DNA from: Phaeosaccion multiseriatum
Taxonomy: Eukaryota > Protista > Ochrophyta, other classes
Direction: 5' to 3'
Length of the DNA: 64,000 nt
Assembly: GCA_965112735.1 (NCBI GenBank)
Contig: OZ218950.1
Location: 3,658,001 to 3,722,000, forward strand
Positions 1 through 64,000 of the stretch are shown one piece after another. Numbering within the stretch: position 1 is the stretch's first letter; each line of letters begins with the position of its first letter. The notes beneath the pieces are model-generated. The model was not told where the DNA came from. It worked only from the letters and a program-made list of their open reading frames with translations, and ran no database searches. The position numbers and the translations under genes were made by a program.

Positions 1-128
1 AGTGTGTTGCTTAGGGCACGAACGAAGAGCTACTACTACACTTGAAAAAACAATCCTCCTCTGATATCATCTCTCCCTCCCTCTCTTCCCACTTTCCCTT
101 CTCGATGGTCGGCTCTACCCCGTGAGCC

Positions 129-2715
129 ATGGGGCCGGGGCCCTGGGACGACGTGTCAGACTCCTCCTTCGATCAGCAGGGACGGAGGTCTTCCACCACG
201 CGCTTCAGCAGCGGTGGAGTTACTGGGGTCAACTCCAAACGGCTGAGTGAAAGACGGGCAAAGCTTCTGCAGCTGCAGCAGAGCCGGTTGCAGCAGATGC
301 AGCAGCGAGCTCCGGGGACGAGATTGGCGGGGGAGAGAACAGCCCCCTCTGGAGCATACATTGCCAGCGGAGGAAGAAGTGGAGGAAGAGGAAAGAGGGA
401 AGGGGTGGGTTTGTCAAGACGGCGACCTCGGGCAGGAGGAGGAGGAGAAGGGGGAGACGGAGCAGTAGCATCTGAAGGGATTAGAGGGCTTGTCGCCTTT
501 GACTATGACCAGGAGATGCCGCACTTGATCGACGTTGAGCTGAGTTACGACTCGAACATGGCCGCCCAAGACGCCGTCAGAGGGGCCATTGCGATGTCGA
601 TCCGAGCGGCCCACCGGCTGGCAGAGGCGGCAGTCGGCTTTGGCAGCGTTGACAAAGTCATTGATACGGCCAACACTGGTCGTGCTGGTGGTGGTGATGC
701 TGCTGCTGCTGCTGCTGCTACCACTGTTCGGAGAGAGGCGCGCGGTCTGATTACCATGCTAAACGGCGCCTGGCAGGGAGTGAAAGAGCTGCAGCGAAGA
801 CAGGACGCCATGGCGGAGAGGCTGGATGAGAGCGTGCAAACGATGCAGAGCATGCAGCAGGTCATTGTCGGGCAGAGAGAGGCACTCAGGACGCAGCATT
901 CGCCGCAGACACAAGAGCCACAAGATCAGCGGCTTGGCGCGCTTCCCAGTAGGAGGTCTCAGCCTCGAGCTAGTGCAGCGTCTGCAACGGATGGCGGGGT
1001 AGAGGGTGCGGGAGCAGAGGATACGGGTGCGGATGCGGGACGGCAAGGCGGGGGCGAAGATGGGGGGGAGGACGGGGCTGGTGGTGGGGGGCGGGGATGC
1101 CCACCAGACGCAGCAAGGGTGGACGTCGATAGACGCAACCCCGCTGTGCAACACGCAGCGGTGCAGACGGAAGGGGAGCACCCTCCTGCTGCTACTGCTG
1201 CTGCTGATGCTGCGGCGGCGGCGGCCGCGGCGGCAACTGCCCTAGAGGAGGAGCTGCGTGTAGTGAGAGACCGACTCGCTGAAGCCAAGCAAAGGGAACA
1301 GGTGAGAGGGGAAACAGCTCGGGGGAGAGAGAGAGGGAGGGCCGGGAGGAGGCGGAGGCTTTCTACCCCCAGATGAAGCGATCCCTGTAGTCATTGGCGC
1401 CTCGGCTGAGGGATTGCGTACTAACGTCTTGCCCTCTGGTGACCCACCCTCTCAGGAGGCTCGAGCCGCTGCATCAGCCGCCAGAGTCGAAGCCACTGAC
1501 CTTAAACTGACGCTCGAGGACGTGGACGAAGGGTGGGCACGGCAGGTCGACACCCATCGGAGGAAGAGTGACACTCTGGCGGCTATAGTGGGTAAGCTGA
1601 AGGGCATTGTCCTCACTCAGCAGGACTACATTAGTACTTCCGGGGTGGGGCGTAGGACGAGGAGGACGAGGACGAGTAATAGTAGTAGTAGTAGAGGAGG
1701 AGGAGGAGGAGGAGGAGGAGAGCCTTTTGCAGACTCTCGTGATGACGCATACTCACGGCGGTCCGGCGAGGAGGAAGAGGAGGATGCTCTGAGCAGCAGT
1801 AGTAGCAGCAGCAGAAGCAGCAGCAGCAGGAGGAGGAGGAGGAAGCGGGGAGAGATGTCCAGGAACAGAGAAGAGGAGGAGCAGGAGAGGCGCAGACGGC
1901 GAGGGGGTGGGCGTGGGGTGGACGAGGAGGGAGAGGGCGGGAGAGAGCGGTTGGGAGGAAGCGACAGCGGCAGCGATGGGAGTGAGGACGAGTGTAGGGG
2001 TAGCACCAGCGAAACGGAGAGGAGAAGAAAGGCGAGCCGACCAAAGGGTGCAGGGACGGAGGGGAGCAGGAGAGGAAGACGCAGTAGCAGTAGCAACAGT
2101 AAGCATGACAGAGAAAATAGAGGCAGCACCAGCCCCCCCCCCCCCCGCGAAGGAGGGGGCGAGGAGCCGCCAGAGCAGCGGCGGCTGAGGCTGGAGGACG
2201 ACGCTGATGCCATCAGCAGCAGTAGCAGCGGTGCTGAAGATGGCCCCCTTCCCGCCCAATCGGCGTATTCCCTTCTTCGCGTTCCCGAAGGAGGAAGCTT
2301 GGGCGGCGATCGCGTTGGTGAGCAGCGGAACGGGCGGCCGCCTCTCGTGCCTTTACCAGGCATCGATATCCCTGTCAGCAGCAGCCAAGGAAAGAGGGCA
2401 AAGAGGAGTAGCAGTAGCAGCAGGAGCAGTGCGACATTCTCGTCCGTGCCACGCGTGGACCACCACGTGGCGCAAGAGGGGTGGAGTGGAGAGGACAAAG
2501 GGGGCGGGGGGGGGAGGGGCGAGGCGAGCAGAGACGGTACAAGGGGCAGAGGCAAGGACGGTGAAGGTAGCAGCAGTGGGCATCGGGATCGCAGCGACAG
2601 AAGGGAGGTGGATAGCGACGGTAGGAACAGCCTGGATTTATCCCTGAGCCTCAGTTGGCCTCCCCCGGGCCACTCTGCACGCCTGCACCATCCGCAAGGC
2701 CGCAGAGAGGCGTGA
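129..2715 (+). CDS. Uncharacterised coiled-coil / low-complexity protein (at least 2 exons; 5' end uncertain)
   Basis: ORFs 129-1376 and 1414-2715 join through a plausible GT-AG intron (~1302-1456). There are heptad-like segments (LEEELRVVRDRLAEAKQREQ) and an S/R/E-rich tail. No family recognised. Confidence 0.45.
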
Positions 2716-3532
2716 GTGACTCACTCGGAAGGAAGCGAGCAGACGCGCGCAATTTTGTAAACAAATTCTACTACGAAGTAGTGTTAATATTATTACAGTA
2801 ATAAAAAAGAAGACGAAAAAAGAAAAAAGACGTAAGCGTGCTGCGATGGGGGCCCGCATCGTACGTCGAGGGTCGAGAGAGGGCGGTGACGAGGTCACGA
2901 AGGGGGCGTAAGGCACGGCCCGTAGCATTGTGACTGACTTGTGACTTGATTCGCGGCCGTGCCTAGCCTACGAAACACCGCAAGACACGAGCGGCCAGAG
3001 GTGAAGAGTTGGTCTCGAGGCAACAAGCAATCAAGCAAGTTACAGACAACCCCGCTCCGACCGCTGGTGTACATGTGTCCTGGACGCGCCATCTATCCAT
3101 CGATCGCACGCCCCATTGGCTTACGCCTTCTCGGTGGAAGGCGGAGTGCTGGTTCGTCCCAGCCCATGTTCCGCTCGCACACGAAGCTTGGTCGCCACGT
3201 AGGATCAACATGCAGTCCAGCAGGGTCCTGACGCACGTGCGACACAGCACGGACATACTTCCGCCTCGAGGATGGCACTGAATGGCATTGGCGAAGCACT
3301 ACGTTGCCGACATGCTCGATGTCCTGGGGTCTTCTTCCGCTCCGCCTCTGTCAGATTGGATTCGGTGATGTGGTGCTCCGCCCCACAATTAGCGTCTGCA
3401 ATGAAGGAGCACAGACCACAGTCTTCGCTCCTTTCGTCCTTCGAGTCGTTCGCTGCCGAGTGATCCTCGCCAGTCTCAAGTGGGGTGAACTTTCTCGAGT
3501 TCTCAGGACTCAGCGAGCGATTGTCACAAATC

Positions 3533-4639
3533 TCAGGTCGTGGGGTACTGGTCCAGAAGACAAGAGAGCCTTTGCTCTTGCTCGACCGTGCTCGGGAACA
3601 CACGCACAAACCCCGCTAGGATGTATCGAATGCCCTCTTTGACCTCCACACCCGAGTGCAGCTGCCGGCCGCAGAAGAATACGCCCGTACCGGGTGAGTC
3701 AGGTGCCACTGTCAATGTTTCGAATTTTGTACCGCCTCCACGAAATGCTGTCGCTGGGTCGTTGAGAGTTATGACGAACGACAGCTCGCTGCCGTCTCGA
3801 TGCTGGGCCAGTGCGTTCTGTTCCCCCTTGGCCGCGGAATACTTGGCCAGAAACAGGTCTTCAATCGCCAGATCAGGCACAGGAAAGCCAAAGAGACGGG
3901 AAAGGAGAGGAGCAAACCTTGTTCGCACAAGCTCGTTGCAGATGTGCAGGAGCTCGCCACCACAAGCGCCAATGTCAATGTCTGTCGTTTTGTAGGCCTT
4001 GTGCCGATCCGTTTGCCAGCCACCGTTCGTGTCCGCCTTTGCGTAACAAATTGCAAGGTCAATCAGGGTGGCGCCTTGCTGTTCGGTGAGAAGTGATGGA
4101 ACAACGTGGACATTCGTTGTGGGCGTTGTCCTCGTCGCCATGAGTGTCTCGGCGAAATCCTTCTCTGCATCTGCAATACTGTCGACGGTATCATAGCGGT
4201 AGTACGAAGTCAGCTCGTTCCCGGAAGTGTCAAACCAAGAGAATCGAGTAGCATCTCTGGTGAAGCCAAGAGCGAGCGTACCTCGCAGCTTGTTGGAGCC
4301 CACATCAACAATGCTCAAGTGCGGGAAAACATCAGCGCTGGCGAGACACAAAGGCAGATTTCCATGCAAATTGTTCTCCGACAGCCAAAGCTGTTCGAGC
4401 GATCCTAACACCTGGAGAGCAGAAACCACCTCGGCGTCGTCGAGGCGCCCTTGCAGATTGTTTTGAGAGAGTTCCAAAGCCGTGACCTTTCCGTCTGCAT
4501 TGCAACGAATGCCGCTCCACGTGGACACGGGTTCGGAGTCCGACAGCCAGTTCGCACGGCTCCTCCATTCGCTTCCTCCGAGGCTTTGGTAAATGGCCTT
4601 CAAAGCACCTCTCTCAGCGTCTTCTTGAGCCCCCATCAT
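3533..4639 (-). CDS. Intronless LRR-NT/LRR + 2OG-Fe(II) oxygenase (PLOD/prolyl-hydroxylase-like) fusion
   Basis: N-terminal cap ALKAIYQSLGGSEWRSRANWLS...WSGIRC and LRRs (LELSQNNLQG, LWLSENNLHGNLP). The C-terminus has HRD (HxD), SFVITLN, GGGTKF, HSG and RY motifs of 2OG-Fe(II) dioxygenases. First ATG at 4639. Confidence 0.8.
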   Translation of the reverse strand: MMGAQEDAERGALKAIYQSLGGSEWRSRANWLSDSEPVSTWSGIRCNADGKVTALELSQNNLQGRLDDAEVVSALQVLGSLEQLWLSENNLHGNLPLCLASADVFPHLSIVDVGSNKLRGTLALGFTRDATRFSWFDTSGNELTSYYRYDTVDSIADAEKDFAETLMATRTTPTTNVHVVPSLLTEQQGATLIDLAICYAKADTNGGWQTDRHKAYKTTDIDIGACGGELLHICNELVRTRFAPLLSRLFGFPVPDLAIEDLFLAKYSAAKGEQNALAQHRDGSELSFVITLNDPATAFRGGGTKFETLTVAPDSPGTGVFFCGRQLHSGVEVKEGIRYILAGFVRVFPSTVEQEQRLSCLLDQYPTT

Positions 4640-5074
4640 ACTCGAGTAGGCGCACAGGGGAAATAGAGCCTTGGAACGCGAAGACGAGAGCGCTAGCACC
4701 ACGAGAGGGGCAGCCGAACGTCAATCGCTCTGGCATATCGTAATTGTTTTGGAGTGTGAGAGATTATAGTGGGGAGTATACTACAGATTATAGTGGGGAC
4801 GAAGTATAGCGGTTGGTGCCACGAGTCACAGTTGTCGTAACCCCGGGGGGAGGGAGATCCCTCGATTTCCACAGAGTCGCAGAGTCTTCCAGAGCAGCCA
4901 GCAAATCCGCTACACAGCATCGAGGGACAGAGTCTTTGAGAGAAGCTTCTCAGACATCTTTGCGAGAGGTGTGGTAGTCCGGAGCGGCGAGAGAGCAGCA
5001 CAGCACGAGAAAGGCGACGAGGGGGGGAAAGCAGAGAACACCGAACGAAACCGGTACAGCACTTCACGCAAACC

Positions 5075-10688
<5,614 letters not shown>

Positions 10689-11346
10689 GCGAGTGGAGTG
10701 GTGTGGAAGTGGGCATACACTTCGGAACTTGGACGAAGAATGCTTGGAAGGGTCAGGGGTACCACTTTAGGTCAGGCGGACGGAAATACGCGGAGGGCGT
10801 TTGTTCTTCTCCGGGGAAGGGGGTTAAGGGAGACGAAGTGCGAGTGGGACCAGCCAACCAACCAGCCAACCTCTCAACAGGGGGCTGCGGAGCTGGGCTG
10901 TGGGGCTTTGAAGGGGGGGGGGGGGGGTCTTTTATCTGCATTTATAAATACATGGCACCTGAGATAGGTTCAAACGTCCTTCTTGAGTGCTCCTTCTCTG
11001 TGAGACTTCTCCCAATGCGTGCAACTCTCTCTCCCTCTCCCCACCCCCCTTCTCTCTTCTGTCAGTCGTCCTTCCTCTATTTACAAAGCGGTTCAACCTT
11101 CCGAAGCCTCAGTGAGGTGTGCGGGTGGAAATGGCCGACTCCCTCCTCCTCCTCCCCCCAGCTTCTGGAAGGGTCTTGACTCTCGCTATATATGTACACC
11201 AATGGCTCGCTCCTTTCTCAGAGCCCCCCCCCTCCAGGCACCAAAGGAAAGCCAAGGATCGATAGGTGGGTACCTAAGTGAGTGTTCCCTCCTGGCAGGC
11301 TTGCAATCATGCAAGGCCCCTCTCTCTCTGTCTCTCCCCTCTTTCC

Positions 11347-11653
11347 CTACATGCGAAACACTCCGAACGCAGTGGGCGGCGGCACTGGTTCGGACTGCAC
11401 ACACGCCGCCAGACTGAGCCCCAGCACCTTCCTTGTGTCCGCGGGGTCGATGACGCCATCGTCCCACAGACGGGCCGAGCTGAAGTAGGCAGAGCTCTCC
11501 TTAAGGTACTTGTCAAGGATGGGCTGCTTCAAGGCCGCCTCCTCCTCATCTGTGAGGGGAGGCCGACCGCTCTTCTCTCTCTTGTCCCTCTCCACCTGCA
11601 TGCGAGCCGAGCACAGCAAACGCGAGGGGTTTGAAGGAGGGAGGGAAGTTGGC

Positions 11654-11689
<36 letters not shown>

Positions 11690-14291
11690 GGGGGGGGGGG
11701 GTTCACCTTTTGAGTATGACAAAAGCACTTTCAGGCATGCGACCTTGAGCCGAGGAGCCAGCGCGTATCCTCAGGCCCCACAAGCAAATGCCGAACGCGC
11801 CCTCCTCCATCTTTCTCCTCCTCGTGCTCGTGGTCCTTACCCCCCCCCCCTCCTCCTTTATTGGCAGCAGCAGCAGATGCGCACACAGCCCACCCCATTC
11901 CTCCTTCCATCCCTCCTCCCCCCACCTACCTGAGCGAGTACGTTTGCGGCCTGCTCGCCCCCCATGACTCCAATGCGCGCGTTAGGCCACATGAAGAGGA
12001 AGCGCGGCGCAAAGGCCCGTCCGCACATGCCGTAGTTGCCCGCCCCGAACGATGACGAAATCACGCACGTCAGCTTGGGTACCTGGGTAGAGCAAGTGGG
12101 GAATGCTCGACGCTTGATGCCTGGATGCGATAAGACAGCGATTGGCACGGCACGGGCACTGGACCCCACCTATCGTAACGCCTACCTGTGCACAGGAGAC
12201 GGCTTGCACGAGCTTGGCCCCATCCTTGGCGAGGCCCCTGCTCTCGTAGTCCTTGCCCACCATGAAGCCCGTGATGTTCTACTCAAGGGGTTGGGGGGGG
12301 AGAAGAGGGGAGTGGAGAGGACAGGAGAGGACAGGAGAGAAGAAGAGCGGTGCGGAGACAAAGTGAGAGGTAGTCAGAGATGGCACACACACACCACCTC
12401 TGCTTCAGTCGCTTGTACGCAGGGAAGAGCCCTTTGGCTTGTCTCCTCCTCCTCCTCCTCCTCCTCCTCCCTTACCTGAAGAAACAGCAGGGGCGTGCGC
12501 CGCTGGCAACAAAGCTCCACAAAGTGCGCGGCCTTCAAGGCGCTCTCTGAGAAGAGTACCCCGTTGTTGGCCACGATGCCCACATCCTGTCCGTAAAGGT
12601 GCGCAAAGCCGGTGACGATGGTCTCACCGTAGTGCTTCTTGAACTCATGGAAGCGTGAGCCGTCCACGATGCGTGCAATCACGCCCCGCACGTCGAAGGG
12701 CTTCTTACCGTCCGCGGGGATGAGGTCTCCCATCGAGGAGGGGCTGAACAGAGGCTCATCCCACGTGGCGCTGCTACTACTGTGGCTCCAGCTGCTTTTG
12801 GTGCCCGCTCCTCCTGCTCCTCCTGCTCCTCCTGCTCCTGCCCCCTCTCCCCCGGGGGCATACTTGCCCCAGTTGAGGTGTTCAACAATACCGCGCGTAA
12901 TCTCCAAAGCATGTGCGTCGCTTTCTGCGAGGTGATCCGTCACCCCGGACCTGACGCAATGCACCTCCGCGCCGCCCAGCTCCTCGGCCGTAACCACCTC
13001 TCCAGTTGCCGCCTTGACCAGAGGAGGCCCCCCTAGGAAGATGGTGCCGGTGCCCTTGACAATGACGGTTTCGTCCGACATGGCGGGAACATAGGCCCCT
13101 CCCGCGGTGCAGGAGCCCATCACCACGGCCACCTGCGGAATGCCCGCGGCGCTCATGTTGGCCTTCTCGTTGTGTTTCGGTTTGATTGAAAGGGAGGGAG
13201 GGGAGGAGGGAGGAGGGAGGCGGGCGGAGGGAGAAGGAAAGGACAGAGAGCGATGTCAAGTGGATGGAGCAGGGCCGGGGCCAGTGCTAGAGGGGGTGAG
13301 GTGGACAGGGAAGGGATTATGCAAGCTCAGAGGTCAGACAGCCCTCTGCCCTTGGATTTCTCGCTCGACAGCTCCTCGAATGAATGCATCGTCCTCCTCC
13401 TCCTCCTCCTCTGCCCTACCCTGCCCTGTTCTACCCTGACGGGTAGACCCACCTGGTTGTAGAAGATCCTCCCAAAGTGCTCCTTGTGAGGGGCATGGGG
13501 ATGGGGACGGGAGGATGGATGGCACGATGGCAGAGAGTTACTTCAGAGTTAGATAGATTTCGCACCCTCCCCGCCGTGTCCTCTGCCCTGCCGAGGCGCA
13601 CCTCCCACTCATCCACCCACTCACTCATTAACGTGCTCACTCATTCACGCACGCACGCACTCACTCGCTCACTCACTCCCTCACTCACCTTGTCGGGGAA
13701 CACCTCGCTGGCCATGTCGAGGAAGGCCCCTCCGGAGTCCACGAGGTAGATGCACGGCAGTTTGTTCTCCCTCGCCACCTCCTGGGCCCTCAGGTGCTTC
13801 TTCACGGTGATGGGGTAGTACGTCCCGCCCTTGACGGAGGCGTCGTTGGCAATGATCATGACGAGAGTGCCGCTCACCCGCCCGATGCCAGCGACCACGC
13901 CTGCGCAAGGCACCGTCACGCCTCCGTACAGCTCGTGGCCCGCCAGAGCACCGAGCTCCAAGAAGGCGCTGCCGTCGTCAATGAGGGCGTCGATCCTCTC
14001 CCGGGCCAGCATCTTTCCCTTGCTCTTGTGCCGCTTGCACGCCGCCGCGCCCCCCCCCTCGGCAACCTTGGCGAGGTGGCCGTTGAGCTCGGCAACCAGG
14101 GCAGACATTGCATCCCTGTTCGCCTTCGCGTCCACAGGAGGAATCTCTGCATCCAGCCGTGGGGTGGTGCTACTGCTGCTTCTGCTGCTGCTGCTGCAAC
14201 TGCTGCGAAGTGAAGTGGAGCGCGGGTTGAAGAAGGAGGAGGAGAAAGTATTCCTCGCCGCTCTGCACAGCAGCCTGCGCCCTAGCAGCAT
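11347..14291 (-). CDS. MCCC2: Methylcrotonoyl-CoA carboxylase beta chain, mitochondrial (multi-exon)
   Basis: [87 protein letters not shown] and FGVFRM*. Presequence-like start [14 protein letters not shown]. Confidence 0.95.
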
Positions 14292-14604
14292 CGCGTCCCA
14301 AAATAAGCAACAAGTAAGCACTCTTACATAGCGTACTTGGGAAGGAAGGTGCAAGGAAGGGTTTGTAGGGGGAGGGAAAAGGGAGAAAAAAAAAAAAAAG
14401 AGAGAAGATGAGAGGAGCCACAGGGTGCCATCCGATCCAACGCATCCACATGGCACATGGACTCTAGCTGCGCCTGCGCCGCTGTAGGTGTACGTCGCAC
14501 CTGGTAATACCCGAGAGGAACTTGTGTCAGGGTCTGTATAGAAGCGTAGGAGGGTGAGCAGGAGGGGAGGGCGGCTCCCGAGGGGCAGAAGGCCTCACAT
14601 AGAG
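14292..14604. promoter_or_regulatory. Putative bidirectional promoter between MCCC2 and the kinase gene
   Basis: About 310 bp separates two divergent start codons. Positional inference only. Confidence 0.4.
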
Positions 14605-14750
14605 ATGTCGACCACTTCGGGGACTGCCGGTCTCCTTCGAAGATTTCTTAGATCCAGCACTGTCAGCTACAGGGCCCGAAGGACAGGCGGGAGTCAGCAA
14701 CTCATCGCGAGGAGGAGCTCGCATGGACAGCGCAGGCGGCAGCAACAGGT

Positions 14751-14809
<59 letters not shown>

Positions 14810-17800
14810 ATGAGCTGGCCAGCAGGACTGGACTGTTGGCAGCCTCGACGCAGTCGGGCAGGACTGTGGCGGGACCAGTAGCGCCAAGTCTCTCAGTTGC
14901 ACAACACGAGCGATACCAACATTGGTACCAGCAGGGTAGGGATGGGCAGCCCCCACTTTGGGCGACCGCTGCGCTCCTCTTTGCTCTCGCGACTGGTGCA
15001 GCCGGCTTGCTGTCCGACGATAGACAAGGAGCGTCCGTGCGCTGCATCAACAGGGAATTCGACGACTTTTACAAGTGAGCAGTGAGGCAGACTGTGAAAA
15101 GGAGGGAGGGAGAAGGAGGAAGAACACGAGCTTCTCTCCTACGCGTGGAGGGGAGGGCAGCGCCTATGCTCTGTGGAGGACACATACTTTGAGAGAGAGA
15201 GAGAGAGAGAGACAGAGAGTACAATGACGGGGACACAGAGAGAGAGCCATCTTCCGACCCTCCATTCCCTAACCCTCCCCTTTGTATCACCCTACCCCCC
15301 CCCCGGCCCCGCCGGTTTCCTCTATCCCGACACTCAGGTTCGTGGAGGGGCAGGGAGGCAAGCTCGGGGAAGGGTCCTTCGGAACGGTTTCCGCGGCGGT
15401 ACACAGGGAGACGGGCGAAGTGGTGGCTGTCAAACGGATACCCAAGACACATGTAAGGCAGTCCATATTCCTCCTCGCTCTTCCTGTCTCTCACCTCTCA
15501 CCACCAGTACCTGAAACTGCTCTTGCACACCGTTGACCCCTGCTCCAGCTTTCCCTCATACTCTTGCTCCTCCTCCTCCTGTTGCTGCTGCTGTTGCTGG
15601 TGCTCCTGCTGGTGGTGGTGGTGGTGGTGCTGCTGCTGCTGCCCCTTGAACTTGTGCACACACGAACGTACGCGACGGGTTGGCGTGATGGTACCGGGCC
15701 ATGTCATACCATGCCATGCCTCCCCTCGCCTCCCCTCCCCTCGCTTGCGCTTCCACAGGCGAGCAACGATGAGGTGCTGATGGAGGCAGATGTGATGCGC
15801 GTGGCGGGGGAGCACAAGAACATTGTGCGCTTGCAGGACGTCTTCTCAGACGACGAGGCCTGGTAAGTAAGGAAAGAAGGAAGGAAGCGCATGTGTTTGT
15901 GTGCCTGTGTATGCACCTGTGTGTGTGTGTGTGTGTTTGTATGTGTGTGCAGGCACGCGTAGCTCCCCTCCGTTCCTACCACCCTCCTTCCCCTGCATCA
16001 CCCTCCGAATGCGGAGCAAGAAGGCATTCAGTGCGTCACTGTTGCTCATTCGCTCAACTTGGTGCAATGTCCTGCCCTCCCTCCTCTCCTCTCTCTCTCT
16101 CGCTCTCTCCTCTTCTCTTCTCTCTGTCTCCCTCTCTCTCTTCTCCAGGTACCTGGTGATGGAAATCGCTCGTGGAGGAGAGCTCTTTGACAGGTGTAGT
16201 GTGTTGTGCCGCACCCCCCCACATTCCCACCCCCACCTCCACCCCCACCCCCACGCATGTGATGATTGCAAATATGTCACACCCACTTGTTGCCCACGAC
16301 CTGCCCACTGCCCCACACCACTTCCTCAACCCACTGGCACTTCTTTTCCCTTTCCCACAGACTCGTGAACGTGGGTCTGCTGACAGAGGAGGAGACTTGC
16401 CGAGTGATGCGCAAGCTCACTGAGGCAGTGGCCTTCTTGCACATGCACGGCATTGTACATGGCGACATCAAGCCCGAGGTCAGAGAGAGAGAGGGAGAGA
16501 GAGGGGGAGAGAGAGACAGCCGCTGGAGGGGGGGGGGGAGGGGAGATTAGGGATTGCGGAGGAAAGGGGTGGCTGGCTGGCTGTTGGCGGAGAGGGGGGA
16601 AGAGAGCAGTGAGCTGCTGTATCACCAACTGCTGTGTTACCACCCGCTGCCTCAGAACATTATGCTGGCAGAGGAGGAGGACCCCGTGGAGGTGCGGCTT
16701 GCGGACTTCGGATCGGCAGTGGAGCTCGACAGGTGCGGCACTCACTTGGTTGATACGGGTCCCGGGGCACGACAGAGAGGGAGGGAGAGACGAGAGAGAG
16801 ATAGAGAGAGATAGAGAAAGAGAGAGGGAGAGGGAGAGAGACGAGAAGAGTCATTTGGTGGGGTGTTGGGGTGAAGCCAATATGTGACAGGGCAGGCTAG
16901 CGAGTGCCAGAATGGCGTCAGCGGATGGACCGAGGCAGACCGCCGGCAGAGTCTCTCTTACACTCTCTCCTCCTACCTGCCTTCCTCCCTTCCTTCCTCC
17001 CTCCCGTCCGTCCGTCCTCCCTTCCTTCCTTCCTTCCTTCCTTCCTTCCGTCCTTCCTTCCTTCCTTCCTTCCTTCCTTCCTTCCTTCCTTCCTTCCTTC
17101 CTTCCTTCCTTCCTTCCTTCCTTTCCTTCCCTCCCGCCTCCCTGCCTTCCCTTTTCCACTTCATCGTTTCTGAACTGGCTCCATCGCGTCGGTAGTGAGG
17201 GGCGTATGTGCACCGCCAGTCCGCACATCACAGTGGCCTACAGCGCCCCCGAAGTGCTCAGCGACCCCAACCACATGGGACTGTCCACGGTGAGAGCGAG
17301 TTCGAGCCCTCTCCGTTCGAGAGAAGCTCTCTCAGTTCGAGCCCTCTCCAACGGCTGGCTTGGGTGTTTGCCCCCCCCACCCACTCCTTTCCCCTGCCCC
17401 CCTGCTGTTACTTCAGTTGTCAAGTGTTACGTCGAAGTAAAAGACCTTCCGATGCCCATGCAACGTGTGATTCTTCCTGGAGTGTGGGAGGCAGTAAGGA
17501 CCTGGCTACCGTTTCAATCAGTACTGACCCCCCCTTGCTTCGTGTTCTACGACCCCGCTGTCTTTGCTCTATGCCTCTACACTACACTCCTCTCTCCTCT
17601 GCCCCTGTATCACCAACTATTATGCTGTGCTGTGCCGTGCCCTCTTAGAGAGGAGACATTTGGGCCTTGGGGGTGATAATGTACATCATCTTATCGGGAA
17701 AGCACCCCTTCGACAGCCAGATGGACGCCACGGAAGAGGTGAGGAGGAGGAGAGGCAAAGGAGGGAAGGAAGGGGGTGGGCAGGTGCGAGGAGCGGGGTG

Positions 17801-20800
17801 AGGCCAGTCCTAGGGAGGGAGGGAGATAGAGGAGGGAGGAGGAGACCGCGGGTGGTGGGTGGGTGGACGCGATACAACGAACAAGCTCCATTCTGGTGCG
17901 AATCTTTGAGGAGAAGCGAAAGAACGAAAAGGGCGCGCTCCGTTTATCGTGGTTTGTGAGCAACAAACAAGAGAATGGTTGTGGACGCTGCGAAATACCT
18001 ATGTGCCCCTTCCTTCCTTTCTTCCCTAGTCACCTTACTTAACATTAACCTTACTTAACCTTGACCTAACTAAAGGTACTGGAGGAGCGCATCATGAGCG
18101 AGCAGGTGAAGTTCGACGACGACGTGTGGCAAAACATGCCCCTTGCCGTGGACATGCTCCGGAAGATCTTCGTCAAAGACAAGAACGACAGGTTGGTGGA
18201 GGTGTCAGGATAGTGGATGGGTGGGTGAGTGGGCGGGTGGGTGCATGGGTGGTGCCCAGAGGGGGGTAGACGTATGTGTGTGGAGGGGATGCCATTAGCG
18301 CGGCTGTCTTCTTCAACAAGGAGCCCAAACTCAACCCCTCCCCCTCCCCCCCCTCCTCTCTCTGCACGGCACTGCACTGCACTATATACAGACTCTCTGC
18401 CCAGGAGCTCCTGGCGCACCCCTGGCACTCTCGCACGGCCAAGCTGAGCACCTCCACGGACAGCACGTCCAAGGAGGCCTTTCAGAGGTTCTACAAGGGC
18501 AGGCAGCAGCTCAAGGTGGGGGCTTGCGTGTGTGCGTGCATTTGTGTGTTTGTGTCGTCGTCGTCACTGCCTGCCACACACACGCCACCCGCCCGACGAG
18601 CTCCCTCCCTGCACACAACTCGCCCTAACTCCTCCCCCCCTCTCTCCCTCCCCCTTAAATTAAAGGCTTGTATGCTGTCTGTGATGACGGGCCTCGCTCT
18701 GGATGACCAACTGGACAACACCACAAATAACAAGAACCACAACAGCAATAAGGAAGGAGTCATGGCGGTGGGCGGGGACGGAGACGACGTGGAGGCAGAG
18801 ATGGAGATGCTCCGCACGGGCGACAAGGCCATTGGGTCACGAGGAGTGGCCGCCAAGATGATCGACATGGATGGCAAAGGGTACGTGTGTGCGCGCGCGC
18901 GTGGGGTGCGCATTGGTACTTGATTTCCGGGTCGTGAGTGAGTGAATGACTTTACTCCTCACTCACTCACTCCTCACTGACTCACCCACTCACCGGCTCC
19001 CTCCCTCCCTCCCCCTCTATTACAGTTACATCGTTGCGGAGGACCTGATCGAGGTGATGGCCCGCATGGGCGAGTCTATCTCGCTCGCAGATGCCCAGGC
19101 CATGATGAAGGCCGCGGATGGGGACGTCACCACGTGCCCAGACCGCCTCTCTTACGCCGACATGACCCGCTTGGTGCCTCCGCTCTGCCCTGCACGGGTG
19201 TTCAAGCCTGGGGAGGTGCGCACTTTGTACTTACTACTGTTGTCGTACCAATACCCTTACCTTACAGTACCGTCTTGGATTTGCTCTGCCCCCCTTTTCT
19301 TCTGCCTGTTGTGGCTGGAAGGAAGGAAGGAAGGAAGAAGTCCGTTGCGTCCGTCTGAATTTTGCTCCTGCTGCTTCTCTCCGGTCGCCTCGTGTCCCAC
19401 CCGCCGTCTCGACTACTCTTGCCTCCCTCCCTCCCTCCCTCACTTCCTCTCAACCTGCTTACCTCGCCATGCGCCTACCTGCCTGCCTGCTTGCCTCGCC
19501 TCGCTTGGTTTGGCTCAGGTGATATATGAGGAGGGTGAAAGCGATCCCAACATTTATCTCGTCAAGAAGGGCGCAGTCGAGTTTGGTCTTGAGGTACCCA
19601 ATCAGAGCTTCCTCAAGCTTCAGGTGGGATAGAGTATTGAGCAAGGGAAGGATGGTAGAGGGTGACAGAGAATGGCAAAGAATGGCACGGGAAGGGAGAG
19701 TTCAGGCTGTGCCGTCATCTAATTCCATCCACCTTACGAGATCGCTTCGTTTCCATTCCTCATATGCTCCATTCACCGTATCCTGCCGTGCCCTGCTCTG
19801 CCCTCCTCTGGGGTCTCTCTTGCTTTCTCTCTCTTTATCCCCCCTCTGACCTCCACCTCCCCCCTCTCGCTCGCTCGCTCCCTCTCTCACGCCCTCCCCT
19901 CCTCTTCCTCCCTCCCCTCCCCTCCTCCCTCCCTTCCTCCTCAGGGCCTACCGCATGGCGCCTCCTTCGGCGAGGTGGAGCTGCTCATGGGCGACAAGGG
20001 CCACCCTGCCCCCCGCGTGTGTAAGTGCACTTGTGCCAAGACCTGGAGGGGCCACCCCGTTCAGGGCTGCGAATTGCTCGCAGTCACGAGCAGCCTCTTC
20101 TCGCTGCTCCGGTGGTTCCCCAATGTTGATGCCAAGCTCAACGCGCAGGTGAGGGAGGGGTGGAGAGAGTGTTTTTTGGGGTGGGGGGGGGGGGAAGCGG
20201 GTTGGAGTAGGAGAGAAGGGTGGGCGGGTGAGTAGGAGGACAGTGTGGAAGGTTGAAAGGTTTAAGAGAGAGAGACTGAGACCTAGGGGAGAGCTTTCTG
20301 AGATAGAGAAAGGCGAAGTGAAAGGAACCCCAACGCTCCTCGTACCATGTACTCATTCAGGCCGACGTGCGGTTACGTCAGCTCACTTCCGAACTGCTGC
20401 TGCACGGCGTAGGGGGGGGAGAAGGCGAAGCCATTACATTAAGTCCCGGGCAAGTTGTGTATCAAAGAGGGGAGAAGGAGGAGGGGGAGGAGTTTGTGTT
20501 GGTGGTTGCGTCGGGGCAAGTGACGGCGGATCTGGAGAGCGCCCCGGGTCAGGGCGTCGAGACCAAGAGGAGGAGGAGAACGGTGCTGCACAGGGGAGAC
20601 TTTTGCCTGTGCGGCGAGGGCTTTCGGTAAGTCAGAGACAGCCAGACTGTGTGAGAGGCCACAGACGAGGAGGGCTGTCTTTGCGGCCTGCCTGACCTCA
20701 ACAGGGCCAGCTCCGCAGCGGGCTTTTAGGCCTCCCTCCTTTGCTTTGTCCCTCCCCAACCTGCAACCCGTACCCAAGCTCCTCTAACCTCCTTTCCTCT

Positions 20801-21023
20801 CTCCGCTTGCATGCATAGGGAGTTTGGTAGCAAGGTGGAGGTGGCGTGTAAGGCGGTGAGTGACGGGCCGGCCAAGGTGTTGCGACTGCCCAAGAGGGAG
20901 GTCATGGGGCTCTTCAATAAGAGGAACTTGTCCTTCATCCGAGAAAGAGTGCTCACCACCGCTTCCGCTGAGGGTGGAAGCGAGGCAAAGGAACCATCAA
21001 AGGAGGACAAAGCTTTGGGGTGA
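14605..21023 (+). CDS. CAMK-group Ser/Thr kinase with EF-hands and two cNMP-binding-like domains; N-terminal presequence and TM segment
   Basis: Spliced exons give LGEGSFGTV, VAVKRI, HGDIKPE|N, LADFG, YSAPE and GDIWALG. They also give an EF-hand (DMDGKG|YIVAEDL) and cNMP-like segments (FKPGE|VIYEEGE...YLVKKGAVEF...FGEVELL; LSPGQVVYQRGE...GDF). Confidence 0.87.
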
Positions 21024-21940
21024 GTGGGGGGGGCGACAGTAGCCTTCGAGGGGCAGCAGCAGCAGCAGCGGCCAGTAGAGTAGAGGCAGGCAGCAGTAGT
21101 TAGAGCGGTACATGTAGGGCAAGTAGCAGCGGTATAGACCTACGGCCGATGCAAGCAGCAGCAGCAGCAGGATAGAGGAAGGATGGGAGGGCACCGGGAT
21201 GGCGGCCTCTGATATTTTTATTTCACAAAATGAATCAAGAGGGGAGAGGCCAGTAAAGGCAGTACAATTGACCCCAAGATTAATTTATGATTGAAATTAA
21301 AGGTCCAGCGCGGCATTTGAGGACAGCCTTGGGGCAGGGGTGAAGGCTCGTGAAGAGAAGAGGAGGGCCCATTCGCCGCCCCCAAAGGTGCCCGACTTTC
21401 GAGACCAAGAAAAGTCGCAAATGGCCTGCTTCGGTACTGCTGCTGCGGTATTGCCTCTTCTCTTTGTGTTACCCTTGCGCTCGTCCGGTAAACACGTACA
21501 CGTGAGCATGAGTGGCGATGGACATGGAGTCACACAGCCCTTCTTCCTCCTCGGCCGATCGGAGTTCATGCAGCCAATCCTGCCTCCTCTCTAGTCTTGC
21601 AGCCACACGGCAAGCACTCAGGGCGGGACCCGTGGGCGTTGCGTGCCTCCCACTGCGAGGGCGGAAACCGGCGAGGTCTTTGGGCCGCATGCAGGGGCGC
21701 CTCGGGGAAGAGTGGCGACAAGCGAGGCTCCGCAAAGATGGCCAGACTTCGGCGCACACCGGGTAAGTAGGCACCAGCAAGGAGCTAAGCAGCGCGCAAG
21801 CGTCTCGAGACTGGCACACTCTCGTCATTCAGCGAAGCGTCGCCCACGTGCTGCCGCCGAATGAGTGTGCCGCACACGCTTGTCTTCACGATGCCTTGAC
21901 AAGACAAGGACGTGGCTTGTTTGCATCATCGGGACACTGC

Positions 21941-22774
21941 TCACGTTTGGGCTTGCGCCTTTGCCTTTGCTTGTGCCGTGGCCTGTGCAATAAGCTTGAC
22001 GCGCATCATGGCGTGCATGCTTGCAATCCCGTCGGTGCAGAGTTCGACTGCCCTGCTCACAGTGCTGCTGCTCATGCCTCCTCTCAGCCACCACTGTGTC
22101 ACCTCCCGAGTGGAGGGCATCATGGCCACCGTCATGGTGCCGCTGCCGGCCCTCTCCTCCTCTCGGTTGGGGTCCATCATGACTAGTACATCCTCCTCCC
22201 CCTCATTCTCAGTGCCACCCATAGAGCCGACGGAGCAAGCTGCGACAAGGTCGAAGAGCTCTATTCCTGCGCTCGCCAGGGCCAGCGAGGCGCACGTGGT
22301 GGCCGCGCCCAGCTCGCCGCCGTCCGACTGCAGGATGATGACATAGATGTCCACCATCATCTTGGTGAGACGCTGCAGCTGCACCGAGGCAGACAGGGTC
22401 TGTCGCAGCAAGGCGGACATTTCCCGCTCGTCGTCGTCAAAGCCCTTGCTGTCTCGCCTTTGCCCGCCTTGTGCAAAGGGTGCGAAGCGCACATCGCACC
22501 TCAGCTGCCCCTCCTCGCTGAAGGCGCCTCCTCCCCTGCGATCTGCCCGCGGCCCGTACACGGCGCAAATCACCTTCGTGTGGTTGAGCTCCAGGTACGC
22601 AGACCCGGTGGCGCCCGCCGTCACCCCCGTCTCCATAAATACTTGGCGCAGGTCGAAGGCCCCTCGACCATCGCTGCGTTGCTCCTTCCTCTTGGATCCC
22701 TTCTCCGCCGCGGCTTCCTCCTCACGCCCTTCCCCCTCTTCTCGCTCCTCCGTGGGGAAGTAGCAGTTCTGCAT
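21941..22774 (-). CDS. EXOSC6: RNA exosome RNase PH-like subunit, most like MTR3/EXOSC6 (intronless)
   Basis: RSDGR, GSAYLELNHTKVICAVYGPR, LRCDVRFAPFA and DGGELGAATTCASLALASAGIELFDLV. The paralogue assignment (versus RRP41) is by recalled motif similarity. Confidence 0.8.
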   Translation of the reverse strand: MQNCYFPTEEREEGEGREEEAAAEKGSKRKEQRSDGRGAFDLRQVFMETGVTAGATGSAYLELNHTKVICAVYGPRADRRGGGAFSEEGQLRCDVRFAPFAQGGQRRDSKGFDDDEREMSALLRQTLSASVQLQRLTKMMVDIYVIILQSDGGELGAATTCASLALASAGIELFDLVAACSVGSMGGTENEGEEDVLVMMDPNREEERAGSGTMTVAMMPSTREVTQWWLRGGMSSSTVSRAVELCTDGIASMHAMMRVKLIAQATAQAKAKAQAQT

Positions 22775-23042
22775 AGCCCTGGCTGCTTGCTCTCTTTCCT
22801 GGATCTAGCAGGGGAGATCGGAAAAGAAAAAACGAGCTGAAACTGCGAGGTCGGGCAGTTGAGGTGATCGATTGCGAGCAAGGGGTGAAAAGCAGAACAG
22901 AAAAGCCCGTTTCTCGTGACTGGGTCTAAGCCCCCCCTTCAGTCGATGACCCGTACACAGAGTCTGAGCGGGTCATCAGCGAGCTTTCCTTGTGCGAAGG
23001 CTCTGCGCAGCAATGGGGGGCGAGGGAAGTCGCTTATCCGGC

Positions 23043-26000
23043 ATGCACAGTATCCCCAGCAAAAAGGAGCTGAAAAAGCAGATGCAGCAGCAATTCATGC
23101 AGCGACAGGCCGAGCTGAATGTTGGGAACCGGGGCAGCGGCCCCCATAAAGTTGTCAACCCCTCCCCTCCTCGCTTGAGTTGTTGCAGCGGCTGGTTGGA
23201 GCTGCTGGCCAACATGTCGCCGGAGAGCGTGGAGAAGCTGCTCCCCAAGCTGCTGGAACACAAGACGGAAGGAGGGTACTGGATGTACGCACTGGACCAG
23301 CCCGCGGTGGTGGCCATTTTGGGAGACTTTCTCAACGAAGCCGCTCGCAAGACTTCGCCTCGAGTTCTGGAGGTGACTGGTTTTCGGGCGCGGGGCAGAG
23401 AGAATGGAGAAGGCGATGGCCACGGAGGAAGGAAGGGGAGAGGCAAATTGACAAGGGTTCGACCGAGGGCGGTGGGCCTTGGCCTTGACCAACCAGTGGC
23501 AGCAGCACAAGCACAGGTACAACAAGGGGTGAGAGATGGGGAGGACGGGACGCCGACGCTACCCGAGTGCAAAGAAGAAGGGGGTGCCGGCGGTCCAAGA
23601 CGGCAGGAGAAGGACGGATGTCTCCCAAATATAGAGGACGCACCGCCAGTCCAACAAGGGTCCTCACCAAGGGGGGAAGAAGGCCATGCAGCAGCTGTAC
23701 AATGCAAAGCGGGGCAGGCCACCGAGGGAAGTCGAAGAGACGTGCAAGACGGGGAAGAAGCAGCAGTTGAAGGGAAAGGAGATGAGGCTCCTCTTGTGCA
23801 GAGCCCCCGAGGTGTAGGAGATGGGCCAGACTCGGGCATAGCAGTGGGGGCTACAGCTCATTTACAACCACGAAGCGTCGCAGTGGGGGCTACTGCTCAT
23901 TTGCATTCAAGCCCAGCACCATCCTCGGCAGCAGCAGCAGCAGCAGGATCAGAGCCTCCCCTCGTACCGACCCCGCCAGCTTCGGTAGACGCCGCCACGA
24001 GTGGGGCCCCGGGGCCGAGTGCTGCCGTGGACTCTTCCTCCTCCTCCTCGTCGTCTTGTTCATCGCTCGCCGAGAAGCTCTTCCAACGGTTCGATGCCAA
24101 GGGGCGTGGAAGGGTCAACGCCCTCGAGATTGTGGCGGCCCTCTTTCTGCTGGCGGGGGAGGGGCGTCCCTTCCAGATGGCCGAGGCTGCGAGGGAGGAT
24201 CCTGCTCTGAGGGGTCACCTCCGCCGCTTGGTGGCTCTGTTTGACTTTGACGGCGGCGGGGCGCTCAACGAAGTGGCTGTGGAGGCCATGTGGGAGTGCG
24301 CCGTGCGCGGTCTCAGCAGGTTGTGCGGAGTGGCCCTGGCGGAGGATCTCAACGACGAGTTGGCTCTGCTGGTGCAGCAGCTCTTCAGGGTGAGTGAGGG
24401 AGGGAGGAGTTGGGGTGTTGTAGGTTAGTTGTACGTTTGTGAGGGGGGCAGTGAGGGAATTGGGTGTTGTTGTGTGAGCGAATGCGTGAGTGAGAGCGTG
24501 CGTGAGTGAGTGAGCGCATGAGCGCGAGAGGGGATGGGTGCGTACGTGCAGCGAGACTGACTGAGGTAGTGAGTGAGCAGAGTGAGTGAGCAGAGTGGTT
24601 GAGGGAATTGAGTGAGTGAATGAGTGCGTAAAGGTGAGTGTGCGCGAGTCAGGCTGACGGATTGAAAACTGAAATAACTGAAGGCTTGCGCCGATCTTGC
24701 CGGTGCGGATGGGAGGACAAAGGGGAAGTGATCTCATCACAGTGATGTCTTCTAGCTGACAAATGTGTCCTTTTTTGTCGTTCTCTTGCCCTCCTCCATA
24801 TCTCCCCTCGCGCATGTGTCTGTCCCGGCCCCCCCCCCCCCTTTGCACCCCCACCAAAAGGAAACCAAGCATGTATACGGAGTCGATAGCATCGCATCCT
24901 CCATCCTCGTGGAGTGGATGCTCACGAACCCCTTTGTGCGCAGCTGCCTCCTGCACTTTACACACGCTCGCCTCATTGTGTCCGCCCAGCTCGAGTTTCA
25001 GAGACGCATGCAGGAGGCGGCGTCGCTCTTCCACACGGCCACGAAGGAGGAGGGGGGCGAGGTCAGCTTCCAACGCGTCCGTCAGATCCTTCTGCAGCTC
25101 GAGACACATTCGCCGCGGAACGAAGACATGGACACCTTCCTCACGGTATGGTGGTGTCACATGGAAATGGACATGGAACCGGAATGGATGGGGTGGGGTA
25201 GGGGAGTGGGATGGGTGAGATGGGTGGATTGATTGGATGGATGGATGGGTGGGTGGGTGGCGTGGGTGGCGTGGCGTGGATGGGTGGGATGGGTGGGGAA
25301 GGGTGGGTGGCGTGGATGGGTGGGATGTGATGGATGAGATGGATGGGATGAACGGGTAGGCGGGTGGGTGGGTGCTATCCTTACCACGACGCCGTGGGGC
25401 CCACGTCACGTCTTTTCGCTATATGCTGTCACGACCCTCTATCTGGCCATGCCTCCCCCCCTGCCTGTGGCATCACTACCTTGCCTCATCTGACCCTCCC
25501 TCGGACCCTCTCTCCACTGCCTCAGCCTCTGCCTTTGCCCCTGCCTGTGTGCGTGCCTCCCTCTGACCCTCTCTCTTCTGCTACTTTTGCGCTTGGCCTT
25601 TGCATCACCTCCATCCTCCTCTGCAGATGGTGGGTAGCTCGGACGAGCTGGGAGGTGACGATCTCATCTCGCAGAAGGAGTTCGACGGGGGCATATCTGC
25701 GTGGCTGAGCTACGGAGTACTCTCCGACACGGACGCCATTCACGCAGATTTGCGGTGCAGCGACGTCAAGGCCCTCTTGTGGCTAACCGAAGGTAAGGAG
25801 GGAGGGAGTGGGGCTCTCTTGCCGAGAGGGCTGACAGGGCCACGTGCGTGTTCGTCTTGGGCCGCGTTCTCTCCATCTCCTGTCGCTCCTCGCGCTCTCT
25901 CGCTCTCTTTCTCTCATTCGCCCTCCCTCTTTCTTTCTCCCCCCCCCCCCCCTCTAACCACCCGAATCCCGACCGTGACGGCACCGACACACACCGGCAC

Positions 26001-27290
26001 CAGGCACCAAGACCGCGGAGCCGTCTGACATTCTCGTGAAGCGGGCCGTGGATGAGATTGACCAAGACAAGAGTGGCACCATCTCCCGCGGGGAGTGGGT
26101 CCTCTACAGCTGCCACTTCAACCCCAACACGGGCAAGCTCTCCTTCGTCAACGACCTCTTGTCTCTATTTAACCAATACGACGACGACAACAGCGGAACC
26201 ATGACGGACATGGAGATGGCGCTGCTGGTGGAGAATGCCCTCAACGAAAAGGTTCAGGAGCTCGCGGTCAAAGGATTTGAAGTGCGTAAGGGCTTCGCGG
26301 TGATCCTCGAGCAATTCGCCAAGGACACGAGCCTCACGCTCCTGTCGGTCATGGACGCGAGTCGGACGGGCACCGTGCAGTGGAGCGAGGTGAGGAGTGA
26401 AGGAGGAGCTCAATATCCCGTTTGCGTAAAAATCGCCCAAATCGCCCGATTTCCGGCGAAAAACAGTTTTCGCGCATTTGCAGAGAAATGACGCTGGGAG
26501 AAGCGCTATAGCTCTTCGTGTAGCTCTTTGAGATGCCTACCGATACATAGTCTTTCGGCTTTCATCGCCTCTTCCCTTCCGTAGTTGTCAGCATTTCCGC
26601 AGCAGCACCCCCTTCCCGCGGGGGGGAGAAGGGGGATGTGCACGCCACGGAAATCGCTCATGGGCAGCTTGCCCGCCCTTCTGCAAGAGAACAGGCGCAG
26701 CGCTATGGCAGCTAGCCACAGTGGAGCAGCAGCAGGACCCTTGGCAAGCCTGGTGCGATTTCCGTGACGTGCACATCCCCCGTCCCCCCCCCCGCGGGAA
26801 GGGGGTGCTGCTGCGGAAATGCTGACAACTACGGAAGGGAAGAGGCGTTGAAAGCCGAAAGACTATGTGTCGGTAGGCATCTCAAAGAGCTACACGAAGA
26901 GCTATAGCACTCCTCCCAGCGTCATTTCTCTGCAAATGCGCGAAAACTGTTTTTCTATAAATTTGGGCGATTTTTACGCAAACGGAGTGTTAAAAACGTT
27001 TGCACTAGCTAGTTCAACTCACCTCCCCCCTGCGCGTGCCCTTCCCTCCCTCCTGTTATGGTGCGTGCGCGCCGCAGTTCAAGGCACATCAGGCGTTCCT
27101 GGTTCAGAAGCTGAGCGACTTGCACCAGTACGTGGAGGAGGTGGCGGTGGAGAGGGTGCCCTCCTCGAGCTCGAGCAGCAATGGCCACAGCAGCAGCAGC
27201 AGCAGGAAGAGGGGCAAGAAGGGAGGGCTCGGGGACAGGAGGAAGCTCACCGTCAAGCTTGGCCCCAAGCAGCGCCTCTTGAAGCTCTGA
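23043..27290 (+). CDS. Large multi-EF-hand calcium-binding protein (multi-exon)
   Basis: EF loops FDAKGRGRVNALE, FDFDGGGALNE, IDQDKSGTISRGE, YDDDNSGTMTDME and MDASRTGTVQWSE. The last exon 27078-27290 ends in TGA. Head-to-head with the exosome gene (~270 bp). Confidence 0.75.
26418..26985. mobile_element. MITE / foldback element with ~240-bp terminal inverted repeats, inside the last intron of the EF-hand gene
   Basis: CCGTTTGCGTAAAAATCGCCCAAAT... at 26418 is the reverse complement of ...ATTTGGGCGATTTTTACGCAAACGG ending at 26985. The arms match with few mismatches up to a ~95-bp spacer. No coding capacity. Confidence 0.85.
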
Positions 27291-27559
27291 GGGTTTGGGT
27301 TTGGACTGCTACGAGTATGCGGACGGTGTTGGCTTTGCCGCAGATCCCTAATTTACTTGTTATTACTACAAACACACTTAAATACAAAAGAAACATACAT
27401 GTAGTCTTTATTTGCAGGTATATACAGACATATGGACAGGAGAGAGACCACGTCTCTGGCGCCCCCCGCGAGACACTGTCTTGCTCGTGGCGCTTGGGTA
27501 TCGCGTGCAGCCTGGCGAGGGTCGAGGACGACCACAAAGGGAGACAGACCTCCCCCCTT

Positions 27560-28030
27560 CGGCTGTGCTGACACTCTGACACTCGCTCCCCCCTCTGCTG
27601 CGTGGAACACCCGCCGGTTGTGTGTGACACTCTCTTCCCCTCCTGGCTGGCTGTATGCAACACTCGCTCCTCCAACCACCCTGCTGTGTGCCACACTCAC
27701 TGGCTGGCTGCGCGTAACACTCGAGGGCCATTCACGGGGTGTGTGCGACACTTTCTTTCCCCCCCTGCTTTGTGCAGCACTCGCTTCTGCCCTGTGGCTG
27801 TGTGTGCGAGACTCGCTTCTCCGCTAGGTACGTGTTACCCTCGCCCCGACCCCTGCTCTGGGTGACACTCGCTTCTGCCCTGTGGCTGTGTGTGATACTC
27901 ACTCCCCCACCCTTCGGCGTGCGACGCTCGCTTCTCCCCACTCGCTCCCCTCCCCTGGTTCTGTGGGACACTCGCTCTCCCACCCTGCTGTATGGGACAC
28001 TCCCTCCCCCCCCCCCTGTTTGTGACCCTG
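27560..28030. repeat. Degenerate minisatellite (~30-40-bp units, core GACACTCGCT...CCCTG...TGTG)
   Basis: About a dozen ACACTC(G)C-initiated units, including two near-identical ACTCGCTTCTGCCCTGTGGCTGTGTGTG copies. Confidence 0.5.
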
Positions 28031-28168
28031 TCTGGCTTCGCCCAAACGCGCACGTGCCTTTCGTCCCCCTACAAGAGAATGCCCAGCACCAGACGCGAGG
28101 GGCCTGTCCCTTGCAACTCAAGTCTCCCCCCCCCCGAGCGGCGGAATTGGCGCTGACAAGGCCTTATC

Positions 28169-29266
28169 TCACACCCGCCTTCTGCAGCTCTGACTGGGTG
28201 TCAGGTCACCCCAGAGGAAGGACCACTCGCAGAGGTCGGCGGGCTGGCACCTGTCCACCCCCAGCAAAACGACAGAAAGAAAAAAATGGAATGGTGTCAG
28301 GACCTCAATCCGTCAGTCGCCGACACGTCCCTCACCAACCTTTGCGTTCGGAAGGAGAAGGTGCACTCATCGTCTGTGGGCCGAGCAATGGCGCGGTAGC
28401 CCTCCACCCCCAGCGTGCCGAGTCGGCCCATCATCTGCTTGAGTCTCACCAAGAGGGCCGTGTCGCTGGCATGCACTCTGCCCTCACAGGTAGGGTCCCT
28501 TTGCCACTCGGGCACCAGGCGGCACGCCCGCGAGGGCCGGTAGTCGCCAAGCTAGACGCGGGAGGGAGGGACATGTAGTTAGCAAGAGGCCACAGGCAAC
28601 AAGACGATGAGGAGGAGTGGAGAATGGGCCCACGTGTTGAGAGGATCCGCGGCCGAGGGGAAAAAAAAGAGGCAACCCTTTCTCTTTCACCTTGACATCC
28701 ATCCTGCACATGCACTTGGGTTCGCAGCGCCCCCGGGTCCACGCGAATGCACACTCCGAGTCCGTCCCCGGCGTGAGCGAAAACGCAAAGTCCTTGCCCT
28801 GCTCGAAGAGCACCTCGAGGAGGGAGTCGTTGTAGTCGTCGTCGTCGTCTTCCCCCGCCTCCGCCCCTGCCGGCTCGTCAGGAGGCAAGAATGACATTTT
28901 CTCGTGCAGTGCCGCATTGAGGTCACGCTCCATCTGCGCCACTCGGTCCTCAAAGCTCTGCGGGTGCCGCTCTGTCCCCTGCTCCTCTTGCCCCTCCTCA
29001 AGGAATGCTGTTGCCTGTTCCTCCTCTCGTGGTCGCGGCTGAGCCTCGGCTGGTTTCTCTGTCCCCTCTTCCGTTCCCTCCGGTTCCGCCGGTTCCTCCA
29101 CGTCTACGGGCTTTGCCTCCGCTCCGTCTGGACCGACATTTGGGACAGCTCCGGAGGAGCCTTCCTCCGGAGCAGCAGCTCCTACTACTGCGGCTCCGCG
29201 ACCCCGCAGATTCGTTGAGAGGAGGATCCCGTGCAATAGCAGCAGCAGCAGAAGCCCCCAGGACAT
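28169..29266 (-). CDS. Secreted protein with two copies of a ~37-aa four/five-Cys domain (3 exons)
   Basis: Signal-peptide-like MSWGLLLLLLLHGILL. Splicing gives TDSECAFAWTRGRCEPKCMCRMDVKLGDYRPSRACR and TDDECTFSFRTQRCQPADLCEWSFLWGDLTPSQSCR. Stop TGA at 28169-28171. Confidence 0.7.
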
Positions 29267-29389
29267 GGAAATTTGAAGGACTGAAAGATGTGGCTGTTGG
29301 TGCTCCGCCCCCCCAACTGACGTATGCTCGTTTCGAGCCTTTTTTTTCGTGTCGAGACCAGCACGTATACGGGCTTATTATTAGTGTCG

Positions 29390-30215
29390 AGTGCCACAGC
29401 GCAAGGTGTGCTGTTCCAGCTGCGCCACTGCAACCTGCACGCTGAGAGCGTCCTTCTTGTGGCACAGACGCAGAACACCGAGGACGAGAAGCGGCGACTC
29501 AAGGGCGACATATTGCACTTGAGTCACCGCTTCTCGTCGTCTGTGTTACCGCTTCTGTGCCACAAGGACGCACAGAAGCAGAACACCGGGTCCTTGTGGC
29601 TCAGGGGCAGAACACCGAGGACGTCCTTGTGACACAGAAGCAGAGCACCGAGGACAAGAAGCGGCGACTCAAGCAAGGGCGACATAGCTATTGCACTTGA
29701 AGACAAGGGAGCAGTTTGAAGCCTTTGTGACGCAGGTGAGCAAGCCAGACGGTTGGAGCAACGAGGACACGCGGCACGTCCTGAACCTGTGGGACCAGTG
29801 CCCAAAGACGAACATTCGTACGCCGAAGGAGGCGCTCGACTTCAATCTGCAGCAAGTGAGCTGGTGCTTGTTGAGCTTTTTAGTTAGTTGACTGCCCTCG
29901 CTCAAACGATCGATCCCCTCCGCCCCTGCCCTTAACAACCCAGGACTCAGTCAAGCTGCTTCGGTGGTTGTACAAACGATTCCTATCGTCGCCGGAGGCG
30001 AAGGTCGCTCTCATCTTCGCCAATCGGCCCGACTAGTACCTGGTCAGTGGGAGAGCGCCTGGCTCAAAGGGGCATGAGGGAAAGAACCCCTACCTCCAGA
30101 TGTTCAAGTCGAAGGAAGGGCGCAAGACGTTGGCTGTCAACAACGGTATGTGGGGGGCGCCGATGGATGCTTTTCTTACAACAGGGCGGGCATGAATCTC
30201 AGAGATGAGCCGCCA
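29390..30215 (+). pseudogene. Degenerate partial copy of the USP-LAGLIDADG gene (exons 7-8 with their intron)
   Basis: Aligns by eye to ~45415-46030 (HCNLH...QNTEDEKRRLKGDI...DFNL, intron, DSVKLLRW...NNGM..ADG). It has a stop, indels and a small internal rearrangement at ~29520-29690. Confidence 0.85.
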
Positions 30216-30231
30216 ACGACTGAGTAGTACT

Positions 30232-30865
30232 TTGGCGGCTCATCTCTGAGGTTCATGCCCGCCCTGTTAAACGAAAAGCATCCATCGGCGCCCGCCATAC
30301 CGTTGTTCACAGCCAACGTCTTGCGCCCCTCCTCTGACTTGAACATCTGGAGGTAGAGGTTCTTTCCCTCATGCCCCTTTGAGCCAGGCGCTTTCCCACT
30401 GAGCAGGTAGTCGGGCCGATTGGCGACGACGAGAGCGACCTTCGCCTCCGGCGAGGACAGGAAATTTTTGTAAAACCAGCGAACCAGCTTGACGGAGTCC
30501 TGGGTTGTTGAGGGCAGGGGCGGAGGGATCGTTTGAGCGAGGGCAGTCAACCAACTAAACACGTCAACAAGCAACCGCTCACCTGCTCCAGATTGAAGTC
30601 GAGCGCCTCCTTCGGCGTACGAATGTTAGCCTTTGGGCACTGGTCCCACAGGTTCATGACGTGCTTCGTGTCCTCGTCGCTCCAACCGTCTGGCTTGCTC
30701 GCCTGCGTCACAAAGGCTTCGAACTGCTCCCTTGTCTTCAACTGCAGTATGTCGCCCTTGAGTCGCCGCTTCTCGTCCTCGGTGTTCTGCCCCCGTGTCA
30801 CTACGGCGCCCTCGGTGTGCAGGTTGCAGTGGGGCAGCTGGAACAGCATACCTTGCAATCTGGCA
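30232..30865 (-). pseudogene. Second partial copy of the USP-LAGLIDADG gene, inverted and head-on to the first
   Basis: ORFs 30547-30876 and 30176-30574 reproduce LPHCNLH...DFNLEQ and DSVKLVRW...NNGMAGADGCFSFNR...RDEPP. The intron is retained. Confidence 0.88.
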
Positions 30866-30897
30866 TTCTTCCCCACGCAACAGTCTTGTCAAGGGGA

Positions 30898-31359
30898 TGT
30901 TGGAAGTGGCGGATAGCTATTGGGGATGTGGAAAGTCGATTCGTAAGTCAATGGCCCAGGCCCAGGCAGATACGGTGAGAACGGGTGGCATGGCTCTCAT
31001 TATCCTATGTGCGTAGGTGGTCGTTTAGGACTAGCATGCGATATAAGTCAATACAGGGGGGGTGCTGTTACCTTGTCCGTGTGTCTAGTTCTATCCTATC
31101 AGGGGGGGGATTGAGAGGTAGTACTTGTCCAGAGAGAGAGAGAGAGAGAGCGTGGGGAGAGCAAGCCTGTGGTGGAGCTTGGACAGGCTCAATTACGTAT
31201 TATTAGGTGGGCAGGAAATAGGTGAAGGAGTGGGTCGCGACTTTTTGAGGCCTGGTTGGCCCCTCCGCATTCCTGAACCCCCCGCCCCAAGTGGATAGCT
31301 TCCTTACTCAAGGAGGCTGTCCCGGGTCTTAGGGTGGGAAAGCCCTTGTTGTTAATACA
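30898..31359 (+). mobile_element. Possible solo/relic LTR
   Basis: Purine run AAGGGGA then TGTTGGAAG (same start as the LTR at 55321). It ends ...ATACA followed by a PBS-like CTTGGTGCC. The 3' third resembles ~61680-61830. Confidence 0.35.
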
Positions 31360-31433
31360 CTTGGTGCCAGCATTTGACTCTTCTCTCTCCTCTATTGGGA
31401 CCGGAACGCAGCGCTCAGCTTGGGGCTACCTTC

Positions 31434-33458
31434 CTACTCTTCGGCAGAGGGAGGTAGCTGCCCCACATATGGCCCCACGTCCCTCCTCACCTTGTTCACC
31501 AGCGCTGTGCTCCACTTCATGCTCGCCATCGCCTCCTCAAGCAGAGCTGTCTCCTCCTTGCTGTCCTCCGCATCCTCCTCCCCCTCTTGGTCCCGTCCTT
31601 CTCCTCCTCCTCCTCCTCCCCGCTGGAAGTGTAGCAGCTTCTGCTGTTGCCTCGAGCACTGGATGAGCGCCTCCTCGAGCTCCTTCTCCAACCGCTGGGC
31701 CTTGTTCTTATCCCCCACCTCTCTCGGCGCCACAATCGCTCCGAGCCAAGGCTTCACCGCCGTGAACTCGTCCCCTCCGGACACGGCTCCACCCCCCCCC
31801 TCCAACAGATGGCCATGGGAAGTAGCAGGAGCGTAATCGTTAGCAGCAGCAGAAGCAGCAGCAGCCGCTCCAGAGGCGTTGGAATCCAGATCGAAGTCGT
31901 TGCCAGCCAAGCCGAGCGTGTCTACTTCTCCACCACCGCCATCGGATGAAAAGCATGAGGAGGGGGAGCGTGATGATGGTGATGAGGAGGATGCGTGTAC
32001 CCGTCTGTGTGCCGCAGCTCCCCTTTCATATTCCTCGTCATTCTCCTCCTCCTCCTCCTCCTCCTCTCGGACGTGCCTCCATTGGAAGATGCATCTGTCC
32101 AGTCCACCCGTAGAAATCAAGTATGTGTCCTCCTCCTCCTCCTCCTCCTCCTCCTCCTCCTCCGCCTCCTCCTCCTCCTCCGCCTCCTCCCTCTGTCCCT
32201 GCCACCCTCGCCTTAACTTGTGTTTGCCTCTAATCGAGTCCCTCCTTGTGTGCACCACATCGGCGCTGCTCCTCCTCCTCCCCCTCTTGCTGCTCCTCGC
32301 CCCCCTTGCCCCTCCTCCTCCTCCTCCTCCCTCAGCAGGCTCCGTCCCCACCCACCGCACATTCGTCACATGACTGGACTGCCCCCGAAACTCAAGACAA
32401 TTCGCGCCCTTTTGCAAACACGGGTACCGAAAGAGTTTGACCAGACCAAAGTCGTCGGCTGTCGCCAGCGTCAGCCCATCCCGTGTTCTGTCCACGGCAT
32501 TGACGTCCGTTCCGTCGGCCTCGGCGGGCCAAATGCCCTGCACCGGCCAACCCCCCCCCCACTATATACATATATGTAAGGTTATGTAAGGGTATGAGGA
32601 GGAGAGAGCAAAAGGGACCGAGGCTTTACTGAGGCAGTACGGATAGAAGGGACGGGATGGCGACCCACGCAAGCACGAGAGAAAGAAGCGTGGACAGACA
32701 GGCAGACAAGCTGACACAAAACAACTCGACCCGACTGACCTTCACATCACGCATAGAGGACGCCGAAGTGACCTGCTGCCCGTTGGTGGTCTGCGAGAAG
32801 AGTAGCTCGTATCCGCCGCAGGTACTCTGTAGGAAGCGCGAGTCCGAGGAAAAGTCCAGGTGTGTGAGGTATGAACTGTGCTTGTTGAACCTGCAGCGCC
32901 GCCGGAACTGCTGCTGCACTGCGTAGAGGTAAATCGACTTGTCGTGTGACGCCACCGCGAGGATCTGTTTGGGGGGGGAGGAGGAGGAAGAGGCAGTGGA
33001 GTAAGGCCAAGGCCCGGGAAAGGCGCACAGGCGCACAGGTGCAAGAGTTGTTATATGGTGGTGTGGGTCTTATTATTACACTTCGATACACCAATACAGA
33101 GCGAAGAGAGTGGGCAGGAGACATGTGTGTATACAGATAGGTACGCATTTGTGATAAATCCTTCCCTCCTTGCTGTTTCCTCTCCTCTCTCCTCGCTCCG
33201 CTCACCTTCCCATCTGGAGAGAACTTGATGTCGCTGATCCACCGCTTGGCGGCCTTTTCCTCCATCAGCGGCTCCATCTTGATCACGTCACTGTCACTGT
33301 CGCCTCGTGCCTCCCTGGAAATGGTATACACGCGCACCACTCCATCGCACTTGGCCTTCTTCTGCCCCACCCTTCCGCCCATGCCCACGGCTATCTGGCT
33401 ACCGTTGGGGGCGTACGCACACGCTCGGGCAATGCCCTTCAAGTCTAGAAGGTGGATC
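31434..33458 (-). pseudogene. EML5/EML6-like WD40 (HELP/TAPE) protein, downstream portion, truncated
   Basis: WISDIKFSPDG, ILAVASHD, HSSYLTHLDFSSDS, QGIWP..DGTDVNAVDR, TADDFGLVKLFRYPC, STGGLDRCIFQWR and GGDEFTAVKPWLGAI. It stops before the next HELP domain, next to LTR-like DNA. Confidence 0.8.
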
Positions 33459-36400
33459 TGATGCATACATCCCATTCATACATCCATTGGTCATTGAGAG
33501 AGAGAGGAGTGTGTGTGTGTGTGTGTGTGGGTGTGAGGGAGGGCGTGAGGGAGGAGGAGGACAGAAGATTATGAGTCATTCAGTCTCGAAAACGGCAGAA
33601 TAAGCTGAGTACGTAAGTACGTAGGATAGGCAGTGGCGATGGCGAGCAAATTTGGAAACACATGGTTTCGACTCCGATAGAGAGGATGGCAGCAGACGGA
33701 GGAGACAGAGACTCATAGATTGGGGGTCTGACTCAGTCACGGGCCGACTGCCTGACTGTCTCACTGACCGACTGACTGACTGACTGACTGACTGACCGAC
33801 TGACTGAGCCACTTACTCACTGCCTCACTGACCGACTGACCGACGGACTACCTGACTGACTGACCTGAGAGAGGCTGAGCAGCTGCGAGCTCAGAGAGAA
33901 CATTGCTTGGGGTCATGGGCCGTGTCCGCCCAGGGCCCGCTCCAAGACCGCCCAGGTCCATGTCTGTGAACAACTCACAATCACCTGCAAGTCAGTCAGT
34001 GAGCCAGTCAGTAGATGGGGCAATGGGACTGTCAGTCAGGCACGACGATGGCCTCTCTCTAAAAACCGCAGATGGTACTACTACCAGGAAGAGCTAAAGG
34101 CGGGCCATTGATATGCTATTTGATCAAACTGTGGGCATCAGGAAAATGAAGTCCCTTATACAAGGACTTATCCCAAGACCTTTAGGCCTTCTACACGGTG
34201 GCTTGGATAAGGCTTGTATTAGGCTTATCTTGCTGTCACCATCCATATCATATGGCTTCGCCACAAGCGTGGCCTGTCTGGTGCCGACTTGCGGTGTTCT
34301 ACGCCCATACAGTAGCCCCACCACAATGAGAGCAAAGCAGCCTCAACCGTTCGTCTCCATCTCCTGCCTTGCAATGCACCTTCTCGCCACAACCACACCC
34401 CTACTCAGTTAGTTCCTCATCTCGGCCCCCCTGTGCCTGACCGTGCCGACTCGCACGCGCTCTCCATCAATCACCACGCCACCTCGCTCATTCACGGAGT
34501 GGACGGCCGCACCCAGCCAGACACCACAGGTGCCTCTTACCCTCTTACCTTGTCCATGGTTGGTGAGAAGAACAACTTGAGCGAAGGGCGGGTGCAGCAG
34601 CTCGCGCTTGTCGTTGAGGGGCGGGGAATATCTGGGTCTCCTCGGCGTACGATAACGCACTGGCGCAACGCCGCGCAGCATATGCCCCCCCACAGCCTCT
34701 TGAAGCGAAGCTCCCGCCATAGCGCTTGTTTGGGACAGAGAATGACAGCGAGGGGGTAAGGGGGGGAGCGGGAGGGAGGGAGAGACAGGTCGAGGGAGAT
34801 TGATGCATAGGGAGAGAGGGATGGAGTGAGGGAGCGTGTGTGGGTGAAGTAGCGAGTGGGTGAGAGTGACGGAGCGAGTGAGTGAATACGGTCGTGAGTG
34901 AGTGAGTATGCAAGCGAGGGATTGAGAACGGGAGCTCCCTCCCGTTCTCACCTCTCCTTCACAATCGCGCGCGCACGCACGCCGTCTCTCCCCAAACGAA
35001 TCGCCCACTCATTCACTCACTTCCTCTCTACCTCAAAATACAACTCTCTCACCCACCCATCACTTCGCTACTCCCTCCCTCGCTCACCATTTCTCTTGTA
35101 CTCCCCTTTGTCGCCCACCTTCTCACTCTCACTCATTCCCTGGTTGGGAGACCCTGACTGACTGACCTGGTGCCCAGGGGTGGACATTGATGGCGTCCAC
35201 TAACGCCTTTGAATGCAAGGCCAAGCAGGCAACGCAAGAGCAAAGGCTCCCTACACCCCCCCTCGCCAGATGGGCTCTTACCTGCTTCATTGTGCGCACA
35301 CGTCGTCTCTGGAGGCCCGCGGCTTCATGTTCTGTGAGAGAAGGGGAGAGAAGTGTGACTCAGGGCCACGAGTGCTGTAGTAAGGGGCCTTCAGTATGTC
35401 ACCCCACCGCAATTGGATAGCTCTCCCATGCAAATTGCCCTTCCTCCCTCCTCCCTCTACATCCGCAGCTGTTGTCGAGCTCTCTTTGAAGCGCCTCTCG
35501 CTCTTTGCCCAATGCGTATGTCTTGTGTGTGCGTCTATGAGACACACCCTCCACTATCACAACACTCACTTGAATCTTCGAAGTGCTCATGTCCCTGCCT
35601 CATGGAGGCCCTAGAGATGGAGGAGACAATGAGAGGACGGATACTGTAGTACAGATACGAGAGAAGGGACTTGATATCTCAAGGTCCATTCCCAACTTCC
35701 GTGGGCCCCCCACCGTCCCTCTGTCCTCCCCGAGACTTGGGTGAGAAAGGCAGGGCAGGAAGGGATGGGATGGCAACGAAAGGCAGAGGTAAAAAAGGAT
35801 GGTCGCTAACCTGCAGTCTGAGCGCTGCCGCCAAAGTCGCAGTGGCAGAAGCAGCAGCAGGCAGGGGAGAAGAAGGCAGAGAAGACGAAGGCGAAGACGA
35901 ACAAGAAGTCCGCTGCCCCGTGAACCGAGGCTTGCAAGTAGCGCTGTGCATCGAGATTACACTTGAGTAAGCCCATCCCAAGGTTACACAGCGCCTTGCC
36001 CAGCGCGCGCGCTTGCCGGCTTAGCGGAGACGTAGAAACCGTCTGCGCCGAGCTGTCTACAGGGAGGGAGAGGATGGGCGGAGCAAGGAATGATGAGTCT
36101 CTCGCCTCTTCCTCACTCACACAATCAATGACTCACTCAGCCATTCATTCATTCACTCACCACCCTGTTCCACTTTGGGTCGTGAGAAGCATCAGCCCCT
36201 TTCCGCTCCCAAAGAGAGAGTCTGTGACATCTATCAGGATGATGTCGCTCCCCGCCCGCCGAAAGACCGTAGTGCTGCGGTGCGCCTGTGCTCAGAATGA
36301 GCCAGACCTGGAGATTTCGCTCATGGTTGTGCCCTGCGGTCCCGGCCGAAAGATGGTGATGAGCTTGAGGCGCTCTTAGACACCTTTCTGTGGAGGGGCT

Positions 36401-39201
36401 TGGACGATACCGTCTGCTCCGTTGCCGTTGCCAACTTTGGCGACAGCAAACAGCGGCGACGGGGATTTTAGGTGGCGTTCATGGAAGCGACAGTATATAT
36501 ATAGTGGGAAGGGAGGGAGAGGTTTTACTCTTAACGGGGTTTTTACCGTTACTCTTTTTTCTCCCCTCTTTCTTTTTGCCGCAAAGTAAAGAGGCAAGAG
36601 GCAGGGCGGAGGGCAGGGGCGGCGGAGAGGACGGAGAGGGCGGACCGGAGCAGCTCGACAGCAGAGAGAGGGAACGTGTCTGGACCTCGTCCGTCCAGCC
36701 AGCCATGGCTGGGCAAGAGGTAAGAGGGAAGAGGGCGACCACGAGCAGGGTGCCTGCCTGGCGTAATGTTTATCCAGTGCTAAGCTGACCTCCTATCCCG
36801 CTGCCCCACGCAGGGTTAAATAAGGCCGACGGGTGGGCCGCAGGAAAAACATGAGGTGAGCAGGCTGAAGTATGGAATGGGTGGGGAGCGAGAGCACTCA
36901 AATAACTCCCCCAGCTTCCCAACCCACGCGAAGGCCACAGAGGCTCAGGGTCCAAGAAGCTGGGGCGGGGGAGGCACAAAAAAAAGGAGGGATTGGGACA
37001 AGAGGCATGGGGCGTAAGAAGTGATTCGACGGGGCGAAGCGGACCCCACTGTGCCTTTTTCCCTTCCCTCCGCCCCTCGTTCCCTGGCCCTATCCCAGTC
37101 TGCGCCCGCCATGCCTGCTGGCGCCATCAAAAAGCCCGTCGCTCAGCCCTTTCCTGCCCAACCCTCCATATCCTTGGCCCGTCGTCACGAAAGGTGAACA
37201 ACAAGTCCTCGCGACCGCAGATGGTCAAGCGGCGGAGGAGGTAGGGACCTCCAGACTAAGGGGGGTATTGAGGGCGAATGACCCCTCAGTGCCGGGTGAG
37301 GCCTTGGAGAAGGACGAAAAGGCAGAAGACCGACCTCGCTGCATACGGGGGTTGAGATCGGGGCGAGGGTTGGAAGAGGATGAACAGGATATGGGCCCCT
37401 CCTTACTTGCAGACCTTGCAGACACTCCTTTGGAAGTGATCGGCAGCGCACCTCCCGAGGTGGCTTCCTTCGGGCCGCAGCTGCTCAGTAGTGTGGGGCC
37501 GGTACCTCCCTCCATTTTTAAAAGAGGAGGAAGGCACCGGCCTCACATATGGCGTCGACGCGGAAACCCAAGAGGCTTGTTGTGCACAAGAGACGTGTGT
37601 GCGTCGACCACTCCCTCCTTGCAGGCCATGGGCTTCAGCTTCGACGACGGAGAGTAGAATACCTACCTTGGCATGGATGGTATGCCTGCCTTTGCTTAGA
37701 TGGATTGGACACGGGCAGCGCACTGGCGTGACACCCCTCACAGCGGACGAGAAGGAGCAGGAGGGGAAGGCAATCAACCACTCTATCCCCGTCCGATGTG
37801 CCGCTGTCCGAACGGGGGGAGCGGCGGGCAAGGGGGGAAGTGACCTTTGTTCTCCCTTGTTCACGGCTAGCTGAGCAGTAAGTTATATAACTAAAAATAA
37901 AACTGCTACTTCCTCAAAGTCCATGGTGCTTGCTACTGCCGGCCAGGCGCCGCTCCCAATCCAGCCACAAGGTCTCCGGCCTCGCCCGCTCCTCGGAGCT
38001 GACGTAGATGGGGCATGAGTCGTTTGAGCGAGCGAGAGCCTGCTATTCTCTCCGGAAAAGGTCACTTTTGAAGCAAGCCCGCGCAGCAAAGACGGCGAAG
38101 AAGGGCGCACATCGTCCAGGGCATCGGCTCCCCCCCCCCCCCCGATAAGGAGCAGAAGCCTGAGGCGGCCTGCGACCGAAAGCAACAAGCCCCCCCGAAG
38201 CCAGCATAATGTCTCCCTCCCCCCCCCCCTGAGCCCCCCTGACAAGCCTGAAGCCCAGACCGCTGGCCTGCGGCGGCGCTATGGCCCAGAAGCCCGGAGC
38301 CCGACGTCGTCTCGCTCCCTCCGATTCTCTGTGACATGCTTGTTGTTGCCACCAGAGGCAAGCTCGCTCCTCCTCGTCCCCCTCGCACCATCGTCGTCGA
38401 GCTGAAACCATTATTATTTGGTTCTCCAATCGAAGAGTGGCCCCCCCGCCCCCCCCCCGGGGTTTGGCGACTTAGCGCCGAGAGCATCTCCCGCTCACGA
38501 AAAAACAAGCCCACAACACAGACAGCCACAGAGAGAGCAAGAAGCAAATACAACAGGTGCGTGTGCGTCGCGGGATGCTTCCATGGAGCACCCTCGCGCG
38601 TGCGTCATTGCCAGCAGCGAATGAGTGGCGTGGTGTGGAGCCCACCCTCTACGTCTACTTCCCCTCCCCCGCGCCTTCCTTGCTCTAACTCCGCGGCCTC
38701 TCCGCACCTCCCTCAGCAGACGAGCAGACAATCGAAATGTCCGACAATCGAAAGAACGCAGACAACGGCTCCTCTTCGGCGGCCGAGGAGGGCGGAGATT
38801 GGTTTGAAGTGACCAAACGGGGGAGGGCCATGCCGCGCACCGATGCCCGCCACAAACACATCGGGAACCGTTCCGCGCCCCCCACTTCCTCCTCCACCGA
38901 CGGGGCCACCTTCAGCCTCGACAGCGACGAGGACTTTCCCCGCCTTCCCGATAAGGCTTCGACAAACCGCTGCCTCGTTTCGCCCCGCACCGGGGCGAAC
39001 AACAATATCAACGCCCCTCCCTCCCGCGGGTGTGAGAATCGCCAAAACCAGTGCTATATGGCGGCTGCGCTTCAGCTGGTACGTAGATGCCGGGGCGACG
39101 AGGCCCGAGTCAAGCAAAAAGTGAACCTCCCGAGCTCGCTTTTCTCTCTCTCTTGCTTGCTTGCTTGCTTCCCAATTCAGTTTGGCTCCGCCATGCGGGG
39201 C

Positions 39202-39940
39202 AGCCCCACCTTGTGCCAGTCCGTCAAGAGCAAGGACAAAAGCCCCCTCGGGGTTGCAGCTGCGGCCCTCGGCGAGGCCATCAACAAGCAAGGCCCGCCC
39301 CTGCCCCTCCACGAGATGGACAAGCTGGAGAAGCTGCTCGCAGACAAGCGCGTATGCCACATGGGGGGGCAGAACGACGCCGGCAACGTCGCCGCTTCTG
39401 TCATGAACTACTGTGGGGCGGAGGACGTGGTCCTAACGGTTACGGCCGACGCCGTCATGAAACAGTCTATCCAGGACGCTGTCCAGGACGGCTTGTCGAG
39501 CAATATAGAAATGTCCAAGCCCACCTGTAAGAAGGCATCCTTTTGCTAGGCTGGCAGCTATCCACTGAATATTCACGGGGGTAGCTGCCAGCCTAGCAAA
39601 AGGATGCCTTCTTACAGGTGGGCTTGGACATTTCTATATTGCTCGACAAGCCGTCCTGGACAGCGTCCTGGATAGACTGTTTCATGATGGCGTCGGCCGT
39701 AACCGTTAGGACCACGTCCTCCGCCCCACAGTAGTTCATGACAGAAGCGGCGACGTTGCCGGCGTCGTTCTGCCCCCCCATGTGGCATACGCGCTTGTCT
39801 GCGAGCAGCTTCTCCAGCTTGTCCATCTCGTGGAGGGGCAGGGGCGGGCCTTGCTTGTTGATGGCCTCGCCGAGGGCCGCAGCTGCAACCCTGAGGGGGC
39901 TTTTGTCCTTGCTCTTGACGGACTGGCACAAGGTGGGGCT
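39202..39940. repeat. 739-bp near-perfect palindrome (324-bp arms around a hairpin element)
   Basis: 39202-39525 is the reverse complement of 39617-39940 except for two substitutions (39688, 39892). Confidence 0.95.
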
Positions 39941-39997
39941 ACCCCCGTGAATATTCAGTGGATAGCTGCCAGCCTAGCAAAAGGATGCCTTCTTACA
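39526..39997. mobile_element. 91-bp hairpin element, family A (39526-39616) plus a half copy (39938-39997); 4-bp TSD CACC
   Basis: TGTAAGAAGGCATCCTTTTGCTAGGCTGGCAGCTA-loop-TAGCTGCCAGCCTAGCAAAAGGATGCCTTCTTACA. The flanks are CCCACC| ... |CACCGCCGAG; removing the insert and one CACC restores the frame MSKPTAEYVMVIIN. Confidence 0.9.
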
Positions 39998-40029
39998 CAC
40001 CGCCGAGTATGTCATGGTGATCATTAACG

Positions 40030-40484
40030 TGAGTGCGGGGGTGGGTGAGTGTTTGCGTGCGCGCGTGTGGGTATGCGTGTGTGTGTGCGTGTTAGAAGTC
40101 GTGCTTTTGCTAGACTGGTACCTCCCGGTCTGAATTCAGAGGGTAGGTACCAGTCTAGCAAAAGCACGACTTCTAACATGCGTGCGTGTGGTGGGTGTGC
40201 GAGTGCACGTGTGTGGGTGTGGGTGTGGGAGAGAGAGAGAGCAAAAGCAAAGAGTGGGGGGGTCTGTGTATGTGTGTGTGTGTGTGTGTGTGTGCGTGTG
40301 AATGTGTGTGCGTGTGTGTGTGTGCGAGTGCACGTGTGTGGGTGTGGGTGTGTGAGAGAGAGAGCAAAGCAAAGAGTGGGGGGGTCTGTGTATGTGTGTG
40401 TGCGTGTGAATGTGTGTGCGCGCGAGTGAATGTGAACATGTTTGTGTGTGCGTGTGAATGTGTGTGTCAGTGTGTGTGTGTGTC

Positions 40485-40516
<32 letters not shown>

Positions 40517-41755
40517 CGTGTGTGTGTGTATGTGTGGGTGTGCGTGTGCGCGCGTGTGAATGTGTGTGTGTGTGCGTGTCAGTGTGTGTGTGTGTGCGCG
40601 CGTGTGAATGAATTGTGTGCGTGTGGGTGTGTGTGGGTGTGCGTGTGCGTGTGTGTGCGTGTGTGTGTGTGCGTGTGGTGTGCGTGCGTGTGGTGGGTGT
40701 GCGAGTGCACGTGTGTGGTTGTGGGTGTGGGAGAGAGAGAGAGAGAGCAAAGCAAAGAGTGGGGGGGTCTGTGTGCGTGTGTGTGTGTGTGTGCGTGTGG
40801 TGTGCGTGCGTGTGGTGGGTGTCGAGTGCGCGTGTGTGGGTGTGGGTGAGAGAGAGAGAGAGAGCAAAGCAAAGAGTGGGGGGGTCTGTGTGCGTGTGTG
40901 TGTGTGTGCGTGTGGTGTGCGTGCGTGTGGTGGGTGTCGAGTGCTTGTGTGTGGGTGTGGGTGTGAGAGAGAGAGAGAGAGAGCAAAGCAAAGAGTGGGG
41001 GGGTCTGTGTATGTGTGTGTGCGTGTGAATGTGTGTGCGTGTGCGTGTGTGTGCGAGTGCACGTGTGTGCGTGTGAATGTGTGTGTGTGTGCGCGCGTGT
41101 CAGTGTGTATGTGTGTGTGAATGTGTGTGCGTGTGAATGTGTGTGTGTGTGTGTGTGGGTGTGGGTGTGCGTGTGCGCGTGTGAATGTGTGTGAGTGTGT
41201 GTGCGTGTCAGTGTGTGTGTGCGCGCGTGTGAATGAATTGTGTGCGTGTGGGTGGGTGTGGGTGTGGGTGTGTGTGTGTGTGTCAGTGTGTGGGTGTGTG
41301 TGGGTGTGTGTGCGCGCGTGTGTGTGTGTATGTGTGGGTGTGCGTGTGCGCGCGTGTGAATGTGTGTGAGTGTGTGTGCGTGTCAGTGTGTGTGTGTGTG
41401 CGCGCGTGTGAATGAATTGTGTGCGTGTGCGTGTGTGTGCGTGTGTGTGTGTGCGTGTGCGTGTGGTGTGCGTGTGTGTGTGTGTGCGAGTGCACGTGTG
41501 TGGGTGTGGGTGTGTGAGAGAGAGAGCAAAGCAAAGAGTGGGGGGTGCGTATGTCTGTATGTCTGTGTATGTGTGTGTGTGTGTGCGAGTGCGCGCGTGT
41601 GTGTGTGGTGTGTGTGTGTGTGTGCGTGTGGTGTGCGTGCGTGTGGTGGGTGTGAGAGTGTGTGTGTGAATGTGTGTGCGTGTGTGAGAGAGAGAGAGCA
41701 AAGCAAAGAGTGGGGGGTCTGTGTATGTGTGTGTGGGTGTGCGAGTGCGCGAGTG
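40030..41755. repeat. Complex TG-rich intronic minisatellite with a recurring GAGAGAGCAAAGCAAAGAGTGGGGGG anchor
   Basis: Seven anchor copies separated by mutually related (TG)n/GCGT segments. It lies in intron 2 of the USP-LAGLIDADG gene. Confidence 0.9.
40090..40178. mobile_element. 89-bp hairpin element, family B; 4-bp TSD TGCG
   Basis: TGTTAGAAGTCGTGCTTTTGCTAGACTGGTACCT-loop-AGGTACCAGTCTAGCAAAAGCACGACTTCTAACA, flanked by TGCG on both sides. Confidence 0.88.
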
Positions 41756-43119
41756 TTAGTAGGGCTTTGAGCGGACTGAAAAAAAAAAGGCGCGAGCGGT
41801 TGCTTAAGACTAGGCCATTGACATAATACTAACCGTTGATTTTTCTTTTTCTTTTCTCTTTGCTCTGCCTGTTGCTTTGCTTGGAAACTCTCAGCGCTTG
41901 CGGAAGGCGAGCAAGAAGGAGGCGAGCAAGAAGGAGGGGAGCAAGAAGGAGGGGAGCAAGAACAAGACCGACCGATCGAAACCCCCCCCCCCGCAGGTCA
42001 TCAAAGCAAGATGTCGAGTCCTCCATCCACATTCCCGCACGCATGGAGTGGAGAGGCCTGTCCGTGGACGCCTCCGCCGTGCTGGTGCACCAAGGAGCTG
42101 ACGGTGCAGGGCACTTTGTGGCCCACTATAAGCACAGAGGACACTGGTACATGGCCGACGATGCAAGGGTGTGTCCGCATGAAATGGGTGAGCAAGCGCT
42201 CCTGAGGAGCGTGGAAGGTGGTGGGGACTGTGCCACCACCGTCCTGTATCGCGTCAGTGAGAGCAGCAGCTGCCCTCGCACCCAGCAGCTCCTGGATGTG
42301 GAGGCGAGGAGGAATGTCTTCATCATCCTCGTCCTCGCGACGGGCACCGAGCTTCATGATGAAGATCGGGATGGGGTGCTCTACAGCACCTTCACCATTG
42401 AGAGAGCCACTGAACTTGGTGGAGAAGAGGCCACCCTTGAGATGGTCACTCTCCGCGAGGATGGGGGTTTGGACTTCCCAAGGCAACGGATGGAGAGGGG
42501 CACGGGGGAAGGAGCAGGAGCAGCAGGAGGAGGAGAGGAGTGCCAGGGCTTCTGCCCTCGCACCCATTTCCTGCTCGAGGAAGAGACTAGGGCGCTGGGT
42601 GGTGAGAGATGCATCGTCGTCAAGCGCCAACCCGACGTACCACTCAACGAGCTGCGGGATGGTGTGCTTCTGGGCACGTTTACCACAGAACGAGCCCACC
42701 GACTGCATGGAGAGACCCCCCATGTGCTCGTCCATCTCGGAGCTGACGGAACCTTCCTCTTCCCATCAAACTTTCCCTGCGAGGCCATGGCGGACGAAGG
42801 GGTGGAAGAGAGCAAGAGGAGTGATGAGGCCTGCGACGGCCAGGCATTGTCTCCGGAGGGCATAGCAGCAGGTGGAGGGGGGCGGAGGGGTCGCGGGCAC
42901 AAGAGGAGTCGGAGCCGAATGGAGGGAGCAGGGATGGCTGCCGGCGGCGGCGGCGGCGGAGGAGGAGCAGCAGCAGCAGCAGCAGCAGGAGGAGGAGGAG
43001 GAGGAGGAGGAGGACGAGGAGGAGAAGGAGGAGGAGCAGGAGCAGGAGGACGGAGGGGTCGCGGGCAGAAGCGGAGTCGGAGCCGAATGGAGGGAGCAGG
43101 AGGAGGAGGGGGGGGGGGG

Positions 43120-43348
43120 GCTGGCGGCGGCGGCGGAGGAGGAGGAGGAGGAGGAGACAACGAAGACCACCGGGAGGAAGACGATGAGAGTGTGGCCGAT
43201 ACGGAACTGGAGATTGAGGAGGACTCGGAACCCCCCCTTCCGAGTCCTCCTCAATCTCCAGTTCCGTATCGGCCACACTCTCATCGTCTTCCTCCCGGTG
43301 GTCTTCGTTGTCTCCTCCTCCTCCTCCTCCTCCGCCGCCGCCGCCAGC
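43120..43348. repeat. Perfect fold-back inside coding sequence (111-bp arms, C7 loop)
   Basis: 43120-43230 is the reverse complement of 43238-43348. Confidence 0.93.
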
Positions 43349-44688
43349 TGGAGTACGGGGAGAAGGAGGAGGAGGACGAGTTGATGGCCCAAGCCCCTGC
43401 GGCCGGCCCCGGTGAGACGGAGGAGGGGGCAGTCATTGACCTCACCGGGATGAGCGACGACGATGGGGGTGCCGACCGGGGGGGCGACAGGCGCAGTCCT
43501 GAGCAGCAACAGGAACCACCAGTAATTGATATCGCCAGCAGCAGCGACGATGAGGATGAGGTAAGACGTGGGCTGATGCAGCAGGAAGACGTGCGTGCAT
43601 TGCTTACGGGTTGATTGGTTCTCTGCCCCCCCCCAGGACGAGGAGCAACAAGCTGATGGAGCAGGAAGCAGGAGTAGCGGCAACACCGTCAACAATGTGG
43701 TAAGCAAGGCAAGCAAGGGCTGGCTGCTTGCTGCCGCGCAGGGCCTTGCTTGCTCACGACTTTGATTTGTGTGCTGTCCCAACCTTGCTCGTGCACCAGG
43801 ACGTGGCTGCTGAAGTCAAGCAAATGCTGAAGAATTGGGGTGTCCGCGGGGAAAACCCAAAGCCGAAGGATGTGAAAAAAGCGGTAGGTGCTTTTGCTTG
43901 CTTGTGGCTGGCTGACACAGCTTGTTGCAGTCTTTTTTTTTTGCTAATTTTGGACCAACCCCCGCCCGCTGCTCAGTGCGACAACTATCTGGCAGGATAC
44001 CTGCTGTCCTCCACCACCCCCTACTGTGGGCGCCATGAGCTACCCCCTGGTGGGTACGAATGGGGAGGTGAGGCAGTGTGGCCCAAGGGCGGTAGAATTG
44101 TGCAGTTTACCTGCCCCGACTGCAAGGAGGTGGTCAAATGCCCCACCCTGCATACCAAGGAGGCAGGGGACATGGCGGCCAAGACGTTGTGGCGAACCCA
44201 CAAGTCTGGCTTTCCTGCGACCGGGGAGTCTGGGTCCGAGACCTTCAAGTTTTGCTCGGGGAATCACCCCGGGTTTAACGAGTTTGCGGCCGCAATGCGC
44301 CCTGGGGCAAACCCGGACGACTGCGACGACCATGGGAGGGACTTCATCCTCTCCAAGGGCAACGGCGAGACGGAGAAGCAGCTCCTCGCCGACCACTTGA
44401 ATCTTGTGGCCAAGGGTCGCTACTTCGGCCGCGGAACCAGCGACAGGAGCAGCGCCCCCCCCGAACTACTCAGGGGCTTTACGCTGTGGGGTGAGCTTCT
44501 CCGACACAATGGCGAGACGGGGAAGATCATTTCCTGCTTGGGGTTCCATGTGCTATCGTCCACGATGAGGACGGGGCCCATGGTGCTGAATGGACTGCAC
44601 AACGACCGGAGAGTAGACGAGGTTGGTACTAGTATGCGAGTGGCTGCCTCAGCCATTGCTTGCTTCTGCGTGGCTGTTACTCACACTG

Positions 44689-44745
<57 letters not shown>

Positions 44746-44756
44746 ATCTCTCACTG

Positions 44757-44834
<78 letters not shown>

Positions 44835-44886
44835 CCTCTCTCTCTCTCTCTCTCTCTCACTGCCTCTCTCTCTCTCTCTCACACTG

Positions 44887-44960
<74 letters not shown>

Positions 44961-44961
44961 C

Positions 44962-44994
<33 letters not shown>

Positions 44995-45036
44995 TCTCTC
45001 TCTCTCTCTCACTGCCTCTCTCTCTCTCTCACACTG

Positions 45037-45069
<33 letters not shown>
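44689..45069. repeat. (CT)n microsatellite punctuated by CACTGC
   Basis: Visible directly; lies inside intron 44622-45096. Confidence 0.95.
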
Positions 45070-45071
<2 letters not shown>

Positions 45072-47599
45072 TGCCTGTATCGTCCCTCGACTTTAGGTCC
45101 TTGAATCAGTGCACAACGCAGAGTGCTTCCCCCCAAGCACCCTACGCGCGATAATGGCCACGAGCCTCCTCTTCTCGAACGAGGCGCATGGACCCAAGGG
45201 AGCACAGTACAAGCAGGCCCCTCACGCCCAACTCTTGGACCAAGTTCTGCGGTTCAAGAACCATTCCGGGGATGCCAACAAACCCAACAAGTCTTCCATT
45301 TCTTTCCGAGACTTGGAATTCTTGAGCAAGACCGGCCTGCTCTCCCCGCACAAGCTCGAGGTCTGGAACCACCTCAACGAGCACTACCTCAGCAGGACAG
45401 GGTCCGGGCGTGCGCAGCTCAAGCTGCCCCACTGCAACCTGCACACCGTAGTGACACGAGGGCAGAACACCGAGGACGAGAAGCGGCGACTCAAGGGCGA
45501 CATACTGCAGTTGAAGACAAGGGAGCAGTTCGAAGCCTTTGTGACGCAGGCGAGCAAGCCAGACGGTTGGGGCCACGAGGACACGAAGCACGTCATGAAC
45601 CTGTGGGACCAGTGCCCAAAGACGAGCATTCGTACGCCGAAGGAGGCGCTGGACTTCAATCTGGAGCAGGTGAGCGGTTGCTTGTTGACGTGTTTAGTTG
45701 GTTGACTGCCCTCGCTCAAACGATCGATCCCCTCCACCCCTGCCCTCAACAACCCAGGACTCCGTCAAGCTGCTTCGCTGGCTGTACAAACGATTCCTAT
45801 CGTCGCCGGAGGCGAAGGTCGCTCTCGTCGTCGCCAATCGGCCCGACTACCTGCTCAGTGGGAAAGCGCCTGGCTCAAAGGGGCCCGAGGGAAAGAACAT
45901 CTACCTCCAGATGTTCAAGTCAAAGGAAGGGCGCAAGACGTTGGCTGTGAACAACGGTATGGCGGGCGCCGATGGATGCTTTTCGTTTAACAGGGCGGCC
46001 GTGGAACTCAGAGATGAGCCGCCAACGACCAAGTACTTTCGCTTCCACTTCGACGGAGGCTTTGCCGGCAAGCCGTTCCTGATAGTACGCAAGACGAGAA
46101 AAGACAAGCATGGCAATTTCCTCCGGTCGCAGCGCATGCTCTACCACAACCCCACGGTATGTAGCGTTTCTTTTTGCTTCTCACTTGACTCGCTCCTGCG
46201 TAGCTAACCTCGTGGCTTGCACGCCCGCACCCACACCAGGCCCTCGCTGTCCTCCACCTCTATTCGGGGTGCAGGAGCAGTAAGACGTTCCAGTTTTACC
46301 CACGTCTCCGGTGCCTCTTCCTCTGGACCCTTGCTGGCGAGCCGGAGAGGCCGCTCACGGACCCCTTCATGGCCGAGATCATCATCTCCTTCATCATCGG
46401 CCTCTCCGATGGTGAGTAAGATTGCCCATCATCGCTCAGCAATGCGCCCTCACGTACTTGACTTGGCCTGCCTCACGCAAAGCTTGCTTGCCCCTTTCCC
46501 CTCCCTCCCTCGCTCAGGGGACGGCTCCTCCGCCCTCATGTACCTCTCGGCCGACGGGAGAAGGATGTGGAGGGCCGTCTTCTCCATTCACTCGGGGGTG
46601 AAGGAGGAGGTCGAGCAGATCCGAGAGATGCTCCCACATGCCGTCAAGCAGGTGACCGGCAATGAGCTTAACAAGCGGGGGAGGATGTACCCCCACCTGT
46701 ACCGCACGAAGGACGACGCGGACCGCGTTACGGCCATGAGCATCGCAGTCTGGTCGGTCAGCTGGACCACTCGCCACGACTGGATCCTCATCCACCAGGC
46801 CTTTAACACGGTCAAGCCGCAGCCGCGCCTGTCACGGAAGGTCGTCGACGACCCGACCAACCGGTACGTGCCGGACCACGTTCCGGGAAAGTAGATTTAC
46901 AGCGACAACGACGACGAGCAGAAGGAGGAGCAGAAGGAGGAGCAGCAGCAGCGGGAGGAGGACGACGACGAGGAGGAGGAACGGATCAGCGAGGAGCAGA
47001 TCCTGCAAGACATCCTCGCCGCCAGGGACGAGGACGGTGAGAACGAGGACGAGCACGACAACCGAGGAGTCTGAGCAGGAGCTGGCGACGGCCCTGAGGT
47101 TGCTTCCGGTAGCTACCTTCTCCTCCTCCTGCTGCTGGTCGCGCTGCCAAGGCATGTACGTCAGTTCCGAGGACCTTGTGTGGGCAGCAGCAGGAGCAGG
47201 AGCGAGCAGCAGCAGCAGCAGCAGGAGCAGCAGGAGCAGTAACACACAGTACAAGTAGTAGTGGTAAAAGACAAGTAATATTAGTTATAGAAGTCACGAG
47301 CCTCGCCACAGCCAAGCAAGCAAGCGGGACGCAGCTACATTTGCCTGCCGCCGTCTCTCCGCCGCCACCGACCGCGCGAGCGAGCCGTCCCTGCTCTATA
47401 CACATGGTGGCCGTCAGGGGCCGCTCGCGTGCTACAGGTAGGGGCGCAAGCTTGGCGTGGACTAGAACAATTGATATTAGAATGCGTTCCGATGCGTGTG
47501 CGCGCGCTTGCCGGCCGGTTCTCGTCTCCAGCCAGGGGGGAAGGGCTGCGGAACCGTTCGGGCAACCCTCGCTGCCTCTTGCTCTCCGTGGTCTTGGGG

Positions 47600-48443
47600 C
47601 CGGGCTTGTCCAAGAAGAAGGAGTCTCCCCTCCCTCCTGCTCCTCCTCCTGCTGCTCTTGTTCCTCGAGGCGGCGAGCCGTATCCCCCACCAATTGATTA
47701 TACGTCTTCATGGCGCCCTTCAAGTCGCCCCGCAGCTCGCAGTCCAGTGCCCTGCGCGTCTCCTCTACAGTGCTCGCCCTTGCAGACAACCCTAACAAGA
47801 CCTCCTTCTCCCCCAGTTCGGCGTACAGTCTGCTCAGCTCCAGCCACGACACCCGCTCCTCCTTCTCGTCCTGCTTCTCCTCGCCGGCCTCTGTATCACC
47901 AACCGCACCACCTCCACCTCCACCACCCCTCTTGGACGTGATGTGCGCTGCCCCCTTACTCCCTCTCCCCCTTGCTGTGGTCATGCTCCTCTGCTGCTTG
48001 GCCTGCTTGGCCACGATGCTGGGGCCGGAGTGGCAATTCAGACTCCGAATAGCCGAGTTGGCAATGAGCGAAGGAGGCAAACGCAACGGCATGGGGGCAG
48101 CAGGAGCAGCAGCAGTCGTAGCAACAGCAGTTGGTGACACAGAAAGCGTCGCCACCACCCGGCACGCCGCGAGCAGGCTCCTTTGACACTCTTGTCTCTC
48201 ATGCTGGTGTATCACCAACTGCTGCTGCTGTACCACCAAGTGGTGATCCTGCTGGTTCTGCTCACGCCCCGTCCCCACACCTGGAAGCGCGCTTCCTCCT
48301 CCTCCCCCGACGTATAGACGCCTGAAGAGCTGCACGAAGAGCTCCTTTGCCACTCCTCCATGGAGCATGGCGAGGTGCTGCAGGGGCTTTAGTACGTCCC
48401 TGACAGGAATCTCAATGTCCGGGAGCTCCCCTGCCGATACCGC
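47600..48443 (-). pseudogene. PRKDC: Isolated exon of DNA-PKcs (region leading into the FAT domain)
   Basis: (RYRQ)GELPDIEIPVRDVLKPLQHLA...AKELFVQLF and WLELSRLYAELGEKEVLLG...TRRALDCELRGDLKGAMKTY match recalled DNA-PKcs segments (YRxGDLPDIQI...PLQ; WxELAKLY...ALLAE..DY..A...Y). Acceptor AG at 48444-48445 and a 1-nt shift in a G run. No other PRKDC exons were seen. Confidence 0.75.
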
Positions 48444-49054
48444 CTGCGTGCGGACAAAAGGAGGGGGGGAGGGAGTAGGGGCAAGTTTTCAAATTTTCAC
48501 TTGCGTGTCACTTTACGCAAACTGCTTGTACTAGAACAGCGTACTCTGCACTATTCTACTACCGGTGCGTGTGACAACCTCCCCTCCCCCCCGCCTCCGT
48601 CCAAACAAGTGTTTGGACCATCGAAACAGGTCACAGGTCCACCCAATCCACCTCTACATATGTACAATCTCACGAACCCTAACGCACCTAAACATGGCGT
48701 CCTTCGGCGGTCTTCCGTCCTTTGCCGTGGCGCCTTCACCCGTACCAGCCCCCTCCATGCGACTGCTGTGTAGCGCCGCCCCGTCACGCCTCCACCATCG
48801 TCGGCACCGCTGTCTCCGCCAATGTTACGCAAGAGCAAGGAGGTGTCCTGGACCTGGGAAGGGTACGCCGCGGTACTGCCCACAGCCTCCTCCTCCCCCT
48901 CCTTGCTGGGTTTGTCTCCAGCTAGAGTCCTGCGGCCCCACCTGCGCGCTGCCGTTCTTGACCATGCTACTGGGGAGCCCCCCCGCCCCTCCTCCTCCGC
49001 CCACAGTCTGACTCGTCGTCCACTCACAGTCCAAACCTTGGTCGGACTAGTATA

Positions 49055-49288
49055 GGCATACAGGCATACAGGCACACGGGCACACACACAGGCATATAGG
49101 CATACAGGCATACGGGCATACAGGCATACAGGCATACATGCATACATGCATACAGGCACACAGGCATACAGGCATGCAGGCATACAGGCACATATGCATA
49201 CAAGCATACAGGCATGCAGGCACACAGGCATACAGCCAAAAAGGCATACAGGCATACAGGTATACAGGCATACAGGCATGCAGGCATA
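49055..49288. repeat. 8-bp tandem repeat (CAGGCATA)n, intronic
   Basis: Visible directly. Confidence 0.9.
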
Positions 49289-51479
49289 GGGGTAGGTGTG
49301 CGGCTCATATCTTCGACGCTCTGACCTTAGTGGCGCTGAGTGCATTGACGGGCCCCTCGTGAGCCTTGTGCACCTTGGCCACCCTGCGCCCCTCCCATGT
49401 GTACAAGTGCCCGCTCGCCGTGCCCGTTACGAGTAACCGCCCCGCTCTTCCTTCTCCTCCTTCTCCTCCTCCCCCCCCACCACCACCACCACCACCACCA
49501 CCTCCTTGTCTGTCCTGCTTTCCCCCGTCACTCGGAGAGGAGGAGGAGGAGGAGGGGAGGGGCAGGGAGGCTGCGCACACGCAGGGCTGGATGCAAGCGT
49601 CTCCCTTGTGGCCGAACATTCCCTTCTTGCCCTTGAGAGAGCGCCCAGACATGGCCCAGAACTTGACGTGGTTCACACCGCCCGTCACCAGCGAGTTCTG
49701 CCAGCAGCAGAGGGAGAGGAGAGGAGAGCAGAGGAGAGGGCGGGACGGGGCAGGAGAGGAGAGGAGAGGAGAGCAGAGAGGGGCAGACGGGCCGTGAGTG
49801 TGACGGTGTGGGTGAGAAGGTGATGATGGGGGGGAGGAAGGGTGGGGTGGGAGTGGGGAGGGGGTGGGGTGGGAGTGGATGAATGCTGCGCGCAGCCTGA
49901 CCTTCTTTCACGCCTCCATGGGAGGGGGAGCTCCCTTTCCCCACTTCATCTTGCTCGACCTCAAATAACGGCACCACAAGTAAGCAACCTCTGCACGCAG
50001 CATTGCCTTCTCCTCCCTCCCTCCCTCCCTCTCTCCCTCCCTCCCACCCATCCCTCGCACCTTCTTACCCTCCTAACCCCCCCCTCCTTCCACACACAAC
50101 CCACCTCGTCTGTCCAATGCGCAAAGAGCACCTTGTTGCTATCCCCCCTCCCCGAGGCCAGCAGAGAGACATTGCTCCACGCCCCCCCCCGGTCCGCCCA
50201 CACGGCGTGAGAATGCTCATCGTCCTGCCCCACACTGGCCAGCCGCGTGCCCCCCGGGGAGAAAGCCAGCGCCAAGATCCCCCGAGTGTGGAAGCCCTGA
50301 AGCGTCTGGAGGTGATGTCCCGAGGCGCTGTCCCACACCCTAATGGCGGGGCGCTTGCCAATCTGCCCCGTTGCAATGTAACGGCGATCGCTGCTGATCG
50401 CCAGGGAGATGATGTCATCGGTGTGGCCCTGATGAAAGCGTTGCTCCCTACTGCTTCCACCGCCGCCACCACCACCACCACCACCGCTCCTGAGGTTGCT
50501 GCCTGATCCGTCTCCTTCTTCCTCTCCTTCTTCACAGTCTTGTTCCTCGTCTTGTGCCTCCCCCCCCACCCCCCCTGCCTACCGGACTGCGCTGAAGCAG
50601 CACTCCCACCGTGGCCGCGTGGTAGGCAATGTCCCCTGTAGCCGTGTACCAAAGGTTGCCCCTACAATCGTGGCTGCGATAACCGTGGATCCACTCCAAG
50701 TGGAGGGCGATGGCGGGGGCGCCGGGGGTTGTCTGTGGGCGGGTACGTGGGTACCCTGACCGCCCCGAGCCAAGGCTTTATTGCCATGAACTCATCCCCT
50801 CCCCCTCGGCCCCCTTCCAGCAGCAACCCCCCGCCTCCTCCTCCTCCTCCTTCTTCTTCTTCTCTGCCAACGCTACCACCGCCTCCTCCTCCGCCCTCGC
50901 CTCCTCGCACGCCCCCTAGTCTCCTCCCCCCTCCTCCTCCGGCTCCCGCCCCTCCCGCCGCCCCTGGTCGTCCCTTGCTTCGCTGCTGCTGCTGCCGGAG
51001 GAGCAATAGGGGCAAATCGTCGCCAAACTCGTCCCAGCTTCCGTCTACTCCCCCCCCTCCCACCCCATGCTGCTGTTGCTGCCGCGGATGCTGAGAAGCA
51101 TAGGTTGACGGAGGTAGAGAGGAGGAGGATGTCGTAGCTACAGCCGTCTCACGCACAGACATTTCGTGGCGCCACTGAAAGACACAGCGGTCGTTACCCC
51201 CCGTTGTGATGAGGCATTCGTCTCCGGCGGTGAAGCAGCACTTGGTCACGTGGCTGTGTAGTGTCAAGTCGGATCGGCGAGGGCGTAGAACAGAGGGGGA
51301 CGGTAGCATGGGAGGTAGGTAGGTAGGTGGGAGGTACGTGGGTAGGTAGGTGAGAAGGTGAGAAGGTAGATGGATAGGCAGGGTGAGGTGAGATGCGCGG
51401 GTAGGCAGGTAGGTCGGTAGGTGGGTAGGTGGGCAGGGATAGGTATGGAAAGAATGAGACAAAACCAATTGTACCAATG

Positions 51480-51765
51480 CGTGTACCTCTACATACCCGT
51501 ACGTATGCCTCTACATACCCGTATGTTTGCCTCTACATGCCCGAAAGTATGCCTCTACATACCCGTACGTATGCCTCTACATACGCGTATGTTGGCCTCT
51601 ACATGCCCGTACGAATGCCTCTACATGCCCGTACGTATGTCTCTACATACCCGTATGTTTGCCTCTACATGCCCGTATGTATGCCTCTACATGCCCGTAC
51701 GTATGTCTCTACATGCCCGTATGTATGCCTCTACATGCCCGTACGTATGCCTCTACATGCCCGTA
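51480..51765. repeat. 22-bp minisatellite (TATGCCTCTACATGCCCGTACG)n in an EML intron
   Basis: About 13 units. The flanking exons splice to GHSSHVTKC. Confidence 0.9.
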
Positions 51766-52047
51766 CCTGCTATGCCCCCTTGCCTCCAGGAACTGCGCCC
51801 CCACAGACACGCAGGGCCAGCGGAAGAGCTTCACGAGGCCGAAGTCGTCAGTCGTCGCCAACACATTCCCTGTGGAGGAGGACCAGGCAAAGGAAGGGGG
51901 GGGGGTGGCAAAGGAAAGGGCAGGGGCAAGGGCAAGGGTATTATGGCAGCGCATTTCAAGACAGGGTCAGAGCGGAGATTGCGCCGTGAGGATGGTAGTT
52001 GATGGGTTGGTGAATAGGATGTTAAGAGGACTACGCACACATCGCAA

Positions 52048-52098
<51 letters not shown>

Positions 52099-53114
52099 GC
52101 ATGTGACCTTGCCACCGATTTTGGCCAAATGCCCTGCACGGCCCAGCCCAGCACGCAGCTCTCAGAGGCCCAGTGAGCGCCTCGCAGCTCCCTTGCTGAG
52201 GCAACTTGCTTGCCTGTTGACGCGTCGGCGAAGATTAGCTCGTAGGCCCCGCAGTTGCTGGTAGGGCAAGAAGAGAGAGTGGAAGTAAAGACCGAGTGAA
52301 GAACGGTTCATTAAGAGAGCGACAGGGGGGAAGACAGCTTCATTGCGTAACCTCTCCTTCCTCCCCTCCCTCCCTCACTCACTCACTCACCTCCGTATGA
52401 ACTGCGAATCGGCGGAGAAGTCCAGGTGCGTGACGTAGGAATTGTGGCGGTCCATCTTGGCGCGCAGCTTGAGCGTTACAGAATGAAGGGAGGATGATGT
52501 TACAGAAGCACTTCCCTTTCTTCCACGAAGGCCTCCCACAGGGTATAGGGGGGAGGTGCGAAGCCGCGGCGAGAGTGGCCCCGTCCGGCGAGAAGCGCAC
52601 GTCGCTGATCCACTGCTTGGCGTGCCGCTGCCGGGCGGAAACCACCTCCCTCAGTCCCTCCCTTCGCTCACCAGCAGATGGCACTCTATCCAACCGTCGT
52701 TCTGGTATTGTAGGCATACTTCGCTGACTCTAGAGAGAAAGGTTTTCCGAGATATACACAGTAACTGTAAGAAGGGGAGGGAGAAAGAAAAAAAGGAGGA
52801 AGGAATGAAGCATGTCAATGAAAAAGCCCCCCGGGAGCCCAAAAAAAAAGGTGCAAAAAATAGAACCCCGGGGGGCCCGAGAAGTGGAAAAAATCGAACC
52901 CCGGGGGGCACGGGAAAGCAGGCTACAAAGACAATACGAGGCTTCAGTAGCCTTTAAGCCCCTTCGAGAGGTCGTGAGCACAGCACACTGCCGATAGAAG
53001 CTCACAGGAGAAGAAGGGATCAAGAGCCGAGGGAGAAAAAAAAAAAAAAAAAGCAAAAAAAAAAAAAAAAACCCCGGGGGTACGGATAAAAAAGGCCATC
53101 GGGGGGTTTTGATC

Positions 53115-53186
53115 CGTCAAAACGGGGAATCGAACCCCGATCTCATCCGTGAAAGGGACGCATGATAACCATTACACTATAATGAC
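53115..53186 (-). tRNA. tRNA-Glu(TTC), possibly a pseudogene
   Basis: GTCATTATAGTGTAATGGTTATCATGCGTCCCTTTCACGGATGAGATCGGGGTTCGATTCCCCGTTTTGACG has an anticodon arm CGTCC-CTTTCAC-GGATG and a T arm CGGGG-TTCGATT-CCCCG. A T6 terminator lies ~20 nt downstream. There are two T-T mismatches in the acceptor stem. Confidence 0.85.
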
Positions 53187-55153
53187 AGCCGCGTTGAGAT
53201 TTTCAGAGTATCTGAAAATAACTTGAAATAATACACTGCTTCGACCCCTTCCCCACTTGATGTGTACGGCACTGCTGATAGCACTGTTCAGTCTAAGAGA
53301 GATGACTCATCTCCGAGACACCCTAAAAGGCGATGATGATGTCCTTTTCCTTACGCTCGCCTCAATGTCCTGTATGCCCTTGCCCTTGTCCCCTTTGCCT
53401 CCTGCACGGCCAAGGGCAGTGACGACCCTTCCCGGCCAGCTCTCAGTAGCCACCTAGTGGCCGTCCAACCGCTCACTTAAGTTCGGCCTTGTCACTGACC
53501 CGACAACCTTCTGTCCCGAATTAGACCGAAATAGACCTCGCTCCTCGATGTGTTGCCCATACACATACACGATTGGCCGTAGTGCAGTGATGTTACCAAA
53601 GATCTTGTTGTACTCCCCTCACCTACCCCTACCTGCGACGCGTAACCAGAACTGCTCACCCTTATGTAAGACCCGCGTGGCCCCTACATAAGGAACAGGA
53701 GTTTCAGTTCGTTAGGCCTCGTCCACACGCTGCAGGGCCAGCCATAGAGGTTGCACAGGAGGCAACGGTGCCGGCGTTCGATGCATGCGCATGTTCAAAG
53801 TAGTTTGGGGTGGAGTGAGGAATGCGGCCTGAGAGCGAGGGTGCCCCCCGGGGATCTCCGGCCGGCCCCGCCCACGAAAAATCTCTTCTTCCTCGCTCTC
53901 GTCCGCCTCCTTCTTCTTCTTCTCCTCCTCCTCCTCCTCCTCCCTCCTCCCTCCTCTTGCTCCTTGAGAAGGGGAGAGGGACTTGAGCCTAGCGGAGGAG
54001 CGGCGTTGCTGTCGTCATATGAAGGAGAGAGATTAGAAGCATATGGGGAGGTTGTCCATCTCTCTCTCTGTCTTCTTCTCTCCCTCCCTGCTATACCCTC
54101 CCTACCTCCTTCCCTCTCTCCCCCCTGTAGCCAACCCTGCTATCGCTAGCAAGTCAGAAAGTGAGTTAAGAGAGAGGGGAAAGGGCGAAAAGTTTGGAGG
54201 CCTTGCCTCAGCTCCAGTAAAGAGCCGAGTCTCCTTTAGCTTTAGGGTAAAGAAGCTGAGAGGAAGAGAGCGCCACAGACTACAACTCCCGGTGGGCTGT
54301 GTGCCACCTCATCGTACCACGTCAAACAGCCTATATGACTGCATGGTGACCGTTACACGCACTAAGGCAATGAATGCGGCTGTAGGGCAACACCCCCCCC
54401 CTTCCTTCCTTCCTTCCTTCCTTCCTTCCTTCCTTCCTTCCTTCCTTCCTTCCTTCCTTCCTTCCTTCCTTCCTTCCTTCCTTCCTTCCTTCCTTCCTTC
54501 CTTCCTTCCTTCCTTCCTCCCTTTCTCCCTCCCGCAGGTTTGGTTGTCCCCCTGGCTGTCATCATCCTCCTCTGTGAAGCCGTGAAGGGCTGACATTGCG
54601 AGGTGCCCGAAGCACATCTCAGACGCCCCGTTCTTCGTCAGGTGGTGCCGCTGGGGAAGAGGGATGGCAGTGGATGTGGGTGGGGTGGATGTGGGGGGCG
54701 GGATGGTAGTGGATGCGGGTGGGGTGGGTGGCAGCGGGTCGGATGGCAGTGGATGTGAGGGATGGGGGTGTGGGTGGGATGGCAGTGGGTGAGGTGGCAG
54801 TGTGTGAGGTGGAGTGGTCGGGTAGGGTGGCGTGGCAGTGATACCTTACACTGGTCTCGATACCAAAGAATAATCCTGACAACACACCATCCCCACTGAG
54901 ATTTGGACAAGTCCTCCTCTGTGAGGGGAAACTAAACTGCAACTGCAACTGCAACACGGAAACTCAAATACCGAACACCCACCACCTACCACTGGTCCTG
55001 ACACCCACCTCCAACACATCGTCCAAGCTGAGATTGGACAAGTCCTCCACTGCGAAGGGAAATCACGCCCCCTCACGCTCGCTCACGCACGCTCCCACTC
55101 ACTCACTCACTCACTCACTCACCCACCCACTCACTCACTCACTCACTCACTCA

Positions 55154-55321
55154 TGTAAAAGCGACTCAAGCCGCTTAGACAAGTGGTAACACTCGGTATA
55201 TTAGCCGGGATGGAACCAGCAGGGCTCTCCGTAACAAGTTTACCTATTCAGAATCTACGTAATATGGGACTTATGGCCCATCTCATCCCGTGACCTTCCA
55301 ACAATCCGTGAGCTTCCAACA
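55154..55321 (-). repeat. Putative 3' LTR (168 bp, TG...CA) preceded by a polypurine tract
   Basis: Minus strand reads GAAGAGGGGGGA|TGTTGGAAGC...CTTTTACA| then (TGAG)n. No matching 5' LTR was found in the window. Confidence 0.6.
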
Positions 55322-57619
55322 TCCCCCCTCTTCGACCACCACCGCAAGGTCTAGAACCCCAAATGTTGCGATGCCCATCCCCCACTTCTCGTGCAACATG
55401 GCGCGCACGGTGCGCTCTCGCTTAGACCGCTGCCCACGCTTGCGCTGCACTCCCGGGTCCAACGCCCCTGGGGCCAAAGAGTCCTCAAAGGCCCCTCTCT
55501 CCGCGCCGCAAGAGCCAATCGTCCCACTCCCACGCCTGATAGCTGCCGCCCTCCCGTACAGCTGCTGCCCTGTGGCCTTACGCCACCTCATCTTCACTAT
55601 CCGCGCCAGCTCCGGCTCCCGCCCTACCCCGACCTTCTCCTGCAGTGCACTAGTACCCCAGTGGGCTGAGCAGTAACGGATGTGGTATCGAGCGAACGAA
55701 GAACCCGTCACCCGTCACCCCATCAACGAACGGCTTGGTGAGGTCCCGATGGTACGCCCCTTGCTTCAACTCCACTCCCCCGCCTCTGACCCTCGGCACA
55801 TCCAGAGTAGTGCTCATCGTTGAGAACCCCACCATGCATGTCGCGCCTGAAAGGCCTGCTGTGTGGGCCAAGCCAGCCAGGACTTCGAACGGTCCGTCCC
55901 AAGCATGACTCAGCGCCTTGAGAGTCAGTGCCTTCTGCTCCTCCATGGCCTCACCCTCCTTTCTTGAGCTGGAGTCTGCTGCGGTGCTCCTCGCGCCTGG
56001 CTGCCCGTCACCACCTGCGCCGCTGCTGCCATCAAACGATCCATCGCTTGAAGCGGAATCGGGGGGTGGCGACCAAAGAGAGTATAGTACGGGGAGATGC
56101 CTGTGGTCTTGTGAGCCCTGCTGCAGTTGTACGCGTACGTGAGCGCGGGAACATACTCAGGGGGGCCTCCACCGTCGTCGCCAGCATGTCCTTCATCGTT
56201 GCCATGAAGCGCTCCACTTGCCCATTGGCTTGCTGATGCATCGGCGTAGTGAAGACTTGTGTGATGTCTGGAGTGCTCGTGAATTGCGACCCTTGGTCAC
56301 TGACCAGCACCTTGGGCGCCCCCAGCACCGTCACTACATGCCGCACGAATGCCCGAGCAATGCCCTCCGCCGTGTAGTCCTTGGCGCACAATGGCACCAC
56401 CACCGTCCATTTGGTGAACCAGTCTTGAAACACCAAAATGTACTCCTCCCCCCCCATGGCCATGGGGAGTGGTCCTAACCGCCCAGGGCCCATTCACAGC
56501 CTCCGATGATATATATGGACGAGAGCGGCACCTGCGGAGGGCGCCTCCGTGGTGTCTTGCGTGTCTGGCACGCAAGACACGAACGGGCCCAGTACAACGC
56601 GTGCCCGTTCATGTAGGGCCACCATCCGCCCGGGCCCGTGGTGCCCGCCTGAGACCGCGTCGCCGTGAGTGGCATGCAATAGGGCAGGCCTGAGCGCCTT
56701 GGGGACACAGAGCTGCAGCCACCGTCGCCCCCCGGGGGCCCACTTGCGACGAAGGACTCCATCGCCATCGAGAGAGAACCCCCCCCCGCCCGCATCGAAC
56801 ACCCCCTCGCCCGGGGAGGCTGTCAAGACCTTCTGACGCCACCCCTCCAACTCCACGCTGGCTCATGAGTACGAGCCCCATGCAGTATGCGGGCTGCGCA
56901 CGACTGCGCACCCACTGCCGGGGGAACACCAGGGAGGGACCAACCAAATTGCCGTGTAGCAGCCTGCCGTGCGGACTCCACGTCTGCCAGCGTTGCAGCC
57001 GCATGGGCCTCGGGGTCCGCCGCTGGAGACTCTCCATCCTCTCGCCCGCCAACTGTGAATCCGCCACCGCCTCCTCCTCCTCCTCCTCCTCCTCCGCCTC
57101 CGCCTCCTCCTCCTCCTCCGCCGCCTCCTCCTCCGCCGCCTCCTCCTCCTCCGCCTCCTCCTGCGCCAACTCCTCCTCCTCCTGCGCCAACTCCTCCTCC
57201 ACCGCCGCCTGCTGCGGCTGCTGCTGTGGCCGAGAGCGTCGCAGCCACATCCGCTGCCTCGACGGCGGCAGGCATGTCCCACGCCACACCTTGGGTTTGC
57301 CACTGCTGCTGGGCCTCGGTGGGGGTATCCGCGGCGATGGCACTCCTCTACGGCGCCGCGCCGCGGCCGGCCGATAGCCCGCCCGGAACTGCTCCGTCCA
57401 GGTCCATTGGGGGTGTCGGTAAGAAAGAAGGATCAGATCAATCATCTCCACTGACGTAGCTGTTGCTGAGAAATCAAGAGTGGGCTGGCGTGCTCCCCGA
57501 TCGGCCCAATACCCCACCCCGGCAGAGACGAAATGCCCCGCTTGAAATTACATCTCCGCACGCGTCACACCCTGCGCTCACTTCCACCGCCGATGGCACC
57601 GGAACTGCACATGCCCTCA

Positions 57620-58130
57620 TCTTCGGAAGCAACTGTAGTAGTGCTGCCACGTCGTCGAAAGCATAGCTGAGCTGCGCCGCAGTGAGCTCTCGCTGAGTCC
57701 AGTCAGTCTTCTGCTCGTCCTTGCTCATAAAACGCTGCAGGAACATACTAACCAGGTCCGCTAAGCCAATGGGGCGGCAGTGCTCTGGCCACACCTCCTT
57801 GAAGAGATGCGTCGTGTCGACCAAGTTGACAATGGCCCACACATGTGGAGCCAAAGCAGGCCACTTCCCGAGTGCACGCTGGTCGTGGCTCCAGTGGTGC
57901 GCCAGCTTCATGATCGCCCACTCAGCACCGCCGCCAGAGCCTCCATACCTCCACTACCACTCAGTCTCTCCAAATCCACCCAGAACCCACAATCACCTCC
58001 GAGTTGGCGACGCCGTCGCCGGACGGGGAGGGACGCGTATAGCCCACTCCGAGTCCATGGCCACCACCGTCGCCTCCCGCAGTGCCGCCCGCATGGCCCA
58101 CACCTGCTCCTCCGTGCGTATGTACGTGCA
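57620..58130 (-). pseudogene. DEDDy 3'-5' exonuclease domain (RNase D/WRN/MUT-7-like) inside the Gypsy pol region
   Basis: ExoI VVAMDSEW (~58045-58068), ExoII KLAHHWSHDQRAL, VDT...GLADLV, and ExoIII QKTDWTQRELTAAQLSYAFDDV. Confidence 0.85.
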
Positions 58131-60329
58131 CCGAGCTGCTGGCACGTGGCTGAGAAACGGCGGCAGCTGAGCCCACCCGAGCTGACCCTAAGCCTACTGG
58201 CGCCTCGACCACCACACACTGTCCACGCACAGCGCCTCCAACCCTGCCGACGCCTGCTGTCTCGCCGTGACAGGCGAGAGTCGCCGCCACAGCCTCCCCT
58301 TGTAACTGCTGGACAGCGACAGCAACCCGCAGAACAGCACCTTCCCCCTTGTCCTCACCCACCACGTCCACCAACGCCACCTCCACCCCCACAGCATCAC
58401 ACCACGCAGTCACTGGCAAGGGGTCGCGTGACAAGCAGTCAGGCACGACAAGCTCCCGCCCTGGCTTGTGGACAAACTTGAGATGATGAGCAGAGAGCCG
58501 TTCATACCACCGGAAAAGCTTGGAGTTGGTGTCTTTGTGCGTCGCCAGCCACAACAAGGGTTGGTGGTCCGTCACCACCGTGCAGGGGTGGTGGCAAATG
58601 TACATGAACGCTGGAGAGCGTAGCAGGTCCTCGATGAGCCCCTCCCACGCCGCGTCGTGCTTCGGCCCCCATGCTGACCGCACATCCACCCCCTTGCGCA
58701 AGAGCTCATTGAGCGGCCGCACCTTCATGGCAAACTCCGGAATGAATTTGCGCAAGTAGCTGAGCATGCCTACAAAGCGCCTGACCTGTCGCGGTGGGCT
58801 TGGCCAGCGCTCGAACTGCTGCATACTTGGCTGGATCGGCCCGCACCCCCTCACTATCCACCAAATGCCCGCAGAAGCAACCCAACACCACCATCCATCC
58901 TGCCGAGGACTTGGTCTAACTGGCCGATGTGCTGATCCACCGTGGCGGAGAAGACCGCAATGTCGTCCACGAAGCAACGCCTGTAGGCCCTGCAAAACCG
59001 TGTTCATAAGTCGTACGAACGTGGCGGGGGCATTCTTCGCTCCTTGTGGCATGACCCTCCAGGCGCACGTGCCACTGTGACAGACAAAGGTTGTGGCCAT
59101 CGGCACGTTGAAGTAGCCGGACATAATAATGTCCATCACCGAAAGGACCGTAGACCCCTGCATCTCCGCCAGCAAATCATCCACCACTGGCATGGCGGGC
59201 GCCTCCGTGCGGCACGCGTCATTGAGCTGCGACAGGTCACACGTCATCCGCACTATCGGAGTGCCGTCCTCGTGACACTTGGTGTTGCCGTGCTCGTCCG
59301 TCTTCAACACGGCCATGTTATTGAGCCCAATCTCAATACCGCGGCACTCCGAATTGGCGGCTGCTTCGGGTCCAACAACGGAAAACCAAACCGGCCCGAA
59401 TCTGTGCGGCCGTAGTCGCTCCCATCCACGCAGAATGCCGCTACGCGCTGCTTCAACACCACCACCAAGCCCCACCGCTGCGCTTCCGTCCAACCTTCGT
59501 CACCGATGGTCATGGCGTGCATGTGCTGGGGCAGCTGCGCCTGATCGAATTTGGCACGTGCCACTGCTGCTTGAGCCCGCCGCCTCTGCTGCTGCACACC
59601 TTCACCACCTGCCAACCCTCCAACCTCCGTCCGCAGGGCACGACACTGCCACAGTAGCCGCCGAATGGTGAGAAACAACTGCAGTGCAACGCGTTCAGCT
59701 CCGTCTCCACACCTGCCTGCTTCAGCAACGAGTGACTGCTCCACATGGACAAGAGTTGCTCCAACCACTGGGCCACCACCACATCATCGACACCCTCGAG
59801 TCCCCCTTGCGTCTGCTGCACGTGTGGGCGTAAGAGCAGTAAAGCCGTAACTGCACCCACCGCCGCATCCGCTCCTGCCCACTCGCTGCGAGGCGCGGCG
59901 CCCACTCACGCAGGATCAAGCTGTGAGCGGCCTCCCGTGTGCCCGCCTGCCGCCCATCACCCGTGCCACCAAGCGTCAAGGCGCCATGCTCGTCGATGGC
60001 CCAGGTCGGTCCTTGCAGGCTGCCCTCAGTAGCCTCAGCCTGATGCCCCACCGCCATGTCATCCTGCAATGCATGCAGGGTGGCCTGTGGAGACACCGTC
60101 GCCGGCGGCACCACAGTTCCTGCGCTCTCCCCACGCTGACCTGCGGCTGCTGCCTCTTGCTGCACCGTCCCTATCGGCAGCAGCTCCAACGGCTGCGCCT
60201 CCTCTTCTTCCACCGCCGCCGCCGCCTCCGCCTCCGTCTCGCACCGCCTCCACGGCCACCGCTGCCACAGCGACCTCGGCCACGCACAGGTCAGGTGCAA
60301 CGGTGACGACTGCTGCTCCAACTGATGCG

Positions 60330-60633
60330 CCTCCTCCTCCTCCTCCTCCTCCTCCTCCTCCTCCTCCTCCTCCTCCTCCTCCTCCTCCTCCTCCTCCTCC
60401 TCCTCCTCCTCCTCCTCCTCCTCCTCCTCCTCCTCCTCCTCCTCCTCCTCCTCCTCCTCCTCCTCCTCCTCCTCCTCCTCCTCCTCCTCCTCCTCCTCCT
60501 CCTCCTCCTCCTCCTCCTCCTCCTCCTCCTCCTCCTCCTCCTCCTCCTCCTCCTCCTCCTCCTCCTCCTCCTCCTCCTCCTCCTCCTCCTCCTCCTCCTC
60601 CTCCTCCTCCTCCTCCTCCTCCTCCTCCTCCTC
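60330..60633. repeat. (CCT)n trinucleotide tract, ~100 units
   Basis: Visible directly. Confidence 0.97.
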
Positions 60634-61219
60634 CTTCTCTTCCTCCTCCGCCAGCTGCGGCTGCAGCGGCGTCCGCCACAGCCCGTGCGTGTCGCGCCAA
60701 AATGCTAGGACCAGCCGTAAAAGGCCCCTCCACTGAAAGTGAGACATGCCGCCGCGCTAACCGTACACGCCGGCCGATCCCCAGCCGAGCAAGCCTGCAG
60801 GGCATGTGTTTGCCGGAATCCATCGACACGGGCCGCTCTGCCTGCACTACCTGAGCACGGACGTCGCCCAGAGACACGGCCACAACGGCACAGGGCGGAA
60901 AGCATCCTCAGGCCCGTCGACCAGATCGGCGCCCACGGCCTCGCGCCCCCAGCGCTCACGCAGAGCCACAGCCTCGAGCGATGCCTGTCGAGGCGCTCCG
61001 TCGTCGCCTCCTCCTCCTCCACCTTCGCCGCCTCCGCCGCCTCCTCCGCCTCCTCCTTCTACTCCTGCTCCTCCTTCGCCACCTCCTCCGCCTCCTCCTT
61101 CTCCACCACCTCCTCCTCCTCCTCCTCCGCATCCTCCTCCTCCGCATCCTCCTCCTGCGGCTGCGGCGGCAGCTGCTGCACCTCCTCCACCTCCACCGCC
61201 ACCGAGCGTGGTGTGCTCC

Positions 61220-61309
61220 TGTAAGAAGGCATCCTTTGCTAGGCTGACAGCTACCCCCATGAATATTCAGTGGATAGCTGTCAGCCTAGCAAAAGGATGC
61301 CTTCTTACA
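61220..61309. mobile_element. 90-bp hairpin element, family A, second full copy
   Basis: Same TGTAAGAAGG...CCTTCTTACA element with the loop in the opposite orientation to 39526-39616. The TSD is imperfect (CTCC/CTCA). Confidence 0.9.
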
Positions 61310-61571
61310 CTCACTCACTCACTCACTCACTCACTCACTCACTCACTCACTCACTCACTCACTCACTCACTCACTCACTCACTCACTCACTCACTCACTC
61401 ACTCACTCACTCACTCACTCACTCACTCACTCACTCACTCACACACTCACTCACTCACTCACTCACTCACTCACTCACTCACTCACTCACTCACTCACTC
61501 ACTCACTCACTCACTCACTCACTCACTCACTCACTCACTCACTCACTCACTCACTCACTCACTCACTCACT
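61309..61571. repeat. (ACTC)n tetranucleotide tract
   Basis: Visible directly. Shorter tracts occur at ~55095-55153 and ~61978-62050. Confidence 0.97.
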
Positions 61572-62423
61572 CCCTACTTCGGGGCCCCATGCCTGCCAAT
61601 GAAGCAGCGACCACACGGAGCCGCGCCCAGCAAGAAGCACGTGTACGGCACTGTGGTGGAGTTAGGAAGGGCCCAGTTACGTAAGCATTATGTAGGTAGT
61701 TGTGTAAGAGTATCATAGAGTGGGGCGACACATCTGGGGGGCCGGCTGGCCCCTTCCTCACTCCTGACCCCGTAGCTAAAGATCAATTGGAAAGCTTCCT
61801 AGGTCAGGGGTGGGATAGTCCTCGGCTTTAGTGTATCAGTGTTAGTATCGCCTTGACTCGGTTGTGCTCAGTTTGGGGGTCATGTTCCTACTCTCCAAAC
61901 GATGTTGATCCTCTCTACATTTGACAGTCACTAGGAAAGGAGCGATCAAACTGCCGAGACGAAAGTTCGCTCGACATCTCACTCACTCACTCACTCACTC
62001 ACTCACTCACTCACTCACTCACTCACCCACTCACTCACTCACTCACTCACCCACTCGCTCGCCCCCTGACTCGCTCACTACTTCGGGGCCCCATGTCAAT
62101 AAGCATGTGTGCGGCACTGGCTGCTCATGGCACTTTGAGTCGTACACTCACACACAGGATAACCAAGAGATAGGGGATCGCACGTGCTTCGATGTTGTTG
62201 TGTTGAATTATACACCACCTGCGACTGATCACGAATGTAACGGGCGTCCCCCAAATGCCGACGATAGTCCGGATTCCAACGTGTCCACCCCCTTTGAGAC
62301 TCCACAATGGAGCGATGGAGTGCCATGGTGTACACTATGCATGGTACAGCATCCGGATCTAACTGCGCCGAGACGAAAGTTCGCTCGATAGAACCTCACG
62401 CCCTCACGCCCTCGCTCACTCAC

Positions 62424-64000
62424 TGTGCTGAATCGCAAGAATACTCAAGGCGTTTAGAGAATGCACTACCAGAGCTGGTAGGTGTCCTGTTGGCCTCATG
62501 GCAATCTGTGTCGAAACTACCGACAGCTAGCCTCAAAGCCAAGCTAGAGCAAAGCAGAAGCTAAAGCAAGCATCCGGAAGCCAGTCCACACGGCTACTGA
62601 TTTACCGTCTCGTTGGCCCATTTTCCGGCCGTTACACTACTGATTGGGTCCCCAAGAGACCCCAACTAGGCCACTTCTAACATCCCTCTCACTACACCCC
62701 CGCCTCTTCCGCCGAGATGCGAGCGATAGAATTGCGTCTCGTGCGCCAGCCCGCTGCCCCACTTCTCATGTTGCCGCAGGCGGATCGTGCTTTCCCGTTT
62801 AGACCTATGCCCTCTTTTGACATGCACTCCTGGGTCGAGGGCAGTGTGCGGAAGAGCGTTTTCAAACGCCTCCATGGCCTTGGCGTGTCCCCGCTCCAGC
62901 AACCACTCCGCCCATCACCGCCCACCGCACGTTATAGTACTCTCGCGGAATTTCACAATCCTCGCCAGCGTGGGCACTTTCCCTTCACTCACCTCGTCCA
63001 GCTCTAAGCTACGCTGCTCCTGCATTGCGCTGGCAGCCCACTGCGGAGAGCACCAACGAATATAATACCTGGCGAACCCTTCCGGGAGGCCGGAAGGCCG
63101 CTCGCTCACCCCATCGATGTCTCTGTGGTACGCCCGTTGCAGCTGGTCCACACCGTTTCATTAGACAGATACACTGCGCTGCGCTGCATGACCTGATATG
63201 ATAGTGCTCTTCACTCACCTGCCCGTGCTGAGCACAGTAGGCCCCCAGTGATGGCCAAGGCAAGACTGTATACGAGACGACGGAGGCCCTTCGAGTTCTT
63301 CCCCTTCTTGCCTGGGCGGCGGCACCAGGGCGATACAACATGGTTGTAGGGGCGTCGGCCAACGGCGTGAGGCATTCTTCAGCTGCAACCTCCCATGGTA
63401 GTCGTAGTGTCTCCCATTGAACACCGCCGCAGCCGCAGCCAGACGTGCCCGCAGCTCATGGACCCATGCCGAGGCGGACGAAAACGACCCGTCCTCCACC
63501 ACAGCCGGAAGCATCGCCTGCAGAGGCACCGGCGGATGCCGGTCGAACAAGGCGTAGAACGGCGCCATCCCCGTGCTCTCCTGCGATCGACAGTTGTACG
63601 CATAGGTGTAATCTGGCCACTGCTGCATCTGTGACTCCACGGTCGTCGCCAACATGTCCTTGATCGCGGCCATGAAGCGCTCCACCTGACCATTGGCCTG
63701 TTGATGCATCGGCATCGTGAACACTTGCGACGCCGACTGGACCCGCATCACGTCGCCCATGAGCGCGCTGGTGAACTGCGAGCCTTGATCGCTCACCAGC
63801 ACTCGGGGCACACCCAGGGTGGTGACGAGGGCACCACCACTGTCCACTTCGTGAACCAATCCTGAAACACCAAGAGGTACTCCTCACTGTAAAACGGCCC
63901 ATGCCCATGGGAAAGGGGCCGGCCACATCAGCGCCCATGACCGCCCAAGGCCCAGGCCTTGGCAGCCCGCGAGGAGTCTTGCGTGTCTGACACGCCAGAC
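62424..64000 (-). mobile_element. 3' end of a second, related Gypsy-type element (integrase core, C-terminal domain, putative 3' LTR ~62424-62690); runs off the window
   Basis: VLVSDQGSQFTS...HQQANGQVERFMAAIKDML...YAYN. The C-terminal RYYIRWCS...LARIVK...HEKWG is homologous to 55370-55700. A purine tract is followed by a TG...CA segment ending at a TCAC repeat. Confidence 0.85.

Follow-up and report, generated by a model that had tools for sequence, protein, structure and literature searches.

A candidate nuclear gene family joining a USP-type deubiquitinase, SUMO-interaction motifs, and a LAGLIDADG-like domain in Phaeosaccion multiseriatum

Positions 38737–46894 of the window (the whole 64,000-nucleotide stretch of Phaeosaccion multiseriatum DNA analyzed here) raise the question of whether a single nuclear gene joins a USP deubiquitinase to a LAGLIDADG-type endonuclease, as an earlier note on this DNA had claimed, and, if so, what kind of element such a gene would be. 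The nuclear genome of this organism is GC-rich. Judging from the sequence, we see about an even chance that the locus is a member of a multicopy, lineage-restricted nuclear family encoding a fusion of ~1,520 aa that combines a USP core, SUMO-interaction motifs (SIMs), and a LAGLIDADG-type domain. The nuclear combination of USP, SUMO-binding motifs, and a LAGLIDADG-like part is undescribed: our literature search found no paper describing a USP–LAGLIDADG fusion, in agreement with the earlier note.

The locus is divided into ten exons on the forward strand, with a GT donor and an AG acceptor at every border, as read and checked by script. Exons 3–10 need no editing to read through as one open frame, which spans 1,291 codons between the USP His box and the stop, and all seven junctions between these exons are canonical, in frame, and stop-free. 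As first drawn, the join between exons 1–2 and exon 3 is out of phase, and two splice models restore one ORF. (i) Model A removes 39526–40001, which leaves a short exon 2 remainder (40002–40028, ending …AEYVMVIIN), and splices from the donor GTGAGT at 40029 to the acceptor AG at 42005–6, for a product of 1,526 aa. (ii) Model B leaves the sequence unaltered and splices from a donor at 39527 to an acceptor at 42009–10, for a product of 1,516 aa. Intron 2 (40029–42006) contains a 1.7-kb compound (GT)n/(GA)n microsatellite at ~40030–41780 and three candidate acceptors (AG at 41995–6, 42005–6, and 42009–10). Thus, of the gene as originally drawn (nine GT-AG introns and one frame of ~1,560 codons, obtained by removing an insertion and correcting a homopolymer shift), the borders, the single frame, and the in-frame splice path from the USP to the nuclease part all stand; the length becomes 1,526 or 1,516 aa, removal of the insertion survives as one of two models, and the homopolymer correction is unnecessary in either.

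Two inverted duplications mark this copy. The exon 2 insertion (39526–40001; 476 nt, with CACC on both flanks) is a hairpin and fold-back in which a 91-nt foldback element is combined with 39205–39525 in inverted copy and with half a foldback element; it opens with T|GTAAGA, which can serve as a splice donor. In exon 3, a perfect inverted copy of 43120–43230 occupies 43238–43348 (111 nt) and adds 37 codons. Both are recent inverted-duplication insertions, and the gene copy may be crippled unless the 476-nt insertion is spliced out. A possible, if somewhat unlikely, reading is that the copy is a dead pseudogene whose near-perfect palindromes are partly a long-read assembly artefact. The palindrome arms are indeed 99–100% identical with spacers of 7–15 nt, exon 2 is interrupted, and DNA contigs depart from the window sequence by 1–2% over most of the stretch. 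Against this reading, the insertion has 4-bp direct repeat flanks and a foldback element that recurs at 61221–61309, and is therefore unlike what an artefact would produce; moreover, the 111-nt duplicate preserves the reading frame exactly, and the 1,291 downstream codons are fully open.

The protease part spans the first three exons. Exon 1 (38737–39078) carries the start codon, a polar/acidic N-terminus, and the USP Cys box (GCENRQNQCYMAAALQL, 39028–39078), which is assigned by motif; exon 1 alone gave no Pfam or PDB match. The main part of exon 2 (39181–39525, end 39525/6) contains the QNDA box GGQNDAGNV (39364–39390), which corresponds to the QQDA box of USPs. The His and Asp boxes (42076–42171) and the terminal TTVLYRV (42235–42255) are in exon 3 (42007–43560, start alternatives 41997 and 42011). 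This exon matches Pfam UCH at profile positions 202–241 with an E-value of 1.5e-4 and 21.9 bits, just below the gathering threshold, and USP-type DUBs account for 13 of the 14 PDB sequence matches of the His-box exon (USP E-values 6e-4 to 0.01). By sequence similarity, then, the exon 3 His box is a genuine USP relative, and its assignment in the earlier note is upheld. The core is atypically short, with ~165 aa from Cys to His and the fingers largely absent.

Beyond the protease boxes, exon 3 encodes a pair of repeats of ~95 aa each, starting at 42271 and 42553. It also encodes low-complexity Gly/Ala/Glu sequence, in which the basic motif GRG(H/Q)KRSRSR occurs twice, and SIM-like motifs. The first SIM-like motif, AVIDLTGMSDDD, is at 43429–43464; the second, PVIDIASSSDDEDE, begins at 43519 and takes its acidic tail from exon 4 (43637–43699; 63 nt). 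After exon 5 (43800–43883; 84 nt), exon 6 (43977–44621; GC3 = 0.77) encodes a Cys/His-rich region (CDNY…C-G-R-H, FTCPDCKEVVKCPTLH, and FCSGNH) that may bind zinc; a search for exon 6 homologues found none. Intron 6 (44622–45096) contains a (CT)n microsatellite, and exon 7 (45097–45669; GC3 = 0.80) encodes the region preceding the nuclease part.

The C-terminal part is, on its sequence features, a probable LAGLIDADG DNA-cutting domain. The first motif, LAVNNGMAGADGCFSF (45941–45988), is followed by a four-strand beta region in exon 8 (45758–46156). Exon 9 (46240–46411) encodes a linker together with the second motif’s helix (…AEIIISFIIGLSDG), and exon 10 (46518–46894) supplies DGSS, a beta-beta-alpha-beta-beta succession, and the stop codon. 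The second motif, FIIGLSDG|DGSS (46390–46531), is cut between DG and DGS by intron 9 (46412–46517; 106 nt, GTGAGT…CAG), which is present in DNA contigs that run through it. Both motifs, and the intron that splits the second, are found where they had been placed; they are 122 residues apart, and each keeps Asp at motif position 8. The generic LAGLIDADG pattern occurs three times in the ~128,000 codons of the six-frame translation of the window, twice in this gene’s family. This rarity, together with the contrast in GC3 between exons 1, 2, and 6–10 (0.76–0.89; 0.76 in exon 1 and 0.83 in the main part of exon 2) and introns (0.51–0.59), argues that the USP–LAGLIDADG-like gene is not a product of chance.

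Support for a LAGLIDADG fold is indirect and significant for the second half alone. Once spliced, this half matches a half-domain profile along the helix, beta 1-beta 2, and alpha 2 (hhalign probability 85.8%, P = 5.4e-6), and none of 200 motif-anchored shuffles reaches its score. The excess over motif-preserving shuffles has a z of about 3.5, which falls in the range of the weakest genuine control (z 3.7). A second, single-domain family profile gave no excess over shuffles (34/200), and hhalign with exon 10 alone was negative. The sole match of the half-domain HMM in the 1,291 aa is motif 2 (E = 0.0025). Exon 10 lacks the motif helix, yet its Atlas language-model neighbors are overwhelmingly LAGLIDADG clusters (LAGLIDADG_1/2/3 make up 78 of the top 100 named), led by a ‘putative homing endonuclease’ at 0.92. 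For the first half (exon 8), the hhalign probability is 5.8%, equaled by 14 of 200 shuffles and not significant. Two AF2 models had pLDDT values of 37 and 41, at which confidence Foldseek is meaningless; the AF2 secondary-structure order for the exon 10 half-domain, at low confidence, is beta-beta-alpha-alpha-beta-beta. Of the two families that the earlier note named for profile searches, UCH appears below threshold, and LAGLIDADG in hhalign of the second half, not in Pfam searches of the unspliced pieces.

It is unlikely that the motifs only resemble those of LAGLIDADG enzymes and sit in a lineage-specific domain that has another fold and belongs to a family unrelated to DNA cleavage. This reading draws on the failure of any unspliced piece to match a LAGLIDADG family in Pfam, PHROG, NCBIfam, or PDB sequences, on a first half in which no canonical helix separates beta 2 from beta 3 and whose Atlas neighbors are low-scoring SymE/MazE-type proteins giving no LAGLIDADG support, and on hhalign scores carried largely by the motif itself. 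Likewise, pairwise phmmer comparisons with 97 viral-contig ORFs bearing a LAGFxDGDG pattern stayed within shuffle range (ten of the ORFs checked belong to Pfam LAGLIDADG_1/_3, and a few are chance pattern matches). However, even canonical phage LAGLIDADG proteins score just 22–56 bits in Pfam, at the pattern’s frequency a second generic motif would fall within 150 aa of the first by chance with a probability of ~0.002, the signal extends beyond the motif (p < 0.005), and the exon 10 neighbors point to LAGLIDADG without the motif helix.

The family is multicopy, and its copies, made as DNA with their introns, have diverged. A palindromic pair of partial, decayed copies at 29406–30842 (tail-to-tail junction at ~30229) matches 45410–46035 with 89–93% identity, extends from the end of exon 7 across intron 7 into exon 8, up to and including motif 1, and contains stop codons. 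DNA depth is five to six times higher over 45814–45999, and other copies in the DNA data carry many variant letters and some 1-nt deletions. Differences between copies comprise 8 synonymous and 19 non-synonymous changes, and hence give no sign of purifying selection. Outside the host, a search of 1.84 billion representative proteins and scans of metagenomes returned no homologue, which leaves conservation unavailable as evidence. No transposase, TIR, LTR, or Hint domain was found near the gene, in keeping with the earlier note, which had seen neither a transposase nor an intein splicing domain, and no group I/II (self-splicing) intron or other RNA family is present at the gene.

An expanding or domesticated host gene family, whose extra copies are ordinary segmental duplicates, would be an improbable alternative to selfish spread; its LAGLIDADG-like domain might then act as a sequence-specific DNA binder or a programmed nuclease, by analogy with HO. 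The host-like codon bias, the many spliceosomal introns, and the lack of terminal repeats or a transposase fit such a family, as does a duplication-rich setting of gene fragments and retroelements with palindromic duplicates outside the family too (26458–26955). Decayed or frameshifted copies, neutral-looking differences between copies, and the lack of an orthologue from other organisms in very large databases speak against it. Quite improbable, finally, are two adjacent genes, a USP–repeat–SIM protein ending by intron 3 retention (17 further codons in frame 0, stop at 43612–14) and a nuclease-domain protein starting at an internal in-frame ATG after the exon 7 acceptor (e.g., 45155): exons 4 and 5 are tiny and weak in GC3 (0.57 and 0.61), and the 29.4–30.8 kb copies include the nuclease side only, but all seven exon 3–10 junctions are canonical and in frame, exons 4 and 5 are phase-0 symmetric (0/0), and exon 6 has strong coding bias and lacks a separate start codon close to the acceptor.

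Returning to the single fusion gene, the predicted product would begin with a compact C19 USP core, its Cys, His, and Asp boxes present and its fingers largely missing, and continue through the two repeats, linkers of low complexity carrying basic NLS-like motifs, a pair of PIAS-type SUMO-interaction motifs, and the Cys/His-rich region to a LAGLIDADG-type domain with two motifs, in which both metal-binding aspartates are retained. We infer the LAGLIDADG fold, the nuclease activity, the SIM and DUB functions, and the selfish spread. In the likeliest working model, the C-terminal module would bind or cut DNA site-specifically, the N-terminal parts would bring it to SUMO- or ubiquitin-marked chromatin, and the gene itself would spread, or be copied, as DNA, like the free-standing nuclear homing-endonuclease genes WHO/HO.

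LAGLIDADG homing endonucleases are proteins of 150–350 aa found in organelles, phages, archaea, and group I introns. Free-standing and intron-encoded members (Pfam LAGLIDADG_1/2/3; I-CreI, I-SceI, and I-AniI types) share with this gene motifs ~120 aa apart, each ending in D-G and followed by a beta hairpin; here, by contrast, the domain forms the end of a predicted nuclear protein of 1,500 aa, falls below Pfam thresholds, and lacks the usual helix between hairpins in its first half. OTP51-type plant organelle splicing factors are nuclear genes with spliceosomal introns and LAGLIDADG-type domains, as predicted here; they are single-copy, organelle-targeted RNA maturases whose catalytic residues are often degenerate, whereas our gene has no presequence-like N-terminus, carries NLS-like basic motifs and SIMs, keeps both aspartates, and is multicopy. 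On the protease side, Burkholderia TssM, a reduced-finger USP-type DUB (PDB 8ssi/8pz3), has a similarly compact core and a weak similarity confined to the His box (E = 0.04), in an unrelated organism and context. Wolbachia CifB, a selfish-element protein, also combines a deubiquitinase-type protease with nuclease domains (PMC7783169), a pairing predicted here as well. CifB is a bacterial/prophage-encoded toxin with an antidote partner, and its Ulp1-type (CE clan) protease and PD-(D/E)XK nucleases (PMC7783169) are of other types, with no sequence relation to this gene.

WHO/HO of budding yeasts are intein-derived (Hint remnants), have a C-terminal zinc finger and a known target (FBA1 or MAT), and lack spliceosomal introns, a protease, and SIMs (Coughlan et al. 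2020, PMC7282813). The present family differs in having no Hint signal, a Cys/His region that precedes the nuclease, nine introns, and a fused USP with SIMs, and in its host supergroup, a neighboring host gene being closest to diatom and other marine protist sequences. What the two have in common is a nuclear, chromosomal, protein-coding gene for a LAGLIDADG-type nuclease (predicted in the present family) outside any intron or intein, its joining to a Cys/His metal-binding region (putative here), and many copies, pseudogenes among them, that were copied at the DNA level (PMC7282813).

The borders of the ten exons of the USP-LAGLIDADG gene (38737-46894, plus strand), which places a USP-type (C19) region at its N-terminus and a LAGLIDADG-like region at its C-terminus, were read from the sequence and then checked by script. 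Exons 3 to 10 (41997-43560, 43637-43699, 43800-43883, 43977-44621, 45097-45669, 45758-46156, 46240-46411 and 46518-46894, all on the plus strand with GT donors and AG acceptors throughout) join, unedited, into a single open frame of 1,291 codons that ends in a stop at 46892-94. Exons 1 (38737-39078) and 2 (39181-39525/6), on the same strand, supply the start codon, the Cys box and the QNDA box. In the first drawing of the gene, these two exons clashed in phase with exon 3 because of a 476-nt insertion at 39526-40001. Two alternative splice joins were compared. In Model A, the insertion is taken out, exon 2 gains 27 nt and ends at the donor GTGAGT (40029), and with the acceptor AG at 42005-6 the entire gene forms one ORF of 1,526 aa. 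In Model B, the sequence is left unaltered, and a GT at the start of the foldback element is joined to the AG at 42009-10, which gives one ORF of 1,516 aa. The earlier note had proposed one spliced frame after removal of an insertion and repair of a homopolymer; the single frame stands, but the homopolymer correction is unnecessary under either model. Coding bias supports the reading frames: GC3 reaches 0.76-0.89 across exons 1, 2 and 6-10, whereas intron GC lies at 0.51-0.59. An organelle-derived insert was rejected on the same GC3 (0.76-0.89) and on the spliceosomal introns. The introns measure 76-475 nt, except for the 2-kb, microsatellite-filled intron 2. A compound (GT)n/(GA)n microsatellite of 1.7 kb (40030-41780) fills one intron of the gene, and a (CT)n microsatellite of 0.47 kb (44622-45096) fills another. 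The original observation on the gene is confirmed, and the predicted fusion of the USP part to the putative nuclease part in one product is supported in silico only.

The N-terminal region carries the USP boxes in order, namely GCENRQNQCY (Cys box), GGQNDA, HQGADGAGHF…WYMADDARV (His/Asp box) and a TTVLYRV end, with the catalytic Cys, His and Asp all present. The His-box exon matches Pfam UCH (PF00443) at E 1.5e-4 over profile positions 202-241; this match, confined to that exon, scores 21.9 bits, under the gathering cut-off of 23.9. Thirteen of the 14 PDB matches of the same exon, which start at E 6e-4, are USP-type deubiquitinases, among them the USP of the SAGA DUB module, USP5, USP4, USP15, TssM, USP25 and USP47; USP matches at E 6e-4 to 0.01 back the UCH match. 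The Cys box, the QNDA box and TTVLYRV were matched to the family consensus by eye; taken alone, none of them, nor the Cys-box exon, has a match in Pfam or the PDB. A full USP core consists of palm, thumb and fingers and spans about 300 aa or more. No full-size core of this kind is present in the gene product, whose core is unusually small: from the catalytic Cys (residue 106) to the His of GHF (residue 273) there are only ~165 aa, with only ~50 residues in the place of the fingers subdomain. The claim of a USP deubiquitinase holds for the relationship, through the UCH and PDB matches, but is tempered by the short core and the UCH score below cut-off. The N-terminal region is a real but atypical USP relative, for which a standard ubiquitin-protease role is not assumed.

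The USP region is followed by two repeats of ~95 aa and by a Gly/Ala/Glu low-complexity stretch with two GRG(H/Q)KRSRSR basic motifs. PIAS-type SUMO-interaction motifs have a hydrophobic V/I-V/I-D-L/I core followed by Ser, Asp or Glu, and AVIDLTGMSDDD and PVIDIASSSDDEDEDEE both match this pattern as candidate SIMs. Exon 6 is rich in Cys and His (…C-G-R-H…, CPDC-x6-C-x3-H, C-S-G-N-H), and a dedicated search found no homologue of it; likewise, no homologues of the repeats or of the low-complexity, SIM-like and Cys/His-rich parts were detectable in Pfam and homologue searches. The N-terminus of the product is acidic and polar, not presequence-like, which together with the basic motifs suggests a nuclear rather than organellar protein.

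Members of the LAGLIDADG superfamily carry one or two motifs, with an acidic residue and Gly at the C-terminus of the motif helix. In two-motif enzymes, a single chain carries both motifs at a spacing of roughly 90-130 residues, and the fold (alpha-beta-beta-alpha-beta-beta-alpha) packs both motif helices at the pseudo-dimer axis. After splicing, the last 335 residues of the gene product hold LAVNNGMAGADGCFSF and FIIGLSDG|DGSS. Motif 1 (NNGMAGADG, in the region 45941-45988, plus strand) lies in exon 8 and fits the generic motif pattern, as does the spliced motif 2 (IIGLSDGDG, 46390-46531, plus strand), which is divided between exons 9 and 10 by intron 46412-46517 at exactly the position claimed earlier. 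The two motifs that the earlier note had reported are indeed there: with first residues at positions 1037 and 1159 (counted from 0) of the product of exons 3-10, they are spaced by 122 residues, each retains the Asp at motif position 8, and both the motif ending (acidic residue and Gly) and the spacing agree with the superfamily. Translated in six frames, the 64 kb yields only three matches to the generic pattern, two of which belong to the family, so that the chance of a second motif within 150 residues is ~0.002.

Each motif would belong to one of two putative half-domains, which were compared with profiles made from genuine LAGLIDADG proteins. This comparison set came from a motif scan of viral contigs, with ten members confirmed by Pfam, and was enlarged by 110 single-domain relatives. 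Across the 1,291-aa product, the half-domain HMM of the viral set matched at motif 2 and nowhere else (E 0.0025 with a single sequence searched). By hhalign, the spliced second half aligned with the half-domain profile at 85.8% probability (P 5.4e-6, 72 columns) across the helix, beta 1-beta 2 and alpha 2. Its score of 31.9 compares with 24.2 ± 2.2 for shuffles that keep the motif, none of 200 of which reached it. With z about 3.5, against 3.7-25.7 for the genuine partner halves used as positive controls, the second half appears to sit at the weak end of true LAGLIDADG members. Against the second, single-domain profile, 34 of 200 shuffles reached its score, which is no excess, and the 99-sequence single-domain HMM detects the motif alone. 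For the first half, 14 of 200 shuffles reached the hhalign score, which is not significant; its Atlas neighbours are unrelated, and the usual helix between two hairpins is missing. No similarity was found between the two halves.

Language-model neighbours of exon 10, taken without the motif helix, are headed by a ‘putative homing endonuclease’ cluster (0.92), and LAGLIDADG_1/2/3 clusters make up 78 of the top 100 named neighbours. AlphaFold (AF2) models of two single exon pieces reached pLDDT 36.7 and 40.8, at which Foldseek on the second model is meaningless; the beta-beta-alpha-alpha-beta-beta order modeled for exon 10 is compatible with LAGLIDADG, at low confidence. Among curated models, PF00961, PF03161, PF14528 and PF05204 gave no match at E up to 10 to exon-wise, unspliced pieces, and Pfam, PHROGs, NCBIfam and PDB sequence searches of exon-wise pieces assigned no nuclease family; canonical phage LAGLIDADG members themselves score only 22-56 bits in Pfam. 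Exon 10 alone was negative by hhalign against a seven-sequence profile, and phmmer scores of the spliced C-terminus against ORFs of viral contigs with the LAGFxDGDG pattern stayed within the shuffle range. The motifs and the profile signal of the second half argue for the LAGLIDADG endonuclease that had been claimed, but no curated model matches any unspliced piece and the first half is not significant. In our judgment, at least the second half is quite probably a LAGLIDADG half-domain, and we hold the reading of the whole C-terminus as a two-motif pseudo-dimer with somewhat less confidence; a nuclease fold of the C-terminus is likely on the motif and profile evidence.

The gene belongs to a family that is multicopy and includes partial copies in the window and variant copies in public sequencing runs. 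The partial copies form a palindromic pair at 29406-30842 that runs from the end of exon 7 across intron 7 into exon 8, as far as and including motif 1, with 89-93% identity and stop codons. Since they keep intron 7, the family was copied as DNA and not via RNA, and their reading as retrocopies is excluded. All four public runs, taken from a search for RNA data and compared with a stretch chosen to avoid the microsatellite introns, proved to be DNA, with contigs that cross all three introns and show no splice joints; the contigs are fragmented by many variant letters, and some copies have 1-nt deletions. Word depth in these runs is 5-6x higher over 45814-45999 than over the rest. Between copies, 27 variant letters were counted, of which 19 are non-synonymous and 8 synonymous, a near-neutral split. 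A group of them (A>P, R>T, S>Q through three adjacent bases, and H>N) is concentrated at 46550-46589, within the hairpin of beta 1 and beta 2 that follows motif 2; in LAGLIDADG enzymes, the hairpin directly after the motif reads DNA bases. Beyond this genome, phmmer found no real relative of exon 10 among 1.84 billion representative proteins, a match to a bacterial Big_12 repeat protein being due to chance, and exons 10 and 8 have no relatives in JGI metagenome contigs. No relative of the family was accepted in viral contigs, where the one match was an RHS-type toxin tail reached via a single peptide pattern only.

Three pieces make up the insertion at 39526-40001: a 91-nt foldback repeat, the 320 nt of exon 2 before it in inverted orientation, and half of the foldback repeat; CACC borders the insertion at either end. 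Copies of the ~91-nt foldback (hairpin), whose ends read TGTAAGAAGG…CCTTCTTACA, were located at 39526-39616, 39938-39997 and 61221-61309, and a related one at 40087-40181; one copy lies exactly at the end of exon 2, and the repeat looks like a small MITE-like element. Exon 3 contains a perfect 111-nt inverted duplicate (43238-43348) that adds exactly 37 codons. Four short-spacer palindromes were found in the 64 kb (39197-39945, 43120-43348, 29406-30842 and 26458-26955), three of which lie within the family or are made of it. Two have arms of 99-100% identity and are either recent or an assembly artefact; one, with arms of 90-92% identity, is old and real. The palindromes suggest fold-back repair or template switching.

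The surroundings are nuclear eukaryotic DNA (GC 0.55-0.64), in which host genes and Gypsy elements occur alongside long microsatellites and the introns are short and of the GT-AG type. CDC48-like exons of a host gene lie at 6.6-10.7 kb, and the host ORF at 3536-4720 has its best relatives, at 55-65% identity, in marine metagenomes and MMETSP transcriptomes, the named ones being diatoms (Detonula, Entomoneis), one dinoflagellate and one ochrophyte; the host is therefore probably a stramenopile-type marine protist or alga. A tRNA-Glu (TTC) at 53114-53187 (minus) is the sole Rfam match of the window. Tail to tail with the USP-LAGLIDADG gene, a DNA-PKcs-like fragment on the minus strand (47650-47950 and 48300-48488) matches PRKDC residues 2921-2976 (E 1.4e-4), with LPDI…AK.LF recognized by eye upstream; its exons have coding GC3, and only a fragment is present. 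Beta-propeller exons of an EML (TAPE) unit lie on the minus strand at 49308-52729 and 31437-33475, adjoined by a minisatellite (48900-49300 and 51200-52200) that reads as repeated …ACMPVCLY… peptides on the minus strand. The EML unit is seemingly split: exons of the first propeller lie at 50.5-49.3 kb and those of the second at 33.5-31.4 kb, and some 100 residues of the unit could not be located. Inside the gap, which at 15.8 kb compares with 76-475 nt for the measured introns other than intron 2 of the USP-LAGLIDADG gene, lie that complete gene and the DNA-PKcs fragment. One hypothesis is that the gene arrived within a large insertion.

The gene was also examined as a possible DNA transposon or retrotransposon. 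Gypsy-type ORFs are present on the minus strand at 55900-59500 and 63200-64000 (RVT_1 and RNase H at 57964-59499; integrase-like at 56035-56493 and 63218-63883). Between the 5-kb flanks of the gene there are no terminal inverted or long terminal repeats, its flanking ORFs have no transposase, integrase or reverse transcriptase domain, and the copies bear introns, so that this reading was rejected. Nor were self-splicing (group I or II) introns found around the gene. The earlier statement that neither a transposase nor an intein splicing domain is present was upheld in the flanking ORFs and, for Hint and Hom_end, in exon-wise pieces.

A homing endonuclease gene has a defined target site and occupied and empty alleles, of which the empty one is cleaved. 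Selfish behaviour of the family is plausible. We attach only a low probability to the boldest reading, namely that the family is a hitherto undescribed class of selfish genes in the nucleus of a stramenopile-like alga. In it, a free-standing, intron-bearing, homing-type LAGLIDADG nuclease would carry a deubiquitinase- or SUMO-directed module that steers repair of its own break or helps it to survive that break. Under such a reading, the fold-back palindromes, the DNA-PKcs fragment and the EML gap could be footprints of cutting and homing, comparable to the FBA1 relics of WHO. The family would be a second case of nuclear LAGLIDADG genes, independent of yeast HO/WHO, in a distant protist lineage and with spliceosomal introns, many copies and a ubiquitin/SUMO-module fusion, and would show that free-standing homing-type nucleases can colonise nuclear genomes more widely. 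It would also couple a natural nuclease physically to a modifier of DNA-damage signalling marks, which would be relevant to repair-pathway choice and to engineered nucleases. If instead the domain is inactive or the parts are separate genes, a fast-evolving orphan family with unusual fold-back rearrangements remains.

Literature searches yielded no description of any USP-LAGLIDADG fusion, in line with the earlier note, which knew of none. To our knowledge, LAGLIDADG genes that lie on nuclear chromosomes and in neither an intron nor an intein are known essentially from the HO/WHO family of yeasts, whose endonuclease is surrounded by intein (Hint) remnants and whose C-terminus carries a zinc finger. 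The closest described systems to the family are these yeast genes, which are LAGLIDADG genes of the nucleus that stand free, occur in many copies and include a metal-binding region (PMC7282813). Unlike them, the USP-LAGLIDADG product has no Hint or Hom_end match in exon-wise pieces, and 125 residues, without a Cys/His cluster, follow motif 2 (aa 1395-1406 of 1,526); its Cys/His region lies upstream of the putative nuclease part, in exon 6. The family differs further from WHO/HO in its spliceosomal introns, its USP core, its predicted SIMs and its distant host lineage.
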